This document shows, one piece after another, positions 1 to 64,000 of a DNA stretch of 64,000 nt. Numbering within the stretch: the stretch's first letter is position 1; every line of letters starts with the position of its first letter. The position numbers were made by a program, and so were the translations under genes. Below the pieces are notes generated by a model. That model saw only the letters and a list, made by a program, of their open reading frames with translations, did not search any database and was not told the DNA's origin. The stretch is from contig JAUSEK010000015.1 in assembly GCA_030650275.1 (NCBI GenBank), forward strand, positions 67,834-131,833, written 5' to 3'. Origin of the DNA: Candidatus Omnitrophota bacterium. GTDB lineage: Bacteria > Omnitrophota > Gorgyraeia > Zapsychrales > Fredricksoniimonadaceae.

Positions 1-1634
1 GGGGCGCCGCCATGACTATAGACAATGGGGATCGTCACAACCAGGTCATTTCCGGCCATATCCGGCGGGAACGCGGCGAACGGGGCCGCTATTTTGGCGG
101 TATTCAAAGCGTCCTGGTCAAATACGTCGTGTCCGGAGGGCTCCACGACCACGGCTTCAGACAAAGACCCGTCCTTGGCGATGCGCAATCTCAACTTCAC
201 TGTTCCCTGCCAGTTTTTCTGCAGGGCCTCATAGGGATAAGCGATCGACTGGGAGATCTTCATCTGCACCAAACGGACATACGCGGCCATTCCTGTGACG
301 GGAACGACCACCACCGGCGCTTTGGCCGGGGGGGTTGCCCCAAAATTCAACGGTCTCTTGTCAAAACGCGCGTTGGTCTCGCTTTGAAAGTTATGCAGGG
401 CTTTGGAAGGATAGACGGTCTCCTGGGCCGCGTACTTCTTGTCTTTAAGGATGGTCGGTGTCAGCGTGATCACCAGCTCCGTATCGGTATTGACGGTCGG
501 AGTGCTGCGGTTGCGGAACAGCATCCCCACGATCGGAATGCTGCTGAAGAACGGCACCCTCTTGACGCTGTCCCCGTCATTGTGCTTGATCAATCCCGCC
601 AGGACAATGGTCTGGCCGTTATCCAAATATAACTGTGTCTGGGCCTCGCGGGTCAAAAACGCCACGTCATTGCCGACCTTGTTGGCTTTATCAATGTCCC
701 TGATCTCGACTTTCAGCAAAACATCCACCTTTCCGTCGCGCACCGCCGGAGTGATGGTCAGATTGACCCCGTATTGCTTGAATTGGATATTTTCCTGTGT
801 GCTGCCGCCGCTGGCGCTGGTCGTGGTGGTGCGGATGGGGATCTCACCGCCGACGAGGAAGCTGGCTTCCTTGCCGCTGACAACGACTAATCGCGGATTG
901 GAAAGCACGCGGCCTTTGCCTTCTTCCACCAAAGCGTTGACCACCGACATGATGGCGCTGGTGCGGTTGAAATCACCGATCTTGAAGAAATCTTTCACGC
1001 TTCCGTTGGTGGTCGGCAAAGATTCATTATACTTCAATGCGACCGCGCGGCTGCTGTCCGAAGCATCCGCGTTGGTCCATTCAAAACCGATGTTCTTATT
1101 GAGCGTGGTGTTCAATTCCGTGATCTGCATGTCCACCTGCACCAGATCGTCGCTGGTCTCTTCCATGGTGAGGTTGATGACATTGGCGGCATAGGGATCG
1201 GTGAATTTTTCCAGCACCGCCTTATCTGCTTTGGTGACGGCGCCGGAAAGGACGATCTTGCCTTCCATCAGATTTTCTTCAACGGTCACGCCCTTAATGC
1301 CCGCCTTGGCCATGACGTTCGAAATGCGCTCTTTCAGGGCCTTGAGGTCCTCGCCGGCCACCCGCACGGTGATCGCGCGCTTGCCGTCATCATCCCACAC
1401 AAAGATCGCGGTCTGGCCCGATTTTTTGGCCAGGATCAGGACCTTGTCCGGTTTCGCGTCGCTGACATCCGCCACCGAGGGGTCGGTGACTGACAGGCGG
1501 GTGAGATTCTTGACCTCAATGGTCTCCAGGTCCCCGGTGATCATATCAATATTTTGCGTCTGCTCATCCCCGGCAAAAACGGGCATCACCACACAAGCGA
1601 TCACCAAACCGGCGTATAAAAAATTCTTTTTCAT
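1..1634 (-). CDS. Flp/Tad pilus secretin (CpaC/RcpA-like), partial at window edge, with a C-terminal TonB_C-like domain
   Basis: Manual minus-strand translation from the ATG at 1634 gives an open frame with no stop down to position 1. It starts with a signal peptide (MKKNFLYAGLVIACVVMPVFA). It has a secretin core (LSNPRLVVVSGKEASFLVGGEIPI...TELVITLTPTIL). The C-terminus is YPYEALQKNWQGTVKLRLRIAKDGSLSEAVVVEPSGHDVFDQDALNTAKIAAPFAAFP, typical of TonB C-terminal domains. It is not in the ORF track because it runs off the window. Confidence 0.7.
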   Translation of the reverse strand, partial: MKKNFLYAGLVIACVVMPVFAGDEQTQNIDMITGDLETIEVKNLTRLSVTDPSVADVSDAKPDKVLILAKKSGQTAIFVWDDDGKRAITVRVAGEDLKALKERISNVMAKAGIKGVTVEENLMEGKIVLSGAVTKADKAVLEKFTDPYAANVINLTMEETSDDLVQVDMQITELNTTLNKNIGFEWTNADASDSSRAVALKYNESLPTTNGSVKDFFKIGDFNRTSAIMSVVNALVEEGKGRVLSNPRLVVVSGKEASFLVGGEIPIRTTTTSASGGSTQENIQFKQYGVNLTITPAVRDGKVDVLLKVEIRDIDKANKVGNDVAFLTREAQTQLYLDNGQTIVLAGLIKHNDGDSVKRVPFFSSIPIVGMLFRNRSTPTVNTDTELVITLTPTILKDKKYAAQETVYPSKALHNFQSETNARFDKRPLNFGATPPAKAPVVVVPVTGMAAYVRLVQMKISQSIAYPYEALQKNWQGTVKLRLRIAKDGSLSEAVVVEPSGHDVFDQDALNTAKIAAPFAAFPPDMAGNDLVVTIPIVYSHGGA

Positions 1635-1637
1635 GGG

Positions 1638-2492
1638 TTAAAGCTCCTTGCCGCCCTTGAAGATCTGAATGTACGGCTTTTCGATCGACTCCTTGGTCCT
1701 GCTCTCACCGGGGTCATCCGGAACGCGGATATTAGCACCCTGATTTTGCAAAACATAATCCGCCAGCGTCTTCCACGTGGACGCCTTGACCATCTGGTGT
1801 TCGCGCTCGTTGGGAGAGCGCAAGGCGAGTTCCAATTTACCGTTGATGTCCGCGAACGCCAACAGCCCGGCTTCCTGGGGGTCCACGGCAAACGTCACTT
1901 TCAAAGACGGCGCGGTCTGCTGTTCATCATAATAACCCGGCTCATCCAAATTGGTATTGACAGCCAGAACCTGCAGGTCCTGAAAGATCATGGCGGTCAC
2001 TGTATTGCTGTTCTTTTTGGCCTCGGGGCCGCTGGCATAGCTGGACACCGGAACGCTCAAATGGGCGATGATGTCCACAAAATCCCCGGCATTGAGAAGC
2101 CCGCCGACCGCGGACAGGGAATCGATCATGACCGTGACCGCGCGCTTGCCCTCCGGCGTTTTGATCGCCAAAGAGGTCTTGCTGCGCCTTCTCTCCCCCG
2201 CCGGACCCTTCTGGCCCGTTTGCTGCAAGGCGGCCATCTGTTTTTTGATCACTTCCGTCTGCTCGGTCTTGACGCGCTCAAGCTCCTGGCCCAACGCGGC
2301 CATTTTCTGGTCGCTGTCCTGCTTGATCTGGGTGACGACCTCTTTTTGCTTGGCCTCATATTCCTCGGCCAATTGCGTGGTACGCGCCTCAATGCTGTTT
2401 TTAACGTAACTGCTGGTCATGACGGTCGCCATGATGCCCGCCGCGACCGCGAAGACAATGAGCAGGATTTGCCTGCGGTTTTCAATAGCCAT
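1638..2492 (-). CDS. cpaB: Flp pilus assembly protein CpaB/RcpC (SAF domain)
   Basis: 284 aa. N-terminal TM segment, then a coiled-coil region. C-terminal AVTVMIDSLSAVGGLLNAGDFVDIIAHL resembles the CpaB SAF/PGDRVD motif region. It lies immediately upstream of the secretin. Confidence 0.6.
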   Translation of the reverse strand: MAIENRRQILLIVFAVAAGIMATVMTSSYVKNSIEARTTQLAEEYEAKQKEVVTQIKQDSDQKMAALGQELERVKTEQTEVIKKQMAALQQTGQKGPAGERRRSKTSLAIKTPEGKRAVTVMIDSLSAVGGLLNAGDFVDIIAHLSVPVSSYASGPEAKKNSNTVTAMIFQDLQVLAVNTNLDEPGYYDEQQTAPSLKVTFAVDPQEAGLLAFADINGKLELALRSPNEREHQMVKASTWKTLADYVLQNQGANIRVPDDPGESRTKESIEKPYIQIFKGGKEL

Positions 2493-2524
2493 GCTATTTC
2501 CTCCGCGCTTTTGAACGCCCGTGT

Positions 2525-3427
2525 TTATTTCGCCGGGGCCAAAAGCTCTTGATTGATCTCGACCTTGGTTTTCTCGGCCAATTGATTGATGTGGTCCAAA
2601 ATGGCCTTTTGCTGTTTGCGCAGCGTTAAACCGGCGATCAAATCCTGTTTGACCCCGGCAAAGGGCTTCATCGCCCCGCCTTTTTTACTGTCCACCTTAA
2701 CGATATAAAAGCCCTCGGGCCCTTTGAACACGGAGCTGACGCCGCCGGCATCCAAATTGGCAATGGCACTTTGCATGGCTTCAAAAGGAGCTTTGGTGAA
2801 TGCCGGTAACGCTCCACCGCCGGAAGCGGTCTTGGCCTTGGACTGGGCCTTGGCCGTTTCAGCAAAATCCGCGCCCTGCAGGAGTTGGACTAAAATGTTC
2901 TTGGCCGCGGTTTCGTCGGCAACCATGATTTCGCGTACGGTATACTGCACTGGCTCAACAAAAAGGTCTTTGTTCTGGTCATAATATTCCTGGGCCTCTT
3001 TCTCGTCGGCAACAATGTCCTTGGTCAATTGATTGGCTAATTTTTGCACCAAAAGCGTGCGGCGGAAATCCTCCACCGCCTCGGTGATGTCGCTTTCCCG
3101 GGCGAGGCCGGAATTTTCGGCGTCCTTGACCAACAGCTGCTGGCGAATGAGTTCATTGAGAAGCGCTTCTTTGGACCCGGGCTTGGTGGCGTCAAAATCA
3201 GGCAGGCCTTCTTTAAGGAGTTTAAGGCGTTCTTCAAATTGCGACCCGGTCAACGTCCATCCGCCCACGCGGACAAGGACGTCTTTAGGGATAGGGGAAG
3301 ATGTTTCAGCCGCGCTTGGGGCCGGAGCCGGGGCTTTCTTGGGAGGACTAAAAAGATCACACCCTGTAAAAATAATTGTGAATAAAAAAACTGCGGCCAT
3401 CCGTGTCCAGCAAAATGCTCTCTTCAT
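2525..3427 (-). CDS. Parvulin-type peptidyl-prolyl cis-trans isomerase lipoprotein (SurA/PrsA-like)
   Basis: 300 aa. Lipoprotein-like N-terminus (FTGCDLFS). PpiC-like C-terminal region (FAETAKAQSKAKTASGGGALPAFTKAPFEAMQSA...GFYIVKVDSK). Confidence 0.6.
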   Translation of the reverse strand: MKRAFCWTRMAAVFLFTIIFTGCDLFSPPKKAPAPAPSAAETSSPIPKDVLVRVGGWTLTGSQFEERLKLLKEGLPDFDATKPGSKEALLNELIRQQLLVKDAENSGLARESDITEAVEDFRRTLLVQKLANQLTKDIVADEKEAQEYYDQNKDLFVEPVQYTVREIMVADETAAKNILVQLLQGADFAETAKAQSKAKTASGGGALPAFTKAPFEAMQSAIANLDAGGVSSVFKGPEGFYIVKVDSKKGGAMKPFAGVKQDLIAGLTLRKQQKAILDHINQLAEKTKVEINQELLAPAK

Positions 3428-3596
3428 CCAGTCCTCCCGGTATCCTTAATAATATAAGGGTAAGTATATCCGTTAAATGTCAAAAATGCAAGTTTTGCGG
3501 CCATTTTTACCACGATTTTTTAACACTTTTTCAGCAACCCTAATTCTACCAACACTTAATATAATATATTAAATTTTTACTGTGTCAACAAGCCGC

Positions 3597-4577
3597 TCAT
3601 AAAATCGCATCAACCGCCTGTTTTTCACTTAAAAGCTCATCCAGGGTGATCTTGATCCTGGCTTTAGCAAAATCGTTGTGGTTGAGGCCCTGAACGATCT
3701 CCCAGTCCTGTCCGTTGGAACGCAAAGGAAAACCGAACATGATGCCTTGCGGGATGCCGTAACTGCCGTCCGAAGCGACCGCGGCTGAAAAGAACGCGCC
3801 GGCAGGTGTTGGGGTCATGATATTGCGCAGCGTGTCCACCGCCGCGTTGGCCGCGGAAGCCGCGGAAGAAAGCCCCCTGGCCTTGATGATGGCGGCCCCG
3901 CGCTTTTGCACGGTCTCAATGAACGCGCCTTCCAGCCACGCCTTGTCAGTAATGACTTCCGTCACCGGACGGCCGTTAATGACGGCATTATAAAAATCGG
4001 GGTATTGCGTCGCCGAATGATTGCCCCAGATGGCCACCCTGCCGACGGAGGCGATGGCAACAGAGGCCTTTTGGGCCAATTGCGCCGCGGCGCGGTTCTG
4101 GTCCAGCATGGTCATGGCGAAAAAATTCTTCGCCGGGATGCTGGTGCAAACGGTCTTGGCGATATAGGCATTGGTGTTGCAGGGATTGCCGACGACCAGG
4201 ATCCTGCACGTCGGCTTGGCCGCCTGGGAAAGCGCCTTGCCCTGTTCTATAAAAACCCCGCCGTTGATCTTCAACAGATCGCCACGCTCCATGCCTTCCT
4301 TGCGCACAACGCTGCCAACGAGAAGTACAAAGTCAGCTCCTTTGAAAGCGGTCTTGGGGTCCGACGTGATGGTCACGGAATTCAATAAAGGAAAAGCGCA
4401 ATCGTCAAGTTCCATGACAACGCCCCGCAAAGCCGGCAGGGCGCCCTCCAATTCCAGCAAACGCAAATCAATGCGGGTGTCTTTGCCGAACATTTCCCCG
4501 GCGGCAATGCGGAACAAAAGCGCGTAGCCGATATGCCCGGCGGCTCCGGTAACGGCAACTGTTATTTGCTTGGACAT
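3597..4577 (-). CDS. mdh: NAD-dependent malate dehydrogenase
   Basis: 326 aa. N-terminal Rossmann motif [25 protein letters not shown] and conserved MDH core ([15 protein letters not shown]). Confidence 0.85.
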
Positions 4578-4578
4578 A

Positions 4579-5379
4579 TCACTTCCTTTTAATAATTCCC
4601 GGCAAGACCGCTCTTGCCTTTTTTATTTCTTCCATCTTAATTTGCGCGTAAACAATTTCTTCCTTGTTGTCAGATCCGCGCGCGATCACGTTGCCCCACG
4701 GGCCCACCACCATGCTGTTGCCGTACGCCGCAATACCGCGCGCGTCCATGCCGACCTGGTTGGAGGCCAGAACATAGCACAAATTCTCAATGGCGCGCGC
4801 CCTCAATAAAATTTCCCAGTGGGCCTGTCCCGTCTTTTTAGTAAAACACGACGGAACGGTGATGATATCAACCCCCGAAGCGCCGTAACCCAGATAAAGA
4901 TCGGGAAAGCGCAGGTCATAGCACACCGATAGCCCGACGGTAAATTTGCCGACCCGCGCTTTGATGCCAATACGGCCCGGACAAAAGCAGTCGGATTCAC
5001 GGATCGCCTGACCGCCCAGCCGGGCGTCGAATAAATGGATCTTGCGGTACTTCGCCGCCACCCTGCCGCGATCATCGATCAAAACAGACGTATTGTAGGC
5101 CTTACCCCCCGGGGCCTTTTCAAAAACCGAGCCGGCAAGGATAAAAACGCCTTTGGCGCGAGCCAATTTCATGAATGGCTCGACGGAAGCCCCCGGGACC
5201 TTTTCGCTGACGCAAGCGACCAGGGGCTGATCGCGCACGTCCCCGCGGAAATTATAGATCTCGGGAAGCAAAACGAACTGCGCCCCGTTCTCAACGGCGC
5301 GGCGGACAAAAACGAAAGCGCGGGCAATATTGTCATTTTTATCCAACCCGGCATTGAATTGAATTAATGCAATTTTCAT
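4579..5379 (-). CDS. Carbon-nitrogen hydrolase family protein (nitrilase/amidase superfamily)
   Basis: 266 aa. MKIALIQFN...[12 protein letters not shown]...[10 protein letters not shown] matches the CN-hydrolase E-K-C catalytic triad region. Confidence 0.7.
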
Positions 5380-5401
5380 CGTTGTCCGCTTCTGTCATTC
5401 C

Positions 5402-5492
5402 CGAATGCTTCTGTCGGGAATCCAGAACATGCCCTCCCTGGACCCCCGACAAAAACATTCGGGGGTGACACCTTCGGTGTCATTTTTTCAAC
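5402..5492 (+). repeat. Copy A of a ~90-bp multi-hairpin interspersed repeat (MITE/REP-like family)
   Basis: TGTCATTCCCGAATGCTTCTGTCGGGAATCCAG...GACCCCCGACAAAAACATTCGGGGGTGACACCTTCGGTGTCAT. It has three short inverted repeats. Related copies are at 34619-34701 (reverse orientation), 47801-47890 and 52133-52177. Confidence 0.85.
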
Positions 5493-6115
5493 ATTTCCCC
5501 GTATTCCTTATAACATTTGGTATAAAACGGCTGTTCTTTCAATTCCTGACGCCATGCGCCCAGGTGCGGATACGGACTTAAACTGAAATTCGCCATTTCC
5601 ACGGGCTCAAGCATCGCGAACAGAACAATGTCGGCGAGGGTAAGGCTCTCACCGACAACATGTTTATGCACCGACAATTGTTTTTCAATGACAGGGAGCT
5701 GCGCGTCCAGAAATTTGAGCGCGTCTGCCAGAGATTGTTCATTCACGGGCCGGCCGAAACGTGGGGCAAAGACCCGGCTATAGACGACCGTGGCCAGGTG
5801 GGCATTGATATGGAATGAAATAAAATCAACCCACTGATCAATGACCGCCCTTTGTTTGAGGTCTTGTGGGTACAGGGGGGAGTTGTGTTTTGAGGCCAGA
5901 TATTTGCAAATGGCATTGCTTTCAAAAAGATGAAATCCGTCGTCGTCAATGGCCGGCACCTTGCCGACGGGGTTTATTTTCAGGAACCATTCGTTTTTTT
6001 GCTCGCCCTCGCGCAAATTGACGAGTTGCCATTTGTGCTCGATGCCCATCCAGCTGGCGGCCAGGCGCACCTTAATGGCCGGGCCTGAAAGGTCGGAGCC
6101 GTAAATCGTTAACAT
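5480..6115 (-). CDS. Glutathione S-transferase family protein
   Basis: ORF 5480-6238. The true start is likely MLTIYGSDLSGPAIKV... (6115). GST N-terminal thioredoxin-like fold and GST C-terminal region. The longer ORF would overlap tRNA-Glu. Confidence 0.65.
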   Translation of the reverse strand: MLTIYGSDLSGPAIKVRLAASWMGIEHKWQLVNLREGEQKNEWFLKINPVGKVPAIDDDGFHLFESNAICKYLASKHNSPLYPQDLKQRAVIDQWVDFISFHINAHLATVVYSRVFAPRFGRPVNEQSLADALKFLDAQLPVIEKQLSVHKHVVGESLTLADIVLFAMLEPVEMANFSLSPYPHLGAWRQELKEQPFYTKCYKEYGEMLKK

Positions 6116-6198
6116 GGGGTTTCCTCGATTTTTCTTCTTGACGAAGAGGTGAGGGTTACTATAATTAGGGCAATCATTTTTGCCCTTCTTGTTTTTTC

Positions 6199-6272
6199 GA
6201 CCCCATCGTCTAGCCTGGTCAGGACACAAGCTTTTCAAGCTTGCAGCACGGGTTCAAATCCCGTTGGGGTCG
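6199..6272 (+). tRNA. tRNA-Glu (anticodon TTC)
   Basis: GACCCCATCGTCTAGCCTGGTCAGGACACAAGCTTTTCAAGCTTGCAGCACGGGTTCAAATCCCGTTGGGGTCG. 7-bp acceptor stem, anticodon loop CTTTTCAAG, TPsiC GGTTCAAATCC. Confidence 0.85.
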
Positions 6273-6276
6273 TTCT

Positions 6277-8736
6277 TTATTCGTCCTCTTTACCGACGAC
6301 GACGTGGGCGATGGAACTGACCATGTCCTTGGCCTGCAAACTGATGAGCCGGACCCCCTGCGCGCTGCGGCCGGTCTCCCGGATCTCCGAGGGGGAAGAG
6401 CGCACGACCATGCCCTTCTTGGTCACCGCCATGATCTGGTCCTCGTCCATGACGGACAAAACAGCGACCACGGGGCCGTTTTTCTCGGTCACCTTCACGT
6501 TGATGATCCCTTTGCCGGCACGCGATTGGGTGCGGTAGTCGGCAAAGTCCGATCTTTTGGCATACCCCAATTCGCACACCGTCAAGAGTTTCGCGCCCGT
6601 CTTATCCACGTCCGGCGCAAAGACCAGCATCGCCACGCAAAAATCGCCCTTGTCAAGATGGATGCCGTGCACGCCCTTGGCCGAACGGCCCATGTCGCGC
6701 AATTGCTTCTCGGGAAAACGCAGGGAGATGCCCTGGCGCGTGGCCAGAAGAACGTCCTCTTTGCCGTTGCTTAAAGCCACACCGATCAGCTCATCCTCCT
6801 TTTCCAGGCCGATGCCGACGATGCCTCCTTTGCGCGGATTGCCGAACGCGGACAAGGCGGTTTTTTTGACCAGGCCGAATTTGGTGGCAAAAACCAGGTG
6901 CTGGTCTTCGCGGAATTCCTTGACCGCCACAATGGCGCTGATCTTTTCTTCGGGCTTGAACGAAAGCAAATTGACAATGGCCTTGCCCTTGGCCGCGCGT
7001 GAGGCGACGGGGATCTCATACACCTTGAGCCAGCGCACGGTCCCGGCATTGGAAAAAATGAGCAGGTGGTCCTTGGACGACGCGACGAACATGCGCTCGA
7101 CAAAATCCTCTTCCGCGGTCGTCATGGCCGTGACGCCCTTGCCCCCGCGTTTCTGCGAATGGTAGGCATCCACGGACAGGCGCTTGATATAGCCCTTGTT
7201 GGTGATGGTGATGGCCATGTCCTCGTCGGCGATCATGTCCTCGATGGCGATGTCCTCGGCCCTGCCGGCGATCGCGGTGCGCCGCTCATCCGCGTACTTT
7301 TTCTTCAATTGCGCCAGCTCGTCCTTGATGAGCGCGTCCACTTTCTCGTCGGAAGCCAGGATGGCGCGGTAATCGTCGATGTCTTTGAGCAGCTGCTGGT
7401 ACTCGGCCTCGATCTTGTCCCTCTCGAGCGCGGCCAAACGCTGCAATTGCATTTCCAGGATCGCCTGCGCCTGCGCGTCGGAAAGGTCAAATTTCTTGAT
7501 CAGCGCTTCCTTGGCGTCGGCCGTGGTCTTGGACGCGCGGATGGTCTTAATGATCTCGTCGAGATGCTTGAACGCGGTCTTTAAACCTTCCAGAATATGG
7601 GCACGGCGTACCGCTTTGTCCAGGTCGAACTGCGTGCGCCGGCGGATGACGACGCGGCGGTGCCCGATATAATGGCCCATCAATTGTTTGAGGTTGAGGA
7701 CCTTAGGCGACCGGTTGACCAGCGCCAGATTGATGATGCCGAAGGTCACCTCCATCTGCGTGTGCTTATAAAGGTAGTTCAGGACGATGTCGGGGTTAAC
7801 GTCCCGGCGCAGTTCAATGACAACACGGATGCCATCCTTGTCGCTTTCGTCGCGGATATCGGTGATGCCGTCGATCTGTTTGTTCTGCACCAGGTCCGCG
7901 ATGGCCGTGATCAGGTTGGCCTTGTTGACCTGATAAGGCACCTCATCAATGATGATCGTTTCCTTGTTGCCTTTCTGCTGTTCAATGGAGACCTTGGCGC
8001 GGATGAGCACCTTGCCCCGGCCCGTGTTGTACGCGCCGGCAATGCCCTCGCGGCCGCAAATGATGCCTCCCGTCGGAAAATCAGGCCCCTTGACGAATTT
8101 CATCAGGTCCTTGACCACCGCGTCCGGGTTATCAAGCAGATGGACGATGCCGTCGATGACCTCACCCAGATTGTGCGGCGCCATATTGGTGGCCATGCCC
8201 ACCGCGATGCCCGAAGAGCCGTTGACCAGCAGGTTGGGGACCATGCCCGGCAAAATGTCCGGCTCCTCGAGCGACCCATCAAAATTCGGCGAAAAATCAA
8301 CGGTCTGCTTGTCAATGTCCCCCATCATGTCCTCGGCAACGGACGCCATGCGGGCCTCGGTGTAACGCATCGCCGCGGCCGCGTCCCCGTCAATGGACCC
8401 GAAATTGCCCTGCCCGTCGATCAAAGGATAACGCAGGGAAAAGTCCTGCACCATGCGCACCATGGTGTCATAGACCGCGGAATCACCGTGGGGGTGGTAC
8501 TTGCCTAAGACCTCACCGACGATGCGCGCGCTTTTCTTGTAGGGCTTGTTGTGTTCAAGGTTCAAATCCTTCATCGCGTACAGGATGCGCCGGTGAACGG
8601 GCTTTAAGCCATCGCGCACGTCCGGCAGGGCCCGGCCCACGATGACGGACATCGAATAGGCCAGATAGGACTTCTTCATTTCCTCTTCGATGTAAACAGG
8701 AACGATCTTTTCTTTTTTGTTCAAATCGCGCGACAT
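6277..8736 (-). CDS. gyrA: DNA gyrase subunit A
   Basis: ORF 6277-8772. The true start is probably [53 protein letters not shown] (canonical GyrA N-terminus). Active-site region [12 protein letters not shown]-terminal beta-pinwheel repeats. Confidence 0.95.
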
Positions 8737-8762
8737 AACAACCCTTTCAATTGCAGAATTAT

Positions 8763-8818
8763 GGGGACACAATACTTAATTCAGTCGTAGAACCGCAGGA
8801 ATTAAGTATTGTGTCCCC
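8763..8818. repeat. 58-bp perfect palindrome (20-bp arms GGGGACACAATACTTAATTC, 16-nt loop), copy 1 of 2
   Basis: Seen directly. It lies between the gyrB stop and the gyrA start. An identical-arm copy is at 63368-63425. Confidence 0.9.
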
Positions 8819-8837
8819 ATAATTCCATAATTCTGCA

Positions 8838-11565
<2,728 letters not shown>

Positions 11566-11592
11566 GGCGCAACAGAAAAATCAAAAATGACA

Positions 11593-12687
11593 TTATAGCC
11601 GCATCGGCAAAGCCAGATACAAATAATCCCGCAGGCGTATCACACACGGCTTGTCCGGCCCCAAAAATTCCATTTCAATGCGCTCGTCGGCGATGTTTTT
11701 AAGGACGTCAATGAAAAACTGAGGGTTGAACCCGGCCATGATCTCATTGTGCCCGTATTCCACCGCCACTTCTTCGCGGCTTTCCCCGACGTCCGGCGTG
11801 GATTTGGAGATCACAAGCTTTTCCTTGAACAACTCAAATTTGATGGCCTGAAAATCCCGGGTGGATAAAAGGTTGGCCCGCCGGATGGCGGCCAAAAGGT
11901 CCTGTGTCTTGACCTTGACTTTCGCGGCGATCTCTTTGGGAACGACCTGCTTATAGTTGGGGAATTCCCCTTCAATGATGCGGGTGGCGATCAAAACGCC
12001 GTCGATATTAAAAAGGACCTGGTTTGTACCGACCGTAATCGAACAATTCCCGCTATCTTTCAAGTTGCGGTTGATCTCTCCGACCGCTTTGATCGGTAGA
12101 ATGATATTAATGTCTTTGCCGTACGGCGCCACGAGTTTCTTTTCGATCTTCGCCAAACGCCGCCCGTCGGTCGCCACCATGCGCGCCGTGTCCCCGGAGA
12201 CCTCCAATAAAATACCGTTGAGCACATACCTGGATTCTTCATAAGAAACAGCGAATGACGTCAGCCGTATCATTTCTTTCAGATCGCTTTGTTTGATCAG
12301 GACCGTATCCTTTTCCTTAAATTCAGGGAATTTTGGGAATTCGTCTTTAGCCAATCCGTTGAGTTTAAACTGGCAGTTGACCCCTTCAATTTCGATCTGG
12401 TTGTTCTTGCGGGTGTAGATCACAACTTCCCCACTGGGTAACTCACGGATAATATCGCTGAATTTCTTGGCCGGGACCGTGATCGCCCCTTGTTCAAGGA
12501 TGTGGACAGGCAATTCACAGGAAATCCCGATATCCAGATCTGTTGTGTTCATCTTTAAAATATCGTCCTGGACCTCTAAAAGCATGTTGGATAATATAGG
12601 AAGGGTTGTTTTTTGAGAAACAATATTACCCACCACCCCGATACCGGCCAGCAGTTCTTCCTTATTCACCTTGATTTTCATATTCAC
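11593..12687 (-). CDS. dnaN: DNA polymerase III beta sliding clamp
   Basis: 364 aa. Three-domain clamp. Conserved N-terminus MKIKVNKEELLAGIGVV and C-terminal LGPDKPCVI...YLYLALPMRL. Confidence 0.95.
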   Translation of the reverse strand: MNMKIKVNKEELLAGIGVVGNIVSQKTTLPILSNMLLEVQDDILKMNTTDLDIGISCELPVHILEQGAITVPAKKFSDIIRELPSGEVVIYTRKNNQIEIEGVNCQFKLNGLAKDEFPKFPEFKEKDTVLIKQSDLKEMIRLTSFAVSYEESRYVLNGILLEVSGDTARMVATDGRRLAKIEKKLVAPYGKDINIILPIKAVGEINRNLKDSGNCSITVGTNQVLFNIDGVLIATRIIEGEFPNYKQVVPKEIAAKVKVKTQDLLAAIRRANLLSTRDFQAIKFELFKEKLVISKSTPDVGESREEVAVEYGHNEIMAGFNPQFFIDVLKNIADERIEMEFLGPDKPCVIRLRDYLYLALPMRL

Positions 12688-12748
12688 ATCCTCATGCTGT
12701 TTTTATTAAATTGGGCTAAATTCAAATAGCAGTCGTATTAGTAAGGGT

Positions 12749-12831
12749 TGTGGATAAATTGAATTAGAGATAAAAACTGTTGGTAATGATATGGTTATGT
12801 TATTCACAGCTGTGTATAACCCTGTGGACAA
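12749..12831. promoter_or_regulatory. DnaA-box cluster in dnaN|dnaA spacer (candidate oriC / dnaA autoregulatory region)
   Basis: TGTGGATAA (12749-12757, perfect box on the opposite strand). TTATTCACA (12800-12808). TGTGTATAA (12811-12819). TGTGGACAA (12823-12831). The surrounding spacer is AT-rich. Confidence 0.6.
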
Positions 12832-12835
12832 CCCC

Positions 12836-14170
12836 CTACTCTAATAATACCAAACTTAATCGCTCAACGATCTTTTTGGTTTCCGCGTTCGTTGTCAGGT
12901 CGTTTTCGATCTTTTTGAACGCGTGCAGGATCGTGGTGTGGTCTTTGCCGCCAAAAGCGCCCCCGATCTCAGGAAGCGAATGCGTTGTCAGTTTGCGCGC
13001 CAGGTACATGGCGATCTGCCGCGGGATGATGATGCTCTTGTGCCGTTTTTTGGTTTTCAGGTCCTGCACGGCGATGTTAAAAAACGAGGCCACCTCTTTT
13101 TGCACCATTTCCACACTGATGGTTTTGATGGTTTCTTTGACCATATCTTTGAGCACCTGCTTGGCCGTGCTTAAGATGATGGGTTTTTCTTCCAAAAGCG
13201 CGTAGGCCACAACACGGATCAGAGCCCCCTCCAGTTCCCGGATATTGGTTTTGATCTCCTGGGCAATGAACAGCACAACTTCGTCGGGGACCTGGACGGA
13301 CTCCAGGTCCAGCTTTTTCCTTAAAATAGCGACCCGCGTTTCAAAATCCGGCGGCTGGATGTCGGTGATCAGTCCCCACGCGAAACGCGACACCAGGCGC
13401 TCCTCGAGATTGGCGATCTCCTTGGGCGGCCTGTCCGAGCAAATGACGATCTGCTTGCGATGGTCGTGCAGGGTGTTGAACGTGTGAAAGAATTCCTCCT
13501 GCGTGCTTTCCTTGCCGGCGATGAAATGGATGTCATCGATCAAAAGCACGTCAATGTTGCGGTATTTTTGCCGGAAACTTTCCGTGTTGCGGTGGCGGAT
13601 GGCATTGATGAGCTCATTGGTGAATTGCTCGGACGACAAATAGCAGATCTTAAGCGATGGGTGGAGCTTTTGCACCTGGTGCGTGATGGCCTGCATCAAA
13701 TGGGTCTTGCCCAAACCCACGGGCCCGTAGATGAAAAACGGATTATAGGCCTTGGCCGGCGATTCGGCGACGGCCTGGGCCGCCGCGAAGGCAAAACGGT
13801 TGGAGGGGCCTACGACAAAATGGTCAAAGACAAGCCGGGGGTTGAGGTTTGAGCTCTGGCCGTCCCTCTGGAAATTGCGTTCAAAGCTTCCCAATTTTTC
13901 CTGGGTGGGCTTGTTCAGGAGCCCGGGATTGACCTCAAATTCAACGGCAATGGCCCTTCCCTCTCCTTTGAGGGAGCGTTCAATGACCCCGGCGTAATGT
14001 TCAACGATCCATCCTTTGAAAAATTCGTCCGGCGCTTGCAGCACGAGCGTGCCGGGCGCTTTTTCAAGGGCCTTGAGGTTGGCCAGCCAGGTATCGTAGG
14101 AGGTTTCGCCGACGGCGGTTTTAATGTCCGCCTGGGCCTTGTTCCAAATGTCGAGGAGGGTCATAGCCAA
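12836..14170 (-). CDS. dnaA: Chromosomal replication initiator DnaA
   Basis: 444 aa. AAA+ Walker A (GPVGLGKTHLMQA), Walker B (LLIDDIHF), sensor motifs. C-terminal DNA-binding domain (IAMYLARKLTTHSLPEIGGAFGGKDHTTILHAFKKI). Confidence 0.95.
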   Translation of the reverse strand: MAMTLLDIWNKAQADIKTAVGETSYDTWLANLKALEKAPGTLVLQAPDEFFKGWIVEHYAGVIERSLKGEGRAIAVEFEVNPGLLNKPTQEKLGSFERNFQRDGQSSNLNPRLVFDHFVVGPSNRFAFAAAQAVAESPAKAYNPFFIYGPVGLGKTHLMQAITHQVQKLHPSLKICYLSSEQFTNELINAIRHRNTESFRQKYRNIDVLLIDDIHFIAGKESTQEEFFHTFNTLHDHRKQIVICSDRPPKEIANLEERLVSRFAWGLITDIQPPDFETRVAILRKKLDLESVQVPDEVVLFIAQEIKTNIRELEGALIRVVAYALLEEKPIILSTAKQVLKDMVKETIKTISVEMVQKEVASFFNIAVQDLKTKKRHKSIIIPRQIAMYLARKLTTHSLPEIGGAFGGKDHTTILHAFKKIENDLTTNAETKKIVERLSLVLLE

Positions 14171-14190
14171 TGGTCTGAATCAATCACAAG

Positions 14191-14199
14191 TTATCCACA
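14191..14199 (+). promoter_or_regulatory. Perfect consensus DnaA box TTATCCACA upstream of dnaA
   Basis: Exact 9-mer match. It lies 21 bp upstream of the dnaA start in the dnaA|rpmH divergent spacer. Confidence 0.6.
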
Positions 14200-14286
14200 G
14201 CTGGGGACACGGCCCCTTCTTTATGGGACGCATTATAACAGAGCACTTTTTCATTGCAACGTCTTTTTTGGACCGAGCCAAAAACC

Positions 14287-14316
14287 TTGACTTCAACATG
14301 CCCCATGTTATAATTG
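14287..14316 (+). promoter_or_regulatory. Sigma-70-type promoter for rpmH
   Basis: TTGACT, then a 16-nt spacer, then TATAAT. It ends 8 nt before the rpmH ATG region. Confidence 0.6.
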
Positions 14317-14323
14317 CCGAACT

Positions 14324-14461
14324 ATGAAAAAACATTTAAAGACCCCGACCAACATTGTCGGGAAAAAAAGACACGGATTCCGCAAACGCATGGCCACCTC
14401 CGACGGGCGTAACGTCCTCAAGCGCCGCCGCGCCAAGGGCCGCAACAAGCTGATCCCCTAG
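14324..14461 (+). CDS. rpmH: 50S ribosomal protein L34
   Basis: [45 protein letters not shown] (45 aa), found by manual translation. It is too short for the ORF track. Confidence 0.9.
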
Positions 14462-14680
14462 ATGGTTGCCCAGGGCCTTATTTTTATCATTCAAGCGTAC
14501 CGGTTCTTCAGCCGTTTTTGGGTCCCCGCCTTCGGCGGGGCATGCCGTTTTTGTCCCTCATGTTCCTGCTATGGCGAAGAAGCCATCCGCAAACACGGGG
14601 CCTTTAAAGGAAGCCTTCAGGCGCTCGGACGTATTTTACGCTGCTCCCCTCTTTCTACGGGCGGCTATGATCCTGTGTAG
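14462..14680 (+). CDS. yidD: Membrane protein insertion efficiency factor YidD
   Basis: 72 aa. Conserved CRFCPSCSCYGEEAIRKHG...RILRCSP...GGYDPV signature. It starts right after the rpmH stop. Confidence 0.8.
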   Translation: MVAQGLIFIIQAYRFFSRFWVPAFGGACRFCPSCSCYGEEAIRKHGAFKGSLQALGRILRCSPLSTGGYDPV

Positions 14681-14715
14681 GGGCACGGCATGCCGTGCCC
14701 GTACGGAGAATTAAT

Positions 14716-16299
14716 ATGGAACAAAGAACATTTTTAGCCATTGTTTTGTCTATAGTGGTCTTATTTGGGTACGAAGCCATTTTTATCGCCCCCAACAGGA
14801 CAAAGCCTGTAAACAACACACAAAGTATTGATGTAAAAGAAGTTAGCACAGATTCTCCCTTATTGTCGAACATTCCGACAAATAATCAAGAAGCCCCCAC
14901 GAATCAACAAATAAAACCAGAAATCTACAAGATTGAAACCCCCATTGTTCATGCAGAATTATCAAATGTGGGCGGGATACTCCACAATATAAAATTCTCT
15001 GGATCAAAAGCCATGCCCCTGACTGATCTTGTTGCGGTCAAGGGCTTCTCCTCCCTGGCCTTTGCTGAATCCGGACGCAGTAAAGACGGGATCGCCTATG
15101 AACTCACAACCAACAACGTCCGTATTTCAAAAACGTTTAAGAAGCTTGATGACCATACGTTTTTGGCCTTTATTGAAATTTCCAATCTGAATAAAATCTC
15201 CAATCTGGAAAACATCGCTTTCAATGCCTTCACGATTGACGCGTCCATCATTGCTCATGATAATCGGGAAACCATGCTGGACGAATATTCTGTGTTGTCC
15301 GCCAGCAAAGCGTTCCGCAAATCCAGCGCGTTTCAATTTAATGCCAAAGAGGATAAAAACGTATCCGGCATGGTGAAATGGGCGGGATTTCGTGATCACT
15401 ATTCTGCCGTATTGGTCAGACCGGAATTTGAAACAAAAGGATATGAAATTAAAGCGGTTAGCAAGGACCGTCTTGATATGGTTCTTGTGCCGAAGGTCTC
15501 CTTTCTGGCCCCCGGAGCAAAGGCCTCCTACACATTCACAATATTCGCCGGCCCCCAGGATATTGTCTTGATGAAAAAGTACAACAAAGATTTTGAGAAG
15601 ATCGTGGCTTTCTTTAATCTTGGGGCCATGGATGCCGTTGCCAAGGGGGTATACTGGTCAGGCGTCTTTATTCAAAAGATCGTCAAGAGCTGGGGCATGA
15701 CCATTATTCTGATCAGCGTCCTTTTTTACGGCCTGACCTATCCGCTGACCCTTAAAAGCATGATGTCCATGCGCAAGATGCAGGCGGCCCAGCCGAAGAT
15801 CAATGCCCTGAGAGAGAAATATAAGAGCGACCCGAAGAAACTAAACGCGGAAGTCATAGAGATTTACCGTCGAGAAAAGATCAATCCGCTGGGCGGATGC
15901 CTGCCGATGCTGCTGCAGATGCCGGTCTTCATGGCCATGTATCAGGTGCTGTGGCGGGCGTATTATTTTCAAGGCAAGGGGTTTTTGTGGATCAAAGACC
16001 TTTCCCAGCCGGACCGCCTCTTTATTCTTCCTTTTCAATTGCCATTTTTGGGTAATGAGCTTAATATATTACCCATATTGATGGGCGGCGTGATGTTCGT
16101 TCAGCAGAAATTATCCGCCAAGAGCATGGTGGCCACCGATCAAACACAGGCCATGCAGCAAAAGATGATGACGGTGTTTTTCCCGGTCTTTATCGGGTTT
16201 ATATTCTATAAATTCGCCAGCGGGCTGTCTTTATACTTTACGATGTTCTATCTCTTTTCCGCCATAACCCAGTGGAAAATGACCAAGGTTAAGGTGTAA
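14716..16299 (+). CDS. yidC: Membrane protein insertase YidC
   Basis: ORF from 14695. The likely start is MEQRTF at 14716, after a GGAG. Large periplasmic domain then the conserved C-terminal 5-TM core (GGCLPMLLQMPVFMAMYQVL). Confidence 0.9.
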   Translation: MEQRTFLAIVLSIVVLFGYEAIFIAPNRTKPVNNTQSIDVKEVSTDSPLLSNIPTNNQEAPTNQQIKPEIYKIETPIVHAELSNVGGILHNIKFSGSKAMPLTDLVAVKGFSSLAFAESGRSKDGIAYELTTNNVRISKTFKKLDDHTFLAFIEISNLNKISNLENIAFNAFTIDASIIAHDNRETMLDEYSVLSASKAFRKSSAFQFNAKEDKNVSGMVKWAGFRDHYSAVLVRPEFETKGYEIKAVSKDRLDMVLVPKVSFLAPGAKASYTFTIFAGPQDIVLMKKYNKDFEKIVAFFNLGAMDAVAKGVYWSGVFIQKIVKSWGMTIILISVLFYGLTYPLTLKSMMSMRKMQAAQPKINALREKYKSDPKKLNAEVIEIYRREKINPLGGCLPMLLQMPVFMAMYQVLWRAYYFQGKGFLWIKDLSQPDRLFILPFQLPFLGNELNILPILMGGVMFVQQKLSAKSMVATDQTQAMQQKMMTVFFPVFIGFIFYKFASGLSLYFTMFYLFSAITQWKMTKVKV

Positions 16300-16300
16300 T

Positions 16301-16489
16301 ATGGTTATCAATGGCAATGCCAAAGAATTTGAGGGAACTACGGTAGAAGAAGCCATCCAGAAAGCTGTGGCCGAATTGCATGTCCCTAAGGAAAAAATGG
16401 ACGTTAAGGTGGTTTGTGAGGAAGAAAAGGGTCTTTTTGGAATGCGTGGGGCAAAATTAGCTAAGATCAAGGTTGCTCTGAAGAAATAG
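16301..16489 (+). CDS. Jag N-terminal-domain protein (truncated Jag/KhpB-like)
   Basis: 62 aa, MVINGNAKEFEGTTVEEAIQKAVAELHVPKEKMDVKVVCEEEKGLFGMRGAKLAKI. It sits in the conserved position after yidC. The KH/R3H domains are absent. Confidence 0.5.
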   Translation: MVINGNAKEFEGTTVEEAIQKAVAELHVPKEKMDVKVVCEEEKGLFGMRGAKLAKIKVALKK

Positions 16490-16502
16490 ACGAACGTTTC
16501 AC

Positions 16503-17279
16503 GTGAAACCCATGGCTAAAACCATAGCGATCTGCAATCAAAAGGGCGGCACGGGCAAGACCACAACATCGGTTAACCTTTCGGCCGCCCTTGCTGTTTT
16601 GGGCAAGAGGATCCTTTTGGTGGATATGGACCCCCAGGGCAACACCACGAGCGGGTCCGGGGTCAATAAGAATGACATCAAGGCCTCTATTTATGATGTT
16701 CTACTCCACAAAGCCGGCATTAAGGACATTGTTCAGAAGACCAAATTTTCCAATCTGGATATTGCCCCCTGTAATATCAACTTAACCGGCGCGGAGATTG
16801 AATTGGTTGGCGCCCTCTCCAGGGAAACCAGGCTGAAAAAAGCCCTGGACAGCGTAAGATCCGATTACGACTTCATTTTTATTGATTCTCCGCCATCTTT
16901 GGGGCTTTTGACCCTTAATGCCTTGGTGGCCGCGGACTCGATCCTGATCCCTATTCAATGTGAATTCTATGCCCTTGAAGGGGTTTCCCAGCTCCTGAAT
17001 ACGATCGGCCTGATCAAGGACGGGCTTAATGCCGATCTGGCTGTGGAGGGGGTTTTGATGACCATGGCGGATTTCCGCACGAACTTGACCAACGAGGTCA
17101 TTAATGAGGTCAAAAATTATTTTAAGGACAAGGTCTACAAAACCATTATCCCGCGCAATGTCCGTTTAAGCGAGGCACCCAGCTTTGGCAAGCCGATCAA
17201 CTATTATGACGAGACATCGGTCGGAGCGGTAAAATATAAAGAATTAGCGCAAGAATTTTTGTCATGGAATAATATATAA
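16503..17279 (+). CDS. parA: Chromosome partitioning ATPase ParA/Soj
   Basis: 258 aa. Deviant Walker A KGGTGKTTTSVNLSAAL. ParA family. Confidence 0.9.
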   Translation: MKPMAKTIAICNQKGGTGKTTTSVNLSAALAVLGKRILLVDMDPQGNTTSGSGVNKNDIKASIYDVLLHKAGIKDIVQKTKFSNLDIAPCNINLTGAEIELVGALSRETRLKKALDSVRSDYDFIFIDSPPSLGLLTLNALVAADSILIPIQCEFYALEGVSQLLNTIGLIKDGLNADLAVEGVLMTMADFRTNLTNEVINEVKNYFKDKVYKTIIPRNVRLSEAPSFGKPINYYDETSVGAVKYKELAQEFLSWNNI

Positions 17280-17385
17280 TATATGTGTTTGTAGGGGCGG
17301 GCCCTGTGCCCGCCCGGAAATGGATAATGTTGGGCCGGCACGGGGGCCGGCCCCTACAGAGATAAAAAACGTATGGAGAACCAGA

Positions 17386-18246
17386 ATGGAAAATAAAGCG
17401 TTGGGTAAAGGGTTAGCCGCTCTTATCCCGCAGAAGAAAGAAATGTCCAGTCTGGAAGATTCAGGCGGAGAAGGGGTGTTATATCTTAAAACCTCCATTA
17501 TTAAAGACAATCGCTTACAGCCACGGCAGAACTATGATGAAGGTAAACTGGCAGAGCTGATCGCTTCTATTAAGGAAAAAGGACTGCTTCAGCCCATCCT
17601 GGTCCGCAAAGCGGGTTCCGGGTATGAAGTGATCGCGGGTGAGCGGCGGTTAAGGGCGGCACGCAAACTCAATTTTGACCAGGTCCCGGTCATCGTTAAA
17701 AACGTCACCGATCGCGAAGCCCTGGTCCTGGCCCTGGTGGAGAACATCCAGCGCGAGGAGCTGAATCCCATTGAGGAAGCGCAGGGGTTCAAGCGTTTGG
17801 TGGACGAATTCCAGTTCACCCAGGAAACCGTGGCCGGGTCCATCGGCAAAGACCGCAGCACGGTGACCAACCTGCTGCGTTTGCTGCGCCTGCCTTTGGA
17901 GATCCAGGAACAGGTCGCGGCCGGCAAGATCTCCGTCGGACATGCCCGCGCGCTGTTGAGCATTGAAGACCCGAGGACCCAGAAGGCATTGGCCCAAAAA
18001 ATTATTGCTAAAAATCTTTCCGTGCGCCAGACCGAGGCCCTGGTCAAATCTCATGGCGCGCCAGCGTCGGGAAAGAAGAAAGCGGGCCGGTCCAAAGACC
18101 GCGACATCCAGATCCTTGAGGAGGAAATGAGCCGCATTTTGGGGACCAGGGTCATGGTCGAGGACCGCAAGAACAAGGGCAGGGTGGTTATCGAATATTA
18201 TTCCCTCGACGACCTGGACCGTATTTTGGGGGTTCTTCGTAAATAA
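17386..18246 (+). CDS. parB: Chromosome partitioning protein ParB/Spo0J
   Basis: ORF from 17320. The likely start is MENKALGKGLAALIP (canonical ParB N-terminus). ParB box GERRLRAAR and HTH. The N-terminal extension in the track overlaps a GC-rich hairpin in the parA|parB spacer. Confidence 0.9.
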   Translation: MENKALGKGLAALIPQKKEMSSLEDSGGEGVLYLKTSIIKDNRLQPRQNYDEGKLAELIASIKEKGLLQPILVRKAGSGYEVIAGERRLRAARKLNFDQVPVIVKNVTDREALVLALVENIQREELNPIEEAQGFKRLVDEFQFTQETVAGSIGKDRSTVTNLLRLLRLPLEIQEQVAAGKISVGHARALLSIEDPRTQKALAQKIIAKNLSVRQTEALVKSHGAPASGKKKAGRSKDRDIQILEEEMSRILGTRVMVEDRKNKGRVVIEYYSLDDLDRILGVLRK

Positions 18247-18262
18247 AAGAATAGGAAAATCT

Positions 18263-19084
18263 ATGATCACAGGCATGACAGGTTTTGGGGCAAGCGAAGC
18301 GGCGGCGGGCAAGGTGAAGGCCTCCGTCGAGGTCAAGACCGTCAATCACCGGTATCTGGACGTGGCGTTTTATTTGCCGTCGGGATTTTCGTCGTTCGAG
18401 GAGAAGATCCACAAGATGGTGGCCAAGGGCATCCGCCGGGGGCGGGTGACCGTGACGGTCAAGATCACCGACAAGCCGCACATGATCATCCGGCTGAACC
18501 ACGACGCGGTGACCCGCTACCGCGGTTTCGCCCGCCAGATCGCCAGGGAATTCAAGGTCAGCGACGGGCTGTCGGCCGCGGACATCCTGCGCCTGCCCGG
18601 GGTGGTGGAGACCAAGGAGATGTTCGTCGAGGCCCACACGCTTTGGCCGGCCGTTGAGAAGGGGCTTGCCAAAGCCGTGGCCGGGGTGGTGGCCATGCGC
18701 CGCCGCGAAGGCAAGGCCCTGTGCGCGGACATCAGCGGCCAACTCAAACGCATGCTCAAGCAGATCGTATTGATCAAGGCGCGCTCGAACGCGCTTTTAA
18801 AAGAAAAGAAAAAGACCTCAAGCCGGGAAGAATTCACCTCTTATCAAAAGAGCAATGACATCAACGAAGAACTGGCCCGGCTGACCCACTACATCGACGA
18901 GGCCAGGGTCCTTTTAAGGCAAAGCGAGGGTGCCGGCAAGAAGATGGATTTTATTGCCCAGGAAATGCAAAGGGAAACCAACACCATCGGCTCGAAAGTG
19001 CAGGACAAGGACGTCGCGGGGGCGGTGATCGCCCTGAAGAGCAAGGTGGAAAAGATCCGCGAGCAAGCTAATAATGTCGAATAA
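18263..19084 (+). CDS. yicC: YicC family stress-induced protein (DUF1732)
   Basis: 273 aa. MITGMTGFG...VNHRYLDV N-terminal signature of the YicC family. It sits in the conserved position upstream of gmk. Confidence 0.75.
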   Translation: MITGMTGFGASEAAAGKVKASVEVKTVNHRYLDVAFYLPSGFSSFEEKIHKMVAKGIRRGRVTVTVKITDKPHMIIRLNHDAVTRYRGFARQIAREFKVSDGLSAADILRLPGVVETKEMFVEAHTLWPAVEKGLAKAVAGVVAMRRREGKALCADISGQLKRMLKQIVLIKARSNALLKEKKKTSSREEFTSYQKSNDINEELARLTHYIDEARVLLRQSEGAGKKMDFIAQEMQRETNTIGSKVQDKDVAGAVIALKSKVEKIREQANNVE

Positions 19085-19688
19085 CAGAGCTCGAAGGTCG
19101 AAGGTCGAAGGTCGAAGGCAAGGAAGAATTGTTATTATATCCGGTCCGTCGGGTTCAGGAAAAACCACGCTCCATAACCGCCTGCTGGACAGCCCCCGCC
19201 TGAAAGGCGCCTTGGTCAAGTCCATTTCCGCGACCACAAGGTCCCGTCGTCCCGGCGAGAAACACGGCCGCGATTATCTGTTTTTAACCCCAGCTCTGTT
19301 CCAGCATAAAATACGCCGGGGACACTTTTTGGAGTGGCAGAAGGTTTTCGGCAATTATTACGGGACGCCCAGACGCCAGGTGCGGACGCTTTTGAACAAG
19401 GGGGCGCACGTGCTTTTGTGCATTGACGTCAAAGGCGCGGCCGTGGTGCGAAAAGAATTTCCCGACGCGCTCAATATTTTTATCAAGACCCCGTCGATGA
19501 AAGCGCTGCGTGATCGGCTGACCAAGCGCGCTTCCGAAAACCGTGCGACCCTGGATGTTCGTCTCAAGGTGGCCGGACGGGAACTCAAAGAAGCCAGGCA
19601 TTATGATCATGTGGTGGTCAATGGACGATTGGACCGTGCGGTCCGTCAATTGGAGCGCATTGTCCGCGGCGAGCTTTGCGGGCATTGA
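19074..19688 (+). CDS. gmk: Guanylate kinase
   Basis: 204 aa. P-loop ISGPSGSGKTT. Guanylate kinase core. The N-terminal 20 codons contain a perfect 4 x 7-bp tandem repeat. Confidence 0.9.
   Translation: MSNNRARRSKVEGRRQGRIVIISGPSGSGKTTLHNRLLDSPRLKGALVKSISATTRSRRPGEKHGRDYLFLTPALFQHKIRRGHFLEWQKVFGNYYGTPRRQVRTLLNKGAHVLLCIDVKGAAVVRKEFPDALNIFIKTPSMKALRDRLTKRASENRATLDVRLKVAGRELKEARHYDHVVVNGRLDRAVRQLERIVRGELCGH
19091..19118. repeat. Perfect heptanucleotide tandem repeat (TCGAAGG)x4 inside the gmk 5' coding region
   Basis: Seen directly, 19091-19118. It encodes SKVEGRRQG. Confidence 0.9.
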
Positions 19689-19803
19689 TTGACAATACCC
19701 AAGGGCATAGTATACACTAAGGGTTCAAAAATTCAGATCTCTCGGCCTTTGGCCTCGAGATAAATTCGCCCCGCATAAGCAGGGCTCATTTAGGGGAGTA
19801 CAC

Positions 19804-20043
19804 ATGGCGTATCAACCGTTGGAAGAATTGTTGCCCAGAGCCAAATGGGGGGTTTATCGTTTGGTGCGTCTCGCGTCCAAGCGGGCGCTGGAACTTTCCG
19901 AAACAGGCGCGGCCCTGATCAAAACATCCAGCAACCAGAAATTGGCCACCATTGCCCTGGAAGAGATCCTTGCCGGCAAGGTCATGGATAAAGAGTCCGC
20001 CGAGGAAATGGAAAAGGCCGCCAAGTCCAAGAAAAGGTTCTGA
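19804..20043 (+). CDS. rpoZ: DNA-directed RNA polymerase omega subunit
   Basis: 79 aa. RpoZ core (YRLVRLASKRALEL) and its conserved position after gmk. Confidence 0.8.
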   Translation: MAYQPLEELLPRAKWGVYRLVRLASKRALELSETGAALIKTSSNQKLATIALEEILAGKVMDKESAEEMEKAAKSKKRF

Positions 20044-20579
20044 TGGTCCAGAAACCAAAAAGAATTGTTTTGGGGGTTTGCGGCAGCATTGCCGCGTATA
20101 AAGCAGGGGACATCATCCGCCGTTTGCGGGAAAAAGGCCGCGACGTCACGGTGGTCATGACCGCAGAGGCCAACCAATTCATCACGCCTCTGACCCTGTC
20201 AGTCCTTTCCGGCAAAGAAATTTATGGGAGCATGTTCGACGCTGATGGATGGCGGATGGGGCACATTGAATTGTCCCGCCAAGCCGATGTTTTGGTCATT
20301 GCGCCGGCCACGGCGAACATCATGGCCAAGATCGCGCATGGTTTCGCGGACGACCTTTTGTCCGCTTTGGCCATGACCGTGCGGGCACCCATTCTGCTCG
20401 CGCCGGCCATGAACGATGAGATGTATGCCAACGCCATTGTTCAGGAAAACCGCGCTCAATTGAAGAAACACGGCGTCCGGTTCATTGAGCCGGTCAAAGG
20501 CAAACTCGCCTGCGGCAGCGAAGGGGTGGGTCACCTGGCCGACGTGGACGATATCGTCAAAGCGGTTTTGAAGATCTAA
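20043..20579 (+). CDS. coaC: Phosphopantothenoylcysteine decarboxylase (stand-alone CoaC flavoprotein domain; CoaB half absent)
   Basis: 178 aa. Flavoprotein fold (IVLGVCGSIAAYKAGDIIRRL...PAMNDEMY). It stops 2 bp before tRNA-Cys. No CoaB (ligase) domain follows. Confidence 0.75.
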   Translation: MVQKPKRIVLGVCGSIAAYKAGDIIRRLREKGRDVTVVMTAEANQFITPLTLSVLSGKEIYGSMFDADGWRMGHIELSRQADVLVIAPATANIMAKIAHGFADDLLSALAMTVRAPILLAPAMNDEMYANAIVQENRAQLKKHGVRFIEPVKGKLACGSEGVGHLADVDDIVKAVLKI

Positions 20580-20581
20580 AC

Positions 20582-20656
20582 GGCGACGTAGCCAAGTGGT
20601 AAGGCAGTGGTCTGCAAAACCACTATTCAGCGGTTCGATTCCGCTCGTCGCCTCCA
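20582..20656 (+). tRNA. tRNA-Cys (GCA)
   Basis: GGCGACGTAGCCAAGTGGTAAGGCAGTGGTCTGCAAAACCACTATTCAGCGGTTCGATTCCGCTCGTCGCCTCCA. Anticodon loop CTGCAAA. Encoded CCA. Confidence 0.85.
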
Positions 20657-20662
20657 AAGATT

Positions 20663-20746
20663 GGGCGGGTGGCGGAACTGGAATACGCGCAGGACTTAAA
20701 ATCCTGTGGCCGTAAGGTCATGAGGGTTCAAGTCCCTCCCCGCCCA
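20663..20746 (+). tRNA. tRNA-Leu (TAA), long variable arm
   Basis: GGGCGGGTGGCGGAACTGGAATACGCGCAGGACTTAAAATCCTGTGGCCGTAAGGTCATGAGGGTTCAAGTCCCTCCCCGCCCA. Anticodon loop CTTAAAA. Confidence 0.8.
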
Positions 20747-20756
20747 TAAATGATCC

Positions 20757-20830
20757 GGACTCGTAGCTCAGTTGGTTAGAGCGTCACGTTGACATCGTGA
20801 AGGTCACAAGTTCGAGCCTTGTCGAGTCCA
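20757..20830 (+). tRNA. tRNA-Val (GAC)
   Basis: GGACTCGTAGCTCAGTTGGTTAGAGCGTCACGTTGACATCGTGAAGGTCACAAGTTCGAGCCTTGTCGAGTCCA. Anticodon loop TTGACAT. Confidence 0.8.
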
Positions 20831-20839
20831 TTTTATTTT

Positions 20840-21445
20840 ATGCAAGAACAAAAGCTTAAAGAGTTGTATTGTGAACGCCGCCTGTCCATGATGGAGGTGG
20901 CCGACGAATTAAATGTTACGCACGCAAAAGTTTTTTATTGGCTTAAGAAATTTGATATTGCCCGACGCTCCTGGAGAGATAGTGCTTACATTAAGCAAAA
21001 TCGTCAAGGCGACCCGTTTATTATTCCCGATAGATTTTCTTCCAGAGAGAAAGAACTCTTGGCCGCCGGATTGCTTCTATATTGGGCTGAGGGTAATAAA
21101 GGGAAAGATGCTATTCGGATAGCCAACTTAGACCACCGTATGTTGAAGGTTTTTTTGAATTTCCTGAGAGAAGTTTGCAAGGTTGATGATAAACGATTAT
21201 TTTTATACGTTCGTGTTTATAAAGAATTTTCTTTAGAGGAAGCTCGGAAATATTGGTCCGATTTCTTGAATATTGCTCCCCAAAAGGTCTCCGTATACCC
21301 TCATACAGACACCAGAAGCAAAGGAAATAACCAGCGGTCCCAACATGGCATTGCAACGCTAGAATTTCATAATACGAAGTTTAAGCAATGGTTGGATTCT
21401 TCCACTGAAGATTTGATTCAAAAATTATTGGTCATTCCCGGCTGA
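20840..21445 (+). CDS. HTH + LAGLIDADG-like (homing-endonuclease-like) protein
   Basis: Likely start MQEQKL at 20840, 10 bp after tRNA-Val. The track ORF starts at 20819 inside the tRNA. N-terminal HTH (LSMMEVADELNVTHAKVFYWLKKF). A single LAGLIDADG-like motif, LLAAGLLLYWAEGNKG. About 200 aa, consistent with a single-motif dimeric type. Confidence 0.45.
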   Translation: MQEQKLKELYCERRLSMMEVADELNVTHAKVFYWLKKFDIARRSWRDSAYIKQNRQGDPFIIPDRFSSREKELLAAGLLLYWAEGNKGKDAIRIANLDHRMLKVFLNFLREVCKVDDKRLFLYVRVYKEFSLEEARKYWSDFLNIAPQKVSVYPHTDTRSKGNNQRSQHGIATLEFHNTKFKQWLDSSTEDLIQKLLVIPG

Positions 21446-21451
21446 GGAGCC

Positions 21452-22861
21452 TTGTCGGGTCCATTTATTTTTATGAGAAATATTTTTCACTCTTTTGCCT
21501 TTCGCACCACGGCCGCCATCGTCCTGTCGATGACGGCCCTTGTTTTTTTAAGCGGCATCCTCATTTATCAGTTCACGTTCCGGTCCCAGTTTGAAGGCAT
21601 CCGCGAGCGGCTCAAGGTCATTGCCCAGACCGCGGCTTTGATCGTGGACGCCAACGAGGTCCGCAACATCCCCCTCAACATGGAGGGGGTCAAGACCCCG
21701 GAATACCAGCACATCATCGACCAGTTAAGTCGCATCAAGGCCGCCAACGAACAGGTCAAATTTGTTTATATCCTGACAAAAACCGACGCGTCCGATATCT
21801 GGCATTTTGTGGCGGACCCGGATTTTGGCCGGCATGAGCGCTCCTCCAGCCCCGGCGAACCGTATAACGCCGGACGTTTTCCGGAATTGCTGAGCGGCCT
21901 TGACAGGCCTTCCGCCGACAAGAAGCTGGAGGTCGACGAGTGGGGCAAGACCCTTTCCGGTTACGCGCCCATCCGTGACGCCCTGGGCCGGCCCATCGCT
22001 GTTTTGGGCGTGGACATTGAGGCCAGCGACATTTATGCCATGGAAAAAGAGGTCATGGTCAGGGTGCTGATCACCCTGGCCGCGGGCATTATTTTTGCCC
22101 TGGCGCTGGGGTTTTTGATCTCTTCGCGCGTCGTGGCCCCCATCCGCCAGCTCATTGCCGGCACCCGCACGATCGCCGAGGGCAATTTGCATCATCAGGT
22201 GCGGATCACGCGCGGGGATGAGATCGGCGAATTAGCGGACTCTTTTAATGCCATGGCCAAAAGCCTGGATGTTTCCCGCAAGAAGCTGGTCAGTTATTTT
22301 TTTGACACCGTCAAGTCCTTGGTCACCGTCCTGGAAGTGCGCGACCAGTACACGCTGGGACATTCCGAATCCGTGGCGTATTTTTCCCAAAAGATCGCTT
22401 CAAAAATGGGCATAGACCCCCAGATCATGGAAGTGTTCAGCAACATTACGCTTCTGCATGATATCGGCAAGGTCGGGGTGCGCGACAGCGTTTTGAACAA
22501 GCCCGGGAAGCTCGATGAGGAAGAGTGGAAGGCCATTAAACTGCACCCGGTGCTGGGCGAGCAGATCCTTAAGCCCATTCTGCAGGACAAGACCATGCTG
22601 GCCGTCATCCGCAATCATCACGAACGTTTTGATGGCCAGGGTTATCCCGACGGCTTGGCGGGCGAGCAGATCCCGCTTTTGGTCGCCATCGTCACCGTTG
22701 CCGATAGTTACGATGCCATGACGTCCACCCGCTCTTACCGCAAGGCCCTGCCCCGCGAAGCGGCCGTTGAGCAATTGGTCAAGAACCGCGGCACACAGTT
22801 CCGCCCCGATGTGGTGGACGCTTTCCTGAAAGTTCTGGCCGAAGAGCCCGAGGTCCTTTGA
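21452..22861 (+). CDS. Membrane sensor HAMP/HD-GYP domain protein (c-di-GMP phosphodiesterase family)
   Basis: 469 aa. N-terminal TM, a periplasmic domain of about 170 aa, second TM, HAMP (PIRQLIAGTRTIAEGNLHHQVRI...FNAMAKSL). HD-GYP motifs (HSESVA...LLHDIGKVGV...HHERFDGQGYPDGL). Confidence 0.8.
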   Translation: MSGPFIFMRNIFHSFAFRTTAAIVLSMTALVFLSGILIYQFTFRSQFEGIRERLKVIAQTAALIVDANEVRNIPLNMEGVKTPEYQHIIDQLSRIKAANEQVKFVYILTKTDASDIWHFVADPDFGRHERSSSPGEPYNAGRFPELLSGLDRPSADKKLEVDEWGKTLSGYAPIRDALGRPIAVLGVDIEASDIYAMEKEVMVRVLITLAAGIIFALALGFLISSRVVAPIRQLIAGTRTIAEGNLHHQVRITRGDEIGELADSFNAMAKSLDVSRKKLVSYFFDTVKSLVTVLEVRDQYTLGHSESVAYFSQKIASKMGIDPQIMEVFSNITLLHDIGKVGVRDSVLNKPGKLDEEEWKAIKLHPVLGEQILKPILQDKTMLAVIRNHHERFDGQGYPDGLAGEQIPLLVAIVTVADSYDAMTSTRSYRKALPREAAVEQLVKNRGTQFRPDVVDAFLKVLAEEPEVL

Positions 22862-22862
22862 C

Positions 22863-23687
22863 ATGTTCGCCATTGCCCTGATCATTTTCCGGGAAGTTTT
22901 AGAAATTGCGCTGATCCTCGGCATCCTGATGGCCGCCACCCGTGGGCTTGCCAAGCGCACCCAATGGGTATGGGTGGGGTTTTTCGGCGGGGTCGGAGGG
23001 TCGGCGCTCGTCGCATTTTTTGCCGACCGCATCTCTCAGGCCTTCCAGGGCATGGGGCAGGAAGTGATGAACGCCGCCATTCTTCTGACAGCGGCCGCCT
23101 TGATCGGCTGGACAGTCATCTGGATGGCCCGTCACGCCCACGAGTTGACCAGGGAGTTCAAGGAGATCGGACAGGCGGTCACCAAAAAGGAAAAGCCCAT
23201 CTATACGCTGGCCGTGGTCGTCGGGCTCTCCGTTTTAAGGGAGGGTTCAGAGATCGTCATGTTCATCTACAGCGCTTTGGTCACGGGCGGCAAGGTGTTC
23301 GATCTTGGCGTCGGATTTTTCATCGGGGGCTGTGCCGGCGCGATCCTCGGCCTCATCATTTATTATGGGCTCATGAAAGTTCCGACGAGGCAGATCTTCG
23401 GGGTGACCAGCTGGATGCTGATCCTGCTGACGGCGGGCATGGTGTCCCACGCTTTTGGTTATCTGACGGCGGCGGGCAAGGTGCCTGAGATCATTCCGGT
23501 CATCTGGGACACCACACGGATCATGTCCCAGGAGAGCATGGCAGGACGGGTGTTGGGCGTGCTGACGGGCTATACCGCGCGCCCGTCGGGGATGCAAATT
23601 TTGATGTACGGCCTGACCCTGTTGACGTTGGGGACTTTTTTAAATATCTGCGGCCGCCATCGCTCGCCTCAACCCCTCGTTCGGTGA
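22863..23687 (+). CDS. FTR1/EfeU-family high-affinity iron permease
   Basis: 274 aa, polytopic. Two REXXE motifs (FREVLEIALI and LREGSEIVMF) diagnostic of the FTR1 family. Confidence 0.7.
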   Translation: MFAIALIIFREVLEIALILGILMAATRGLAKRTQWVWVGFFGGVGGSALVAFFADRISQAFQGMGQEVMNAAILLTAAALIGWTVIWMARHAHELTREFKEIGQAVTKKEKPIYTLAVVVGLSVLREGSEIVMFIYSALVTGGKVFDLGVGFFIGGCAGAILGLIIYYGLMKVPTRQIFGVTSWMLILLTAGMVSHAFGYLTAAGKVPEIIPVIWDTTRIMSQESMAGRVLGVLTGYTARPSGMQILMYGLTLLTLGTFLNICGRHRSPQPLVR

Positions 23688-24343
23688 TTGATATATTCCC
23701 AGATTGCGGGGATCATGGAGATCACGACGATGCCCAGGACGACCCAAGAAAAGTTTTTCGCGACAAAGGCAAGGCCCCCGAACAGATAGCCGGCGCCCAA
23801 TCCGACGCTGACCCATAGGATGCCGCCCGTGATGTTGTAAAGGGCAAAGCGGCGGTAGGGCATGGCCCCGACGCCGGCCAAAAACGGGGCAAAGGTGCGG
23901 ATGATGGGCAAAAAACGCGCCAGGATGATCGTTTTATTGCCGTATTTCGCGTAGAATTTCTTGGTTTTTTCCAGATGTTCCGTTTTAAGGAAACGGACGT
24001 GGCGATCACTGAATATTTTTGTGGCGCACCAGGCGCCGATATAATAGTTGACGGCATCGCCCAAAACCGCGGCAACAGCCAACAGCACCCAGAGAATGTC
24101 CATGCGTAGAACGCCCTTGGCGGCCAGGGCCCCCAGCACGAACAACAGGGAATCGCCCGGCAATAACGGCAGGACCACCAGCCCTGTTTCGCAAAAGATG
24201 ATCAAAAAAAGCAGGGCGTAGGTCCAGATCCCCCAAGCAGCGGCGATGGCACCGATGTAGGCGTCCAGATGGATGAAAAAATCCAGGCATTGTTTGATGA
24301 TGTCCACAAATTCTCCTATAATGACCAAGAGAATCATAACCAA
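23669..24343 (-). CDS. DedA/SNARE-associated family membrane protein
   Basis: 224 aa. DedA signature (LVVLPLLPGDSLLFVLGALAA, NKTIILARFLPIIRTFAPFLAG). Confidence 0.75.
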   Translation of the reverse strand: MVMILLVIIGEFVDIIKQCLDFFIHLDAYIGAIAAAWGIWTYALLFLIIFCETGLVVLPLLPGDSLLFVLGALAAKGVLRMDILWVLLAVAAVLGDAVNYYIGAWCATKIFSDRHVRFLKTEHLEKTKKFYAKYGNKTIILARFLPIIRTFAPFLAGVGAMPYRRFALYNITGGILWVSVGLGAGYLFGGLAFVAKNFSWVVLGIVVISMIPAIWEYINHRTRG

Positions 24344-24360
24344 AGCCAGGGGCCTGTGCC

Positions 24361-25020
24361 ATGAAAAAATTTAAATACATTGTCATCATTCTTATTGTGG
24401 TCACGGCGGGCGCCTGGCTGGCCCAGCATTTTTACGAGCAGAAGGTCCTGCGGGAGATCATTGCCCGCCTTGAGGCGGATTCGCGCGCGGCCGAAGTCCT
24501 GGTGGTCGGGGTCAACTATAACGAGGAGCTGAAAAAGAATTTTACGACGATCAAGTTTTTAGAATACGACACCCGCGGCCGTCCGCTCGCGTCCAAATAT
24601 TTCACCTTCCCCGGCAATGTCATCCAATTCCAGTCGCTGGTGGTGCGTTTTGATGACCGTTTCGTGGCCGCGGGCAACGCCCTAAAAGGAAAAAGCGTGT
24701 ATCTTTTCTGGAAGGCCTTCATGCTCGACGGCGAAAAGACCAAAGAATACCCGATCACGTATTTGAATGAGGTCCCCGGCGGATATAAAATTACGGACAA
24801 GAGCGATGCGGCCGAACAAGGGTTTTGGCGGCGTTTTTGGGATTACGCGTTTGACAAAGAAGCCGCGGACAAGGCGGGCATCAAGAACGTGCAGATCGAG
24901 GCGCCGGGGGCTGTTTTTATCCCGGGATATTTTTATACCATCAGGATCGAACACGACGGCGGCCTGCGCATTGACACAAAACCCCTGCCGGACATTGTCA
25001 GGGGAGAGCGCGTGCTTTAG
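24361..25020 (+). CDS. Hypothetical membrane-anchored/secreted protein
   Basis: 219 aa. N-terminal signal anchor (IVIILIVVTAGAWLA). No recognisable domain. Confidence 0.4.
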   Translation: MKKFKYIVIILIVVTAGAWLAQHFYEQKVLREIIARLEADSRAAEVLVVGVNYNEELKKNFTTIKFLEYDTRGRPLASKYFTFPGNVIQFQSLVVRFDDRFVAAGNALKGKSVYLFWKAFMLDGEKTKEYPITYLNEVPGGYKITDKSDAAEQGFWRRFWDYAFDKEAADKAGIKNVQIEAPGAVFIPGYFYTIRIEHDGGLRIDTKPLPDIVRGERVL

Positions 25021-26647
25021 CCCGCAGCGCTTCATTGATCATCCGCAGGGCCTGCTGGACGCTTTGGTCCTCGGGGTCGGAGCGCGCCACGACTTCAAGA
25101 TATTTTTTTGCCTCTTCCCAATTCCCCAATTGAAAATACAATTGTGCCAGCGACCGGTAGGAAAAGATAAATCTTGGATCCAGGGCAATGGCCTTTTTGA
25201 AATTTTCAAGGGCCAGCGCCGTGCGCCCGGTGTCGCGGTACGTTCCGGCGATATTGTGATAGGCCACGGGATTTTCCGGGTTCAGGGCAATGGCTTTGAG
25301 GTAGATCGTCTCGGCCTTGTCATGAATGCCTTTGTTGGCGTATTCCATCCCCAGATTATTAATGACACGGTAGCTGTCCGGCGCCGTCTTGACCAGTTTT
25401 TCATAAAATATGATGGACGTGCGCCAGTCCAGGTTACGGCGTACATTAATGCCGATAAAAATGATGAGCACAAGGACTAGGACCTTCAGGAGGGTCGGCC
25501 CCAAATTTTTCCGGCGCCCCCATTCCATGGCCGCGTCCACGACGATCAACACCACGCCGATCATGGGCAGGTATAAAAAATGTTCATACAAGACGGCGTT
25601 GATGGGCACAAGCACGTTGGATGCGGGGGCGATGGCGATGAAAAACCAACCGATGCCGTAACTGACCAGGGGCTTTTTTTGCCAGCATCGTAACCCCGCC
25701 CAAAGCATTCCAGCAACCAAAGCTCCGCCGAAAAGAACGTCGGGCTCGAAGAAGGACTGGGCCCAGGGCAGCTGGCGTTCCACGCGCAGGTCGTGGGGGA
25801 AAAATAAAAATCCGGCGTATTGGCTCATGGCTTTAAAGAAGGTCAACAGCCGCAAGCCCATGTCCGTCGTGAACGCGTTGTCCGCGTTGTAAAAGTTAAA
25901 ACTGTTTGAGAAGTTCAGGACCGTGGCGCGCAAGATGACGTAGACAACAGCGAGGACTAAAAAAGGCCAGCACGTCGTCAAGGTCCGCGACAAGCGTTTG
26001 AAAAAAGAGCCGCTGTTTAAAAGCAGGAAGTCGGTGAAAGGAATAAGCGCGGCCAGGACAAAACCGGTTTCCTTGGACATGATGCCCAGAGGGAGCATCA
26101 GGAGGCCCAGGTAATAGGGGGGGCTTAAAAACGCGCTGACCTTTGACTGGCGGAACCGGACGTAAAGGATGAGGCCGCTGAAAATGAAGACCGAAGCCAG
26201 GGAATCGCCCAGACTGTTGACGTAGACAACGGCTTCGTTATGGACCGGATGGGCGACAAAAAGCACGGCCGTGATCAGTGAAAGCGCCCGGCGGCCGAAA
26301 AGCCGGTTTAACAAAAAATACAGCGTGATGCCAGCGCCAATATGCGCCCCGACACTGATGGCGTGCCATCCGTACACCCAATTCTGCCACCAATGCCATT
26401 CGGCCGCAAAGACGGTCAATAACAGCGGACGCCAGTAATTGCTGACCAGATAAGAGCCGGCCACCAGGTTTTGGGTGAAGAATTCAGGGAAATGGCGCCA
26501 CTCCTTGATGAACCTGTTCTTGAGGATGAAATCGTCGTCATCCCAGAACATGGCATTGGGCAGGCAGTTGATGTAGGCGCACGCGCCGACGATGACCAGA
26601 AGGGTCACGGCAAGGAGGGTGAACGTGCGGGGGTTGTTGATCTTCAT
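24998..26647 (-). CDS. Polytopic membrane protein with C-terminal TPR repeats
   Basis: 549 aa. About 11 TM helices then TPR repeats (AIALNPENPVAYHNIAGTYRDTGRTALALENFKKAIALDP...). The architecture is like PMT/TMTC-type TPR glycosyltransferase-like proteins. Confidence 0.5.
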   Translation of the reverse strand: MKINNPRTFTLLAVTLLVIVGACAYINCLPNAMFWDDDDFILKNRFIKEWRHFPEFFTQNLVAGSYLVSNYWRPLLLTVFAAEWHWWQNWVYGWHAISVGAHIGAGITLYFLLNRLFGRRALSLITAVLFVAHPVHNEAVVYVNSLGDSLASVFIFSGLILYVRFRQSKVSAFLSPPYYLGLLMLPLGIMSKETGFVLAALIPFTDFLLLNSGSFFKRLSRTLTTCWPFLVLAVVYVILRATVLNFSNSFNFYNADNAFTTDMGLRLLTFFKAMSQYAGFLFFPHDLRVERQLPWAQSFFEPDVLFGGALVAGMLWAGLRCWQKKPLVSYGIGWFFIAIAPASNVLVPINAVLYEHFLYLPMIGVVLIVVDAAMEWGRRKNLGPTLLKVLVLVLIIFIGINVRRNLDWRTSIIFYEKLVKTAPDSYRVINNLGMEYANKGIHDKAETIYLKAIALNPENPVAYHNIAGTYRDTGRTALALENFKKAIALDPRFIFSYRSLAQLYFQLGNWEEAKKYLEVVARSDPEDQSVQQALRMINEALRAKARALP

Positions 26648-26722
26648 CGGTCATTTATTTTACTGCAAAACGGTAATTTTTATACCGTAAAATGGGCAAA
26701 TCGTGATATATTTAAAAATCTC

Positions 26723-26815
26723 ATGAAGATCCACGAATATCAAGCCAGAGATTTATTCGCTGAATACGGCATTCCCAATATTCCCTGTTCCTTCGATGGC
26801 GGAGGGGTTGTATGA
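26723..26815 (+). CDS. 30-codon upstream ORF duplicating the SucC N-terminus ([30 protein letters not shown])
   Basis: Manual translation. The first 18 aa are near-identical to the SucC N-terminus ([18 protein letters not shown]) with different codons. Its TGA overlaps the sucC ATG (ATGA). Confidence 0.45.
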   Translation: MKIHEYQARDLFAEYGIPNIPCSFDGGGVV

Positions 26816-27942
26816 AAATTCATGAATACCAAGCAAGAAGCTTATTTACCGAGTATGGTATTCCGACTGCGACTGGGGACGTTGCCGCCACATCGCAGGA
26901 GGCCGTGGCCATTGCCCGCAAGACCGGGTTTCCCGTCGTGGTCAAGGCCCAGGTCTTGGTCGGCGGCCGGGGCAAGGCCGGCGGGGTGAAGGTCGTTGCC
27001 GATGAAGCGTCCCTGATCTTAGAATTCAACCGCATTAAAAATTTGACCATCAAGGGCTATAGCGTTGACCGTCTGCTGGTGGCCAAAGCCATTGACATCA
27101 AAAAAGAGTATTATGTCGCGGTGACCATTGACAATGTCAGGGGTGACGCGGTCATCATTGCCTCGGCTGACGGCGGGGTGGACATTGAAGAGACCGCCAG
27201 GACCAGTCCTGAGAAAATATTGAAGTTTTATACGCAGGGGCAAAAGACCCTGGATGAATCCCGCTGGGCCCTGGTCGCGGCGCAATTGTTTTCCGACGTC
27301 CGCCTGCAGCAAAGCGCCACGGTGATCATTGCCCGGCTCCTGAAACTTTTTTTTGAAAAGGACTGCTCGCTGGCGGAGATCAACCCGTTTGTCATCAACA
27401 GAGAGGGCAATTGGATGGCCGCGGACGCCAAGATCATCATTGACGACAACGCGCTTTTCCGTCAGGAAAAGATCCGCGGCCTGCGCGATCTCCAATACGA
27501 CGACGCGGACGAGATGGAGGCCAAGGAAAAGGGCTTGAGCTTCGTCAAACTGGAAGGCAATGTGGGGTGCATCGTCAACGGCGCGGGCCTGGCCATGGGC
27601 ACCATGGATGCCATCAAACTTTTGGGCGGACAGCCGGCCAATTTTCTGGACGTCGGCGGCAGTTCCAATCCCGAAAAGGTCTTGAGCGCGTTCAAGATCA
27701 TTTTGCGCAACAAAGACGTCAAGGTCGTCCTGATGAATATTTTCGGCGGCATCACCCGCTGCGACGACATCGCCAACGGCATTTTGGCCGCGCGCAAGCA
27801 GATCAAAATTCCCGTGCCTTTGGTCGTGCGCCTGACCGGCACCAATGAGCGCGAGGCCAGGGAGATATTGAGCAAGTCAGGGCTGAACCCGTTCACGTCC
27901 ATGCGTCAGGCGGTCATGGAAGCGGTAAAATTAGCAAAGTAG
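26812..27942 (+). CDS. sucC: Succinyl-CoA synthetase beta subunit
   Basis: 376 aa. ATP-grasp. Canonical MKIHEYQA start. CoA-ligase C-terminal ([18 protein letters not shown]). Confidence 0.9.
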
Positions 27943-28000
27943 GGGCGATCCTTGTGATCGCCCTAAAAGGGCGAATACAAGATTCGCCCGTACAAATAAT

Positions 28001-28870
28001 ATGTCCATTTTAATCGATCAAAACACGCGTGTCATTGTCCAAGGCATCACCGGCCGTGACGGCTCTTTTCACGCCAAACAAATGCTGGAATACGGGACCA
28101 AGGTCGTCGGCGGCGTGACCCCGGGCAAAGGCGGCCAGGACGTGCAGGGCATTCCGGTCTTTAATTCCGTCAAAGAGGCCAAGGACAAGACCGGCTGTGA
28201 TGCCGCGGTCATTTATGTGCCGGCCAAATTTGCCAAAGACGCCATGCTTGAGGACATTGCCGCGGGCATTGATCTGATCGTCTGCATCACCGAAGGGATC
28301 CCGGTCTTAGACATGGTGGAGGTCAAAAAGGCCTTAGTCGGCAGTCATTCGCGGCTGATCGGCCCCAACTGCCCGGGGCTTATCTCGCCGGGAAAATGCA
28401 AGATCGGCATTATGCCCGGACACATCCACAAGCCGGGTAATGTCGGGGTCGTGTCGCGCAGCGGCACGCTGACCTATGAGGTTGTTTTCAACCTTTCCGC
28501 CAATGACATGGGCCAGAGCACCTGCGTTGGCCTGGGGGGAGACCCCATCATCGGCACGCGTTTCGTAGAGGCGCTCAAGATGTTCCAGGAAGACCCGGAC
28601 ACCGGCGCCATCGTCATGGTCGGCGAGATCGGCGGCGACGACGAACAAACGGCCGCGCAGTTCATCAAAGACCATGTTACTAAACCGGTGGTGGCCTTTA
28701 TCGTCGGGCGCACCGCGCCCGCGGGCAAGCGCATGGGCCATGCCGGCGCCATCATTTCCTCGGGCGACAGCACGGCCGAGGCCAAGATGCAGATGCTCAA
28801 AGACGCCGGCGTCACCGTCATTGATTTCCCCGACGAAATTCCCCAAGCCCTCCTGGCGAAGATCAAATAA
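28001..28870 (+). CDS. sucD: Succinyl-CoA synthetase alpha subunit
   Basis: 289 aa. [18 protein letters not shown]. Active His region ([10 protein letters not shown]). Confidence 0.9.
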
Positions 28871-28921
28871 CCCACTGATATTTTGCTTGATTTTTGATGA
28901 TGGTAACACTATAATTCAAGT

Positions 28922-30205
28922 ATGAAATATCGCCACAGGATCATTGAATCCAAGCTTAAAAAATTAAAAGAACATTTCCCTGTGATCGTTGTTACCGGCG
29001 CCCGCCAGGTTGGCAAGAGCACTCTTCTGGCTTACCTTTTCGGGAAAAATGCCCGGCATATCGTTTTTGATCCGGTGACCGATGACCTTGGCGCGCGCCG
29101 GGATCCGGAATTTTTCCTTCAGCAAAACAAAACCCCGCTGATCCTCGATGAGATCCAATATTCGCCGGAATTGCTGCCCATTATCAAAAAGAAGATCGAT
29201 CAAGATCGCACGCCGGGGCAGTTTTTCTTGACCGGATCGCAAAATCTCTCTGTGATTAAGTCCATCAGCGAGAGCATGGCCGGCCGCGTGGCCATTGTTG
29301 ATATGGATGCCATGAGCGTCCCGGAACGCCTTGGGAAATTCAGTCCCGCATTGTGTTTTTGGTTTGAGGAAATACTGCGCGCGGGCAAGGGGGCGGTTTC
29401 ATTGGATCAATTGAGACGTTCCGGCGCCGTGCAAGCGCGTGGGAATCTTTTTAAAATGCTTTGGAGAGGCGGTTATCCGGGGACTTTAGACCTGCCGGAT
29501 GATCTATTGGCGGATTATTTTCAGTCATATATCCGCACCTATGTGGAGCGGGACATCCGCGTTATCGCGGAGGTCTCCGATCAGCAAACATTCAGCCGAT
29601 TCTTTGGCCTTGCTGCCGCGTTGACAGCGCAGGAAGTCAATTATAGCCATCTGGGCAGGGAGTTGGGGATCACCCCGCAAACCGCTTCGCGGTGGCTGAA
29701 CATCTTAAAAGCGACTTATCAATGGTTCGAACTTCCGCCTTATCACGGAAATTTGGTTAAGCGTTTGAGCAATAAAGGCAAAGGCTACCTCACCGACACG
29801 GGATTAGCTTGTTATCTCACCCGTGTTTCATCCCCGGAGGCGCTCGCTACACAGCCATTCTTGGGGGCTATATTTGAGACACACGTTGTCTTAGAGATCA
29901 AGAGGATGTTTTCCGCTGTTGTTTCGCCGGTCAATTTTTTTCATTGGCGCGCGCACAGCGGCGCTGAAGTGGATTTAGTGATAGAGCGGGATGGGATTCT
30001 CTGGCCGGTTGAGATCAAATGTAAAGCAAAGATCACTTCCGCAGACATCCGCGGTCTTACGGCTTTTCGTGAAGCCTACCCAAAACAATGCGGCATTGGT
30101 GTCCTGGTTGCTTCCGTTGAAGAGCCGTATTTTTATTCTAAGGATGTTCTTGTCCTTCCGTATTCACTTTGTGGGAACGCGGAAAAGGGGACGATCAGGG
30201 CATGA
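28922..30205 (+). CDS. AAA family ATPase with DUF4143-like C-terminus
   Basis: 427 aa. Walker A VTGARQVGKSTLL. Walker B LILDEIQ. C-terminal region typical of the AAA_14/DUF4143 family. Confidence 0.6.
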   Translation: MKYRHRIIESKLKKLKEHFPVIVVTGARQVGKSTLLAYLFGKNARHIVFDPVTDDLGARRDPEFFLQQNKTPLILDEIQYSPELLPIIKKKIDQDRTPGQFFLTGSQNLSVIKSISESMAGRVAIVDMDAMSVPERLGKFSPALCFWFEEILRAGKGAVSLDQLRRSGAVQARGNLFKMLWRGGYPGTLDLPDDLLADYFQSYIRTYVERDIRVIAEVSDQQTFSRFFGLAAALTAQEVNYSHLGRELGITPQTASRWLNILKATYQWFELPPYHGNLVKRLSNKGKGYLTDTGLACYLTRVSSPEALATQPFLGAIFETHVVLEIKRMFSAVVSPVNFFHWRAHSGAEVDLVIERDGILWPVEIKCKAKITSADIRGLTAFREAYPKQCGIGVLVASVEEPYFYSKDVLVLPYSLCGNAEKGTIRA

Positions 30206-31299
30206 AAAAACTTAAAAATATTTTTATTTCCGCCATCCATCAGAACGCGGGCAAGACCACCCTGGCGCTGGGGCTGTATAAAAATTTTCAGGAACGCAAG
30301 ATCCGCACCGCGTTCATGAAGCCCGTCGGCCAGGAAACCGTTTCCATCGGCGGCGCGCCGGTGGACAAGGATTCCTACCTCATCGGCGAGGTCTATCACT
30401 GCGCCAAACGCATCAATGACATGAGCCCCATCACCGTGGGCCGCGGCTACACCGAGAAATACATCCTCAATCCCCAAAAGGAAGTCCTCCAGGAAAAGAT
30501 CTTAAAGTCGTTCCACACTCTGACCAAAGGCAAAGACGCCATCATCGTTGAGGGCACCGGCCACGCGGGCGTGGGGGCGGTCATTGACTGTTCCAACGCG
30601 GACGTGGCCGCGCTTTTGGGTTCCAACGTCATCATCGTGTCCCAGGGCGGCATCGGCCGCAGCATTGACGAGATCATGCTCAACAAGGCCCTCTTTGACC
30701 TGCGCGGGGTCCCGGTTTTGGGCGTTATCGTCAACAAGGTCATCCCGGAAAAACTGGAAAAGATCAAGAACATCGTCGGCAGGGGGCTGGCCAATAAGGG
30801 CATACGGCTTTTGGGCGTTATTCCGGAAACGGAACTGTTGAGCGCGCCCACGGTTGAGCAGATCAAGGAGCGTCTGGACCTGAAAGTGTTTTCCGGCGTG
30901 GAAAATTTGCAGGCCCGCGTTTATGACGTCATTGTCGCGGCCATGGAGCCCCATAATATGATGGGCCATTTGCGCGAGGGGGCCCTGGTCATCACCTCCG
31001 GCGACCGCGTGGACAATATTTTGGTGGCGGTCAGTTCCTACCTTTTACAGGAAGGCCGCAATATTAAGGTCGCGGGGCTTATCCTGACCGGAGGGCTTAT
31101 CCCGGATGACAAGATCGCGGGCCTCCTTAAGGACAGCCATATCCCCGTGCTTTGCTGTGAAGCCGACACCTACACCATTGCCGCGGCCATTGAAAACCTC
31201 ACCTGCAAGATCCAGAAGACCGACAAAGACAAGATCCATGAAGCCCACCGCTTGATCAAAGGCCATGTCAATGTGGACATGATCCTCGAGAACCTGTAA
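30202..31299 (+). CDS. AAA/DRTGG domain protein (phosphotransacetylase N-terminal-like)
   Basis: Likely start MKKLKNIFIS at 30202. P-loop HQNAGKTT. DRTGG-like LVITSGDRVDNILVA. CobQ/Pta-N-like family. Confidence 0.5.
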   Translation: MKKLKNIFISAIHQNAGKTTLALGLYKNFQERKIRTAFMKPVGQETVSIGGAPVDKDSYLIGEVYHCAKRINDMSPITVGRGYTEKYILNPQKEVLQEKILKSFHTLTKGKDAIIVEGTGHAGVGAVIDCSNADVAALLGSNVIIVSQGGIGRSIDEIMLNKALFDLRGVPVLGVIVNKVIPEKLEKIKNIVGRGLANKGIRLLGVIPETELLSAPTVEQIKERLDLKVFSGVENLQARVYDVIVAAMEPHNMMGHLREGALVITSGDRVDNILVAVSSYLLQEGRNIKVAGLILTGGLIPDDKIAGLLKDSHIPVLCCEADTYTIAAAIENLTCKIQKTDKDKIHEAHRLIKGHVNVDMILENL

Positions 31300-31376
31300 A
31301 CCCTGCCCCGCCATAGGCGGGGCCTCTTTATGAGTAAATTCTTGACTATTCGTTCGTTATTATTTAAATTAATCAA

Positions 31377-31730
31377 ATGATAGAGTATATTGCAATTATA
31401 TTCGCTTTCCTATCTGCATTGGCCATTGCCGCGCTTTTACTGACCTTACCGAAGTTCCTTAGTCCCAAAGTCCCCAGTGAAGCGAAATCAAAGCCCTTTG
31501 AATGCGGCATGGAGCCCTTTGCTTTGCCAGGAGGGAACATGCCGGTGCATTTCTATATTGTGGCGATGCTTTTTATCGTGTTTGACGTTGAGCTGGTCTT
31601 TCTTTTTCCCTGGGCTGTCCTGTTTAGGGAATTGGGTGTTTTCGGGCTGGCGGAGATGGCTGTTTTCCTGGGGTTTGTGGCCCTGGGTTTCTGGTATGTT
31701 TGGAAAAAAAGAGCATTAGAGTGGGGGTGA
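31377..31730 (+). CDS. nuoA: NADH-quinone oxidoreductase subunit A
   Basis: 117 aa. 3 TM. KPFECGMEPF motif. Confidence 0.85.
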   Translation: MIEYIAIIFAFLSALAIAALLLTLPKFLSPKVPSEAKSKPFECGMEPFALPGGNMPVHFYIVAMLFIVFDVELVFLFPWAVLFRELGVFGLAEMAVFLGFVALGFWYVWKKRALEWG

Positions 31731-31734
31731 GCAC

Positions 31735-32301
31735 ATGTCTTTCTTAAGTTCCCCGACCGGTTTCTTGACTTCGACGATCAAAGATGCTCTGGGTTGGGCG
31801 CGCAAGTATTCCATTTTCCAATACCCGTTCGTTACGGCCTGCTGCGGCATGGAGTATATGTCCACCGCCGCCTCCCACTATGATGTGGACCGTTTCGGCG
31901 CGGGTTTTCCGCGTTTTTCCCCCCGGCAATCGGACGTCCTTTTTGTCGTCGGGACGATCAGCCACAAAATGGCCCCGGTCTTAAAGACCATTCATGACCA
32001 GATGTGCGAACCGAAATGGGTGGTGGCCTTCGGGGTTTGCACCTGCACCGGAGGGTTTTACGACAATTATTCAACCGTCATGGGCATTGACACCATCATT
32101 CCCGTGGACATTTATATCCCCGGCTGTCCTCCTCGTCCGGAGAACGTCATTGATGGCTTGATGAAACTCCAGGAGAAGATCCAAAAAGGGGAGCAGTCAA
32201 GGACCTTATATGACCCGCGCACCAAAACAGGCCGGCCTGCCGAATTAAGCCAGGGATATTCCATTGAGCAACATATCAAACACATAGAATCCTCGCCATG
32301 A
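31735..32301 (+). CDS. nuoB: NADH-quinone oxidoreductase subunit B
   Basis: 188 aa. CCGMEYM and GCPPRPE Fe-S ligand motifs. Confidence 0.9.
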   Translation: MSFLSSPTGFLTSTIKDALGWARKYSIFQYPFVTACCGMEYMSTAASHYDVDRFGAGFPRFSPRQSDVLFVVGTISHKMAPVLKTIHDQMCEPKWVVAFGVCTCTGGFYDNYSTVMGIDTIIPVDIYIPGCPPRPENVIDGLMKLQEKIQKGEQSRTLYDPRTKTGRPAELSQGYSIEQHIKHIESSP

Positions 32302-32831
32302 CACCCAACCTTACGACATCCAAGGAACAGGGAATATTGACGCCCTTGCAAAGAGTCCAGGAACAATTTTCACAGGAGGTCGTGGAGACCCATGCTTTCA
32401 GGGGGGACGAAACGCTTGTCATCCGCCCCGGCGCCTTGTTGGCCGTTGCCAAATTTTTGAAAACAGCGCCGGAACTGGATTTCAATTTCCTGATGGACCT
32501 GACGGCAGTGGATTATCTGTTTTTCGCCGGCGGAAGGGTCCAAAAAGAATTCCGTTTTGAAGTTGTTTATCATTTTTATTCCCTCAAACATAACCATCGG
32601 CTTCGCATCAAGGTCCCTGTGGACGAGAAGGACCCCGAGGTGGATACGCTGACAGGCCTTTGGCCGAGCGCTGATTGGTATGAACGGGAAGCGTGGGACA
32701 TGTTCGGCATTCAATTCAAAGGCCACCCGAATTTGAAACGGATCCTGATGTATGAAGAATTCCAGGGGCATGCCCTGCGCAAGGATTATCCGTTCAATAA
32801 ACGTCAACCGCTGATCGGACCACAGAACTGA
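32298..32831 (+). CDS. nuoC: NADH-quinone oxidoreductase subunit C
   Basis: 177 aa. 30-kDa subunit fold (WYEREAWDMFGI). Confidence 0.85.
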   Translation: MTPNLTTSKEQGILTPLQRVQEQFSQEVVETHAFRGDETLVIRPGALLAVAKFLKTAPELDFNFLMDLTAVDYLFFAGGRVQKEFRFEVVYHFYSLKHNHRLRIKVPVDEKDPEVDTLTGLWPSADWYEREAWDMFGIQFKGHPNLKRILMYEEFQGHALRKDYPFNKRQPLIGPQN

Positions 32832-34156
32832 TGGTAACCCAGACGCGCAACATGCTGTTGAACGTAGGCCCTTCGCACCCGGCGATGCACGGGGTCATCC
32901 GCTTGATCATGGAATTGGAAGGCGAGAAGATCAAAGGCGTGGACGTTGAGATCGGGTATCTGCACCGGGCCTTTGAGAAAATGTGCGAAACGGTCATGTA
33001 CGCCCAGTGCTTTCCCTACACCGACCGGCTGAATTACGTTTCTCCGCTTATCAATAACGTCGGTTTCGCGATGACCGTTGAGAAATTGCTGGGCATTGAT
33101 GTCCCGGAACGCGCGAAATACATCCGCGTCATCATGAGCGAGATCTCGCGCGTCACCGACCATCTGACCTGCATCGGCGCTTCCGCCATGGAGCTGGGGG
33201 CCATGTCGGTGTTTTTGTATATGATCAAGGCCCGCGAATATTTGTATGAACTGGTGGAAGAGATCACCGGCGCCCGTCTGACCATTTCTTATGTCCGTAT
33301 CGGCGGGGTCAAGGCCGATCTGACCGCGGGCTTCGTTGACAAGGCCTTCCAGAAGATCGCGGACGTCCGCAAAGTCCTCATTGAGGTGGATGAGCTATTG
33401 ACCCGCAACCGCATTTTTTTTGACCGCATGAAGGGCATCGGCACGATCTCTGCCGACGACGCGATCGCCTACGGGATCACGGGTCCATTCTTAAGGTCCA
33501 CAGGCGTTGCCTATGATGTCCGCAAGGCCAATCCGTATCTCATCTATGACCGCCTGGATTTTGAAGTCCCCACCGGGACCACGGGGGACAATCTGGACCG
33601 TTATTTTGTCCGCATGGCAGAGATGGAGCAAAGCTTGCGGATGATCGAGCAATGCTTCCAGCAGATCCCCGATGGGGCCGTTTCCGGCGAGTTAACGGGC
33701 TGTTTGGTCCCTGCCGCCCAGATGGTTGACCGCGCCAAGATGGGACAAACCGAAGATCTCATTGAAGATGAGGTTGATCTGGATCCCACGTTGCAGGGAG
33801 GGACAAAGAGATATCACGATGCCATCAACGCGGATCAAAAAGACGTTGTCCTGCCCGCCAAAGAAAATACCTACGGCAATATTGAGGGTTTGATGAACCA
33901 CTTTAAGCTGGTCATGTATGGCCACGGGATCCGTCCTCCCGTCGGAGAGGTTTATTTCCCCGTGGAAGGGGCCAATGGAGAATTGGGATTTTATATTGTC
34001 AGTGACGGCAGGGACCTTCCCTGGAGGGTGCGCGTCCATCCGCCGTGTTTCCCGATCATGGCCGCGCTGCCCAAATGTCTGGTCGGCGGCATGATGGCAG
34101 ACATGGTCTCCACATTCGGGTCCGTCAACATGATCGCGGGCGAGCTGGATAGATAA
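32831..34156 (+). CDS. nuoD: NADH-quinone oxidoreductase subunit D
   Basis: 441 aa. 49-kDa subunit (LNVGPSHPAMHGVIRL; C-terminal RVHPPCFP). Confidence 0.9.
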   Translation: MVTQTRNMLLNVGPSHPAMHGVIRLIMELEGEKIKGVDVEIGYLHRAFEKMCETVMYAQCFPYTDRLNYVSPLINNVGFAMTVEKLLGIDVPERAKYIRVIMSEISRVTDHLTCIGASAMELGAMSVFLYMIKAREYLYELVEEITGARLTISYVRIGGVKADLTAGFVDKAFQKIADVRKVLIEVDELLTRNRIFFDRMKGIGTISADDAIAYGITGPFLRSTGVAYDVRKANPYLIYDRLDFEVPTGTTGDNLDRYFVRMAEMEQSLRMIEQCFQQIPDGAVSGELTGCLVPAAQMVDRAKMGQTEDLIEDEVDLDPTLQGGTKRYHDAINADQKDVVLPAKENTYGNIEGLMNHFKLVMYGHGIRPPVGEVYFPVEGANGELGFYIVSDGRDLPWRVRVHPPCFPIMAALPKCLVGGMMADMVSTFGSVNMIAGELDR

Positions 34157-34157
34157 A

Positions 34158-34622
34158 ATGTTCACCACAGATCTGTTACGACAATTGGACAAGATCGCAG
34201 GTCAGTATGAGCAAAAACAGGCCGCGCTTTTGCCTGTTCTGCACGCGATCCAGGAGAAGGAGGGGTTGATCTCCCCGGAGTCGGAACAGGACGTTTCCCG
34301 GTATTTGGGCATTCCCGTGGTCCACGTCCATGAAGCGGTTTCTTTTTACCATTTGTTCCATCAAACAAAAAAAGGCAAATGCCATTTTTCGGTCTGTCAG
34401 ACCACGTCCTGCGCCTTGCTCGGAGGCGAGGACATCATTGAACATCTTAAAACGCGCCTGGGGATCAAGTCCGGGGAAACAACTCCCGACGGAAAGTTCA
34501 GTTTGAGCGTGGTGGAGTGCCTGGGGGCGTGCGAGTTAGCGCCCATGATGCAGTACAACAAGGAATACAGGGGTTTCTTGAACAAAAAGAAGATCGATGA
34601 GTTGATCGATAAGAATAAATGA
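34158..34622 (+). CDS. nuoE: NADH-quinone oxidoreductase subunit E
   Basis: 154 aa. 2Fe-2S thioredoxin-like (CQTTSCALLGGE...CLGACELAP). Confidence 0.9.
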   Translation: MFTTDLLRQLDKIAGQYEQKQAALLPVLHAIQEKEGLISPESEQDVSRYLGIPVVHVHEAVSFYHLFHQTKKGKCHFSVCQTTSCALLGGEDIIEHLKTRLGIKSGETTPDGKFSLSVVECLGACELAPMMQYNKEYRGFLNKKKIDELIDKNK

Positions 34623-34701
34623 CACCGAAGGTGTCACCCCCGAATGTTTTAGTCGGGGGTCCAGTGCACTGGATTCCCGATAAAAGCATTCGGGAATGAC
34701 A
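34619..34701 (-). repeat. Copy B of the ~90-bp multi-hairpin repeat, reverse orientation, in the nuoE|nuoF spacer
   Basis: Its reverse complement aligns base-for-base with copy A except for a 13-bp indel. Confidence 0.85.
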
Positions 34702-34710
34702 AGGATTGTT

Positions 34711-35970
34711 ATGGAAAAAGTCCTCACCAGAAATTTCGGCCTGGAAAATTCGCACCGCCTTGAGACCTATCTTAAAAACAAGGGTTATCAGGCGGCCCGC
34801 AAGGCCTTGACCAAAATGACGGGGCCCCAAGTCATTGATGAGATCAAAAAGTCCAATCTGCGGGGGCTCGGAGGGGCAGGTTTCCCGACGGGGATGAAGT
34901 GGGGCTTTATCCCGCAGGCCAACCCGAAACCGAAATATTTGGTCGTCAACGGGGATGAAGGCGAGCCGGGCACGTTCAAGGATAAATACATTTTTGAAAA
35001 AGATCCCCACGCCCTGCTTGAAGGGATCATCATCACCTGCTATGCCATCGCAAGTCACAAGGCCTATGTGTATGTCCGCGGCGAATACGTCAAATCCATG
35101 CAGACCCTGCAAGCCGCGATCGACGAGGCAAATTCATCGGGGTATTTGGGCAAGGGGATCATGGGAACGACGTTTGATCTTGATGTGGTCGTGCATCCGG
35201 GGGCCGGGGCATACATTTGCGGGGAGGAAACAGCGCTTTTGGAATCGCTGGAAGGCAAAAAAGGATTTCCCCGCCTTAAGCCGCCGTTTCCCGCGGTGGT
35301 GGGATTATTTGGATGCCCGACGGTGATCAACAATGTTGAGACCCTCTCCTGCGTGGGGCCCATCATTGCCAACGGCGGTGAATGGTTCGCCAAATTGGGC
35401 TCTCCCAAAAATGGCGGGAACCGGCTTTTTTGCGTGAGCGGGCATGTGAATAAACCCGGGGTTTATGAACTGCCCAACGGCATCACCCTGCGCGCAATCA
35501 TCTATGAGCATGCCGGAGGGATCCCCAACGGCAGGAAACTCAAAGCCGTTATCCCCGGGGGAATATCAGCTCCGGTCCTGACCGCGGATGAAATTGATGT
35601 GAAAATGGATTTTGATTCCTTAAAAGCGATCGGCTCCATGGCCGGCTCCGGCGGGATCATCGTCATGGATGACACCACGGACATGGTCTGGGCAGCCATG
35701 GTCGCGGCGCGGTTTTTCGCGCATGAATCCTGCGGCCAGTGTTCGCCCTGCCGCGAGGGCAGCGGATGGGTCTACAACAATTTGAAAAAACTTTATCAAG
35801 GGGGAGCGCGGCCGCATGATCTGGCCAATCTTCCGGGGATCATCGGCAATATCGGCGGCAACACGATCTGCGCTTTTGGCGACGCGGTGACCATGTCCGT
35901 CGGCAGTTATGTCTCCAAATTCCGCGAAGAGTTTGAAAACAAGATCAAAGAGAGAGTATGCCGAATCTGA
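34711..35970 (+). CDS. nuoF: NADH-quinone oxidoreductase subunit F
   Basis: ORF from 34696. The likely start is MEKVLT at 34711, just after the repeat. NADH/FMN motifs (GLGGAGFPTG). 4Fe-4S (ESCGQCSPCREG). Confidence 0.9.
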   Translation: MEKVLTRNFGLENSHRLETYLKNKGYQAARKALTKMTGPQVIDEIKKSNLRGLGGAGFPTGMKWGFIPQANPKPKYLVVNGDEGEPGTFKDKYIFEKDPHALLEGIIITCYAIASHKAYVYVRGEYVKSMQTLQAAIDEANSSGYLGKGIMGTTFDLDVVVHPGAGAYICGEETALLESLEGKKGFPRLKPPFPAVVGLFGCPTVINNVETLSCVGPIIANGGEWFAKLGSPKNGGNRLFCVSGHVNKPGVYELPNGITLRAIIYEHAGGIPNGRKLKAVIPGGISAPVLTADEIDVKMDFDSLKAIGSMAGSGGIIVMDDTTDMVWAAMVAARFFAHESCGQCSPCREGSGWVYNNLKKLYQGGARPHDLANLPGIIGNIGGNTICAFGDAVTMSVGSYVSKFREEFENKIKERVCRI

Positions 35971-37529
35971 CCATTGACGGACAAAAGATAGAGGTCCCGG
36001 CCGGGACAACAATTATCCAGGCCGCGGAGAAATTGGGAATTGAAATTCCCCGTTACTGTTATCATCCGGCCCTGCCTGTGGCCGGCAATTGCCGCATCTG
36101 CATGGTGGAAGTTGAAAAACAGCCCAAACTGCAGATCGCCTGCTATACGCCGGTGGCCGCGGGCATGGTTGTTAAGACGACTTCCCCCAAAGTTCTTGAA
36201 GCCCGTAAAAACGTATTGGAATTTTTGCTCGTCAATCATCCGCTGGACTGCCCGGTGTGTGACCAGGCCGGGGAGTGCAAGCTCCAGGATTACTATATGG
36301 AACATGGCCAGTACGATAGCCGTCTGGCGTCTGTGAAGGTCAAAAAAGAAAAAAAGGCCTTTTCCATCGGCCCGACGGTGATGCTGGACCAGGAACGCTG
36401 CATCCTCTGCACCCGCTGTGTGCGTTTTACGGATACGATCACCAAGACCAGCGAATTCGGGGTTTTTGACCGCGGTGATCATTCACAGCTGGATGTTTAT
36501 CCCGGCAAAGAGCTGGACAACAAATATTCCGGGAACGTCGTTGATATTTGCCCGGTCGGTGCTTTGACCGACAAGGACTTCCGCTTCAAATGCCGTGTTT
36601 GGTATCTGGACCACACCAAATCCGTGTGTCCGGGCTGCAGCATGGGGTGCAATATTGACATTGATTGGGACAAGTCGCGGCCGCACACAGAGAAAAAAGA
36701 GCGCGTGATGCGCTTAAAGCCGCGGCACAACCCCGACGTCAACAATTACTGGATCTGCGACAGCGGACGGTACAATTACCATTTTATTGACGAGAACCGT
36801 ATCCTGTCCCCGCAATACTTGGACAAGATCGTTGAATGGGGCGAGGCGATGGAACGGGTCGCCGAAACGATCCAATCCACCAAGGCGGAGCGCATTGGGG
36901 TTTTGGCCTCGGCCCAACTGACCAATGAAGACCTGTTCGTTATCCGCAAATTGTTCAAAGACACCCTTAAAGCGCACGTGGATTTCAGGGTGCCTGAAAA
37001 ACCGGGTGATAGTGATGATTTCCTTATCAAAGCGGACAAGAATCCCAACACGGCCGGCGCAGCGTCCATCCTTGGGGCCCAGGCAGACGCGCAGACCATC
37101 GTGCAAAAAGCAAAGCAGGGAGAACTTGACCTTCTTTATGTGTTCGGCCATGACCTGGTCAAGCTATTCGGCAAAGAGACCGTCGCGCAAATCGCCAAGA
37201 AGACCAAACTTTTTGTTTTTCAGGGCAGCAATATCAACGACACCTGCGGCTATGCCCATTTGAACCTGCCCAGCAGTGTTTACGCGGAAAAAGACGGGAC
37301 ATTCACCAATTGCCAGCAGAGGGTGCAGCGCATCCGGCCGGCATTCTTTCCGTTGGGCGAATCCAAAGGTGATTGGGAGATCGTGTCCTTTGTCGCCGGA
37401 CAATTGGGGGCCCCGCTTTCTTACAAAGGTCCCCAGGACGTATTTGATGACATCGTCAAAACCGTTGCCGGGTTTGCGGGGATGTCTTATGAGAAGATCG
37501 GCGATCAAGGAATGATCTTAAAAAAATAA
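35958..37529 (+). CDS. nuoG: NADH-quinone oxidoreductase subunit G (short form)
   Basis: 523 aa. 2Fe-2S and 4Fe-4S N-terminal cysteine clusters (CYHPALPVAGNCRIC; CPVCDQAGEC; CILCTRC). Confidence 0.85.
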   Translation: MPNLTIDGQKIEVPAGTTIIQAAEKLGIEIPRYCYHPALPVAGNCRICMVEVEKQPKLQIACYTPVAAGMVVKTTSPKVLEARKNVLEFLLVNHPLDCPVCDQAGECKLQDYYMEHGQYDSRLASVKVKKEKKAFSIGPTVMLDQERCILCTRCVRFTDTITKTSEFGVFDRGDHSQLDVYPGKELDNKYSGNVVDICPVGALTDKDFRFKCRVWYLDHTKSVCPGCSMGCNIDIDWDKSRPHTEKKERVMRLKPRHNPDVNNYWICDSGRYNYHFIDENRILSPQYLDKIVEWGEAMERVAETIQSTKAERIGVLASAQLTNEDLFVIRKLFKDTLKAHVDFRVPEKPGDSDDFLIKADKNPNTAGAASILGAQADAQTIVQKAKQGELDLLYVFGHDLVKLFGKETVAQIAKKTKLFVFQGSNINDTCGYAHLNLPSSVYAEKDGTFTNCQQRVQRIRPAFFPLGESKGDWEIVSFVAGQLGAPLSYKGPQDVFDDIVKTVAGFAGMSYEKIGDQGMILKK

Positions 37530-37532
37530 ACC

Positions 37533-38621
37533 ATGCAAGACATTTGGATCAAACTGATATTGGCCTGCGGTACGATATCAATGATGTTCGGCATCGCCGG
37601 GCTGTTGACCTGGGTTGAGCGCAAGCAAAGCGCGGTGATGCAGGACCGCATCGGCGCTAACCGCGCGTCCATTTTCGGCTTCAAGGCTCTGGGCCTTTTT
37701 CACGCCATCGCCGACGTGCTCAAAATGCTTAGCAAAGAGGAATTCATCCCACAGGGCGCCAACAAGTTCCTGTTCAATATTGCCCCTTATTTATCCATCA
37801 CGTTCGCTCTGGTCGGTTTTGCGGCCATCCCCATCGGCGATCAGCTGATCGTGGGGACCAAGGTCATTGAACTTCAGGCCGCGAATATCAACATTGCCCT
37901 TCTTTTTATTTTTGCCATGATGTCCATGAGCGTTTATGGCGTGGTGCTGGCCGGGTTTTCTTCCAATAATAATTATGCTTTTTTGGGCGGGATGCGCGGC
38001 GCCGCCCAGATGATCGCGTATGAGATCACCATGGGGGCGGCCATCATGGGCGTCATCATGGTCTATAACACGCTGGACCTTCAAGCGCTGGTCCGCGCTC
38101 AAGGGGAATATCTGATGGGTGGCTGGCTTCCCAAATGGGGGGTCTTTGTCCAGCCGCTGGCCTTTATTTTATTTTTGACCGCGGCCACGGCCGAGACCAA
38201 ACGCACCCCGTTTGACCTTCCCGAGGGGGAGTCGGAGATCGTCGGCTATTTCGTGGAATACAGCGGCATGAAATTCGGCATGTTCTTTATGGCCGATTTG
38301 GTGGAAACAGTCCTGGTTTCCGCCCTCATGACGACCTTGTTTTTGGGCGGATGGCAGGTGCCTTATCTGCATCCGGATGGATTTCACTTCCCGTGGGGGA
38401 GCTTTGCCGCGCTGCCGCATCTGGCTGTCGCGGGCTTAGGGGTTTTGGCGTTCTTTGCCAAACTGACTTTCTTTATCGGGATGTTAATGGCTGTGCGCTG
38501 GACCCTGCCGAGATTCCGTTATGACCAACTGATGCGTTTAGGATGGCAGATATTGCTTCCGGCATCCCTGGTTAACATCGCGGTCACGGCAATTGTGCTT
38601 ATAGTATTTAAAATTTTATAA
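37533..38621 (+). CDS. nuoH: NADH-quinone oxidoreductase subunit H
   Basis: 362 aa. 8-TM NuoH/ND1 core. Confidence 0.9.
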   Translation: MQDIWIKLILACGTISMMFGIAGLLTWVERKQSAVMQDRIGANRASIFGFKALGLFHAIADVLKMLSKEEFIPQGANKFLFNIAPYLSITFALVGFAAIPIGDQLIVGTKVIELQAANINIALLFIFAMMSMSVYGVVLAGFSSNNNYAFLGGMRGAAQMIAYEITMGAAIMGVIMVYNTLDLQALVRAQGEYLMGGWLPKWGVFVQPLAFILFLTAATAETKRTPFDLPEGESEIVGYFVEYSGMKFGMFFMADLVETVLVSALMTTLFLGGWQVPYLHPDGFHFPWGSFAALPHLAVAGLGVLAFFAKLTFFIGMLMAVRWTLPRFRYDQLMRLGWQILLPASLVNIAVTAIVLIVFKIL

Positions 38622-38675
38622 GAGTATGATTTTTTCCGCCAGAGGCGGATCCGCCTTTGGCGGAAAGGTGAATTC

Positions 38676-39260
38676 ATGGAACACCCGGAACTTGAGAAAT
38701 ATTTTGATGTCAAAGGGCCTTTTGCTTTTTTGCGCTTGGCCCAGATGAAGCGGGCGTGGAAGAACAAGAACCGCCGTGAATTGACATGGTGGGAGAATAC
38801 CTATATCCCGTCGGTGGTCAGCGGCATCTATCTGACCTCCAAACATTTCTTCCGCAACTTCACCCTGCACGTTTTTCATGCCGTCGGCCTTTTTAAGGAA
38901 ATTCCCGCCGCGGTCACGTGTCAATATCCCGAACAGACCCGGCCTTTGGCCAGCCGGACAAGGACGCGCCACCGGCTGACGAAACGCGAGGACGGTTCTC
39001 CCCGGTGTGTGGCCTGCATGATGTGCGAGACCGTCTGCCCCGCCCGCTGCATTGAGATCACGGCGGCCGAACACCCGGACCCCAACATTGAGAAATACCC
39101 AGCCGAATTCATCCTGGATCTGGGCAAATGCGTCTACTGCGGTTTTTGCGTGGAGGTCTGCCCGGAAGATGCCATCCGCATGGACACCGGCCGGCTCGAT
39201 ATCGCTGAATATTCCCGCGAAAGCATGATTTACGACAAAAAGCGGCTGATGGAAGAGTAA
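38676..39260 (+). CDS. nuoI: NADH-quinone oxidoreductase subunit I
   Basis: 194 aa. Two 4Fe-4S ferredoxin motifs (CVACMMCETVCP; CVYCGFCVEVCP). Confidence 0.85.
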   Translation: MEHPELEKYFDVKGPFAFLRLAQMKRAWKNKNRRELTWWENTYIPSVVSGIYLTSKHFFRNFTLHVFHAVGLFKEIPAAVTCQYPEQTRPLASRTRTRHRLTKREDGSPRCVACMMCETVCPARCIEITAAEHPDPNIEKYPAEFILDLGKCVYCGFCVEVCPEDAIRMDTGRLDIAEYSRESMIYDKKRLMEE

Positions 39261-39269
39261 AGGAGGGTA

Positions 39270-41528
39270 ATGAGAATAACGTTGAGACTTGTGTGTTTCT
39301 TGGTCGGTATTGTGGCCCTGGTCGCGCTCGTGTTCTCATTCTGGCAGGTCAGGCAGGAAGAAGACCGTCTCAAGGGAGAATTGGAAAAAAGGGCCGGTGT
39401 TTTTGCCGACAGCCTCAAGATCGCGGTTGAGCCGTTATTATCGGCTGATAATGTTCAGGCCCTTCAGAGCATGGTGGACAGGTTTTCTAATCGTGAACGG
39501 CTGGTTGGCATCGCCATTCATGATGTCCGGGAAAATTTGATCGTCGCATCCACGGAGATCCGTCCGCGGCTGGAAAAAGACCCGGGCTTCTGGGCGCAGG
39601 GGGTCCAGGACGTTGAGCGTTCAGGCGGGGAGCACGGCAGTTTTATGGGCTTCGGGAACGAGGCATTATATGTGTATGCCATTCCGATCCTGGCGGACAA
39701 CGAGGTCACGCGCGTTCTGTCGATCTTTTATGATGCCGGTTATATCCAGGAACGCATCCACCGCCTCTGGATCAACAGTTTTTGGCGGGCCTCTATCCAG
39801 GCATTCCTGATCACATTAGCGACGTTTCTTCTTATTTATCTCAACGTGATGGCCCCCATCAAGAAAACCACCGAATGGATCAGGAGGATCCGCAAAGGTG
39901 AATCTGTTCCCAGGCTGGATGCCAAGGGAGAATTGCTGCTGGGCCCTTTGGCCCAGGAGATCACACAAATGGCCAAAAGTTTGGAGATGGCCAGATTTGC
40001 CGCCGAGGAAGAGGCCCGTTTGCGGTATTCTTCGGAATCCCGATGGACGCCGGAGCGTTTGAAGGAGGTGGTACGGCTCAAGCTTAAGGACAAGCCGCTG
40101 TTCGTGGTCTCCAACAGGGAGCCGTACATGCATATTCATAACGGCAATCGGATCGAGTGCATTGTCCCGGCCAGCGGCTTGGTCACGGCCCTTGAGCCGG
40201 TGCTCAATGCCTGCGGAGGCACATGGATCGCGCAGGGCTCGGGTGACGCGGACAGGGAAACGGTCGACAAGAACGATAAGGTCAGGGTCCCTGTGCAGGA
40301 GCCGAAATACACCCTGCGGCGCGTATGGGTGGACAAGGACGTGGAAGAAGGATTTTATTCCGGATTTTCTAATGAAGGACTATGGCCTTTGTGCCATATC
40401 GCGCATACCCGGCCCATTTTCAGGAGCAAGGACTGGGCCGATTACAAGGCCGTCAACAAGAAGTTTGCCGACGCGGTCCTGCAAGAGATCGACGGGGTGG
40501 AGGGGCCTTATATTTTGATACAGGATTATCATTTTGCGTTGCTGCCGCGTTTGATCAAAACGGCAAGGCCGGATGCGCGGGTGGCGATCTTCTGGCACAT
40601 TCCGTGGCCGAATCCGGAATCGTTCGGCATTTGTCCATGGCGCAAAGACCTTTTGCAGGGCATGCTCGGCGCGGACCTTATCGGTTTCCATACGCAATTC
40701 CATTGCAATAACTTTATCGAATCCGTGGACCGGTTCCTCGAATGCCGCATTGATTATGAGCATTTTACCGTCAATCGTGAGGGCCACACCACATGGATCA
40801 AGCCGTTTGCCATCAGCATCGATTTCAATCCCGCCGACGGGGCCCAGCCCCAGACCCCATCCACAAAAGAGGGCCTGCTGAAACCCCACGGCATCCAGGC
40901 CCAATGGCTTGGTGTGGGAGTGGACCGGCTGGATTATACCAAGGGCATCGTGGAAAGGTTTCGGGCCATCGAGAACCTGCTGGACAATCATTCGGCCTTC
41001 AAGGGAAAACTCACCTTTGTCGAATTGGGGGCCCCGAGCCGCATCATGATCCCCAAGTATAAGGAATTCATCGATGAGATCGTCAAGGAGACCGAGCGCA
41101 TCAACGCGAAGTTCAAAACAAAGAACTGGCAGCCCATCCTGCTGTTGATGAAACACCACAGCCACAAGGACATCATCCCGTTTTATAAGGCCGCGGACGT
41201 GTGCATGGTGACGTCCTTGCACGACGGGATGAACCTGGTCGCCAAGGAATTCATTGCGGCGCGCGATGATGAGCAAGGAGTGCTGGTCCTAAGCCAGTTC
41301 ACCGGGGCTTCCAGGGAATTGAAGGACGCGCTGATCGTCAATCCTTATGATGTCGGTCAGATGTCGGAGGCACTCAAGCAGGCCCTGGAAATGCCGGACA
41401 AGGAACAGGCCGAGCGCATGAAGCGCATGCGCGATATCATCAAAGACAACAATATTTACCGCTGGGCCGGCGAACTGGTGGGACAATTGACCCAGGTCCG
41501 GATCGAGGGCGAGGAACCTTCCGCATGA
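39270..41528 (+). CDS. otsA: Membrane sensor-domain/HAMP-like::trehalose-6-phosphate synthase (GT20, OtsA) fusion
   Basis: 752 aa. TM1 (residues ~5-25). About 150 aa predicted periplasmic. TM2 (~aa 170-190). Amphipathic HAMP-like linker. Complete GT20 OtsA catalytic region from ~aa 270 ([12 protein letters not shown]..., [21 protein letters not shown]). Confidence 0.8.
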
Positions 41529-42319
41529 CGCAAATTTTCGACGCTCTGGATGCGTTAAAGGGCCGCGTCGCCGGCAGAGAGCTGGTCCTTTTTTTGGATT
41601 ATGACGGCACGCTGGCGCCGATCGCACAGAGGCCGGAGAAGGCCGTACTCGCCTCCGCGATGCGGTCGCTCTTGCAGGACCTGGCTGCGGCCCCCGCGTG
41701 CAAGGTCTGCGTTGTCAGCGGCAGGGCGCTCGCGGACATCAAGGAGCTCACCGGTGTCAGCAATATTAGTTATGTCGGCAATCACGGCCTTGAAATGGAC
41801 GTTCCCGATTTCGTTTTCGGGAATTTCGATCTTGCGCGGACCGGGGAAGTTCTGGGTCTCTTGAAGGAAGAGATCGGCAAGGCCATCTCTTCTTTCGAAG
41901 GTGCGTTCGTTGAGGACAAGGGTATCACGTTGAGCGTGCACTACCGCCTTGTCAGTCCCCGGTCGGAAGACCCCATCAAACGTTTGCTGGAGGACATCAC
42001 GAAACCCTTCGTGGCCAGGGGGGAAGTGCGCGTCAGTTCGGGCAAGAAGGTTTTTGAAATAAAGCCGCTCATTGATTGGGACAAGGGCCGGGCCGTTGCA
42101 TGGCTCTTGGGCGAGCATCAAAAGGCCTGCGGGACGATGCCAGCTGTCGTTTATATCGGGGATGACCGGACGGACGAGGATGCGTTCAAAGCCCTTACAG
42201 GCAGGGGCATCACCATCAAGGTCGGCGAAGGCGCAACGGCCGCGGAGTATCATGTGAAAGACCAGAACGAGGTCATTGTCCTGTTGAAGGCGATCTTGGG
42301 CTTAAGGAGGAAGGAATGA
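41525..42319 (+). CDS. otsB: Trehalose-6-phosphate phosphatase
   Basis: 264 aa. HAD motif I LFLDYDGTLAPI. Motif IV GDDRTDEDAF. Start overlaps the otsA stop. Confidence 0.85.
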   Translation: MTQIFDALDALKGRVAGRELVLFLDYDGTLAPIAQRPEKAVLASAMRSLLQDLAAAPACKVCVVSGRALADIKELTGVSNISYVGNHGLEMDVPDFVFGNFDLARTGEVLGLLKEEIGKAISSFEGAFVEDKGITLSVHYRLVSPRSEDPIKRLLEDITKPFVARGEVRVSSGKKVFEIKPLIDWDKGRAVAWLLGEHQKACGTMPAVVYIGDDRTDEDAFKALTGRGITIKVGEGATAAEYHVKDQNEVIVLLKAILGLRRKE

Positions 42320-44136
42320 CCGCGGGGTCCCCCAAAAACTTGAATTATGGCATCATCGGCAACTGCACCAGCGCGGCATTGGTCAATGAGGACTGTTCCA
42401 TTGATTGGCTATGCCTGCCTTTTTTTGACTCTTCTTCCGTGTTCGCGCGTATTCTCGATGAACAAAAAGGGGGACATTTTAAAATTTGGGCAAAAGACAT
42501 TTTAAATGTTGAGCAGTCCTATCTGTATCACACTCCTATCATCAAAACAGTTTTTACGACCAAGGACGGGGTATTTGAGGTGAGGGATTATATGCCCCGT
42601 TTCAGTCCTCATATTGGACAGGTTTATTGTCCGGCCGAGATCCACCGGGATGTTCATCTGGTCCGGGGAAACCCCAAGATCATTGTTGAATTTAAACCCA
42701 GACCTAATTACGGCTTGAGCGAGGCCCAATTGACCCCGCATCCTGAATATTTAAAAGTAACGTCCGTTCAGGGCGAATACAACAGTTATTATCTTTATAC
42801 AAATTTCAACATGAATGACATCATGCAGGACAGGGAAATTGAGCTTAAAGGACCGGCTTATTTTCTTTTGTCCTATCACGAGAAAATGGACCCGGTGACC
42901 CAGGATAAAATATTGATGGAATACGAACGGACAAAAAGTTATTGGCTGGATTGGGTTTATCGGACAAAAGTTCCCGGGAAATACCAGGAGATGCTCCTGC
43001 GTTCGATCATCACGCTCAAACTGTCCATGTTCCAACGCACCGGCGCGGTCATTGCCGCGCCGACAACGTCCCTACCGGAGATCATCGGGAAAGACCGCAA
43101 CTGGGATTACCGTTATTGCTGGGTGAGGGACGCGTCCATGATCATTGATCTGTATTCCCGCATCGGACATGCCAGGACCTCGTTGAGGTATATCAATTTC
43201 ATCCTGAACCGGATGCTCGTTAAAGATTACAACATTTTAGTGGTGTACGGCATTAACGGGGAAGAGAAGCTTGAGGAAAGGACCCTGGACCATTTGAGCG
43301 GGTATGAGGGATCGCGTCCGGTGCGCGTCGGCAATGCCGCCTATAAACAGAAACAAAATGACGTGTACGGGGAGCTGATCGAGACGATCTACACTTCATT
43401 TGTCGTTGATTCCCGCAGTGACCTGTTATTGAATGAAGAAACCTGGACGGTGGTGCGTTCTTTGGTCAAAAATGTGGAAAAAATATGGAAAGAGCCGGAC
43501 AGCGGCATATGGGAACGCAGGGGATCCCTGCGGCATTTTGTCCATTCCAAGCTCATGAGCTGGGTCGCGATGGACAGGGCGGCAAAGATCGCCCAATTCA
43601 TCGGCAAGACGCGTTATGTCGCGGGATTCTTAAAGGTGGCGGAGGAGATCAAGGAGGATATTTTAAAGAATGGATGGGATGATGAGTTAAAAAGTTTTGT
43701 GATGTATTATGGCGGCAAGGAATTGGACGCTTCCAACCTCTTGATGCTTCACTATGGCTTCCTGAACAAGGACGATCCCCGCATGGTGAGCACGGTGCTT
43801 AATACGCATCAAGTGTTGACCAAGGACGGTTTTGTCCTGCGTTACAAAGCCCCTGATGAATTCGGCAAGCCGCAAAACGCCTTTATCGTGTGTACGTTTT
43901 GGATGATCAACGCGCTGTACCTGATCGGGCATGAACAGGAGGCGCGCGATATGCTGGAGAAGATCATGTCTCATGCCAACAGATTCGGGCTTTTTTCTGA
44001 AGACATAGAGACAGACACCGGACGTTTGACGGGCAATTTCCCCCAGGGGTATTCCCACCTGGCCTTTATCCAGACCATTTTTGTTCTGGAAACGCAATAT
44101 GACTGGAGCGACGCGTCCAGGAAACGGATAAAATAA
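42316..44136 (+). CDS. Glycoside hydrolase family 15 protein (glucoamylase/trehalase-like)
   Basis: 606 aa. GH15 N-terminal beta-sandwich plus (alpha/alpha)6 barrel (AAPTTSLPE...WDYRYCWVRDAS...). Coupled to otsAB. Confidence 0.75.
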   Translation: MTAGSPKNLNYGIIGNCTSAALVNEDCSIDWLCLPFFDSSSVFARILDEQKGGHFKIWAKDILNVEQSYLYHTPIIKTVFTTKDGVFEVRDYMPRFSPHIGQVYCPAEIHRDVHLVRGNPKIIVEFKPRPNYGLSEAQLTPHPEYLKVTSVQGEYNSYYLYTNFNMNDIMQDREIELKGPAYFLLSYHEKMDPVTQDKILMEYERTKSYWLDWVYRTKVPGKYQEMLLRSIITLKLSMFQRTGAVIAAPTTSLPEIIGKDRNWDYRYCWVRDASMIIDLYSRIGHARTSLRYINFILNRMLVKDYNILVVYGINGEEKLEERTLDHLSGYEGSRPVRVGNAAYKQKQNDVYGELIETIYTSFVVDSRSDLLLNEETWTVVRSLVKNVEKIWKEPDSGIWERRGSLRHFVHSKLMSWVAMDRAAKIAQFIGKTRYVAGFLKVAEEIKEDILKNGWDDELKSFVMYYGGKELDASNLLMLHYGFLNKDDPRMVSTVLNTHQVLTKDGFVLRYKAPDEFGKPQNAFIVCTFWMINALYLIGHEQEARDMLEKIMSHANRFGLFSEDIETDTGRLTGNFPQGYSHLAFIQTIFVLETQYDWSDASRKRIK

Positions 44137-44145
44137 TACCCAGAC

Positions 44146-45219
44146 ATGGTCCTCATTTTTTCCTCCCTCTTAATTCTCGGAATCATTTCAGGCCAATTTG
44201 TTGATTTTTTTCAGGTCCGCGGGATCTTGACCTTCAGCGCGTCCGTATGCCTGGCTTATATCATGATGGATGTGGGGCGAGAATTTTCCGTTGAGAAGAG
44301 AAGTGTGGGGAGCTATGGACGGGATTCTCTGATCGCCACGGCGGCCGCGGTGCTCCCGGCGGTCCTGTGGTTTGGATATTTTGTGGTCTTTGTCAATAGC
44401 CATTGGAAGCCGGCGTTATTGTCAGGGCTTTCTTCGGCGCCCACGTCCGCCGGCGTTCTTTTCGCGATGATGACGGCGGCGGGTCTTTCCGCCGGCTGGG
44501 TCTTTAAGAAAGCGCGGGTCCTGGCTGTCCTGGATGATCTGGCGACCATCCTGTTATTAACGCCGCTTGCGATCATCATGTACGGGTTTGAATGGAAGGC
44601 GATCGCGGCGCTTATCCTGGTCGGTGTATTGTTATTCGCGTCATTCCGTTGGCAGGGCGCCATTCCATGGCCGGTCAGAACAATTTGGCTTTCTGTTTAC
44701 GCGTTTGTCTTAACGGGCATGGTTTTTCTGGTTGAGCAGGCAACGCACATTCATTTGGGAGTGCTGGTTCCGGCCTTCGTGTGGGGATGTTTACTGCGCC
44801 TGCCCGCGGATCAGAATCTTGAAGGACCGTCCCCCAGGATATCTTTGGACGCTGTCATCAAGGGAGCGTTCATGCTGTTAGTCGGGCTGACCTTTCCAAA
44901 GATCGTTGCCGGATCGGCTTCCCTGGCGCAAACGGCAGGGCATGTGCTGATCCTGACAATATTGGCGAACGTCGGGAAATTATTCCTGGTTTTTTGCTAC
45001 AAGACAGAGGCCTCTTTGAAAGAACGGATGGCTTTGGGTGTTGCGATGTTCCCCCGCGGGGAAGTGGGGGCCGCGATTTTGCTCATCGCCATCGGCTATG
45101 GCCTGGGCGGCTACGAAAACACCCTGGCCATCTTAAGCTTGGCGCTTAACCTAGTCCTGACCGGGGCGTTTATCTGGATCGTGATCCGTTTATTGAAACC
45201 TACTCGTTCTCTTTCCTGA
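44146..45219 (+). CDS. Polytopic membrane transporter (cation:proton antiporter-like)
   Basis: 357 aa. About 11 TM. No soluble domain. Family assignment is tentative. Confidence 0.4.
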   Translation: MVLIFSSLLILGIISGQFVDFFQVRGILTFSASVCLAYIMMDVGREFSVEKRSVGSYGRDSLIATAAAVLPAVLWFGYFVVFVNSHWKPALLSGLSSAPTSAGVLFAMMTAAGLSAGWVFKKARVLAVLDDLATILLLTPLAIIMYGFEWKAIAALILVGVLLFASFRWQGAIPWPVRTIWLSVYAFVLTGMVFLVEQATHIHLGVLVPAFVWGCLLRLPADQNLEGPSPRISLDAVIKGAFMLLVGLTFPKIVAGSASLAQTAGHVLILTILANVGKLFLVFCYKTEASLKERMALGVAMFPRGEVGAAILLIAIGYGLGGYENTLAILSLALNLVLTGAFIWIVIRLLKPTRSLS

Positions 45220-45394
45220 CGTCGATCCCCATGATCTCCCCGCCGCGGACCTTGACCTTCACCACGATGGGCGCACAGCAGACCTCGCAATCCACCACCA
45301 GCCGTTGTTCGGACCCACCGGTCGTGTCCACCATAAGCGTGTTGTCCTGGCCGCAGTAAGGACACACAAAGTTTTCGTCATGTTCCAGAGGCAT
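45200..45394 (-). CDS. CPXCG-motif zinc-ribbon protein
   Basis: 64 aa. CPYCG...CEVCC. Small cysteine-rich protein. Confidence 0.6.
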   Translation of the reverse strand: MPLEHDENFVCPYCGQDNTLMVDTTGGSEQRLVVDCEVCCAPIVVKVKVRGGEIMGIDVRKENE

Positions 45395-45427
45395 AATTTA
45401 ATAATACTCCCGTGGCCATGGCCGCGT

Positions 45428-45450
45428 CAAGGAAAGGGCCCCAGATTTTA
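45428..45450. repeat. Direct repeat 1 (ATGGCCGCGTCAAGGAAAGGGCC) flanking the TA cassette
   Basis: 22/23 identical to 46361-46383, which lies in the nuoN 3' end. Confidence 0.85.
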
Positions 45451-45622
45451 TAGCTTGATTTTATACAATAAATGTGCAGAATTAATAAAAGAAGCTACCA
45501 CATACGTTTCATCCCCGCCGCTTCTGTTTAATAATCCCCGTTTTTGATAGAATTGCCACGGAAGTTAAAATAATGAACTTGCAAATACAACCATATAGTT
45601 GTATACTTTAGTAGGTAGCAGA

Positions 45623-45976
45623 ATGAGTAAATTTACATGTATTTATTATCAAACCGATGCAGGGAGAAGGCCCGTTGAGGAGTTTATTGATTCTTTGCAT
45701 GAAAGAACGCAGCAAAAGTATTTTGAGGTGGTGGGGTTATTAGAGGATTATGGGAAGAGTTTACCAAAGCCGCACGCGGATTTTTTAGGCGGTGAGATTT
45801 ATGAGCTTCGGTTTGTAGGGATTGAAGGGAAAGTAAGAATTTTATATTTCTTTTATCATGGCAACAAGATCATTTTTACAAATGGTTTTGTAAAGAAACG
45901 GCAAAAGGCCCCTAAGATAGAGGTTGAATTAGCCAAAGAGAGAAGAATTCTTTATATCGGGAAGCACAATGGGTGA
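45623..45976 (+). CDS. Type II toxin, RelE/ParE superfamily (HigB/Gp49-like)
   Basis: Likely start MSKFTCIYYQTDAGRRPVEEFI. About 117 aa. ...LRFVGIEGKVRILYFFYHGNKIIFTNGFVKKRQKAP typical of the Gp49-like HigB family. The toxin gene comes first. Confidence 0.7.
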   Translation: MSKFTCIYYQTDAGRRPVEEFIDSLHERTQQKYFEVVGLLEDYGKSLPKPHADFLGGEIYELRFVGIEGKVRILYFFYHGNKIIFTNGFVKKRQKAPKIEVELAKERRILYIGKHNG

Positions 45977-45979
45977 CAT

Positions 45980-46309
45980 ATGAAAGAAATGACCGTTAGA
46001 GAACATCTTCAGGAGAAATTGAAGAATCCTTATTTCAAGGAACTGCACGAACTTGAGCAGCAGAAGTATGCCATTGTTAAGAAAATCATTGATTATCGTA
46101 TTAAGCAGAATCTCACCCAAGCGGATCTAGCTGAGCAGATCAAAGTATCTCAACAGCATATTTCTAAGATCGAGAGCGGCGAGTTCAGCAGTGTGGCTAC
46201 GTTAGAGAAAGTGTTATTGGGGATCGGCATGACCGTCAGGATCGGGGTTGTTAAATTAAATCCCCAGATCCATAAGAAAATAACCCGGGCAATGACCCAT
46301 TCTGTTTAA
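45980..46309 (+). CDS. XRE-family HTH antitoxin (HigA-like)
   Basis: 109 aa. LTQADLAEQIKVSQQHISKIESGE HTH_3 motif. 3-bp spacing after the toxin gene. Confidence 0.75.
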   Translation: MKEMTVREHLQEKLKNPYFKELHELEQQKYAIVKKIIDYRIKQNLTQADLAEQIKVSQQHISKIESGEFSSVATLEKVLLGIGMTVRIGVVKLNPQIHKKITRAMTHSV

Positions 46310-46323
46310 GGCGGTTTTTTGCG

Positions 46324-47772
46324 TTATGGATGGATGAGGGACATTCCTTTGACGGCGGTGATGGCCGCGTCAAGGAAGGGGCCTTGGAAGATCCCGATGC
46401 CGACGATGCCGACGATGGCAACTCCGAGGACCAGGCGCATGGGCAAGGATACGGGGATGGGGGAAGTTGTGCGAGGCGCGTCAACATAAACGCGTTTGAC
46501 GACCATCAGGTAGTAGTAGGTTGAGATTACGATATTGACCACCGCAATGAGCGCCAGCCATACCAATCCGCTGTTGACCGCCGCCATCAGTAAGGTGAAT
46601 TTCCCGAAGAATCCGGCCAATGGCGGCACGCCTGCCAACGAGACCAGCGCCAAAAGCATGGTGCAGGCCAAAATGCCTGAACGCTTGGAAAGCCCCGCGT
46701 AATCTTCAATGTCATCGCCTTTTGCGGCAATGGAAAACAGGACAATGACCAGGAACGCCGCAAGATTCGTGAACAAATACCCCAACAGATAGAAATTGAT
46801 CGCCGACGCTCCAAGGATCGTTCCCGTGGCAGCACCCATGAGAAGATAACCGGCATGGCTGATGCTGGAATAGCCCAGCAATCTTTTGATATTCGTCTGG
46901 AACATGGCCACCAGATTGCCGTAGGTCATGGTGATGGCGGAAAGAACAGCCAGCATCAAACTCAACTCCATGTGCCAGGGAGCAAAGACGCCGAAGAAAA
47001 GGCGGATGAGGACCACGAATCCTGCGGCTTTGGACCCGACGGACAACAGGGCCGTCACCGGCGTCGGGGCGCCCTGATAGACATCCGGGACCCACATATG
47101 AAAAGGAACAGCCGCGATCTTGAAACCCACAGCCGCAAAAACGAGGACCAGGCCAAACGCCATCATGGGGGTCATGGCATGGGTGGCGGCAAACACCTGG
47201 ATGGCATCAAAGCGCGTGGAGTGGGTGACGCCATAGAGAAAACTCATGCCGTAGAGGAAGAAGCCCGACGACAAAGCGCCCAGGATCAAATATTTCATGC
47301 CCGCTTCAATGGAAAGTTTATCGCTTTTCAGATAAGCGGTCATGACGTACAGGGAAATGGTGAGTATTTCGATCGCAATAAAGAGCAAAAGGAAATCCGC
47401 GGAAGACGCAACAAGGCACATTCCGATCAACGTCAGCCACAATAATAAATAGAATTCGTTGCGCCGTCCCCCTAAGGACTTGAAGTATTGCTGGGTCATG
47501 ACAAAAACGAAGACCATGGCCAGCAGGAAGAACATTTTAAAAAACCAGGCCAGGGAATCCATCACAAACATCCCGCCGAACGTTGTTCCGGCGAGATCGT
47601 GCTGGGTGAGCCAGAAGGCAATGAGGCCGGAGAGGGCGATGAAACTTGAAATGCCGAGCCAGTCCTTTTGTGTATTTTTCGGCAACAAGATGTCCATCAC
47701 CATCAGGGCCGCGATGATCAGGGCGATGAGCAACTCCAATGAAATTAAGTTCCAGTCAATGACGGGGAACAT
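46324..47772 (-). CDS. nuoN: NADH-quinone oxidoreductase subunit N
   Basis: 482 aa. 14-TM antiporter-like. MFPVIDWNL start. Confidence 0.9.
   Translation of the reverse strand: MFPVIDWNLISLELLIALIIAALMVMDILLPKNTQKDWLGISSFIALSGLIAFWLTQHDLAGTTFGGMFVMDSLAWFFKMFFLLAMVFVFVMTQQYFKSLGGRRNEFYLLLWLTLIGMCLVASSADFLLLFIAIEILTISLYVMTAYLKSDKLSIEAGMKYLILGALSSGFFLYGMSFLYGVTHSTRFDAIQVFAATHAMTPMMAFGLVLVFAAVGFKIAAVPFHMWVPDVYQGAPTPVTALLSVGSKAAGFVVLIRLFFGVFAPWHMELSLMLAVLSAITMTYGNLVAMFQTNIKRLLGYSSISHAGYLLMGAATGTILGASAINFYLLGYLFTNLAAFLVIVLFSIAAKGDDIEDYAGLSKRSGILACTMLLALVSLAGVPPLAGFFGKFTLLMAAVNSGLVWLALIAVVNIVISTYYYLMVVKRVYVDAPRTTSPIPVSLPMRLVLGVAIVGIVGIGIFQGPFLDAAITAVKGMSLIHP
46361..46383. repeat. Direct repeat 2 (ATGGCCGCGTCAAGGAAGGGGCC), inside the nuoN 3' coding end
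   Basis: Partner of 45428-45450. 933 bp apart. Brackets higBA. Confidence 0.85.
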
Positions 47773-47800
47773 AGCGTTCTTTCATATTTTGTCACCCTTT

Positions 47801-47890
47801 TGTCATGCCCGAATGCTTCTGTCGGGCATCCAGTGCATTAGTGTCTGGACCCCCGACTAAAACATTCGGGGGTGACAAGCGGAATGACAT
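47801..47890 (+). repeat. Copy C of the multi-hairpin repeat, in the nuoM|nuoN spacer
   Basis: TGTCATGCCCGAATGCTTCTGTCGGGCATCCAG...GACCCCCGACTAAAACATTCGGGGGTGACA. Stem 1 carries paired T>G/A>C changes relative to copy A that preserve base-pairing. Confidence 0.85.
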
Positions 47891-49375
47891 TCAATATTTA
47901 ATACGACTACTCTCGACAATCGCTTTTGTGCTTGAGTCAATGTGATTCAAGATCAGCGACGGAAAACATCCGGCGAGGATCAATACGGCCAATAACAGCG
48001 CAAAGGGCAATTTTGCCAGAGGTGTTTGGGCATCCAACAGTTTGGAACAACGGGGATTCAGCGGCCCTTGGAAACCGAGGCGGATGGCTTTGAGCATATA
48101 AATGGCCGTGAGCACGACGCCCAGGACAGCCAGGACGGTATATAAACGGTATTGGTCCCACGCGCCTAAGAGGATCATGATCTCCGAGACAAAATTCGCG
48201 AATCCGGGTACGCCCGCGGAGGCGAGGGCTGCCATGGCAAAACACGTGGCCACAAACGGCATCTGTTTGGCCAGGCCGCCCCATTCATCCAAATTGCGGG
48301 TCCTGGTTTGATCGGCGATAAATCCGGTCAACGCGAAGGCGAGCGCCGCCATGATGCCGTGGGCGAACATCAAAAACACCACACCGTTAATGCCGATCAC
48401 ATTAAAACAGGCCAGGCCCAGCAGGATGTAGCCCATGTGGCTGCAGCTGGAATACCCCAAAATATATTTGAGGTCCCGCTGGGTCAGGGCGACTAATCCG
48501 CAGAAAAGGATATTGACGACGGCCAGGGCGGCGATGACGGGCATCCAGGTATGGGCGGCCTCGGGCATCAATTGAATGGCGAAGCGGATAATGGCATAAG
48601 CGCCCATTTTTTTGAGCACACCGGCGTGCAGCATGCTGATGGCTGTGGGCGCTTCCGCATACCCCACCGGAGCCCAGGTATAAAAAGGCCAGAGGGTCAG
48701 CGTTACGCCAAATCCGACGACGATCAGAGGGAAGACCCAGTTTTGAACGCTGATCGGCAAAGGATTGGCTGCTAAATACTGCTGGATTTGGACCAGATCA
48801 AATGTCTGCAAGCCGGTCGCAAGATATAAGGCAATGAGCCCGATCAGGGCCAGGGTCGCGCCGGCGATCAGATAAAGGGTCAATTTCATGGCGGCGTATT
48901 CACGACGCTCGGACCCCCAAATGGCGATCATTAAAAAGACCGGGATGGCCGCGACTTCGTGGAAGAAATAGAAAAAGAAAATATCCAGGGAGAGGAAGGC
49001 GCCGTAGGTGCCGATGACTGTGATCAATAAAAGGATGTAATATTCTTTGACCCGCTCCTTGATGGAGCCGCTGACGAGGAGGGCGGCGAAAGAAACGACC
49101 CCTAAGAGCAGCAAGAGCAGGGAATTGATCCCGTCGACCCCGACATGGTATGAGATGCCGAGCGGGGCGACCCAGGGGATTTTCTGAACGAATTGAAAAC
49201 CGCCTGCCGCGTGATCGTAAGCAGCCAACACCCAAACAGATAAAAGGAAAGGCAGAAGCACGGCAGCCGTAGAGATCCTGCGGATCGAAGAGGTCTTGTC
49301 AGACCCGACCATGAAAAGCAGGCCTAAGCCCGCCAAGGGCAGTAAAAGGATCCAGGAAAGATCAGGAACCATCAT
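47891..49375 (-). CDS. nuoM: NADH-quinone oxidoreductase subunit M
   Basis: 494 aa. Antiporter-like subunit. Confidence 0.9.
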   Translation of the reverse strand: MMVPDLSWILLLPLAGLGLLFMVGSDKTSSIRRISTAAVLLPFLLSVWVLAAYDHAAGGFQFVQKIPWVAPLGISYHVGVDGINSLLLLLLGVVSFAALLVSGSIKERVKEYYILLLITVIGTYGAFLSLDIFFFYFFHEVAAIPVFLMIAIWGSERREYAAMKLTLYLIAGATLALIGLIALYLATGLQTFDLVQIQQYLAANPLPISVQNWVFPLIVVGFGVTLTLWPFYTWAPVGYAEAPTAISMLHAGVLKKMGAYAIIRFAIQLMPEAAHTWMPVIAALAVVNILFCGLVALTQRDLKYILGYSSCSHMGYILLGLACFNVIGINGVVFLMFAHGIMAALAFALTGFIADQTRTRNLDEWGGLAKQMPFVATCFAMAALASAGVPGFANFVSEIMILLGAWDQYRLYTVLAVLGVVLTAIYMLKAIRLGFQGPLNPRCSKLLDAQTPLAKLPFALLLAVLILAGCFPSLILNHIDSSTKAIVESSRIKY

Positions 49376-51237
49376 AATTGTATGACCAGCGCAAAAAACA
49401 GGGCAATGACGCCCAGAACAAAAATCAAAGCATAGAATTGGACCAGACCGGTTTGCAGATAGCGAAGGGTCCTGCCGCCGGCTTTTGCCGCAGCTGTCAG
49501 GCCATGAACTCCGAAGCCCACAATGAAAGTTTTTTCAAACCACGATAAAAGGACGGCAAAGCTTTGCTGGACGCGGTCCACATACCACCCGTAGACAACG
49601 TCAAAATAGTATTTATTTTTTAAAACAGAATAGAAGGATCCGAGTTTTGTTTCCAGCGGGTCGCGGCTGGGGTGCTTGCTGTAGATCATATACGAGAGCC
49701 CTAACCCTAACACGGCAACCAAGGAAGAGATTAAAGCGACCCTCATATTAAGTCCTTCGTGCGCTTCCTGCGGATACAGGAAGTTGGGAATACCGATAAA
49801 ACCTCCGACGACCGAAAGAATGGCTAAAAAGATCAAAGGGTAGGTCATCACCGCCGGGGACTCATGGGCGTGATCAGACGCGGCGGGCTTGCCCTGAGCA
49901 ACGTCGAAGGGCTTGCTCCAAAAGGCGGTCCAGAACAGGCGGCCCATGTAAAAAGCAGTCAACAGCGACGTGACCGTCGCCATCCAATAGAGCAGGACAT
50001 TGTGTTGTGATGCCAGGGCCAGGATCTCGTCCTTGCTCCAAAAACCGCTTAAAGGAAAGATACCGCACAAAGCGAGCGTTCCGATCATGAAGGTGACGCC
50101 GGTGATGGGCATTTTTGCCAAAAGCCCGCGCATGTTCCAGATATTCTGCTCGTGATGAAGAGCACAGAGCACGCTACCGGCACCCAAAAAGAGCAGGGCC
50201 TTGAAAAAGGCATGGGTCGTTAAATGATACATGCCTTGCATGGGGCCGGACAAGCCCAAAGCCATGACCATCAGACCCAATTGGCTAAGCGTTGAATAGG
50301 CGAGGATGCGCTTAATATCATTTTCAACAATGGCGAGGGTCGCGGCCAACAGCGCCGTGATCCCGCCGACATAGGCAATGACGGTGAGCGCCGCGGTCAA
50401 GGGCTCAAAAATAAAGAACGTGCGCGCCAACAGATAAATACCTGCCGCCACCATCGTTGCCGCGTGAATGAGCGCGCTGACGGGCGTGGGGCCCTCCATA
50501 GCATCCGGCAGCCACACGTGCAAGGGGACCTGGGCGGATTTACCGACGACACCGCAGAACAGCAGCAATGCGGCCACCATCAGCAGATGAGGGTCTAAAT
50601 GAGGAACAGCCCGGGCCAGGTCCGTAAAAACAAAACTGCGGCCGTGGCCGATATCGGAGATGCTCCACAACAAAAGGATCCCGCAGAGAAATCCAAAATC
50701 CGCAAAGCGATTGACCATGAACGCCTTGACCCCGGCATCCGCGGCAGAGGGCTTGTGATACCAGAAACCGATGAGCAGATAGGAGCTTAAGCCCACCAGT
50801 TCCCAGGAGATGAACAGTTGAATCAAGTTGTTGGCCAGGACAATGCCTGTCATGGAGAAGGCGAACAAACTCAAGAACGCGAAGAACCTGGGGCTGCCCG
50901 GGTCCTCGGCCATATAGCCCCTGGAATAGATAAAAATGGCGCTGCCCACACCGGTGACGACCAAAAGCATCATGACCGCCAGCGGATTGACGAGAAATCC
51001 GAAGTCAATGGTCAGCGTGTCAAGCCGTATCCATGTCAGGGACTGCTGGAATTCAACGGGGGGATGGGATTGGAATATTTGTGCCGCGACTAAAATCGTA
51101 CAAACAAAAGAAATGAGGATGCCGGCAATGGCTAATAATGAACTCCATGTTTTAGAACGCAGGAAAAAAAGGGTAATGAGGACACAGGCGGTTAGCGGCG
51201 CAAAATACGCTATCCAAACCAAGGACGGGTCTACCAT
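49372..51237 (-). CDS. nuoL: NADH-quinone oxidoreductase subunit L
   Basis: 621 aa. Antiporter-like with C-terminal long helix extension. Confidence 0.9.
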   Translation of the reverse strand: MVDPSLVWIAYFAPLTACVLITLFFLRSKTWSSLLAIAGILISFVCTILVAAQIFQSHPPVEFQQSLTWIRLDTLTIDFGFLVNPLAVMMLLVVTGVGSAIFIYSRGYMAEDPGSPRFFAFLSLFAFSMTGIVLANNLIQLFISWELVGLSSYLLIGFWYHKPSAADAGVKAFMVNRFADFGFLCGILLLWSISDIGHGRSFVFTDLARAVPHLDPHLLMVAALLLFCGVVGKSAQVPLHVWLPDAMEGPTPVSALIHAATMVAAGIYLLARTFFIFEPLTAALTVIAYVGGITALLAATLAIVENDIKRILAYSTLSQLGLMVMALGLSGPMQGMYHLTTHAFFKALLFLGAGSVLCALHHEQNIWNMRGLLAKMPITGVTFMIGTLALCGIFPLSGFWSKDEILALASQHNVLLYWMATVTSLLTAFYMGRLFWTAFWSKPFDVAQGKPAASDHAHESPAVMTYPLIFLAILSVVGGFIGIPNFLYPQEAHEGLNMRVALISSLVAVLGLGLSYMIYSKHPSRDPLETKLGSFYSVLKNKYYFDVVYGWYVDRVQQSFAVLLSWFEKTFIVGFGVHGLTAAAKAGGRTLRYLQTGLVQFYALIFVLGVIALFFALVIQL

Positions 51238-51533
51238 TTCATTTCCTTCAATTCATCGGCCTGGATCGTGGCAAGGCGGCGGTACATCAGGACAATGATG
51301 GCAAGCCCTATGGCGACTTCCGCGGCGGCGACAAGAATGACAAAAAAGACGATCAATTGTCCGGCATAATCCCCGTTGAATTTGGAAAAGGCGACAAAAA
51401 CAAGGTTTGAAGCGGCCAAAAGAAGTTCCAGGGACAAGAGGACCTTGAGCACGTTGCGGCTTGTGATGACGCCCACAATACCGACGGAGAAGACAATGCC
51501 GCTCAAGAGGAGATAGTGTCCAAGCCCGATCAT
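51231..51533 (-). CDS. nuoK: NADH-quinone oxidoreductase subunit K
   Basis: 100 aa. 3 TM. Confidence 0.85.
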   Translation of the reverse strand: MIGLGHYLLLSGIVFSVGIVGVITSRNVLKVLLSLELLLAASNLVFVAFSKFNGDYAGQLIVFFVILVAAAEVAIGLAIIVLMYRRLATIQADELKEMKW

Positions 51534-52051
51534 TGGTTCCCCGCTTCCTTGCCCGTATTGAATGCTCCCTGGGCCAATGAAACGATCCCGAAGATCGCGA
51601 TCAGCAGAAGAAGCGATGTCAATTCAAAGGGAAGCAGATAATCCGTAAAGAGGACCCTGCCGATGGTTTCAATGGTCCCGCGGACCGAAGAAGGGCCCAT
51701 GGTCTGGGCCGCGATGAAACTTTTGACGGCCAAAAAGAATGAGGAGGCGAACATGAGCCCGACAACCCCTCCAAGCAACCGAAAACGGCTTTGTTGGACC
51801 GATGTGATCGTGGCCGCGTTAAGGTTCAGGCACATGACCACAAACAGGAAGAAAACGAGGACCGCCCCCGCGTAGACCAATATCAGGATGATCCCGACAA
51901 AAAAGGCCTCTAAAAGGACAAAAAGAGAAGACAGGGCAAAGATGGCGACGACCAGGGCCAGGACATTGTAGAGGGGGTTTCGCGCCAGAATGACGGCAAG
52001 GCTTGCCAGGACCAAAACAGCCGCAAAGAGATAAAAGAAAAGGGCAGGCAT
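51530..52051 (-). CDS. nuoJ: NADH-quinone oxidoreductase subunit J
   Basis: 173 aa. 5 TM. Confidence 0.8.
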   Translation of the reverse strand: MPALFFYLFAAVLVLASLAVILARNPLYNVLALVVAIFALSSLFVLLEAFFVGIILILVYAGAVLVFFLFVVMCLNLNAATITSVQQSRFRLLGGVVGLMFASSFFLAVKSFIAAQTMGPSSVRGTIETIGRVLFTDYLLPFELTSLLLLIAIFGIVSLAQGAFNTGKEAGNQ

Positions 52052-52132
52052 ATGCTCAATATAGAAATAACCGTCATATTGTCAAGAATATTGTGCTATT
52101 GTTGTATTTTTTCAGCGGATAGAGAGAAAATT

Positions 52133-52177
52133 TGTCATTCCCGAAAGTTTCTGTCGGGAATCCAGACAAGGAACCCC
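52133..52177 (+). repeat. Partial copy D (first hairpin only) of the multi-hairpin repeat, upstream of nuoJ at the island boundary
   Basis: TGTCATTCCCGAAAGTTTCTGTCGGGAATCCAGACAAGGAACCCC. Confidence 0.75.
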
Positions 52178-52245
52178 ATGTATTGGATCCCTGACACAAT
52201 TACAATTGCCATCAAAGGATCAGATGTTATAATGTGTGACAAAAT

Positions 52246-52449
52246 GTGAGGAATATTATGACCAAAATTCCAGAAGTTTACACCGTCGCAGAAGTAGCGC
52301 GGGCTTTAAAACTTAATCCGTATACTATACGGCGTCTTGTGCGTGAAAAGAAAATCCCAGCCATCAAAATCGGCGGGCATTGGCGGTTTAGGAAGGGTGA
52401 CATCAACCGTTTGCTGGCTAACCCCAGAAAAAGAAAGATGAAGCAATGA
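52246..52449 (+). CDS. Excisionase/AlpA-type helix-turn-helix DNA-binding protein
   Basis: 67 aa. YTVAEVARALKLNPYTIRRLVREKKIPAIKIGGHWRFRKGDI is the classic HTH_17/Xis signature. Stop overlaps the start of the next gene (ATGA). Confidence 0.75.
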   Translation: MRNIMTKIPEVYTVAEVARALKLNPYTIRRLVREKKIPAIKIGGHWRFRKGDINRLLANPRKRKMKQ

Positions 52450-55400
52450 GTACAGATTTAACATTTTTTACTAATGAAAAGGGACGTACCCTTCTTGATC
52501 GATTTAAAATTACTTTGGCGAATAACACTAAGTTTTTTGATGTGTTGGTTGGATACTTCAGAACTAGCGGTTTTTATCACTTGTACCAGTCGCTTGAGAA
52601 AGTCGAAAAGATTCGGATTTTAGTCGGGATCAACGTAAATAAACAGACACACGATCTATTGATTGAGGCGAAAGAGCAGCAGTTGGCGCTCGCGTTTTCC
52701 CATAAAGAAACAAAGGACGCGTTTGCGGATGAAGTCGCCCGGGAAATGGAGGAGTCGGAAGATAATGCGGAAACAGAGATTGGCGTCCAGAAGTTCATTG
52801 AATTCATAAAAAATGGCAAGCTTGAAATTCGCGCGTATCCTTCGCAGGATATTCACGCCAAGGTTTATATCATTCGTAAAGATCAATCTAAGAGTGAAGA
52901 TTTTGGTCGGGTGATCACTGGTTCAAGCAATTTTTCGTATGCAGGCCTCCATGAAAATCTTGAGTTTAACGTTGAGTTGAAGGATAGCAGGGATGTAAAG
53001 TTTGCTTTGGAGAAGTTTGAGGATCTCTGGAAGGATTCAGTTGATATTTCAGAGAAATATATTGAGACGGTTAACACAAGAACATGGCTCAATGATGCGA
53101 TTTCCCCACATGATCTGTACTTGAAATTTTTATACGAGTACTTTAAGGATGAATTAAATCAGTCCGACGAAGTTTTCTATCGCTATCTACCCATCGAATT
53201 CAAAAAATTTGAATATCAAGAGCAGGCAGTTCTTAACGCCAAAAAGATCCTTGAAGAGTATGGTGGTGTCTTCATCTCAGACGTAGTTGGCCTTGGGAAA
53301 ACATATATTTCAGCAATGCTTGCCAGCCAGCTTGATGGCAGAACCTTGGTCATAGCACCGCCTATTTTGCTTGAGAAAAATAATCCCGGCTCTTGGCCTA
53401 ATGTTTTTGATGACTTCCGGGTTCACGCGCACTTTGAGTCGATTGGTAAATTGGACGCCCTTGTCGAAGCTGGGACTGATAAATTTACGAATATTATTAT
53501 TGATGAAGCCCACCGGTTCCGTACTGAGAGCAACATGACCTATGAAAAATTGGCTGAGGTATGCCGTGGCAAGCGGGTTATTCTCGTTACAGCCACACCT
53601 TACAATAACTCACCCAAGGATATTTTAAGTCAAATTAAGTTGTTCCAAAAAGCGAGAAAAAGCACAATTCCAAACCTCCCCGATTTGGAGAAGTTTTTTA
53701 ACGGCCTTGATAGGCGATTAAAGGTTTTGGATCGTCAGCGAGATTATTCGGAATATATTAAGACCGTTAAGGAAAACGCCAGAGAGATCCGGGAAAAGGT
53801 GTTGAAGTATTTAATGGTTCGTCGCACCCGTTCAGAGATTATAAAATACTTTGGTGAGGATTTGGCAAAGCATAAACTCAAATTTCCCGATGTCGAGAAA
53901 CCAGAGCCACTTTTTTATGAACTTAATGATGAGGAAGATTTGGTATTCAGTCGAACTATTGAGTTGATCGCTCATAAATTTAAATACGCCCGCTACACTC
54001 CGATGCTTTATTACAAAGGGGAAGTGTCTCAACCAGAGAAATTATCCCAAAGAAACATGGGAAAATTTATGAAGATTCTGATGGTCAAACGGTTGGAGAG
54101 TAGTTTTTTTGCTTTTAGAAATACCCTTGATCGTTTTATTTATTCCTATGAGCAATTCATTAAAGAATTTGACGGTGGCAACGTCTATGTGAGCAAAAAA
54201 CACAGCAACAAAGTATTTGAGTTTTTGGAAAACGATGATGACGCGGCTGTTCAGCGCCTTATTGATGAAGGTAAGGCGGAGAAGTTTAAGAGTGGTGATT
54301 TCAAAGAAGGGTTGCTAAAAGATTTAAAGAGTGATCTGGATATATTAAAAGAAATTCATAAAATTTGGAGCACGGTTAAACGAGATCCGAAGCTATTGGC
54401 TTTTCTTGACCGGCTTGCCAGCAATCAAATCCTAAAGAAAAATAAACTCATCATTTTTACGGAATCCAAAGAAACGGCTGAATATTTAGCAAAAAATATT
54501 GAGATTAAATTTCCCAATACCACGCTTTGTTTTACTGGGGCATCAGGCGAGGTTATCCGCGAGAAGGTGATTGATAACTTTGATGCGAAAGTTAAACATC
54601 CAAAGGACGATTACCGGATTTTAGTATCAACAGAGGTTCTCTCCGAAGGTGTTAACTTGCATCGATCCAATGTGGTTATCAATTATGATATTCCATGGAA
54701 TCCTACCCGGATGATGCAAAGAGTTGGCCGCGTCAATCGAGTTGATACTAAATTTGACGTAATTTATACGTTCACCTTTTTCCCCACCAAACAAGCTAAC
54801 GATCAGATTAAGCTCAGAGAAGCGGCCGAGGCCAAGATTAATGCGTTTATCTCCATGCTTGGATCCGATGCTCGTCTTCTAACCGAAGGAGAGCCCATAG
54901 AACAGCATGAGCTATTTAATCGGTTAACTTCTAAGAGGACTATTACCGGTGAAGATGACGGCGAAGAGAGCGAATTGAAGTATCTGTATGTTATTAAGAC
55001 TATTCGGGATCAAGATCCGGAGATGTTTGAGAAAATCAAGCGGCTCCCCAGAAAATCAAGAACCGCGCGAGCCAACGGTGAAAAAGTTAATTCACTACTG
55101 ACATATTTTAGACGTGGAAAGATCGAGAAATTTTTTATTGCGGGGGGTAACGAGAAATCGCAGGAACTTGACTTTATGTCAGCAGCTAAAACTTTAGAGA
55201 GTGGGAAAGATGCCCCTAAAGGCAAGATTGATAACAAGAATTTTTATGAGCTTTTAGCTCAGAATAAACAGGCGTTTATTTATGCCACCACCGAGGAGTT
55301 GCCCGAGGTTAAATTGCGGGGCGGCCGGGATAGCGCGACGCAAGTCCTTAGGATTATAAAGGCCACCTTAAAAGACAGTAGGCAATTTACTGATGACCAG

Positions 55401-55643
55401 GAGTATTACCTTAAAAAAGTTCGCACACAATTGGAAGAGGGCGCTCTACCTAAGCAGACAACCAAGAAAACACTTCAGGCCTTAAATGATGAGCTTAAAA
55501 AGGGAGTTAATCCCCTGCGAATCCTCGCCCGTTTACAGGCAAATATACCGGCGAAGCTTCTCGAGGGACATTTTGTTGAAGATCATGCGCAAGTATTTGG
55601 AAAAAGAGAAGTCATATTATCGGAATATTTAATCGCCGGATAA
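52446..55643 (+). CDS. PLD-family nuclease domain fused to SNF2-family helicase
   Basis: 1065 aa. N-terminal single HKD motif (IHAKVYIIRKD...VITGSSNFSYAGLHENLEFNVEL). Walker A VVGLGKTY. DEAH (IIIDEAHRFR). Helicase-C motifs (LVSTEVLSEGVNLH, QRVGRVNRV). The frame is intact. Confidence 0.8.
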   Translation: MSTDLTFFTNEKGRTLLDRFKITLANNTKFFDVLVGYFRTSGFYHLYQSLEKVEKIRILVGINVNKQTHDLLIEAKEQQLALAFSHKETKDAFADEVAREMEESEDNAETEIGVQKFIEFIKNGKLEIRAYPSQDIHAKVYIIRKDQSKSEDFGRVITGSSNFSYAGLHENLEFNVELKDSRDVKFALEKFEDLWKDSVDISEKYIETVNTRTWLNDAISPHDLYLKFLYEYFKDELNQSDEVFYRYLPIEFKKFEYQEQAVLNAKKILEEYGGVFISDVVGLGKTYISAMLASQLDGRTLVIAPPILLEKNNPGSWPNVFDDFRVHAHFESIGKLDALVEAGTDKFTNIIIDEAHRFRTESNMTYEKLAEVCRGKRVILVTATPYNNSPKDILSQIKLFQKARKSTIPNLPDLEKFFNGLDRRLKVLDRQRDYSEYIKTVKENAREIREKVLKYLMVRRTRSEIIKYFGEDLAKHKLKFPDVEKPEPLFYELNDEEDLVFSRTIELIAHKFKYARYTPMLYYKGEVSQPEKLSQRNMGKFMKILMVKRLESSFFAFRNTLDRFIYSYEQFIKEFDGGNVYVSKKHSNKVFEFLENDDDAAVQRLIDEGKAEKFKSGDFKEGLLKDLKSDLDILKEIHKIWSTVKRDPKLLAFLDRLASNQILKKNKLIIFTESKETAEYLAKNIEIKFPNTTLCFTGASGEVIREKVIDNFDAKVKHPKDDYRILVSTEVLSEGVNLHRSNVVINYDIPWNPTRMMQRVGRVNRVDTKFDVIYTFTFFPTKQANDQIKLREAAEAKINAFISMLGSDARLLTEGEPIEQHELFNRLTSKRTITGEDDGEESELKYLYVIKTIRDQDPEMFEKIKRLPRKSRTARANGEKVNSLLTYFRRGKIEKFFIAGGNEKSQELDFMSAAKTLESGKDAPKGKIDNKNFYELLAQNKQAFIYATTEELPEVKLRGGRDSATQVLRIIKATLKDSRQFTDDQEYYLKKVRTQLEEGALPKQTTKKTLQALNDELKKGVNPLRILARLQANIPAKLLEGHFVEDHAQVFGKREVILSEYLIAG

Positions 55644-55646
55644 TGT

Positions 55647-58600
55647 ATGGATAAAAATACAAGCCACAAAATTATTAAGGATACTTTGGAAAGAGCATTT
55701 GATAAAAATAAATTTTTTCTATTTGCAAAGAATCTCTGCAATCAGATTGATGAATCAAAGGCATTTCAGTTAAGTGGGGCTTATATCCCAGATGCATTTC
55801 GCGGATACGTTAAGTCATATGAACGGCTTGGAACTTTTACCGACCCGGAAGATAAGAAGATAGATGTCTTGATTGTCTATCTTCAAAAGAAAACTTCTTT
55901 GGAGAGGGCCCGCACCGCACAGCGCAATTTCGTTGCTCGCTATCTCAAAGATCGTGATCAAAAAGATGCTGGTCTGGTTGCTTTCGTTTCCCCAAACTCG
56001 GAGGATTGGCGGTTTTCCCTGATCAAAATGGAGTACAAGTTTACCGAGGGGAAATCCGGGAAGGTAAAGGTCAAAGAAGAATTCACCCCGGCGCGTAGAT
56101 GGTCTTTCCTTGTCGGGGCTAATGAAAACAGCCACACAGCCAAGAGTCGTTTGGCCCCGATCGTTCAGGATGATGAGCATAACCCTACCCTGAATTTTTT
56201 TGAAGAAGCATTCAATATTGAAAAAGTCACAAAAGAGTTCTTTGAGAAATATCGTGACCTGTTTTTGCGGGTTAAAGAAACTCTCGATGATGTGGTTAAA
56301 CAAGACCCGAAGATCAAGAAAGATTTTATTGCTAAGGGCGTGGATACTGTTGACTTTGCAAAGAAGCTACTCGGGCAGATTGTTTTTCTTTATTTTTTAC
56401 AAAAAAAAGGTTGGTTCGGTGTCGAACGCGATGCAGATTGGGGTTCCGGGCCTAAAAATTTTTTACGTCAACTCTTTGATAAAAAACACAGCGATTATAG
56501 GAACTTTTTTAACGATATTTTAGAACCGTTATTTTATGAAGCCCTTGCCCGTGAACGAGATCATGATTTTTACAGTCGCTTCAACTGTAAAATTCCTTTT
56601 TTAAACGGCGGTCTATTTGATCCAATCAATAATTATGACTGGGTTCATACTGATGTTCTTTTACCCGACGATTTATTCTCGAATGAAAGGAAAACTAAAG
56701 AAGGCGATATTGGTGACGGTATTTTAGATATTTTTGACCGGTATAATTTTACAGTTAAAGAAGATGAGCCACTTGAAAAGGAAGTGGCCATTGATCCTGA
56801 AGTGTTAGGAAAAATATTTGAAAAGCTTGGAGCGATAACGCCAAGTAGATTTAATGAATGGGCAGAAGCAGTCCGTTCCGGGGAAAAGAGCAAGGAGCAG
56901 GAGGCTAATAAAAAATTGGGAGTTTATTATACTCCTCGTGAAATTGTTCACTACATGTGTGTGCAAAGTTTAGTTAATTATTTAGATATGGAACTTCATG
57001 GGAAGGTTTTACAAGAAGATCTGGAAAAATTTATTAAGTATGGAGAGATGGCCGTTGAGCACGAAGCGCTATATGCTGAAAAGATTGAACAGAATCCGGA
57101 TTATAAAGGGAGATACGCCAAACCCAAATTGCCAGTTAGCATTGAACAAAACGCAGAAATAATTGATAGATCTTTAGCCAACATTAAAGTTTGCGACCCT
57201 GCTATTGGTTCGGGTGCTTTCCCAGTAGGCATGATGACAGAGATTGTTCGCAATCGGAATACGCTTTCAAGTTATCTTAAGGATCCAAGTCGTACGATTT
57301 ATAATTTCAAACGTGATTGTATTCAAAATTCGCTTTATGGTGTGGACATTGACCGGGTGCTGTTGAAATCGCCAAGCTTCGTTTGTGGCTGTCGCTTGTT
57401 GTGGATGAGGACGACATTAAGCAGATTAAGCCGTTACCAAATTTGGACTACAAGATAATGCAGGGCAATAGCTTGTCGGAAGAGTTTGAGGGTGTAAAGC
57501 TGTTTGATGACAAGCTAATTTTTGCTGTTAATTTCGATAAGGAAAAACAGGTTGAAGATCTCAAGGAAAAACAGAACACTCTATCGAGTGAGTATATTAA
57601 ACTTCATCAGGATAATAAACTGACCAATATAAGGAAAGAGGAGATAAAAGTAGAACTAAAGAAAATAAATAATCAGATTAAGAGCCTCAACCAGTCTGGG
57701 AAGAAGGCTCATGACGATACTGGGTTGTTTGATGTTTTCAGCAATGCAAAGAAGAAAGCGGACGAGTTAAAGCGCCTGCATAAAGAATTCTTTGAGACGA
57801 CCCAAAAGAAGGATGATCTTAAGAAACAGATTGAAAAGCTCGAATGGGATCTTATTGAGGCTACCCTTAAGGAACAAGGGAAAAATTCAGAGCTTAAAAA
57901 ACTTGAGGAGTTTAAGAAGACAAATACAAAACCTTTTTTTCTTTGGAAGCTCCACTTTGCCGATGTATTTGAAGAGAAGGGCGGTTTCGATGTTGTAATT
58001 GCGAATCCACCGTATATTAAAGAAGATGTGAATAGACATGCCTTTGACGGGCTGAGAAAGTCGGATTGTTATCAGGGTAAAATGGACATATGGTATTTGT
58101 TTGGTTCTGAAGGGTTGGATATTTTGAGAAATCATGGGGTAATGACATTTATTGCTACAAATAATTGGGTTACGAACGATGGTGCATCTAAGTTTAGAAA
58201 TAAAATAATTAAGTATGGCCGTATTATTGATTTTATTGATTTTGGAGATTATAAAATTTTTTCTGCGGGAATCCAAACAATGGTTTTTGTAGTTCTTAAG
58301 GATAACGAATCACCAGAATATGATTTGAAGTATGCCAAGCTACTTGATAATAATGCCGACGGAACGTTGTTAACAAGTTTTTTAAATGAACCCCATGAAT
58401 TATTAAATCATCGATTTGAGAAATTTAAAGTTTCAATTAGAAGATCCTCCTATTTAGAAGGTTATATTAAATTTATCCACCCCACCATTGGCAGGATATT
58501 AGATAGGATAAAGAGTGCAGGTTGTTTTAATTTAATGGATCACGAAATATTTAGTGGGATTGATGTAATGCAGGATTTTGTCGCCAAATCACATTTGGAA

Positions 58601-59329
58601 AAGCTGAATGGAAAAATTGGTGTTGGTGATGGTGTTTTTGTCTTAAGTGAAATAGAAAAAACACGAATCAAATGGAGCAACAAGGAATTAAATTTAATAA
58701 AACCATATTATACGACTCGGGAAATCGCAAGATATTATGCCAATAAATCCAATAGGCATTGGATTGTTTATACCGGGGCTGACGCTAACGATAAAATTAG
58801 CCTTTATCCAAATATAAAAAAACACTTAGATAAATTTAAAAAAATAATTACATCTGTAAATAAACCATATGGTTTACACAGAACCCGTGATGAAGAAAAT
58901 TTTCTTGGTCAAAAAATATTTTCTATTCGTAAATGTGCAATACCATCCTTTTCCTTGGTAAATTTTCCGTGCTATGTGTCTAGGGCATTCTTGATTATTA
59001 AGACAAACAGAATTGATTTTAAATATCTCCTGGCGATCTTGAATTCTAAAGTCACTGTTTTTTGGTTACTGCATAAGGGGAAGCTCCAAGGAAATCAATT
59101 TCAGGTAGATAAGGTACCATTGATGGATATCCCAATAGTATGCGGTCAACCTTCTAATCAAAAGCCCATAATTGATCTTGCGGATAAGATTTTATCATTG
59201 GCTCAGGATAACAAACAGACGCAAGATAAAATAAAAGAATACGAGCGTCAAATTGATCAAATGGTCTATGCGCTTTATGGCCTGACGGACGAGGAGATTA
59301 AGATCGTTGAGGAAAGTGTGGGTAAATGA
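55647..59329 (+). pseudogene. Gamma-class N6-adenine DNA methyltransferase (PglX/DrmMI/type IIG-like, ~1230 aa) disrupted by a -1 frameshift at ~57353
   Basis: ORF 55647-57458 carries the conserved N-terminal region (KIPFLNGGLFDP) and motif I (VCDPAIGSGAFPV...YGVDIDR). ORF 57383-59329 continues with AVEIAKLRLWLSLVVDE...NLDYKIMQGNSL, motif IV VVIANPPYIKE, and the C-terminal target-recognition region ending QMVYALYGLTDEEIKIVEES. The frames join if GACCGGG is read as GACCCGGG. Confidence 0.8.
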
Positions 59330-59946
59330 TAATAAAGATGGAAGAAGATACAAGATACCAGAAAGCGATACAAAGAAATATTGATTCGATTTTTCATGCT
59401 TTGTGGGAGTGGAAAACGATAGAAGCCTTTGAGCAATATGTAGAAGGAAAAAGGATCTATGTTTTAGGCCAAAATTTTTTTAAAATAATGCCGGTTGCCT
59501 TTTTTGGTGACATGTTAAGAAACGCCATTAATGTGCTTGATAAACACAGTGATGTCGCTTCATTTTGGTATATTCTAGAAGTAGGCGAAATTAAATCGTT
59601 AGAGATATATTCAGAACAAAAAATTGATTCTTTGAAAGATTTGGCTGGGAAATTAAAACACATTCGTGATAAAGTTTTTTTTCATCATGATAAGAATGGT
59701 GTTTTAGATACAAAGAAAATTTGGAAAGAAGCCGACATTGTAGGGAAAGATGTTGGCGAGGCCATTCAATATTTATTTTCTATATTGAAAGAGTTATATG
59801 AAAAGGTCATGAAAAAACAATATCACTCCGATCCTGATAATAGCATTGGGGAAGATTTCGTTAAACTATTAAATTTTGCAGCAGAAAATGGTTTTATTGA
59901 GGTTCGTTCGGAGAATTTTCGGGGACGTCTTCGAGTCTGTGGGTAG
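59326..59946 (+). CDS. Hypothetical protein, translationally coupled to the methyltransferase
   Basis: 206 aa. No recognisable motif. ATGA overlap with the upstream stop. Confidence 0.45.
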   Translation: MIIKMEEDTRYQKAIQRNIDSIFHALWEWKTIEAFEQYVEGKRIYVLGQNFFKIMPVAFFGDMLRNAINVLDKHSDVASFWYILEVGEIKSLEIYSEQKIDSLKDLAGKLKHIRDKVFFHHDKNGVLDTKKIWKEADIVGKDVGEAIQYLFSILKELYEKVMKKQYHSDPDNSIGEDFVKLLNFAAENGFIEVRSENFRGRLRVCG

Positions 59947-59983
59947 GATTAATCGTTAAATCTAGAGAGAAGAAAAAAACGTC

Positions 59984-60817
59984 ATGGCACAAAAATTCTA
60001 TGAAAAAGCATCAGTTCAAGTAGCAATAGTTGCGGGTATTTTTTCGTTGCTTTACTGCGGAATAACTATCTGGAACGATCGATCACAATTAAAACAAGAC
60101 AATCAAAATTATGTTCGAGAATTGATTCAAAAAGACAGTCGCATTGCAAGCTTAGAGCGAGAGATCCAACGATTAGAAATTCAACTCGTACCTTTAAAAA
60201 TAGTCTCGCTGGAAGGGCAATCTTTTATATTTAATGTTGCTAAGATTTCACAGTTAGGAGATTTGTCATCTTGGCATAATAAGTATGGCGGCCAACGACA
60301 AAGCTATGAGGAATTATTATCTTGGGGAAAAAAAGAAAATAGTTCCGAAATAAAGAAAAAGATTTCTGTCGAGACAGAAAGACTAGAAGAAATTTATGAC
60401 CCACGTATTATGATACCAACCATAGAACAGCCTATTTCTATATGTAAATTTATAACTCAGCCAAATATTCCTGCTTGTGCTTGGGGGCTCGAACCGCCTA
60501 CAGGTTACGATGCAAAAAATGTATTTCATCATCTGACTGAAAGGATATGGACTGAACGCGCCAGAGCCGCCTGTCTATTAAGGAATATAAGGACATCGCA
60601 GTATAAAGATCAAATAGACAAAGAAAAGCTTTTTGACACTCTCGTATCTCTCATGAAAGAAGAAAATGAAAAGAGCTTATTTGTTAGCAAAATGGCTCTA
60701 AATACCTATAGCGAATTGACGGGATTTTCACCTTCTGGCGTGTTTGATTTTGATGGCGCGATTAATGATTGGAAAAGCATGGAAAGAAAAAAAGAAATTT
60801 TAAAAATAAACTTCTGA
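59984..60817 (+). CDS. Hypothetical membrane-anchored coiled-coil protein
   Basis: 277 aa. One N-terminal TM (VAIVAGIFSLLYCGITIW) then coiled-coil (ELIQKDSRIASLEREIQRLEIQL). No known domain. Confidence 0.4.
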   Translation: MAQKFYEKASVQVAIVAGIFSLLYCGITIWNDRSQLKQDNQNYVRELIQKDSRIASLEREIQRLEIQLVPLKIVSLEGQSFIFNVAKISQLGDLSSWHNKYGGQRQSYEELLSWGKKENSSEIKKKISVETERLEEIYDPRIMIPTIEQPISICKFITQPNIPACAWGLEPPTGYDAKNVFHHLTERIWTERARAACLLRNIRTSQYKDQIDKEKLFDTLVSLMKEENEKSLFVSKMALNTYSELTGFSPSGVFDFDGAINDWKSMERKKEILKINF

Positions 60818-60947
60818 AAGTTGGGACGTCCCCTTAATCAGATGGTTGGAATAGGAAATTTTGATGACGCATAAAGAATCCGAAACAATCGAATTCAAAA
60901 AATCCACCGCCGAGGTTAAAGTGGGGGATGGCCGGGGAGAGGAGTAA

Positions 60948-62201
60948 GTGAAAACAATGTCATTGAAATCAATCGGTTTTGGTGAATCGACGACTGTCGA
61001 ATGGAAGCCATCGCTGTCGCAGATCCATGAGATCATCGAAAGCATAACAGCTTTTGCTAATACCGAGGGTGGACGATTGTTTGTAGGCATATCGAAGACT
61101 GGAGAGGGCATAGGTGTTCAGATTGGTAAAGGTACGGTAGAAGGTCTGGTTAATCGTATCGCTCAACATACTGATCCGAAAATCCAGCCGAAGATCACGG
61201 TCAAAAAGATTAAAGGCAAACAGGTTATTGTTATTGAAGTCAAACAGTCCAAGGATAGATTGGTCCTGGCCGATGGCCGGCCATATAAGCGTGTGGGGCC
61301 TTCGACCCGGCAAATGGGCAAGGATGAATACGAAGGGCTGATCCTGGAGAAACATAAGGGTAAACACTATTTTGATGAGCAGATCTGTGATGGCGCAAAG
61401 ATCTCGGATGTCAGCAGAGAAAAGCTTTTGGCATTTATTAAAGAAGCTAAACGGGAAAGGGGCTTAAGCATTGCTGAGGGTTTGTCGGTGACGGATATTT
61501 TGCGAAAGCTTAAACTCGTAAAGAATGACAAGCTAACCAATGGAGCTATTTTGTTGTTTGGTAAAGACACACAGAATTTCTTTTTACAATCTGAGCTAAA
61601 AGCGGTTCGATTTAAGGGCTTAGATGAAACCAGACCCATGCTTGATTTTAAAACGATTGGCGGGGATGCGATCACGCTTCTTAAAAAGGCTGAAGGTTTT
61701 ATTTATGACCATATCCCGATGAGGGCATGGATACAACCTGGGAAACTACAACGTCAGGAAAAATGGCTGTATCCGGAGGAAGCTATAAGAGAGGCTTTGG
61801 CCAATGCTTTGGCGCATAGAGACTACAGTAGTCCGGGCAAGGTTCAGGTGAGGATCTTTGATGATCGCTTGGAGATATGGAATCCGGGGCTTTTACCGCC
61901 ACCATTAACACTGGAGAAGTTAAAAGGAAAACATGATTCAGTTCCGCGCAATCCGCTTATTGCCAAGGCGTTTTTCTGGATCAAATATGCTGAAGATGTT
62001 GGATCGGGGACAAGCAAGATCATTCAGTGGTGTAAGGAGTGGGGATTGCCCGAGCCGACATATGAGGAAGCCGGGGCCAGTTTTGTGACGGTATTTCATA
62101 ATCCTAAGCCGGAGGATGGTGGTCAGCAAGGGGGCCAGAAACAGGGGCCAGAAACAGGGGCCAGAAAATTACCCCCAAACAAGCTATGGTTTTGGATTTG
62201 A
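60948..62201 (+). CDS. AlbA_2 (Schlafen-like) + HATPase_c_4 putative DNA-binding ATPase; C-terminal wHTH out of frame (62186-62362)
   Basis: 417 aa. N-terminal ESTTVEWKPSL...AFANTEGGRLFVGI (AlbA_2/divergent AAA). C-terminal HATPase_c_4-like (IREALANALAHRDY). The winged-helix segment expected for this family (MVLDLIRRNPLISRHDIASKLEINDSVVRKHLDALKAKGVLKRVG) is encoded immediately downstream in another frame. Confidence 0.6.
   Translation: MKTMSLKSIGFGESTTVEWKPSLSQIHEIIESITAFANTEGGRLFVGISKTGEGIGVQIGKGTVEGLVNRIAQHTDPKIQPKITVKKIKGKQVIVIEVKQSKDRLVLADGRPYKRVGPSTRQMGKDEYEGLILEKHKGKHYFDEQICDGAKISDVSREKLLAFIKEAKRERGLSIAEGLSVTDILRKLKLVKNDKLTNGAILLFGKDTQNFFLQSELKAVRFKGLDETRPMLDFKTIGGDAITLLKKAEGFIYDHIPMRAWIQPGKLQRQEKWLYPEEAIREALANALAHRDYSSPGKVQVRIFDDRLEIWNPGLLPPPLTLEKLKGKHDSVPRNPLIAKAFFWIKYAEDVGSGTSKIIQWCKEWGLPEPTYEEAGASFVTVFHNPKPEDGGQQGGQKQGPETGARKLPPNKLWFWI
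62130..62168. repeat. 13-bp tandem repeat (GGGGCCAGAAACA x ~3) at the frame break of the AlbA_2 gene
   Basis: Seen directly: gggggccagaaacaggggccagaaacaggggccagaaaa. Confidence 0.85.
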
Positions 62202-62337
62202 TCAGGCGGAACCCATTGATATCCCGCCATGATATTGCGAGTAAGCTTGAGATCAATGATTCCGTGGTTCGGAAGCATTTGGACGCATTGAAGGCCAAAG
62301 GCGTGCTTAAGAGGGTTGGCCCTGATAAAGGCGGACA

Positions 62338-63384
62338 TTGGGAGGTTGTGGCTTGGAAATAAAGAACTCATTCGGCCTGACCAAGGTCAAGCATGTCATC
62401 GCCGTCTCTTCCTGCAAAGGCGGGGTGGGCAAATCCACTGTTGCCGCGGGATTTGCGCGTTCTTTATGCCAACAGGGCTTTAAAACAGGACTTTTGGATG
62501 CCGACATCCACGGACCATCCCTTCCAACGCTGTTTAACCTGACCTCCGGCGTTAAGGTCCTTTCCAATGAATTCCGGATGATCGTTCCTGTTGAATCCCA
62601 GGGGCTCAAATTGATGTCCTTTGGTTTTTTGCTGGGGGACGCGCCGGCTGTGATGCGCGGGCCCATCGTCACCCGGTATATCCAGCAGATGATGCTTCAG
62701 ACCGACTGGGGCGAACTGGATTATCTGATCGTTGACATGCCGCCCGGGACAGGGGACGTGCAGTTGACCATCACCCAGTCCGCGCGCCTGACGGGCGCTG
62801 TGATCGTCACCACCCGCCAGACCTTGTCGCTGGTGGACGTGGCGCGCGGGATCCTGATGTTTGAGAAGGTGAGCGTTCCCATTTTAGGCATCGTTGATAA
62901 CATGGCCTATTTTGTCTGCGGATCCTGCCAGACAAAGCATTATCTGTTTGGCGGCGAGCATGCGCTGGAAAAACGTTTCGGCGTCAAGACGCTGGTGGAG
63001 ATCCCGTTGATCGCGGACCTTGCTCTGGAGTCCTATATGGACCAGGGCGCGCAAGCGATGTTGGACGCGGTCAAGGCACAGGCACAGGCCAAAGAGCAGC
63101 TTCCCGAGGTCAGTTTTGACGCAGAGCATATCCATTTGAAATTTGCCGACGGCAGGCAGGTGCAGGTGAAAAATCGCGACCTGCGTTTGAATTGCATGTG
63201 CGCTTTATGCGTGAGTGAATTGACCGGACAGAAATTGATCGCCCCTGCGAAAATACGCCCTGACATTGCTCCCAAAGAAATCGTGCCGCTGGGCAATTAT
63301 GCCTTGAGCATCACATGGAACGACGGCCATTCTTCAGGTATCTATCCCTATTCCATGTTTGAATTATGGGGACACAATACTTAA
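62338..63384 (+). CDS. Mrp/NBP35 (ApbC-like) Fe-S cluster carrier ATPase with C-terminal DUF971-like domain
   Basis: About 345 aa. The start is uncertain; an alternative TTG lies near 62353. P-loop SCKGGVGKST. CxxC (FVCGSC). C-terminal ...NYALSITWNDGHSSGIYPYSMFELW. Confidence 0.8.
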   Translation: MGGCGLEIKNSFGLTKVKHVIAVSSCKGGVGKSTVAAGFARSLCQQGFKTGLLDADIHGPSLPTLFNLTSGVKVLSNEFRMIVPVESQGLKLMSFGFLLGDAPAVMRGPIVTRYIQQMMLQTDWGELDYLIVDMPPGTGDVQLTITQSARLTGAVIVTTRQTLSLVDVARGILMFEKVSVPILGIVDNMAYFVCGSCQTKHYLFGGEHALEKRFGVKTLVEIPLIADLALESYMDQGAQAMLDAVKAQAQAKEQLPEVSFDAEHIHLKFADGRQVQVKNRDLRLNCMCALCVSELTGQKLIAPAKIRPDIAPKEIVPLGNYALSITWNDGHSSGIYPYSMFELWGHNT

Positions 63385-63425
63385 TTCCTGATACTTTAAA
63401 CGGTTGAATTAAGTATTGTGTCCCC
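63368..63425. repeat. 58-bp perfect palindrome (arms GGGGACACAATACTTAATTC), copy 2 of 2, overlapping the mrp stop
   Basis: Arms identical to the element at 8763-8818. The loop differs (CTGATACTTTAAACGGTT). Flanking TTATGGGG...CCCCWTAATTC is also shared. Confidence 0.9.
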
Positions 63426-63453
63426 TTAATTCTGTCTGTGATATACTTTCGAC

Positions 63454-64000
63454 ATGGCTAAAAATAAAAAATTAAATATCGCCGCCGCTGAAGAGCTGAA
63501 GATCCTGCGCACTGTGGCGGACATCGCCTCGTCCGAGCTGGACCTGGCCATCACCCTGCACGAGGTCGTCAAGATCGTTACCGCGATGACCGGGGCGGAC
63601 TCTGTTTTCATTTATCTTTTTGACGGAAAAAAAGAGAATTTGGTGCTGATGGCTTCCAAGACCGCGCACCAGAAAGAACTGGGCAAGGTCATTTTGAAGA
63701 TCGGGGAAGGCATCACCGGCTGGGTTGCCCGCGAGAACAAGCCTGTGGCCATCAAAACACACGCTTATAAGGACCCGCGCTTTAAAAGTTTTGACGTTTT
63801 GCCTGAAGACCGCTACGAGGCCTTTTTGTCCGTGCCCATCATCTATAAGGGAAAGGCCATCGGCGTTGTCAATGTCCAGCATAAGCGCCAACAGGATTAT
63901 GCCAGGGCCACGCTCGATCTCATTAAGACCATCGCCAAACAGGTCGGAGGCGTCATTGAACACGCGCGGCTGTATGAAGAGACCAAACAAAAGGCCCTGC
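63454..64000 (+). CDS. GAF domain protein (partial, continues past the window end)
   Basis: Manual translation: MAKNKKLNIAAAEELKILRTVADIASSELDLAITLHEVVKIVTAMTGADSVFIYLFDGKKENLVLMAS...GEGITGWVARENKPVAIK...VPIIYKGKAIGVVNVQHK, a typical GAF fold signature. No stop before position 64000. Confidence 0.65.
   Translation, partial: MAKNKKLNIAAAEELKILRTVADIASSELDLAITLHEVVKIVTAMTGADSVFIYLFDGKKENLVLMASKTAHQKELGKVILKIGEGITGWVARENKPVAIKTHAYKDPRFKSFDVLPEDRYEAFLSVPIIYKGKAIGVVNVQHKRQQDYARATLDLIKTIAKQVGGVIEHARLYEETKQKAL

Follow-up and report, generated by a model that had tools for sequence, protein, structure and literature searches.

A trehalose-6-phosphate synthase joined to a predicted WalK-like sensor and HAMP module in Candidatus Omnitrophota and other, mostly uncultured bacteria

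Within the window, the whole 64,000-nucleotide stretch of DNA that was analysed, a gene on the forward strand (39270..41528, +) was found to encode a 752-residue protein in which a transmembrane sensor, a divergent HAMP domain and a conserved linker precede a complete GT20 domain. The protein is identical to MDO8675334.1, an exact record derived from a Candidatus Omnitrophota MAG and carrying the plain name “trehalose-6-phosphate synthase”. The first transmembrane helix (TM1), a WalK-like PDC/Cache domain, the second helix (TM2) and the HAMP domain would together constitute a standard transmembrane input module, the kinase core of the WalK-type histidine kinase layout being replaced by an apparently intact GT20 trehalose-6-phosphate (T6P) synthase. 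We consider it reasonably probable that this protein is an inner-membrane receptor-enzyme, in which a cue received by the WalK-like module and passed on through HAMP sets the rate of T6P synthesis. Far from being an isolated case, the fusion represents a large family, unrecognised so far. A search of the full-text literature outside subscription-only sources returned no description of OtsA fused to a sensor, HAMP or transmembrane module, and the literature on Omnitrophota and trehalose, and on DUF5752, was likewise without one.

The reading frame opens at the first ATG past a stop codon, and a Shine-Dalgarno-like AGGAGGG, read from the sequence (39261..39267, +), lies two nucleotides 5' of this ATG and directly behind the nuoI stop codon (39258-39260). 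A promoter and terminator scan of positions 35000-46500 returned promoter-like sites no more commonly than in shuffled sequence and no convincing site in the gap between nuoI and the fusion gene; operon limits are drawn here from gene spacing only. A survey of OtsA homologues for the N-terminal extension, as suggested in the first-pass annotation, revealed the fusion in at least 464 species-level genomes of about eight phyla of mostly uncultured bacteria, among them Omnitrophota, Elusimicrobia, Desulfobacterota, Nitrospirota, NC10 and Acidobacteriota. Its members fall into about 240 clusters (90% identity) of roughly 750 residues with the same layout, and overall length is constant at about 745-760 residues. 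That annotation had also named a missed stop or a frameshift as the way in which the fusion could prove an artefact. A sensor gene and otsA would then have been run together by an error of assembly or annotation; with a MAG as the source, an assembly error is possible in principle, and no positive evidence of one was found. Sensor and enzyme occupy one uninterrupted frame in 76 of the 79 independent loci fetched from other genomes of many phyla, and the linker between them is highly conserved; together with the protein clusters, these single-frame loci refute the artefact, to which we assign practically no probability.

Exactly two hydrophobic segments were returned by a Kyte-Doolittle scan of the whole protein, both at the N-terminus where two helices had been proposed. 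TM1 (residues 7-25; 39288..39344, +; peak 2.79) is contained in a longer helix of the AF2 model (2-58), and TM2 (residues 173-197; 39786..39860, +; peak 2.11) forms part of a continuous model helix (157-208), starting at the invariant R173 and ending at the invariant P196. The same two segments are present in 105 of 112 full-length homologues. Seven Lys or Arg residues fall within the 23 residues after TM2, consistent with the positive-inside rule, and the N-terminus ahead of TM1 is assigned to the cytoplasm. A cytoplasmic location of the C-terminal enzyme was also counted for this topology, because the enzyme needs cytoplasmic UDP-glucose and G6P.

Between the two helices lies an extracytoplasmic domain of about 146 residues (26-172; 39345..39785, +), close to the 150 or so originally estimated. 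Its AF2 model, a confident one (pLDDT 91.5), has the element order H, H, E, E, H, H, E, E, E, H, with the long N-terminal helix, the flanked five-stranded antiparallel sheet and the C-terminal helix into TM2 that characterize the PDC fold. The best Foldseek match in the PDB was the extracellular domain of WalK/YycG (TM 0.70-0.76, with 0.74-0.76 for the best WalK matches; E 2.5e-8, probability 1.00), followed by KinD, CitA and DctB, and the NCBIfam model HK_WalK aligned collinearly to residues 8-250 of the fusion protein (E 2.5e-6); by sequence, the resemblance to WalK is marginal (E 0.014 for a profile searched against the PDB). The modelled sensor comprises one domain of PDC/Cache fold, most similar to the one in WalK. 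At E <= 1, Pfam reported no Cache-clan family for the 752-residue protein itself. Weak Pfam matches among 24 family members were to SMP_2 (12), sCache_4 (six), dCache_1 (two) and dCache_3 (one), the best with E 8.6e-5, and some relatives carry precomputed matches to dCache_1 or sCache_3_2. Conservation within the sensor is concentrated in the membrane-proximal helices and in the motif F72-x-N-R-E-x-L-x-G80. Residues ~95-135, the part that in PDC domains forms the ligand pocket, are poorly conserved, and hence a single common small-molecule ligand is not evident.

TM2 leads directly into some 50 residues of divergent HAMP (~196-245; 39855..40004, +), comprising AS1 (196-208), a connector (209-224) and AS2 (from 225). 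The model reproduces this helix-connector-helix arrangement (helix 157-208, loop 209-224, helix 225-255), the single-chain pLDDT in the region being 63-74. The Pfam HAMP match to residues 189-239 is below threshold (E 0.0018; 19 bits, where 25 are required), and of 24 family members, 14 matched HAMP at E < 0.1, the best with E 7.3e-5. The “HAMP-like” linker of the first-pass annotation was borne out by a gapless alignment with the canonical HAMP domain (59 bits) of a HAMP-HD-GYP protein encoded elsewhere in the window (21452-22861; HD_5), in which P196, G210, G225 and MAKSL match; P196, near the start of AS1, and G210, at its end, are invariant. The alignment places the DEIG motif at L222-L223-L224-G225, the canonical D-E being replaced by L-L, and E230 was consequently dropped as a candidate for the canonical HAMP glutamate. 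The claim that the two proteins share a topology holds for the layout; it does not extend to homology of the sensors, whose paralogy was rejected (BLASTP E 0.5, the HAMP region alone aligning). Behind the HAMP domain, the conserved output linker (residues 246-276; 40005..40097, +) consists of AEEEARLR followed by a W259-T260-x-x-R-L-K-E helix and runs straight into beta-1 of the GT20 domain (model helices 225-255 and 261-272). Residues E248, A249, L251, R252, W259, T260 and L264 of the linker are invariant, and its mean pairwise identity is 0.71, against 0.72 for the enzyme domain.

Sensor and enzyme have co-diverged: pairwise divergence of the enzyme correlates with that of the sensor (r = 0.90) and with that of the segment from TM2 through HAMP and the linker (r = 0.93), and only one of 25,878 pairs hinted at a swapped sensor. 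This co-divergence, with a linker as conserved as the enzyme, strengthens the earlier proposal that synthesis would be controlled post-translationally by an external signal. It is unlikely, in our estimation, that the N-terminal module serves as a mere membrane tether or dimerisation scaffold, of sensor-like fold without signalling, that only places T6P synthesis at the membrane, for example beside channels or transporters or for bilayer protection, with the activity of the enzyme constitutive or controlled by metabolites alone. Such a role would fit the variability of the predicted pocket region, a HAMP domain that is divergent and below threshold, and a sensor for which neither ligand nor partner was identified, and control by metabolites has a counterpart in the allosteric regulation of soluble OtsA enzymes described in PMC6879718. 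A tether, however, needs one transmembrane helix, whereas the full TM-sensor-TM-HAMP module has been kept at constant length across some eight phyla, with the key HAMP and juxtamembrane charged residues invariant and the linker conserved to the extent of the enzyme. A profile search with the N-terminal module gave 182 matches at E <= 1e-30, a number that rose to 796 at a threshold of 1e-10 and to 2588 at 1e-3. The best 150 were mostly metagenomic fragments; 47 of these aligned past residue 300 into GT20, and about 39 others had more than 40 residues left unaligned as a tail or leader. A word-index search with the N-terminal 275 residues alone returned 10 short fragments.

The OtsA-type GT20 catalytic domain (residues 277-745; 40098..41504, +) is complete, as had been recognized at the outset: Pfam Glyco_transf_20 (PF00982) matched residues 278-741 with E 1.2e-116 and a score of 390.7 bits, the cut-off being 32.5, and the match spans positions 4-472 of the 473 in the profile; OtsA/Tps1 structures in the PDB matched with E values of 1e-64 to 1e-73. 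In a pairwise alignment with E. coli OtsA (35% identity), all 11 substrate-binding and catalytic residues of the latter are conserved; with the E. coli numbering counting the initiator Met, R283, G303, Y363, W372, D419, H443, R553, K558, R591, D652 and E660 correspond to R10, G23, Y77, W86, D131, H155, R263, K268, R301, D362 and E370, respectively. These residues are invariant in 75 homologues and, across the sets of sequences compared, in 75 to 228, and conservation along the protein is highest in the GT20 part. Non-catalytic GT20 domains exist in plants, in the class II TPS proteins, and by that precedent the domain could be a ligand-binding pseudo-enzyme that reports cytoplasmic sugar-nucleotide or T6P status to the membrane module, signalling from the inside outward. 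The invariance of the catalytic and substrate-binding residues, their setting in the region under the strongest conservation and an adjacent gene for a dedicated phosphatase make this highly improbable.

The GT20 part nevertheless falls, by its sequence, into a distinct subfamily below equivalog level, marked by insertions not seen in E. coli OtsA and by five invariant cysteines (C315, C375, C455, C479 and C645). Neither NCBIfam equivalog cut-off for OtsA was reached (TIGR02400, 422.5 against 564.85 bits; NF007513, 260.6 against 759), and the substrate specificity is therefore not certain. The model for the bifunctional enzyme scored 482 bits against a cut-off of 634, and that for GgpS (TIGR02398) scored 305 bits. 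Assignment as a bifunctional TPS-TPP (PRK14501) was rejected, as the match covers model positions 4-466 of 729 and the phosphatase is a separate gene (41525-42319). These shortfalls, the GgpS score, the modest identity to E. coli OtsA and the subfamily's own insertions and cysteines would all accommodate a sensor-regulated GT20 enzyme that makes another product, such as glucosylglycerol-phosphate, or that uses an unusual donor. We regard such a specificity as quite unlikely: the residues with which E. coli OtsA binds G6P and UDP-glucose are all retained, the genes downstream encode a T6P phosphatase that scores above its cut-off and a trehalase-like GH15 enzyme, and otsB adjoins the fusion gene in most related loci.

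As previously noted, the fusion gene is followed by otsB and a GH15 hydrolase gene, each overlapping the gene before it by 4 nt. The otsB gene (41525..42319, +), whose start overlaps the stop codon of the synthase gene (ATGA), encodes a T6P phosphatase above cut-off (TIGR00685, 181.5 bits against 68; Pfam Trehalose_PPase, E 1.1e-44). The next gene (42316..44136, +) encodes a TreH-like GH15 hydrolase with a trehalase-like N-terminal domain (Glyco_hydro_15, E 4.9e-66; TREH_N, E 1.7e-18), and scored 426 bits with NCBIfam trehalase_H1_Arch, below the cut-off of 820. Both neighbours support the putative synthesis of T6P from NDP-glucose and G6P. The co-directional string ends with a 357-residue polytopic membrane protein (44146..45219, +) that has no Pfam or NCBIfam match; a weak similarity to NapA (E 0.0013), with AV(I/L)DD and PRGEVG common to both, suggests that it is probably a divergent CPA-type cation/proton antiporter. 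In related loci, otsB adjoins the fusion gene in most cases, a GH15 gene is a neighbour in about 18, a TreT/DUF5752 pair occurs in 38 and a CPA-like membrane protein in about nine others, and an MscS channel gene is found in 16 loci, in about 12 of which it directly separates the fusion gene from otsB. Taken together, these neighbours point to osmotic adaptation, and fast osmotic or envelope-stress adaptation is the most likely physiological role of the fusion protein.

In the receptor-enzyme that we favour, a parallel homodimer would be expected on the precedent of other HAMP proteins. The packing of HAMP would shift in response to a cue, whether at the outer face or within the membrane, and the conserved AEEEARLR/WTxxRLKE linker would relay this shift to beta-1 of the enzyme, which bears the G6P-binding Arg283, so that T6P would be made at a different rate. 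OtsB would then convert T6P to trehalose, which the GH15 enzyme, probably co-transcribed, could degrade; with the synthase and the hydrolase apparently encoded on one transcript, the direction of flux would be set by control of enzyme activity. Counted against the receptor-enzyme were the sub-threshold HAMP match, the replacement of D-E by L-L in DEIG and the variable pocket region; in addition, the GT20 active site lies within one subunit, and its gating by a dimeric HAMP is thus not obvious.

Each half of the protein has a known counterpart. The GT20 half shares its complete GT-B domain, with the catalytic and substrate-binding residues, with OtsA of E. coli, mycobacteria and fungi, and is paired, as in the otsBA pathway, with an adjacent gene for an OtsB-type phosphatase. 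All solved OtsA/Tps1 chains matched in the search, most of them of 455-534 residues, cover only the GT20 part of the query (residues 274-751), whereas the fusion protein has an additional TM-sensor-TM-HAMP-linker module of 275 residues; unlike in the known otsBA, the gene order is otsA-otsB, with a trehalase gene in the same string. The other half is collinear with the WalK/YycG kinases in its succession of TM1, single extracellular PAS/Cache (PDC) domain, TM2 and HAMP. Unlike WalK, the protein is without a cytoplasmic PAS domain, and its output is a glycosyltransferase. Neither HisKA (DHp) nor HATPase_c was matched in it by Pfam at E <= 1, the NCBIfam histidine kinase models match its N-terminal 250 residues only, and the class of sensor histidine kinases was ruled out for want of the DHp/HATPase_c core. 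The HAMP-HD-GYP protein mentioned above follows the same logic, in which a single chain covalently links a transmembrane sensor, HAMP and a catalytic domain, as do HAMP-adenylate cyclases and Cache-HAMP-GGDEF proteins. The outputs of such signalling enzymes make or destroy second messengers or phosphorylate, whereas here the output would be a biosynthetic enzyme for a compatible solute, with neither a second messenger nor a transcription step between signal and product.

Osmotic cues are known to switch solute accumulation at the protein level with Synechocystis GgpS, which is also a GT20 enzyme, and with the transporters ProP, BetP and OpuA. These sense ionic strength or membrane state through the working protein itself, or act through electrostatic inhibition, and to our knowledge none of them has a dedicated Cache-HAMP receptor module. 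According to textbooks, trehalose synthesis in bacteria is controlled by transcription (RpoS, osmotic induction of otsBA), together with effects of ions and metabolites on the soluble enzyme. A receptor wired to the synthase would, if real, link the environment to compatible-solute levels far faster and more directly, and would extend the output repertoire of HAMP and Cache modules from signalling enzymes to core metabolism. We propose tentatively, at slightly less than even odds, that this is the founding receptor-glycosyltransferase, in which a Cache-HAMP receptor directly gates a primary-metabolic enzyme, and one polypeptide, needing neither a kinase nor a second messenger nor transcription, converts an extracellular or membrane cue of osmotic or envelope stress to compatible solute.

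This large family resides in mostly uncultured, largely anaerobic lineages, for which the fusion suggests direct control of protective-sugar synthesis by an outside signal. Genome-based studies of such lineages record only “trehalose synthesis present” (e.g., PMC8542988), and once the sensor is recognised, their stress physiology reads differently. Since its output is easily assayed as UDP release or T6P formation, the protein also lends itself to studies of HAMP signal transmission, and its sensor module could serve as a chassis for ligand-controlled sugar synthesis. The fusion gene is repeatedly located beside Complex I genes, a neighbourhood which, with the five invariant cysteines, could reflect an added redox input to the receptor-glycosyltransferase.

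The fusion gene lies at window 39270..41528 (+). Its start is the first ATG downstream of a stop codon, and a Shine-Dalgarno sequence, AGGAGGG (39261-39267, +), is found directly behind the stop codon of the nuoI-like gene. The first-pass annotation had described its 752-aa product (MDO8675334.1, from a Candidatus Omnitrophota MAG) as an OtsA preceded by two N-terminal TM helices, a sensor of ~150 aa outside the cytoplasm and a HAMP-like linker, an architecture that was upheld and, for sensor and linker, refined. Only two hydrophobic segments were identified in the whole protein (Kyte-Doolittle, 19-residue window), at residues 7-25 (2.79) and 173-197 (2.11), the second being followed by seven K/R within 23 residues. 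As had been claimed, the GT20 domain is complete (Pfam Glyco_transf_20, residues 278-741, E 1.2e-116). Because GT20 enzymes draw on sugar nucleotide and G6P from the cytoplasm, the 146-residue stretch separating the TM helices would have to face outward, judging from sequence and the established biochemistry of these enzymes. The parts are all known, namely GT20 OtsA, a WalK-like PDC/Cache domain and HAMP, and the joining of sensor, HAMP and catalytic domain in one chain is familiar from kinases, cyclases, GGDEF/EAL and HD-GYP proteins, and phosphatases. No description of a HAMP- or Cache-linked compatible-solute synthase was found in the full texts available without subscription; a genome-based study of Omnitrophota records only "trehalose synthesis" (PMC8542988), and public annotations give the fusion protein a plain name that leaves out the sensor. 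A sensor-OtsA fusion is unexpected for the fields of both signal transduction and osmoadaptation, and it lends itself to direct testing.

Input modules of sensor kinases (NCBIfam HK_WalK, CreC, BaeS and MtrB) align weakly and collinearly with the N-terminal 250 residues, HK_WalK over residues 8-250 at E 2.5e-6. In a full-length AlphaFold2 model (mean pLDDT 84.7), a long helix of residues 2-58 forms TM1 and a periplasmic stalk, a compact alpha/beta domain comes next, and a continuous helix (residues 157-208) runs from the sensor domain through TM2 into the first HAMP helix, AS1. A 16-residue connector (209-224), a helix comprising AS2 and an extension (225-255) and a short helix (261-272) then lead to beta-1 of GT20, which starts at residue 277. 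Residues 27-172 modeled alone (pLDDT 91.5, pTM 0.83) best matched the extracellular domains of S. aureus WalK/YycG (PDB 4ywz, 7dud, and 5is1; Foldseek E 2.5e-8 to 1.5e-7, TM 0.70-0.76), followed by the sensor domains of KinD, CitA, and DctB. Comparisons of the family profile with the extracellular domain of WalK (E 0.014) and with KinD (E 0.08) were weak, as were matches to the Cache clan among 24 family members (SMP_2, 12/24; sCache_4, 6/24; dCache_1, 2/24; dCache_3, 1/24); for some relatives, precomputed matches to dCache_1 or sCache_3_2 are on record. This sequence evidence points the same way as the structural match, to a predicted WalK-like Cache domain.

The HAMP at residues 189-239 fell below the Pfam threshold (E 0.0018, 19 bits vs. 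a cut-off of 25). Its assignment rests on Pfam HAMP matches in 14 of the 24 family members (best E 7.3e-5), the helix-connector-helix arrangement immediately after TM2, the family-wide invariance of P196 and G210, and a gapless alignment with the HAMP of the HD-GYP protein at window 21452-22861 (+), a canonical one (59 bits); the P, the G, the glycine of DEIG, and MAKSL line up. Since the D-E of DEIG is replaced by L-L, the HAMP of the fusion protein is divergent. The likeness to this HD-GYP protein claimed earlier stood in part: its TM-sensor-TM arrangement, HAMP and HD_5 (HD-GYP) output give it the same overall topology, whereas the two sensor domains are unrelated (E 0.5).

Two alternatives concern the output domain, that it is a pseudo-enzyme and that it makes a different product. 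Solved OtsA/Tps1 structures were matched by this domain at E 1e-64 to 1e-73, and pairwise alignment with E. coli OtsA (35% identity; numbering includes the initiator Met) revealed that the residues binding G6P and UDP-glucose are all conserved: R10, G23, Y77, W86, D131, H155, R263, K268, R301, D362, and E370 correspond to R283, G303, Y363, W372, D419, H443, R553, K558, R591, D652, and E660 of the fusion protein. All 11 are invariant in 75 homologs, and by every sequence criterion, the domain appears to be a working enzyme. We are highly confident of both the architecture of the protein and the competence of its enzyme. Its scores miss the NCBIfam OtsA equivalog cut-offs and it is therefore placed in a distinct subfamily, which differs from E. 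coli OtsA by two insertions and by five cysteines, C315, C375, C455, C479, and C645 (codons in window 40212-41204). These are invariant in 227-228 of 228 sequences and are missing from the E. coli enzyme, where A, F, L, an insertion and G are found; they could make up a site, for metal binding or redox chemistry, that is peculiar to the subfamily with the fused sensor.

A full-length search returned >110 clusters (90% identity level) of ~750 aa with 97-100% query coverage and 57-81% identity, which their source annotates plainly as "trehalose-6-phosphate synthase". Candidatus Omnitrophota account for most of these clusters, and Kiritimatiellia and Eisenbacteria for some; the same two TM segments occur in 105 of 112 full-length homologs. 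A search seeded from a Syntrophus MAG added 120 more clusters of this length, contributed by Syntrophorhabdaceae, Thermodesulfovibrionales, and Nitrospirota. When one genome per species was scanned with a profile built from the N-terminal module alone, at least 464 genomes matched. By record title, the best 80 loci from these at least 464 genomes comprise Omnitrophota (19), Desulfobacterota, Deltaproteobacteria or Syntrophia (19), Elusimicrobia (13), those labeled Planctomycetales or Planctomycetia (12), Nitrospirota (6), Acidobacteriota (5), NC10/Methylomirabilota (2), Eisenbacteria (1), Bacteroidota (1), and unclassified records (2). An exhaustive profile search of 1.84 billion representatives gave 182 matches at E <= 1e-30 and 796 at E <= 1e-10. 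The possibility that the fusion is an artefact of a missed stop or frameshift was ruled out by this recurrence in many clusters, and by the finding of sensor and GT20 in a single uninterrupted frame in 76 of the 79 related loci holding both parts.

Mean pairwise identity rises from 0.46 in the periplasmic domain through 0.57 in the HAMP and 0.71 in the linker (246-275) to 0.72 in GT20; the linker, with E248, A249, L251, R252, W259, T260, and L264 invariant, is thus as constrained as the catalytic domain. Among 228 sequences, identity in GT20 correlates with that in the periplasmic domain (r = 0.90) and in TM2-HAMP-linker (r = 0.93), and in just one of 25,878 pairs are the enzymes near-identical while the sensors diverge. 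This pattern fits a single ancient fusion whose parts have diverged together ever since, with no shuffling of domains. Conservation in the sensor is focused on membrane-proximal residues (Q26, E30, R33, L34, and R41 in the helices; Y158, I159, R162, W167, and R173) and on an F72-x-N-R-E-x-L-x-G80 motif, and residues ~95-135, the pocket-flap region in PDC domains, are variable. The transmission apparatus would thus be conserved, and the input either variable or not one small ligand.

An alternative is that the N-terminal module is a mere membrane tether; on balance, we favor modulation of catalysis by the sensor, which supports the post-translational control by an external signal put forward in the first-pass annotation. 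The fusion protein has been proposed here to act as a parallel homodimeric receptor-enzyme, in which a change at the outer face or in the bilayer would be relayed by TM2 and HAMP to the AEEEARLR/WTxxRLKE linker and on to beta-1 of the N-terminal Rossmann domain. This strand carries the G6P-binding Arg283 only ~10 residues past the linker helix, and the effect would be on how the acceptor binds, how the GT-B domains close or how the subunits are arranged. Synthase, phosphatase, and probable trehalase seem to be expressed from one transcript, so that regulating the activity of the synthase itself would avoid a futile cycle and permit rapid switching. An osmotic or envelope-related cue is a more tentative suggestion.

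The fusion gene belongs to a tightly packed co-directional string, in which it comes after nuoD, nuoF, nuoG, nuoH, and nuoI (32831-39260, +); a consensus scan between nuoI and the fusion gene gave no convincing promoter or terminator. As first described, otsB and a GH15/TREH_N hydrolase gene follow (both +), each joined by a 4-nt overlap, and then a gene for a 357-aa polytopic membrane protein (44146-45219, +). The latter matched no Pfam or NCBIfam family and weakly resembles the CPA2 Na+/H+ antiporter NapA (E 0.0013; AV(I/L)DD and PRGEVG in common). Across 81 loci (the 80 above and L082, a further relative of another lineage), otsB adjoins the fusion gene in most, GH15 lies downstream in ~18, and the CPA-like protein is a neighbor in ~9 others. 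An MscS-family mechanosensitive channel (Pfam MS_channel) is present in 16, and in ~12 Omnitrophota loci its gene stands directly between fusion gene and otsB (L008 8257-9351; equivalents in L002, L005, L006, L009, L010, L013, L015, L018, and L020), an insert missing from the window. In 38 of the 81, from Desulfobacterota, Nitrospirota, Elusimicrobia, and some Omnitrophota, a pair encoding a TreT-like GT1 and DUF5752 is found beside it (L063 7-1922; L082 4128-6004); no mention of DUF5752 was found in the literature searched. Enzymes that make and degrade a compatible solute, taken together with a hypo-osmotic release valve and a cation/proton antiporter, would point to osmotic homeostasis. What was first noted in one protein is in this reading a trait of a large family that spans several phyla and has an osmoadaptation neighborhood.

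The Complex I genes of the window form two convergent blocks, the second being nuoL/M/N (46324-51237, -), and the trehalose cluster begins 10 nt past nuoI. In L082, nuoA-F likewise lie beside the fusion gene, an association that may have a physiological basis or be due to chance. A gene for a Gp49/HigB-like toxin (125 aa) and, after it, one for an HTH_3 antitoxin (109 aa) separate the trehalose cluster from the convergent nuoN (window 45599-46309, +). Further along, a low-GC island (window 52000-62200; GC 0.33-0.41 vs. ~0.53 elsewhere) encodes a 1065-aa PLD and SNF2/ResIII helicase, a 603-aa protein without family, an Eco57I-type methylase, and a Schlafen/AlbA_2-HATPase_c_4 protein; it has the look of a defence island gained by horizontal transfer.

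Follow-up and report, generated by a model that had tools for sequence, protein, structure and literature searches.

A long-loop, TGTC-tagged repeat of probable REP type in Candidatus Omnitrophota and many other phyla, and its occurrence beside small GIY-YIG genes

The DNA analysed here, referred to throughout as the window, is a 64-kb stretch of a Candidatus Omnitrophota MAG. Four loci in the window, designated copies A to D, contain related inverted repeats. By Pfam annotation, the neighbours of copy A are a nitrilase-family gene and a GST gene, both encoded on the minus strand; copy B occupies the nuoE|nuoF spacer and copy C the nuoM|nuoN spacer; and copy D, located at the border of a low-GC island, is flanked by nuoJ and a gene for a PLD-SNF2 helicase. 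Among named proteins, those closest to NuoE and NuoN come from Candidatus Omnitrophota/Omnitrophica MAGs. An original prediction, made from the sequence of the window, had placed a repeat family at about these coordinates and had assigned copies B and C to the two nuo spacers; all four loci are present, and both assignments were confirmed by Pfam. It had also stated that no transposase is associated, and indeed domain annotation found no transposase gene in the 64-kb window. A tblastn search for an ssn/GIY-YIG gene in the same 64 kb was negative as well.

The repeated unit is smaller than the three-hairpin 90-mer that had been proposed. The consensus from the four loci, TGTCAYNCCCGAAWGYTTYWRTCGGGNRTCCAG, defines a 33-nt module, TGTCA-YN-CCCGAAWGYTTYWRTCGGG-NR-TCCAG, with seven occurrences in the window at 0 mismatches. 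Dinucleotide-preserving shuffles of the window contained no module match in 100 attempts (chance expectation 0). Seven exact matches against none in the shuffles identify the 33-nt module as the repeat, and each "copy" of about 80-90 bp consequently comprises two modules in inverted orientation whose TGTC ends face out. Three such tags-outward pairs (A, B and C) and one with a decayed partner (D) make up the arrangement in the window (Table 1). All modules are intergenic, at two loci (B and C) within nuo operons, and the three intact dimers have one shared orientation relative to the flanking co-directional genes.

Each module starts with an unpaired TGTC and ends with an unpaired CCAG, which enclose a hairpin with a stem of 8 bp and a loop of 9 nt. 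Read from the base, the GC-rich stem is composed of A-T (A5-T29 in the window modules), Y-R and N-N pairs, followed by CCCGA/TCGGG. The two stems of a pair differ, a module with TT/AA (or TG/CA) at the stem base being partnered by one with CC/GG, and this difference prevents the pair from forming a perfect long palindrome. The original description of the stems TTCCCGA/TCGGGAA and CCCCCGA/TCGGGGG was correct, and so was that of the compensatory change to TG/CA in copy C. When folded as ssDNA, a single module forms the 8-bp stem and the 9-nt loop and leaves TGTC and CCAG unpaired; for module 1 of copy A the energy is -6.7 kcal/mol, with both flanks unpaired. For a module pair, the minimum-energy fold is one long imperfect hairpin and not separate small ones, and dimer RNA folds have energies of -43 to -60 kcal/mol with z-scores of -6 to -9.5. 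Copy A, a tags-outward ("HH") heterodimer, gives one long hairpin both as RNA (z -5.9 to -8) and as DNA (z -6.3).

Table 1. Modules, partial modules and extra hairpins at the four loci, with positions in the window.
Feature	Position	Strand	Basis or remark
Copy A module 1, TT/AA type, stem ATTCCCGA/TCGGGAAT	5393..5425	+	exact pattern match
Copy A module 2, CC/GG type, inverted partner, 12-nt spacer	5438..5470	-	pattern match
Copy A extra small hairpin TGACACC-TTC-GGTGTCA	5466..5482	.	read from sequence
Copy B extra hairpin TGACACC-GAAG-GTGTCA	34620..34638	.	read from sequence
Copy B module 1, CC/GG type	34632..34664	+	exact pattern match
Copy B module 2, TT/AA type, 4-nt spacer	34669..34701	-	exact pattern match
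Copy C partial module head TGTCACCC (presumed outer remnant)	47790..47797	+	read from sequence
Copy C module 1, TG/CA type (compensatory variant)	47801..47833	+	pattern match, ssDNA fold
Copy C module 2, CC/GG type, 11-nt spacer	47845..47877	-	exact pattern match
Copy C partial module end GGAATGACA (presumed outer remnant)	47881..47889	-	adjoins nuoM stop codon 47891-47893
Copy D intact module, TT/AA type	52133..52165	+	exact pattern match
Copy D internally deleted partner TGGATCCC-TGACA	52184..52196	-	read from sequence; missed by pattern search

The original prediction had given each copy three inverted repeats. The third of these, GTGACACC/GGTGTCAC, is found in copies A and B only and is absent from C and D. 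In the extra hairpin of copy A, the TGACA end of module 2 pairs with an inverted TGTCA, and copies A and B share 52 nt at 96%, the extra hairpin included. Nor is a third hairpin a general trait of the family: TGAC was found at most 20 nt upstream of the tag in 18 of 236 modules, and few of these are similar.

Copy C looks nested. From the sequence, we infer that the remnants TGTCACCC and GGAATGACA on its two sides represent an outer, disrupted dimer oriented like copy B; a later dimer would have inserted into an earlier one or taken the place of its central part. Copy D is partial, as predicted, with one intact module and an internally deleted partner.

The placement of copy D at the left edge of an island was also correct. 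L213, a 91%-identical contig, aligns to window positions 52103-47910 and then, 12 nt on, to 62657-62355, which means that window positions 52104-62354 are absent from L213. This island is 10.25 kb long and has a GC content of 0.34-0.41 versus about 0.53 elsewhere, and copy D starts 29 nt inside its left end (52104). Its genes encode a PLD + SNF2/ResIII helicase, a 603-aa protein of no known family, an Eco57I-like methylase, a HEPN AbiU2-like protein and a Schlafen AlbA_2/HATPase_c_4 protein, and the segment looks like a defence island. A recombinase gene was not seen in it. In L213, nuoJ and the Mrp/ParA-like gene are 12 nt apart; in the window, the last gene of the island overlaps and re-creates the start of the Mrp-like gene.

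Other features of the window are recorded here for completeness. A second, unrelated palindromic repeat family, with arms of 27-34 nt (GAATTATGGGGACACAATACTTAATTC), a spacer of 16-18 nt and no TGTC tag, occurs in the gyrA|gyrB spacer (8749-8832) and after the Mrp/ParA-like gene (63361-63434). The chromosomal replication origin is probably at 12836-14720. In this neighborhood, dnaA-dnaN-gyrB-gyrA lie on the minus strand (6277-14170), a perfect DnaA box TTATCCACA is found at 14190-14198, rpmH (14326-14462) and yidC (14695-16299) lie on the plus strand, and the cumulative GC skew has its minimum near 10-14 kb of the window. Between the convergent nuo half-operons (39270-46309), cargo is variable across relatives. 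In the window, this slot holds trehalose genes (GT20 OtsA-like, trehalose phosphatase, GH15) together with a Gp49/HTH toxin-antitoxin-like pair, L213 has DUF1016/YhcG and nucleotidyltransferase-type genes in the matching slot (5944-8090), and other relatives have a Na+/H+ exchanger.

Empty sites in relatives provide evidence for insertion. The nuoE|nuoF spacer is 88 nt long in the window versus 3-26 nt in eight other contigs (L211, L212, L209, L210, L202, L203, L205 and L207), and contigs with a NuoE 96, 95, 92, 85, 81 and 80% identical to that of the window have no module at nuoE|nuoF. The relatives that lack the insert include five with NuoE identities of 92-96%. The insert of copy B spans approximately positions 34621-34710 and fills the spacer: the filled site reads AAAT|GACACC...GGGAATGACAAGGATTGTT|ATGG, and the empty site AAAT|AGACC|ATGG. 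No target-site duplication was found at nuoE|nuoF, the sole junction resolved, where 5 nt are replaced by about 88 nt. Likewise, nuoM and nuoN overlap in L213 and in L215, versus a 118-nt spacer in the window, and the 137-nt window segment 47773-47909 corresponds to 9 nt in L213. In relatives, no modules were detected within 5-20 kb around nuo. As the sites are empty in relatives with 94-96% identical NuoE or NuoN, copies B and C are recent insertions. They are inserted DNA and not ordinary spacer, in line with the original prediction.

The insertions also changed gene ends. In copy B, the TGACA of the element supplies a new nuoE stop codon TGA (34620-34622), and AAGGA is located 5 nt before the nuoF start. 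The nuoE stop codon is TAG in empty sites, so the insertion replaced the stop codon and parted genes that had been 3 nt apart. In copy A, the GST stop codon (TCA on the plus strand, 5480-5482) is inside the terminal TGACA/extra hairpin. The junctions of copies A and B are both AAAT|GACACCGAAGGTGTCAC, with the TGA of the upstream gene within the terminal TGACA. The B and C insertions likely broke an original stop/start overlap of the flanking genes. Logan contigs from the window's own sample break off within copies B and C, which is the behaviour expected of a multi-copy repeat.

The module is not confined to the window. A scan of one genome per species with TGTCANNCCCGA-N9-TCGGGNNTCCAG identified at least 120 loci in MAGs of more than 20 phyla, the hosts among the matches listed including Nitrospirota, Omnitrophota, Dadabacteria, Desulfuromonadales, Calditrichia, Ignavibacteria, Binatia, Anaerolineae, Planctomycetota and others. 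Many of the matches are at contig ends. The loop has 9 nt in 340 of 356 relaxed matches and in all window modules, and the 5' flank of relaxed matches is TGTCA in 156 cases and CGTCA in 6. At the second stem pair, 121 of 133 unique modules have T-A and 10 have C-G, the latter including the CC type of the window.

Covariation had been suggested by the single compensatory case in copy C. Most genome loci were retrieved by a pattern in which 5 of the 7 stem pairs are predetermined, and for this reason the least biased covariation signal is that of the two free pairs and of anchor-only variants. The two pattern-free stem positions are complementary in essentially all 134 modules (column counts within one). 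An anchor-only search of all fetched DNA with TGTCA-N23-TCCAG gave 173 matches versus 2.5 expected; in the 133 distinct sequences, 99% of stem cells are paired, and double changes occur in 6 of the 7 core pairs. None of 500 shuffles reached the observed values, and in slid controls 11-61% of cells were paired. The stem is thus maintained by compensatory change across many phyla, and the covariation supports the small 8-bp module hairpin. The repeat is structure-constrained, as had been claimed, and the evidence is much stronger than the one case first noted.

Such constraint could act on DNA or on RNA. E. coli REPs have been proposed as mRNA stabilisers, processing sites or attenuators. The hairpins described here might similarly be primarily RNA elements with selection on the RNA, as copies B and C are inside transcription units, the dimers have very stable predicted RNA folds, and the three intact dimers are oriented alike. 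Many REPs of the CGTC type (see below) have also been argued to be transcribed, just 3' of ORFs (Di Nocera et al., 2013, PMC3733652). However, three same-orientation dimers out of three have a chance probability of 0.25, and wobble pairs (G-U/G-T) are almost nil, with about 3 in 925 stem cells. This rarity fits better with constraint on DNA than on a transcript. The unpaired tag and tail are strand-specific, yet every dimer holds both orientations; no Rfam family is available for the element; and the family is tightly tied to a nuclease that acts on ssDNA and not on RNA (see below). A primary role at the RNA level appears improbable to us, and RNA effects are more likely a consequence than a cause of conservation. 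According to the folding models, transcripts through the nuoE|nuoF and nuoM|nuoN copies would likely carry very stable hairpins as a side effect.

Modules in other genomes follow the same pairing rules as in the window. The genome loci contain 96 adjacent module pairs, of which 87 have the tags outward, at spacer lengths of 3-55 nt; of the 301 modules in these loci, 112 are solitary. Partners with identical stems are rarer than chance (4 of 81 distinct pairs versus 12.2 expected with shuffled partners, P=0.003). The same dimer behaviour has been described for CGTC REPs, and it was suggested that imperfect palindromes escape SbcCD-type cleavage (PMC3733652). On a Nitrospirales chromosome (L023, OZ251550.1, 1-1200), we observed a tandem array of about six 207-bp units, each composed of a tags-outward dimer and 22-nt tandem half-modules (CTGTCATACCCGAAC...). 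This array shows that the family is able to form BIME/NIME-like clusters.

The dimers share some traits with a conventional MITE, i.e., an internally deleted DDE-type insertion sequence with terminal inverted repeats: their ends are inverted (TGTCA...TGACA), their length is 70-90 bp, and they are insertion-polymorphic. The conserved unit is, however, the single hairpin, often without a partner and with spacers of variable length between partners, and a protein-bound double-stranded TIR does not need covariation within the module. No DDE transposase is associated, and no target-site duplication emerged from the filled versus empty comparison at nuoE|nuoF, which as a single site is weak but negative evidence. 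That the dimers derive from a DDE-type element is extremely unlikely. The original classification as MITE/REP-type stands for its REP part and fails for DDE-type MITEs.

Several further candidates were considered and rejected. Searches for Rfam RNA families at gathering thresholds returned tRNAs only, and permissive searches gave sub-threshold microRNA-precursor look-alikes, which are generic long-hairpin artefacts. Integron attC sites do not apply, as GTTRRRY/RYYYAAC boxes are missing and the copies are not in cassette arrays. The array on the Nitrospirales chromosome is not a CRISPR, its 207-bp units being whole dimers plus flanks. The copies are also not intrinsic terminators: the T-run that follows copy A belongs to the non-coding strand of each neighbouring gene.

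The best match among known elements is the CGTC/TGTC-tagged REP superfamily, which was defined by Di Nocera, De Gregorio and Rocco (2013, BMC Genomics 14:522, PMC3733652). Its members have an unpaired tag (CGTC, with variants TGTC and CCTC), an 8-9-bp stem, A-T residues at positions 1-2 and an unpaired CCA tail. They form mostly "HH" dimers (tags outside), frequently heterodimers, and include dRS3 (= CGTC-1). The window modules agree with this description in their unpaired TGTC tag (7 of 7 modules), in the 8-bp stem with A-T as first pair, and in the tail CCAG, which fits CCA. Further likenesses are the HH predominance, the high proportion of heterodimers (77 of 81 distinct pairs), the intergenic location right after ORF ends, and the occurrence in several phyla. 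A difference is the loop, which has 9 nt in the window and 4-5 nt in families CGTC-1 to -4. As odd loops were reported in a few species (PMC3733652), the 9-nt loop argues for a new family within the CGTC superfamily and not for exclusion from it. The hosts found here (Omnitrophota, Nitrospirota and many candidate phyla) are outside that survey. No dedicated mobilising gene or transposase was identified for the superfamily, and no RAYT or IS200 gene was found flanked by CGTC units (PMC3733652).

More recently, the Neisseria repeat NTS, CGTCATTCCCGCGMAVGCGGGAATCYRG, which contains dRS3, was shown to be the target of SsnA, a 94-aa GIY-YIG protein (Chenal et al., 2025, Nat Commun 16:2388, PMC11893778). 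SsnA binds NTS only as ssDNA, and not as RNA, and cuts a few nt upstream. Binding depends critically on the C that follows the palindrome, and cutting on the three nt that precede the palindrome, the loop sequence being dispensable, and ssn genes are usually bracketed by NTS or SRM motifs. In Neisseria, the role of SsnA is to cut incoming transforming ssDNA (PMC11893778). The window modules share with NTS a 5' (C/T)GTCAT, a TTCCCG...CGGGAA stem, the C right after the palindrome and a TCCAG tail. GTC before and C after the palindrome, the positions reported to matter for SsnA, are present in every window module. Also in common with NTS/SRM are hundreds of mostly intergenic copies. Bracketing of a small GIY-YIG gene by modules is seen in other genomes (see below), and the window itself has no ssn gene in the 64 kb searched. 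The published SRM motif HGTCWYN(0-2)YYVSBRHN(0-5)WNVSBRGN(0-2)RNCYNB has 0 matches on either strand of the window, due to the 9-nt loop and the A-T closing pair; once loop and closing pair are relaxed, all window modules match.

The link to small GIY-YIG genes is based on other loci. The Omnitrophota locus L008 has an ORF for a 97-aa GIY-YIG protein (PF01541, E-value 9e-17) with modules on both sides. We used this ORF as query and fetched 80 metagenomic homologues. GTCW-tagged perfect 7-bp hairpins were found nearby for 78 of the 80, at a density of 8.7 per kb within 100 bp of the gene versus about 0.1 per kb more than 500 bp away (approximately 90-fold). In 54 homologues the hairpins flank both sides within 300 bp; in 33, precisely one module in forward orientation precedes the gene and one in reverse orientation follows it, and many more have this arrangement with extra copies. 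The commonest arrangement around homologues is tags-outward, the same geometry as in gene-less dimers. The published SRM motif occurs within 300 bp of 58 of the 80 homologues, and NTS with at most 2 substitutions in 44. On the strength of these NTS/SRM-like flanks, we take the small GIY-YIG (PF01541) proteins to be of Ssn type.

The long-loop form of the module takes part in this association. Modules with a 9-nt loop have a density of 0.31 per kb near homologue genes versus 0.006 per kb far from them (approximately 55-fold), and were found near ssn in L008, L125, L134, L138, L140, L157, L182 and L197. The ssn genes flanked by long-loop modules do not form a separate clade and are scattered in the protein dendrogram, so that no cognate pairing can be argued; this scatter is consistent with the loop having been reported as irrelevant. 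When the GIY-YIG protein was compared with PDB sequences, the only matches were weak ones to UPF0213, SLX1 and UvrC, with no solved Ssn structure, and NCBIfam has no specific model for the protein. Downstream of ssn in L008 (7140-7255), a module appears to be interrupted by approximately 90 bp of unrelated sequence (TGTCATTCCCGCGCGCTTTTAGC ... GGGAATCCAG), which may be an insertion into the module.

A partner gene of another kind would be expected if the repeats were REPIN/BIME-type elements mobilised by a RAYT (IS200/IS605-like). REPs and REPINs are small hairpins with an unpaired tetranucleotide tag, arranged in inverted pairs. The REP/BIME/REPIN and RAYT systems of E. coli and Pseudomonas resemble the present family in form, with tagged small hairpins in intergenic regions, inverted doublets able to fold into a single long hairpin, a lack of target duplications, and repeats on both sides of a single-copy partner gene. 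They differ in the tag, which is GTAG and not TGTC/CGTC, and in the partner, which is a HUH tyrosine transposase with a covalent intermediate and not a GIY-YIG nuclease. Here, it is the GIY-YIG gene that has partner-type bracketing, and, as mentioned above, CGTC units are not known to flank RAYT or IS200 genes. Clustering of 696 ORFs located at most 400 bp from modules in 120 loci identified no family in more than 4 loci (a test of low power for a single-copy partner), and the only Y1_Tnp fragment seen (L205) has no modules nearby. Mobilisation by a RAYT is very unlikely. NIMEs and Correia-type MITEs are alike in being short intergenic repeats with inverted dRS3-type ends, and form clusters or tandem arrays as in L023. 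Correia elements differ by a TA duplication and longer TIRs, and NIMEs by internal repeats of 50-150 bp, whereas the spacers here have 3-55 nt and are not conserved.

Together, these observations indicate that the four loci are probably copies of a TGTC-tagged REP of the CGTC superfamily, the class of Neisseria dRS3/NTS and of SRM, with a proposed Ssn-type partner. What is new is the long-loop TGTC-tagged form in Omnitrophota and many other phyla; the kind of element was already known. As the window has no ssn gene, the presence of the partner protein in the Omnitrophota host is an assumption.

By analogy with Neisseria, each module would fold when DNA becomes single-stranded (lagging-strand template, incoming DNA or repair DNA). 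The folded module would be bound strand-specifically by an Ssn-type nuclease encoded elsewhere in the genome, which would nick a few nt 5' of the TGTC tag. As Ssn recognises ssDNA and not RNA, selection is more likely to act on the DNA hairpin than on an RNA structure. The dimer would be the gene-less counterpart of the module-ssn-module unit, and might spread or be maintained through the nuclease and host repair. Mobilisation of the dimer through the Ssn-type nuclease is speculative; to our knowledge, GIY-YIG enzymes form no covalent DNA intermediate, which counts against a nick leading to copying into a new site. It is possible, though we are doubtful, that the tags-outward dimer is a non-autonomous form of module-ssn-module, and that TGTC/CGTC REPs are an active mobile class driven by a GIY-YIG ssDNA nuclease instead of HUH or DDE enzymes, the insertions being fresh transpositions. 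If so, two or three insertions relative to 91-96%-identical relatives would be fresh transposition events, and the nested copy C and the missing target duplication would be transposition footprints.

For the family as a whole, previous work had left open whether new copies of CGTC REPs still arise (PMC3733652), and had supplied a partner nuclease, mostly from Pseudomonadati, and no spreading mechanism (PMC11893778). The present analysis adds a long-loop form that the published search motif misses and that occurs across many uncultivated phyla, and the finding that ssn genes lie in the same tags-outward arrangement as gene-less dimers. In practical terms, TGTC-tagged repeats break short-read assemblies, and a simple pattern can now label such spacers in annotation. 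The comparison of filled and empty sites adds evidence of recent gain, even inside essential nuo operons, where the insertions replaced stop codons and broke translational coupling.

Follow-up and report, generated by a model that had tools for sequence, protein, structure and literature searches.

A conserved pair of a PLD::SNF2 helicase-nuclease and a long N6-adenine methylase in an AT-rich bacterial island: a candidate compact ATP-dependent R-M-like module

The MANTIS system (Gao_RL, or "Type-2 BREX-related system"; MtsA, MtsB, MtsC, and MtsD) is an ATP-dependent, R-M-like defense in which an N-terminal HKD/PLD nuclease is fused to an SF2/SNF2-type motor, an N6-adenine methylase next to this effector sets specificity, and a small repressor gene often lies upstream. 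Its PLD-helicase dimer restricts at methylase-defined sites, and MtsD is reported by the MANTIS authors to be structurally similar to the Type IV enzyme SauUSI (bioRxiv 10.64898/2026.09.23.753747). MANTIS also contains a DUF499 AAA+ ATPase (MtsA) and a DUF3780/DUF3870 protein (MtsB), and DUF499-centered systems are described with a COG1743 methylase. Class 1 DISARM comprises a SNF2-type helicase (DrmD), a separate PLD nuclease (DrmC), a long N6-adenine methylase (DrmMI), the YprA/DUF1998 helicase DrmA, and DrmB. Type IIG/IIL enzymes (MmeI, Cj0031, and the Eco57I family) are ATP-independent single polypeptides that join a gamma-class N6-adenine methylase to a C-terminal specificity domain. Type III (Mod/Res) and Type ISP enzymes rely on an SF2 helicase-nuclease that is guided by a methylase/specificity component and uses ATP for long-range communication; Type ISP enzymes are single polypeptides, Type III Res carries a C-terminal PD-(D/E)XK nuclease, and Type III Mod belongs to the beta class of methylases and has an internal specificity domain.

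We analyzed a window of 64,000 nt from a Candidatus Omnitrophota bacterium. Between 52.0 and 60.9 kb its mean GC content is 0.383 (sd 0.035, n = 18 intervals of 500 nt), against 0.531 (sd 0.041, n = 107) in the remainder. This agrees with the initial annotation, which had placed a switch from GC-rich to AT-rich DNA at about 52.2 kb and its end near 60.9 kb, and its proposal that the block is a horizontally acquired defense island is supported. The listed genes, all on the + strand and tightly packed, are flanked by the housekeeping genes nuoJ and mrp/apbC. An HTH gene (52246-52449) shares an ATGA overlap with a gene encoding a 1065-amino-acid PLD::SNF2 fusion (52446-55643); a methylase gene (55647-59329) follows after 3 nt and overlaps, again by ATGA, a 206-amino-acid gene (HEPN206, 59326-59946); a 277-amino-acid gene (TM277, 59984-60817) begins 37 nt further on and is separated by 130 nt from an AlbA_2/HATPase_c_4/wHTH gene (60948-62362). 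The close coupling described earlier for the first five genes is thus as claimed, and HMM searches recovered all of the domains then named: HTH_17; PLDc_2 with ResIII/SNF2-rel and Helicase_C; the Eco57I methylase; and SLFN_AlbA_2 with HATPase_c_4. Scans with Pfam, PADLOC, and NCBIfam models found no DrmA/DrmB, PglZ, BrxC, or DUF499 protein encoded between nuoJ and mrp/apbC. The island carries a three-gene R-M-like unit and unrelated, variable defense cargo.

The PLD::SNF2 protein carries PLDc_2, RE_NgoFVII, ResIII, SNF2-rel_dom, and Helicase_C domains, and its top PADLOC match is PDLC01075 ("HKD+Snf2," 161 bits). Five motifs are invariant across 79 family members (H137-x-K139, G159SSNFS, GLGKT at 282-286, DEAH at 353-356, and QRVGRVNR at 758-765); each of these nuclease and motor motifs is preserved in the present copy, and the gene is apparently intact. 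We predict that it encodes an ATP-dependent restriction subunit. No solved structure is significantly related in sequence to the HKD domain, and Pfam and PADLOC scans recognized no modified-base reader domain in the protein.

The methylase is of the MmeI/PglX-like gamma class, with a C-terminal specificity domain, and is a pseudogene here. A 1-nt deletion between 57354 and 57355 splits it into two open reading frames (55647-57458 and 57383-59329), and insertion of one C restores GVDIDPGAVEIAKLRLWLSLVVDE and a protein of 1227 amino acids. Its layout is an N-terminal RE-like fold, a helical spacer, the gamma-class methylase (a Pfam Eco57I methylase domain, with DPAIGSGAF preceding NPPY), and the specificity domain; relatives carry Pfam MmeI_Mtase, Eco57I, and TaqI_C. 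Structural comparison gave MmeI as the best match and PglX as the second, and a Foldseek search of the methylase model against the PDB returned nothing significant. Within the family, the N-domain and catalytic motifs are conserved and residues 800-1130 are hypervariable, a pattern typical of a specificity subunit.

Conservation of these genes was tabulated in 80 related loci drawn from the genomes of more than 15 phyla. The methylase N-domain lies directly downstream of PLD::SNF2 in 76 of the 80, always in the same order, with contig ends among the exceptions; the unit of a PLD::SNF2 fusion and a long N6-adenine methylase that the initial annotation had proposed is real and strongly linked. 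These two genes alone are conserved together, no third conserved gene being found among the 80 loci. Mantel correlations with helicase divergence were 0.58 for the methylase N-domain (p = 0.001), 0.41 for the catalytic core, and 0.00 for the specificity region (p = 0.46), which at the level of sequence indicates that the N-domain co-varies with the helicase and that the C-terminal specificity region is decoupled from it. Elsewhere the core genes may be separated by RhuM, ORF6N, Bro-N, DUF3800, AbiEii, PIN, HepT, or AlbA_2 genes, a set typical of R-M operons. The family is abundant (7,887 of 8,000 candidates scored reach E ≤ 1e-20) and occurs in many uncultured phyla, with remoter versions in human-associated Prevotella and Parabacteroides; the same pairing, together with an HTH gene, is present in the cultured Prevotella nigrescens and Parabacteroides distasonis, whose proteins are only 30-35% identical.

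Is the methylase instead a self-sufficient Type IIG/IIL enzyme, with an active N-terminal PD-(D/E)XK nuclease like that of MmeI or Cj0031, and PLD::SNF2 a helper or separate effector? The latter could then be a processive degrader of cut DNA, or a Type IV enzyme acting against modified phage DNA in the manner of SauUSI, which MtsD reportedly resembles in structure. The N-half of the methylase does match the REBASE-derived PADLOC Type IIG model (REase_MTase_IIG, PDLC03596) at 791 bits and PDLC03612 at 175 bits, many charged residues are invariant between positions 59 and 122, and Cj0031-like homologs occur as solitary genes. The MmeI nuclease motif, however, is D-x9-E-x-K, and no canonical D-x(n)-(D/E)-x-K motif was recognized in the N-domain, where an invariant Leu79 occupies the position at which an acid is expected before K81. 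Nor was a reader domain of the kind that a Type IV role would suggest recognized in PLD::SNF2. Type IIG/IIL enzymes act alone, without an ATPase partner, whereas on genomic evidence a separate ATP-dependent PLD::SNF2 protein nearly always accompanies this methylase; the linkage and the co-variation of its N-domain argue for one machine, not two independent ones, and we consider the self-sufficient reading unlikely.

The small gene upstream of the pair probably starts at ATG 52258, behind a GAGGA ribosome-binding site, to give a protein of 63 amino acids. Directly upstream, on the + strand at 52206..52233, is a promoter-like site (TTGCCA, a 16-nt spacer, and a TG-extended TATAAT) that agrees with the consensus at 11 of 12 positions in addition to the TG, a match to consensus only; a second such site, for nuoJ, lies divergently on the minus strand at 52085-52058. 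The protein matches Pfam HTH_17 (61 bits) and the NCBIfam "excise" model (47.8 bits), and this MerR/excisionase-type HTH is the putative controller of the operon. An HTH_17, XRE HTH_3, or unclassified small basic protein is encoded at the equivalent position in about 14 of 77 related loci; a small DNA-binding gene, interchangeable in kind, often precedes the core pair.

The module is not DISARM, BREX, MANTIS, or MADS, since it lacks their defining partners and scores below the curated cut-offs. It resembles MANTIS in its fused nuclease and motor, adjacent methylase, and small upstream gene, but MtsA and MtsB are absent from the island and not conserved in the 80 loci, the methylase is MmeI/Eco57I-like with a C-terminal specificity domain rather than of the COG1743 kind, and despite the common architecture PLD::SNF2 scores only 147 bits against NCBIfam "phospholipD_antiphage" (cut-off 1100). 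It scores 84 bits against PADLOC "PLD_Helicase"; from model lengths, we infer that both models represent MtsD. Like Class 1 DISARM, the island combines a SNF2-type helicase, a PLD nuclease, and a long N6-adenine methylase, yet PLD and SNF2 are here one polypeptide, DrmA and DrmB are not conserved neighbors in the 80 loci, and no island protein matches DrmB. The methylase gives weak matches to DrmMI models. PLD::SNF2 gives partial matches to DrmD and BrxH models, aligning with the DrmD equivalog NF038317 only over residues 448-827 (136.5 bits, cut-off 610); the sole DrmA match in the island, at 54 bits, is to its generic helicase C-domain. Although the methylase resembles PglX, and several family members are called "PglX" by PGAP, it matches PglX models partially and the PglX equivalog at 54 bits (cut-off 500), and Pfam, PADLOC, and NCBIfam searches of the island proteins gave no match to BrxC/PglY, PglZ, BrxA, BrxB, or BrxL. 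The HTH protein similarly resembles MAD1 (PADLOC mad1, 46 bits; NCBIfam NF047737, 45.6 bits, cut-off 80), but no other MADS model matched in the island. By analogy, the predicted logic is that of Type III and Type ISP enzymes, and the expectation would be an asymmetric site methylated on one strand and cleavage that depends on site orientation; PLD::SNF2 differs from Res in its N-terminal PLD nuclease, the Eco57I/MmeI/PglX-like gamma-class methylase differs from Mod, and a two-protein module differs from the single-polypeptide Type ISP enzymes.

The earlier view that the gene content fits neither DISARM nor BREX cleanly thus survives the membership tests with PADLOC and NCBIfam models, no one of which spans the whole operon. 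"Undescribed," on the other hand, was too strong a word: besides the Type IIG and "HKD+Snf2" model matches, Table 3 of PMC9881135 lists this very pairing. We found this passing mention but neither a name nor an experimental test for the pair in the literature. Its members are labeled "PglX," "Eco57I methylase domain," "N-6 DNA methylase," or "helicase-related protein," and PADLOC, with only a Type IIG model for the methylase and an unassigned "HKD+Snf2" model for its partner, would not report the two as one system.

The initial annotation had further envisaged a five- or six-gene system with two novel accessory proteins, and the tight packing of the first five genes, with gaps of 37 nt or less, together with the partial DrmD/BrxH and PglX/DrmMI matches, could suggest a single DISARM/BREX-like system that counts the HEPN, TM, and AlbA_2 proteins among its dedicated subunits. 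The linkage table largely refutes this. HEPN206 and TM277 are each present in 0 of the 80 related loci, and in three close relatives (95%, 85%, and 83% identity) a small upstream gene, PLD::SNF2, and an intact methylase of 1151-1152 amino acids are followed by cargo that is entirely different in each. With the equivalogs so far below their cut-offs and DrmA, DrmB, PglZ, BrxC, and DUF499 absent, such a system is highly improbable. Of the two proteins formerly listed as unknowns, the first belongs to the HEPN_AbiU2 family (Pfam 28.5 bits, cut-off 26.8) and is predicted to be an RNase, its R114-DKVFF-H120 motif (R114-x5-H120, within the R-x4-6-H HEPN pattern) being invariant across all 4 relatives known. 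Only 3 relatives were found among 5.8 billion proteins, and the closest lies in a nuo-type operon beside a KilA-N gene, without any R-M genes. For TM277 the N-terminal TM helix and coiled coil described before were confirmed, and a HEAT/ARM-like alpha-solenoid follows them. Given their absence from all 80 loci and the occurrence of HEPN206 relatives apart from any R-M genes, both are variable cargo outside the conserved core and not system subunits. AbiU2 HEPN genes have been found in R-M operons and proposed as PrrC-like back-ups (PMC3710099).

We consider it probable, though well short of certain, that the island carries a compact, three-gene, ATP-dependent R-M-like module working as follows. 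Like an R-M controller protein, the small HTH protein would most likely regulate its own operon. The methylase would read a short DNA motif through its hypervariable C-terminal domain and mark host DNA; if MmeI, PglX, Type ISP enzymes, and MANTIS are a guide, the motif probably lacks symmetry and receives its methyl group on only one strand. At unmethylated sites, the conserved N-domain of the methylase would recruit or license PLD::SNF2, which would travel along DNA using ATP and cut at one PLD active site, built by dimerization of its one HKD domain, as in BfiI, SauUSI, and MtsD. The module is built from different protein families, has no AAA+ loader, and would confer anti-phage activity. 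The HEPN_AbiU2 RNase, the TM-HEAT protein, and the Schlafen/AlbA_2-HATPase-wHTH protein would be independent, swappable hitch-hikers, perhaps serving as a PrrC-like second line or in abortive infection, as do modules embedded in R-M operons. Several observations weigh against the three-gene reading: PADLOC files the methylase under Type IIG, solitary Cj0031-like homologs are known, and the methylases of MANTIS and BREX require an AAA+ loader, which is absent here; the lack of a significant Foldseek match for the methylase model and of a solved relative for the HKD domain also counts against it.

A role outside immunity, with the SNF2 motor and methylase serving host chromosome biology (epigenetic regulation, repair, or nucleoid remodeling) or purely selfish addiction, can be imagined, since SNF2 proteins such as RapA have housekeeping functions, orphan and phase-variable methylases can regulate genes (Cj0031 is described as phase-variable in a programmed-inversions paper), and the methylase is dispensable in this genome. 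The distribution of the family argues otherwise: it is patchy across phyla at 64-72% identity, includes an archaeon and one plasmid-like contig, and, with the AT-rich island context, implies horizontal spread. As the specificity domain is hypervariable, the motor is fused to an invariant nuclease active site, and the neighbors are defense genes and toxin-antitoxin pairs, we give a non-immune role very little credence.

If the R-M-like proposal holds, the two-protein core would be the simplest known case of a BREX/MmeI-type methylase directing an ATP-driven PLD nuclease. The need for four to six proteins and AAA+ loaders makes BREX and MANTIS difficult to take apart; a two-component relative could reveal how methylation of a single strand is recognized and a PLD-helicase dimer licensed. 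More tentatively, and with slightly less than even confidence, we suggest that the HTH/PLD::SNF2/MmeI-PglX-like methylase trio is a distinct, very widespread, and never-characterized ATP-dependent R-M class, in which a PglX-type methylase would need neither BrxC/PglZ nor an AAA+ loader and would license a PLD-helicase dimer directly. It would then be a minimal natural version of BREX/MANTIS-style self/non-self discrimination and merit a separate R-M type or subtype.

The copy of the module in this genome is decaying. The final gene (Pfam SLFN_AlbA_2, 82 bits; HATPase_c_4, 82 bits) has the domains first assigned to it, but its frameshift had been missed: a perfect 13-nt × 2.8 tandem array at 62131-62167 (TRF, period 13, 100% matches) shifts the frame ahead of the wHTH (HTH_24, on the open reading frame 62186-62362), making the gene a pseudogene. 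With two repeat copies removed and one retained, a single open reading frame of 462 amino acids runs in frame into that segment. Because the methylase and AlbA_2 genes are both broken, the island copy is probably non-functional and of little experimental value. An intact helicase-nuclease beside a broken methylase should be tolerable only if the former is inactive without the latter, a weak argument, as the nuclease may have been inactivated silently, or the lesion may have arisen only recently.

Homologs of AlbA_2 adjoin or separate the core genes in 9 of the 80 loci, and also in P. distasonis; the Schlafen/AlbA_2-HATPase-wHTH gene is a recurrent accessory of the PLD::SNF2 and methylase family. 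Such genes are also widespread beside BREX/BR loci (PMC12839542). An orphan AlbA_2 N-terminus (MTHKESETIEFKKSTAEVK...) can be read from the sequence on the + strand at 60865..60947, where the AT-rich block has its right edge, and a 27-nt segment at 60910-60936 repeats 55303-55329 with 85% identity. The orphan N-terminus may be a recombination scar.

The real unit within the AT-rich island is a three-gene, restriction-modification (R-M)-like module, comprising a small helix-turn-helix (HTH) gene (52246–52449), a gene for a PLD::SNF2 helicase-nuclease (52446–55643), and a gene for an MmeI/PglX-like N6-adenine methylase (55647–59329). The initial annotation had proposed a five-gene unit. Its gene order and overlaps were borne out on re-examination of the island, as was its linkage of PLD::SNF2 with a long methylase: among 80 related genome loci carrying PLD::SNF2 relatives, the methylase N-domain lies directly downstream of the helicase-nuclease in 76, and the four that lack it include contig ends. 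The other two genes of the proposed unit, encoding proteins of 206 aa (HEPN206; 59326–59946) and 277 aa (TM277; 59984–60817), are found in none of the 80 loci; these "novel accessory proteins" are thus unrelated cargo.

The helicase-nuclease (1,065 aa) carries one HKD domain (H137-x-K139, G159SSNFS) followed by a complete SNF2/SF2 motor (GLGKT, residues 282–286; DEAH, 353–356; QRVGRVNR, 758–765), and none of these nuclease and motor motifs varies among 79 family members; the window copy has them all intact. Its top match among defence-library models is PADLOC PDLC01075 ("HKD+Snf2"; 161 bits). Matches to DrmD, BrxH, HmaA, DpdE, and ZorD are limited to the helicase part, and Hma (HmaA, 72 bits), Zorya (ZorD), Dpd (DpdE), and Azaca were rejected as identities because they represent generic helicase C-domain matches only. 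The PLD domain has no significant match among PDB sequences (best E = 0.51), and SauUSI is absent among the best 60 PDB matches listed for the full-length protein. The family is very large: when 8,000 candidates were scored, 7,887 had E ≤ 1e-20. Full-length identities of 64–72% extend across Patescibacteria, Omnitrophota, Syntrophia, Planctomycetota, Chloroflexota, Bacteroidota, Nitrospirota, and others, and one family match comes from a Methanosarcinales archaeon. No close relatives were found in the phage and plasmid collections searched, where plasmid matches were all below 60% identity (best, 35%).

Loss of 1 nt between 57354 and 57355 breaks the methylase gene in two, at a site where relatives read GAY-CCN-RGY-GCN-GTT-GAA. 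The 603-aa N-terminal ORF matches NCBI protein Q7K71_04445 at 100% identity, and both the NCBI record and an independently made Logan assembly of run SRR13727527 contain this truncated ORF, so the lesion is in the data and is not one assembler's artefact. Programmed frameshifting or phase variation at this position was rejected, since the sequence there, GACC^GGG, does not form a slippery heptamer or a long homopolymer. When repaired, the gene encodes 1,227 aa, with DPAIGSGAF (517–525) ahead of NPPY (787–790); its N-terminal half matches a REBASE-derived Type IIG model at 791 bits, and the Pfam domains MmeI_Mtase, Eco57I, N6_Mtase, and TaqI_C occur in its relatives. Across 51 full-length methylases, conservation is strong in residues 1–390 and in the catalytic motifs, and residues 800–1130 are hypervariable. 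The N-domain contains many invariant charged residues and an invariant leucine two positions ahead of the conserved K81. A canonical D-x(n)-(D/E)-x-K motif was sought there and is absent, and a search of PDB sequences with the methylase-family profile, intended to align the MmeI catalytic residues, did not reach this domain. It is more likely a non-catalytic interface or DNA-handling domain, and PglX has an N-domain of this kind.

The two large proteins appear to diverge together, except in one region. In pairwise comparisons of 48 loci, helicase-nuclease divergence is correlated with divergence in the methylase N-domain (Mantel r = 0.58, p = 0.001) and catalytic core (Mantel r = 0.41); for the specificity region, with a mean identity of 21%, r is 0.00 (p = 0.46). 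Identity in this region is merely 31% even with a 95%-identical relative. A conserved N-domain combined with a decoupled hypervariable region is the signature of a recombination-exchanged specificity module, and from these alignments we infer that the specificity module is swapped by recombination while the remainder of the two-protein machine is co-inherited.

Close relatives (95%, 85%, and 83% identity) retain the trio and differ in cargo, which consists of a dCMP-deaminase-like gene in the first (on a plasmid-like contig), SIR2 plus a DUF87/HerA-type gene in the second, and unknown genes in the third. The contig bearing the 95%-identical module (L085; Logan SRR8797412, 35 kb) encodes an intact 1,151-aa methylase, has primase and Replic_Relax genes alongside, and is likely a plasmid vehicle spreading the module. 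A 97%-identical copy (L001; CAYINK010000111.1) is binned as an uncultured gammaproteobacterium, and the window source is labelled Candidatus Omnitrophota; this match reflects either a very recent inter-phylum transfer or a binning error.

Relatives in cultured bacteria show the same architecture at only 30–35% identity. The Parabacteroides distasonis locus contains an HTH gene followed by genes for an AlbA_2-like "RNA-binding domain" protein, an SNF2-related protein, an N-6 DNA methylase, and a TIR protein; in Prevotella nigrescens FDAARGOS_1486 (NZ_CP082843), the unit (record positions 379667–386701) consists of genes for an HTH protein, a helicase-related protein, and an N-6 DNA methylase, and inverted partial methylase genes lie beyond it. 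In this distant relative, the stretch downstream of the full methylase (L083, 13987–16643) has, in reverse orientation, a pair of partial genes annotated "Eco57I restriction-modification methylase domain", which flank a gene for an "ATP-binding protein". This resembles a shufflon of specificity domains, and the layout matches the programmed inversions that have been reported where Cj0031-like genes neighbour PLD+SNF genes (PMC9881135).

The product of the first gene of the module matches HTH_17 (MerR/excisionase type), and this gene is present in three of the 80 loci. In a scan for small upstream genes, about 14 of 77 eligible loci proved to have a short gene that touches or overlaps the start of the helicase gene, encoding an HTH_17 protein, an XRE HTH_3 protein, or an unclassified basic 60-aa protein. 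An interchangeable small regulator is what R-M controller proteins look like. The basic protein of approximately 60 aa (e.g., MSIKRNYAKKTMIELSDEQYFFLKEKALELQ...) is conserved in four loci (L010, L013, L014, and L025), where its gene overlaps the helicase-nuclease start by 4 nt, in the slot filled by HTH_17 or XRE regulators in other loci. It had no Pfam match in these four and may be a ribbon-helix-helix-type repressor.

Although the module is predicted to work in the manner of Type III systems and of MANTIS (a Gao_RL/Type-2 BREX-related system), it is a member of neither. It lacks the DrmA and DrmB of DISARM (DrmD, 137 bits against a cut-off of 610), the BrxC and PglZ of BREX (PglX, 54 against 500), and the DUF499 and DUF3780 of MANTIS (147 against 1,100). 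MADS membership, raised by a mad1 match of the HTH protein, was rejected on score (MAD1, 46 against a curated cut-off of 80) and also on gene content. Taken by itself, the methylase would be classed as Type IIG, but a near-obligate ATPase-nuclease partner falls outside the definition of that type. The island had been called DISARM/BREX-like and fitting no described system; membership of DISARM and BREX indeed fails on both genes and scores, but the unit shrinks from five genes to three. It had also been called undescribed. No PADLOC model covering the PLD::SNF2–methylase pair was found, nor was a name or experimental test for the three-gene composition in the literature searched (most subscription journals and REBASE being outside its scope), but the exact pairing has already been tabulated, as two rows in a table of programmed inversions in which a Cj0031-like "Type II R-M" gene adjoins a PLD+SNF gene (PMC9881135). 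The module is abundant in nature; as a minimal relative of BREX/MANTIS-type systems, it is a plausible target for characterisation.

We propose a mechanism that borrows from Type III, Type ISP, SauUSI, and recent MANTIS work. The methylase would recognise a short, probably asymmetric motif and methylate one strand; at an unmethylated site it would license PLD::SNF2, which would dimerise via its single HKD domain to create one active site, translocate with ATP, and then cleave the DNA, probably most efficiently when two inversely oriented sites communicate. The window copy has decayed by two frameshifts, in the methylase and AlbA_2 genes. Its broken methylase gene and intact nuclease gene offer weak local support for dependence of the nuclease on the methylase: this combination should be lethal in a classical independent restriction/modification pair, and would be harmless if the nuclease needs the methylase for targeting.

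Among the cargo, HEPN206 is a member of HEPN_AbiU2 with an invariant R114-x5-H120 motif and has only three relatives among 5.8 billion proteins searched, the closest of which (76% identity) is encoded next to a KilA-N gene in a nuo-like operon that has no R-M genes nearby. TM277 belongs to a small modular family, and no relatives were confirmed in a metagenome scan. The AlbA_2 gene (60948–62362), of Schlafen/AlbA_2-HATPase_c_4-wHTH architecture, contains a perfect tandem array of a 13-nt unit (GGGGCCAGAAACA × 2.8, 62131–62167) that interrupts it; one copy preserves the frame into the C-terminal wHTH, and the three copies present break it. The array could be a slippage-prone on/off switch or a simple duplication lesion. 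AlbA_2/HATPase_c_4 homologues occur in nine of the 80 loci, mostly wedged between the two core genes, and no other recurring neighbour of the core was found in this set. The core genes can also be separated by RhuM, ORF6N, Bro-N, DUF3800, AbiEii together with a small partner, or a gene pair of PIN or HepT type; these are passengers often embedded in Type I R-M operons. AbiU2-type HEPN genes have been listed from R-M operons and proposed as PrrC-like back-up RNases (PMC3710099), and Schlafen-HATPase-wHTH and stand-alone HEPN genes have been reported as widespread "backup effectors" next to loci of BREX and BREX-related systems (PMC12839542). By analogy with these reports, HEPN206, TM277, and the AlbA_2 protein are best read as independent second-line modules travelling with R-M operons.

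The 76%-identical HEPN206 homologue (L089, 9001–10514; ENA ERZ27253378 k141_1642900) sits inside a nuo-like (complex I) operon, and nuoJ is likewise the immediate neighbour of the window island. These positions point either to a spot near nuo genes where insertion recurs in these organisms or to a HEPN gene that was resident before the R-M module arrived.

The switch to AT-rich composition noted in the initial annotation is real: GC content in 500-nt windows averages 0.383 (SD 0.035) across 52.0–60.9 kb versus 0.531 (SD 0.041) elsewhere in the window. By gene it is 0.45 (HTH), 0.41 (helicase-nuclease), 0.37 (methylase), 0.33 (HEPN206), 0.36 (TM277), and 0.46 (AlbA_2), and the flanking nuoJ and mrp genes have values of 0.53–0.54. 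The nuoJKLM cluster (47891–52051, minus strand) forms the left flank, divergent from the island, and an mrp/apbC-type gene (62338–63384) the right; a promoter-like site with a near-consensus extended −10 (52206–52233) precedes the first island gene. No integration signatures (flanking direct repeats, integrase, or tRNA) were found for the island; tRNAs lie at 6.2 and 20.6 kb of the window, and the repeats within 51.4–62.7 kb look like chance. A 27-nt stretch at 60910–60936 is an 85% repeat of 55303–55329 inside the helicase-nuclease gene. It lies within a short ORF (60865–60947), an orphan AlbA_2 N-terminus (MTHKESETIEFKKS...) immediately ahead of the full AlbA_2 gene, and this ORF with its repeat may be a recombination scar where the AT-rich block ends on the right. 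An imperfect inverted repeat of 19 nt (16/19; 52262–52280 and 60807–60825) encloses the region from the HTH start to the TM277 end and is probably due to chance. Past the TM277 stop codon, the perfect palindrome GGGACGTCCC (60823–60832) may be a hairpin or terminator. Other AT-rich dips lie outside the island at 45500–46000 (GC 0.376), 21000–21500 (0.396), and 12500–13000 (0.418), the one at 21 kb adjoining a tRNA-Cys/Leu/Val cluster (20582–20830).

Follow-up and report, generated by a model that had tools for sequence, protein, structure and literature searches.

A single missing base splits the methyltransferase gene of a PLD-SNF2 cassette in an Omnitrophota genome, probably by recent loss of function

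Results

One missing C separates two halves of a methyltransferase gene

Two overlapping open reading frames (55647-57458 and 57383-59329) in a 64,000-nucleotide stretch of Candidatus Omnitrophota contig JAUSEK010000015.1 (the window) were found to be the two halves of a single Eco57I-type adenine methyltransferase gene, separated by the lack of one C. Most probably, this is an ordinary and recent loss-of-function mutation, leaving a pseudogene, which switches off the whole cassette that the gene belongs to without making it toxic.

In the original frame, TAT GGT GTG GAC ATT GAC CGG GTG is read as YGVDID, followed by RVLLKSPSFVCGCRLLWMRTTLSRLSRYQIWTTR and a TAA at 57456-57458, giving a product of 603 aa. 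The -1 frame has a TGA at 57350-57352, continues with CCG GGT GCT GTT GAA (translated as PGAVEIAKLRLWLSLVVDEDD) and stays open until 59329; in the ORF listing it starts with a TTG at 57383 and encodes 648 aa. Between 57353 and 59329, this authentic frame comprises 659 codons with the terminal stop as the only one, compared to 46 and 89 stops in the other two frames. The frames of the two parts overlap over 105 nt. Addition of one C after 57353 in silico joined them in a single ORF of 1227 aa, very close to the roughly 1230 aa that an earlier note on this DNA had proposed for the restored protein.

The PADLOC profile PDLC03596 scored 944 bits for the restored protein, and 791 (ORF1) and 114 bits for the separate fragments. 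The Pfam Eco57I profile (PF07669) matched the restored protein end to end (profile positions 1-171) at residues 561-872, and thus across the junction, with 117.6 bits. Both results bear out the assignment, already made in the earlier note, of the two ORFs to one Eco57I/PglX-type methyltransferase. Residues 1-569 contain a conserved N-terminal domain of about 450 aa, motif I DPAIGSGAF (residues 517-525, encoded at 57195-57221), which is invariant in the homolog alignment, and YGVDID (residues 564-569). The NPPY motif is encoded in the -1 frame, at 58004-58015. Motif I and NPPY are present in one chain only in the restored sequence, as the translated chain ends at 57458.

The missing C had been placed in GACCGGG, and we arrived at the same site: the insertion joins the frames, and the closest relatives are in frame at these codons. 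All three of them, loci L002 (GAC CCT GGT), L007 (GAC CCC GGT) and L003 (GAC CCG AGC), have this arrangement, while the present tract is CC GGG (57353-57357). We infer an ancestral CCC, reading the base from relatives because no near-identical intact allele was found. A search of 5.8 billion proteins gave no such allele closer than 81% overall (the N-terminal part of the closest methyltransferase relative was 92-93% identical), a scan of JGI metagenomes none closer than 82%, and neither the SNF2 protein nor the product of 57458-59329 had an exact match when looked up.

Table 1. Features of the cassette, the deletion site and the remainder of the low-GC island (window positions)
Feature	Position	Strand	Remarks
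Promoter-like site	52206..52233	+	TTGCCA, 16-nt spacer, TG-TATAAT; upstream of cassette
Small HTH_17/MerR-like gene	52258..52449	+	PF12728, E = 1e-16; stop overlaps start of SNF2 gene
PLD (HKD) nuclease::SNF2-type SF2 ATPase	52446..55643	+	1065 aa, intact
Methyltransferase, 5' part, original frame	55647..57353	+	Residues 1-569
One-base deletion site	57351..57357	+	GACCGGG here, GACCCNGG in relatives
Methyltransferase, 3' part, -1 frame	57353..59329	+	PGAVEIAKL..., coiled-coil insert, NPPY, TaqI_C-like target-recognition region
Out-of-frame tail	57354..57458	+	34 unrelated codons, then TAA
TAATG overlap	57456..57460	+	Stop of truncated ORF overlaps in-frame ATG of 3' part
HEPN (AbiU2-like) gene	59326..59946	+	PF18734, 28.5 bits, just over cut-off
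277-aa island gene	59984..60817	+	No significant family match
Schlafen AlbA_2 + HATPase_c_4 gene	60948..62201	+	End of low-GC island

The gene belongs to a horizontally acquired cassette with an intact partner gene

This restriction-like defence cassette is horizontally acquired. It lies in a 10-kb island of low GC content and consists of three genes: a small HTH gene, probably encoding the regulator of the cassette, a PLD-nuclease::SNF2-ATPase gene, and the gene for the ~1230-aa methyltransferase, a gamma-class N6-adenine enzyme with its own target-recognition domain. The promoter-like site has 11/12 consensus matches and an extended -10 element, and is a consensus match only. GAGGA is found 7 nt ahead of the ATG at 52258, and the same small HTH gene precedes the cassette in L002, L007 and L168.

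The PLD::SNF2 gene was reported as intact in the earlier note, and this was confirmed. Its product matched PLDc_2, ResIII, SNF2-rel_dom, Helicase_C and the PADLOC 'HKD+Snf2' profile, and all motifs are present, namely HAK (137-139), GSSN, GLGKT (282-286), DEAH (353-356) and QRVGRVNR. There were 0 deviations at the 270 columns that are at least 97% conserved among 107 homologs, and identity to the counterparts in L002, L007 and L070 was 95-97%. The gene ends 3 nt ahead of the methyltransferase gene, and a PLD-SNF2 gene is located directly 5' of the methyltransferase in nearly all loci with upstream DNA present.

On the other side, the methyltransferase stop is overlapped by 4 nt by the start of the HEPN gene, which probably encodes an accessory effector. 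In L003 and L004, the methyltransferase homolog likewise has a neighboring gene of the Schlafen AlbA_2 + HATPase_c_4 architecture. A search of the island borders for flanking direct repeats, a tRNA or an integrase gave nothing. Insertion of the island into a nuo operon was considered and rejected because nuoJ is the first gene of the nuoJKLMN unit in a related Omnitrophota genome, where its upstream neighbors are different ones.

The deletion affects the most conserved segment of the protein and is probably recent

The out-of-frame tail replaces residues 570-603, which have a mean identity of 92% across ~158 loci. Among 1193 windows of 34 aa, this stretch is the second most conserved, exceeded only by the one that is offset from it by a single residue. 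The restored methyltransferase showed 0 deviations at 194 conserved columns, and downstream of the junction all 35 columns with at least 97% conservation are retained. The lack of further decay in either the methyltransferase gene or its partner gene indicates that the deletion is recent.

In the scenario that we favor, a CCC run would have lost one C, most likely by replication slippage, and translation would stop after residue 569 and 34 unrelated residues. The helix that follows strand beta-2, motif III, the catalytic NPPY motif and the entire recognition domain would be missing from the product, which presumably would not retain any function. Methylation would be lost, and restriction as well, since targeting would go with the methyltransferase. 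The cassette would thus be silently disarmed, and the genome that carries it would not be attacked.

Read data argue against an artefact

The k-mer assembly of run SRR13727527 (Logan) carries exactly the 2-C form. Over a total of 10.1 kb, two Logan contigs that had been built independently matched the window at every base, with 100% identity and no gaps over 54951-58265 and 47849-54695. The run is probably the window's own read set or sample, and the match is compatible with a mixed population. Because an independent k-mer assembly reproduced the 2-C form, an origin of the gap in polishing or in noisy reads is unlikely.

A broader version of this explanation is that the missing C is a consensus artefact or a partial truth, with intact CCC in the organism or much of its population and a collapsed or mis-called base in the assembly. 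The source is a metagenome-assembled genome and its sequence therefore a population consensus, the sole other sequence with the 2-C allele comes from the same run, and a sequencing error would look just like the present case, a single lesion in an otherwise flawless gene. However, the identity of the Logan contigs to the window throughout points to accurate reads rather than noisy long reads, and the run has only 2-3 bases. Short-read indel errors are not expected in runs of this length. Moreover, about 8% of homologous loci carry real disruptions, nonsense codons and insertions among them, and a genuine lesion is therefore a priori no less likely than an assembly indel. Taken together, we consider this broader explanation unlikely, though it deserves to be kept in mind. 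As a check of assembly quality, four other suspicious overlapping ORF pairs in the window were compared with NCBIfam, without matches.

Among the three readings offered in the earlier note, an inactivating mutation is thus best supported, by the 2-C form in an independent assembly and by the disruptions in about 8% of loci elsewhere, and a sequencing error is less likely. The third, an on/off switch, finds no support, as the tract has only C2 and C3 as its forms, there is no tandem repeat, and the split is absent from relatives. More generally, a reversible phase-variation switch or expression by programmed -1 ribosomal frameshifting appears extremely improbable. It is true that a -1 shift at 57353-57356 would rebuild the conserved protein exactly and that the two frames overlap over 105 nt. 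The phase-variable mod genes of Type I and Type III systems, which are well known, also provide a precedent. Nevertheless, the tract is only C2/G3, Tandem Repeats Finder reported no repeat at the site, and no homopolymer of 6 or more is present there. The heptamer C_CGG_GTG does not follow the pattern X_XXY_YYZ, the fold of the 126 nt that follow is no better than that of shuffled sequences (z = +0.64), and the two-frame layout was found in 0 of ~160 related loci. In the absence of a repeat tract, a slippery heptamer and downstream RNA structure, neither mechanism is supported.

Homologous genes are not split at this site

The homolog census comprised 166 loci from metagenomic assemblies, so that some of the disruptions may be errors. 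The methyltransferase gene was intact in 135 loci and disrupted in 12, in all 12 at other positions, and none of ~160 homologous loci was split at the deletion site. More than 90% of the judgeable loci encode one protein of ~1000-1300 aa. In tblastn searches, 81/86 loci spanned the junction in one segment, and the remaining five were contig ends or an N gap. The best 120 protein matches were all long (most 1050-1300 aa), and 136 of the best 150 cluster representatives had at least 1000 aa; altogether, there were 1462 representatives of 50% identity clusters at E <= 1e-30. Two candidates for a frameshift at the same place were rejected: L035 has an 'NN' gap at the codon, which makes it uninformative, and L099, with a 599-aa ORF, is broken further downstream (residues 604-693). 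The comparison with orthologues that had been proposed therefore found unsplit genes, and a stable two-ORF arrangement was not borne out.

These data also bear on the idea of a stable, functional two-subunit methyltransferase, with a 3' half that is re-initiated at TAATG and reassembles with the 5' half, or of an NPPY+TRD fragment that targets PLD-SNF2 alone. The ORF1 stop overlaps an in-frame ATG, so that re-initiation at 57456-57460 is possible, and the gene caller placed the start of the downstream gene at this ATG on Logan contig L001. Split methyltransferases also exist elsewhere. However, no homolog is split at this site, and no Shine-Dalgarno-like sequence was found upstream of either candidate start of the 3' part. 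In either pair of products, 10 or more of the family's most conserved residues would be missing, with 34 as the likelier number, and a fragment competent for targeting but not for methylation would be expected to be toxic, judging by the MANTIS result described below. We therefore regard both variants as very unlikely.

Loss of the methyltransferase is not expected to release a toxic nuclease

The earlier note had expected an active nuclease-helicase to be toxic next to a dead methyltransferase. This expectation is not supported, given 10 other loci with a disrupted methyltransferase and an uninterrupted PLD-SNF2, and the non-toxic methyltransferase knockout in MANTIS. In 8/10 of these loci the SNF2 protein could be aligned, and HxK, GSSN, Walker A, DEAH and motif VI were kept. 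Loci with a broken methyltransferase thus recur without sign of accompanying nuclease inactivation.

In MANTIS, knockout of the methyltransferase is not toxic because the nuclease needs the methyltransferase for targeting, and the methyltransferase, MtsC, is required for restriction (10.64898/2026.09.23.753747). Catalytically dead, but targeting-competent MtsC is toxic unless the PLD nuclease is mutated as well, and it is the only toxic form among the methyltransferase variants (10.64898/2026.09.23.753747). In the window, truncation takes out the target-recognition domain together with the catalytic NPPY. By analogy, the nuclease in the window cassette would likewise depend on its methyltransferase.

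There is a slight chance that the 2-C allele is not simply dead. The natural population may vary at the site, which would then toggle a mobile defence cassette on and off at low frequency; the two methyltransferase parts may cooperate after re-initiation at TAATG; or the intact PLD-SNF2, released from its methyltransferase, may retain a methylation-independent role in defence alongside the HEPN and Schlafen genes that follow.

Discussion

Databases label the methyltransferase as Type IIG, and the restored protein resembles this group in its family match (944 bits to PDLC03596; Pfam Eco57I, MmeI_Mtase and TaqI_C), in motif I and NPPY, in the C-terminal TaqI_C-like recognition region, and in its length of ~1200 aa. 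Classical Type IIG enzymes, however, act by themselves and cleave with a PD-(D/E)XK domain at their own N-terminus (PMC3874165), whereas in the present family a PLD::SNF2 gene nearly always comes first, and the window copy is in addition frameshifted. In the 450-aa N-terminal domain, no Pfam nuclease domain was found and no nuclease motif could be made out. An AF2 model of residues 1-569 (pLDDT 80) has an alpha/beta domain at 1-175, for which D73 is conserved among homologs, but without a conserved (D/E/Q)xK thereafter. A Foldseek search of the model against the PDB gave nothing below E = 0.2 (MmeI, 5hr4, E = 0.28), and PDB sequence searches returned only relatives of the methyltransferase core or of helicase cores.

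The order of modules in the cassette (nuclease, SF2 ATPase, gamma-methyltransferase, TRD) is that of the Type ISP enzymes LlaGI and LlaBIII, although no match to either was found at the sequence level among solved structures. Type ISP enzymes are single polypeptides with an Mrr-type nuclease, while the cassette has two genes and a PLD/HKD nuclease. The Type ISP logic of an asymmetric site, hemimethylation and ATP-driven translocation (PMC3874165) is also the one to be expected for the cassette.

MANTIS (Gao_RL) and Type-2 BREX-related systems share with the cassette a PLD + SF2-helicase effector, an N6-adenine methyltransferase and an HTH regulator, and in MANTIS it is the methyltransferase that supplies targeting (10.64898/2026.09.23.753747; PMC12839542). 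These systems require a DUF499 AAA+ ATPase (MtsA) and MtsB/DUF3780, which the cassette does not have; neither was found among the island genes or beside the L002, L003 and L007 homologs. Similarity to Class 1 DISARM is confined to domain-level matches (DrmD 112 bits, DrmMI 106 bits), and DrmA, DrmB (DUF1998) and a separate DrmC are absent from the island, where PLD is fused to SNF2. With core genes missing, membership in DISARM, BREX or BREX-related/MANTIS systems was rejected. In the literature searched, there was no paper or experimental study on the exact two-gene cassette of PLD::SNF2 and methyltransferase, and no paper mentioned run SRR13727527.

When intact, the cassette would probably work with two subunits, like an ATP-dependent restriction-modification system of the Type ISP, Type III or MANTIS kind. 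One of them, the methyltransferase/TRD subunit, would read and methylate a short sequence and would also steer the PLD-SNF2 motor-nuclease to unmethylated copies.

As in pseudogenised restriction-modification genes generally, a single-base indel in a short homopolymer has inactivated a horizontally acquired gene, if the 2-C form is genuine; the present case is distinctive only in its recency and in that the most conserved segment is affected. Alone, it is another restriction-modification pseudogene from a metagenome-assembled genome, and for annotation the two ORFs should be merged and the methyltransferase gene flagged as frameshifted. The HTH / PLD::SNF2 / 'Type IIG-like' methyltransferase cassette is very widespread and occurs in many phyla, often on mobile elements. 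The recurrence of loci with a broken methyltransferase and an intact nuclease suggests a split Type ISP-like enzyme in which the methyltransferase serves as the targeting subunit, rather than a self-contained Type IIG enzyme, and the census thus provides a testable hint on how this cassette works.

The deletion and its reading frames

The window reads TAT GGT GTG GAC ATT GAC CGG GTG CTG TTG AAA TCG CCA AGC TTC at 57336-57380. Read in phase with ORF 55647-57458, the stretch encodes ...YGVDID RVLLKSPSF... and leads to a TAA (57456-57458) 34 codons on. The -1 frame has a TGA at 57350-57352, then reads CCG GGT GCT GTT GAA ATC GCC AAG CTT... (PGAVEIAKLRLWLSLVVDEDD...), and stays open to 59329, with the NPPY motif at 58004-58015. 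Addition of one C after 57353 in silico gave a single ORF of 1227 codons, so that the earlier note had correctly seen a methyltransferase split by one missing C. At these codons the frame is kept in each of the three closest relatives with readable DNA (3/3; GAC CCT GGT in locus L002, GAC CCC GGT in L007, GAC CCG AGC in L003), suggesting that one C was lost from a CCC run. The present-day run is just CC, followed by GGG.

Once restored, the protein looks like one member of its family, scoring 944 bits against the PADLOC model PDLC03596 ("Type IIG restriction enzyme-methyltransferase"), compared with 791 and 114 bits for the separate fragments. The Pfam Eco57I model aligned end-to-end across the junction (residues 561-872, 117.6 bits); the 3' ORF by itself scored 86.4 bits, and the 5' ORF by itself had no Pfam match. 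Between 57353 and 59329, the authentic frame comprises 659 codons with a terminal stop only, and the two other frames contain 46 and 89 stops.

Census of related loci

The best 120 matches to the methyltransferase among 5.8 billion proteins were long one-piece proteins, mostly 1050-1300 aa in length. With the N-terminal 569 aa as query, 1.84 billion cluster representatives yielded 1462 clusters at E <= 1e-30, and 136 of the 150 best representatives had at least 1000 aa. We took in 166 related loci (6 via exact-protein look-ups, 80 from GTDB species representatives, 80 from JGI metagenomes). Among the first 86, a single tblastn segment crossed the junction in 81; the remaining five were broken off by the end of a contig or, in the case of L035, by an "NN" gap at the junction itself. 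In this Dehalococcoidia UBA5629 MAG (L035 1800-1810), "NN" stands in place of about 12 nt at the window's frameshift codons (DID/NN/EIAKL), probably as a result of scaffolding or masking.

None of the 166 loci has the window's split at the same site. The split is therefore not a conserved two-ORF arrangement; the orthologues, which the earlier note proposed for comparison, are single chains and do not bear out a stable one. The methyltransferase was intact in 135 of the 166 loci and disrupted in 12, the examined disruptions lying at differing positions and none at the window's site. Locus L057 was counted as intact, because its frame remains open despite an insertion. In L083 (9660-9790), the sequence inserted at residue 548 is GC-rich, MITE/REP-like, about 55 nt long and duplicated.

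Features of the window, and methyltransferase disruptions and insertions in related loci
Feature	Position	Remark
tRNA cluster	20582-20830	tight; Cys-GCA, Leu-TAA, Val-GAC; no relation to the lesion
nuoJKLMN	46324-52051	minus strand, separate unit; nuoA-I not adjacent
Island	52100-62250 (~52.1-62.25 kb)	10 kb; GC 39% vs 53% in rest of window
Promoter-like site	start of island	before HTH_17 gene
HTH_17/MerR-like small gene	52258-52449	overlaps SNF2 start
PLD::SNF2	52446-55643	
Methyltransferase	55647-57458 and 57383-59329	after PLD::SNF2
AbiU2-like HEPN gene	from 59326	4-nt overlap with methyltransferase stop
277-aa gene	between HEPN and Schlafen genes	function unassigned
Schlafen AlbA_2/HATPase_c_4 gene	to 62201	last in island
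Perfect 13-nt tandem repeat (GGGGCCAGAAACA)	62131-62167	2.8 copies; inside 3' end of Schlafen/AlbA_2 gene, at island's GC-content boundary
Nonsense codons	residues 70 and 773	
Repeat insertion	residue 548	
Frame changes	residues 605-694 and near 1100	
Truncations		several
L057 insertion	L057 9647-10413	766 nt; residues 543-552

Evidence for a probable genuine deletion

The exact 603-aa truncated product, and likewise the exact NuoL of the window, are encoded on Logan contigs assembled from run SRR13727527. Logan contigs of 3315 and 6847 nt are identical to window positions 54951-58265 and 47849-54695 (100%, gapless), meaning that a different, k-mer-based assembler independently reached the form with two C residues. 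Perfect agreement across 10 kb indicates accurate reads and speaks against homopolymer errors introduced by polishing or noisy reads. A run of two or three bases is, moreover, a poor context for homopolymer read errors. The run and the window almost certainly represent the same sample, and the Logan agreement is silent on minority alleles, since a variant of 1 nt would be lost when the assembler pops bubbles. Genuine-looking lesions, nonsense codons and insertions among them, were present in about 8% of homologous loci, and this frequency set our weighting of a real deletion against an artefact. We consider a real deletion quite probable at the least. An artefact or a mixed population is unlikely.

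Apart from the lesion, both genes are pristine. The restored protein agreed with its homologs (113 sequences) at 194/194 columns of at least 97% conservation, 35 of which lie 3' of the lesion, and the PLD::SNF2 protein did so at 270/270 such columns (107 homologs). For this reason, and in view of the stop-free frame, the lesion would have to be very recent, or else not real.

An on/off switch or programmed frameshift is very unlikely. At the site, Tandem Repeats Finder detected no tandem repeat, there was no homopolymer of 6 or more, and C_CGG_GTG is not a slippery heptamer. The 126 nt from the site folded no more stably than shuffled versions (z = +0.64), and the two-frame layout was not conserved among relatives. 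Of the three readings in the earlier note, genuine mutation is the most likely; the identical k-mer assembly speaks against homopolymer error, and the switch lacks a repeat tract.

The truncated ORF ends in TAATG (57456-57460), its stop overlapping an in-frame ATG that a gene caller took for a start site in the Logan contig. This ATG has no Shine-Dalgarno-like sequence upstream, and any two-piece product would be missing the residues that the family conserves most. The frameshift swaps residues 570-603 (PGAVEIAKLRLWLSLVVDEDDIKQIKPLPNLDYK), of 92% mean identity in about 158 loci, for unrelated sequence. This stretch ranks second in conservation among 1193 windows of 34 aa, behind a window offset from it by a single residue. 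The truncated product retains the conserved N-terminal domain (about 450 aa) and motif I; motif III, NPPY and the recognition domain are gone.

Fate of the nuclease partner

The earlier note expected a dead methyltransferase next to an active nuclease-helicase to be toxic. Were the nuclease set free by loss of the methyltransferase, SNF2 should be inactivated along with it. No such co-inactivation was found in the disrupted loci with a visible upstream gene, so that toxicity is improbable: the PLD-SNF2 ORF was uninterrupted in 10/10 (of 12 disrupted loci). All eight alignable SNF2 proteins from disrupted loci kept HxK, GSSN, Walker A, DEAH and motif VI, and deviated at 1-9 conserved columns, similar to other loci (mean 4, median 2). 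Conversely, at least 4 loci have a broken SNF2 next to an intact methyltransferase. In the related defence system MANTIS, knockout of the methyltransferase MtsC is harmless and abolishes restriction, and catalytically dead, DNA-binding MtsC is toxic unless the PLD nuclease is mutated too (10.64898/2026.09.23.753747). The lesion in the window resembles the knockout, because it removes the recognition domain. By analogy, and as far as MANTIS may be transferred to this cassette, a dead methyltransferase with a live nuclease is probably non-toxic, contrary to the earlier expectation.

The island and its cassette

The island lies upstream of nuoJ, outside the nuo operon, with an Mrp/ApbC gene on its other side. 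In a related Omnitrophota MAG (L169), nuoA-I is found downstream on the opposite strand. PLD::SNF2 immediately precedes the methyltransferase in nearly all loci with upstream DNA present, and the trio with the HTH gene recurs in L002 and L007. The HTH_17/MerR-like gene, which precedes the cassette in L168 too, may be a repressor analogous to the MANTIS regulator MtsR.

The three genes trailing the methyltransferase (59326-62201) are probably variable accessory effectors. A gene of AlbA_2/HATPase_c_4 architecture adjoins the methyltransferase homolog in L003 and L004, an AAA_13/SMC-like ATPase gene is found instead in L002 and L003, and a dCMP-deaminase-like gene in L007. The early stop at 57458 could be polar on the trailing genes.

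Searches for an integrase, a tRNA or flanking repeats at the island were negative. The L003 and L007 cassettes are surrounded by conjugation, relaxase and recombinase genes, indicating that the cassette travels on mobile elements. SNF2 identity to the window was 95-97% in L002, L007 and L070; their methyltransferases were 85-93% identical in the N-terminal part only, and the C-terminal recognition regions were unrelated. This suggests a conserved motor-nuclease with a swapped specificity domain, a pattern that would be expected for specificity diversification.

Relation to known systems

The cassette shares the module order of Type ISP enzymes (nuclease, SF2 motor, methyltransferase, TRD; PMC3874165), but is split over two genes and has a PLD nuclease. 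Among characterised systems, those closest in logic are MANTIS/Gao_RL and the Type-2 BREX-related ones (10.64898/2026.09.23.753747; PMC12839542), but their DUF499 ATPase and MtsB/DUF3780 are absent from the cassette, as are the DISARM core genes. The N-terminal 450 aa of the methyltransferase had no Pfam match to a nuclease domain, and Foldseek against the PDB with an AF2 model (pLDDT 80) gave a best E of 0.2. The methyltransferase bears a Type IIG label in databases. It is strictly paired with PLD-SNF2, which argues against a self-contained enzyme; the label is probably wrong for the cassette family.

Altogether, a recent, genuine single-base deletion most likely disarms an entire horizontally acquired restriction-like cassette. 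Such a deletion is an ordinary event for this methyltransferase family, and the lesion itself is therefore of low interest. The more interesting object is the cassette family, which is widespread and uncharacterised.
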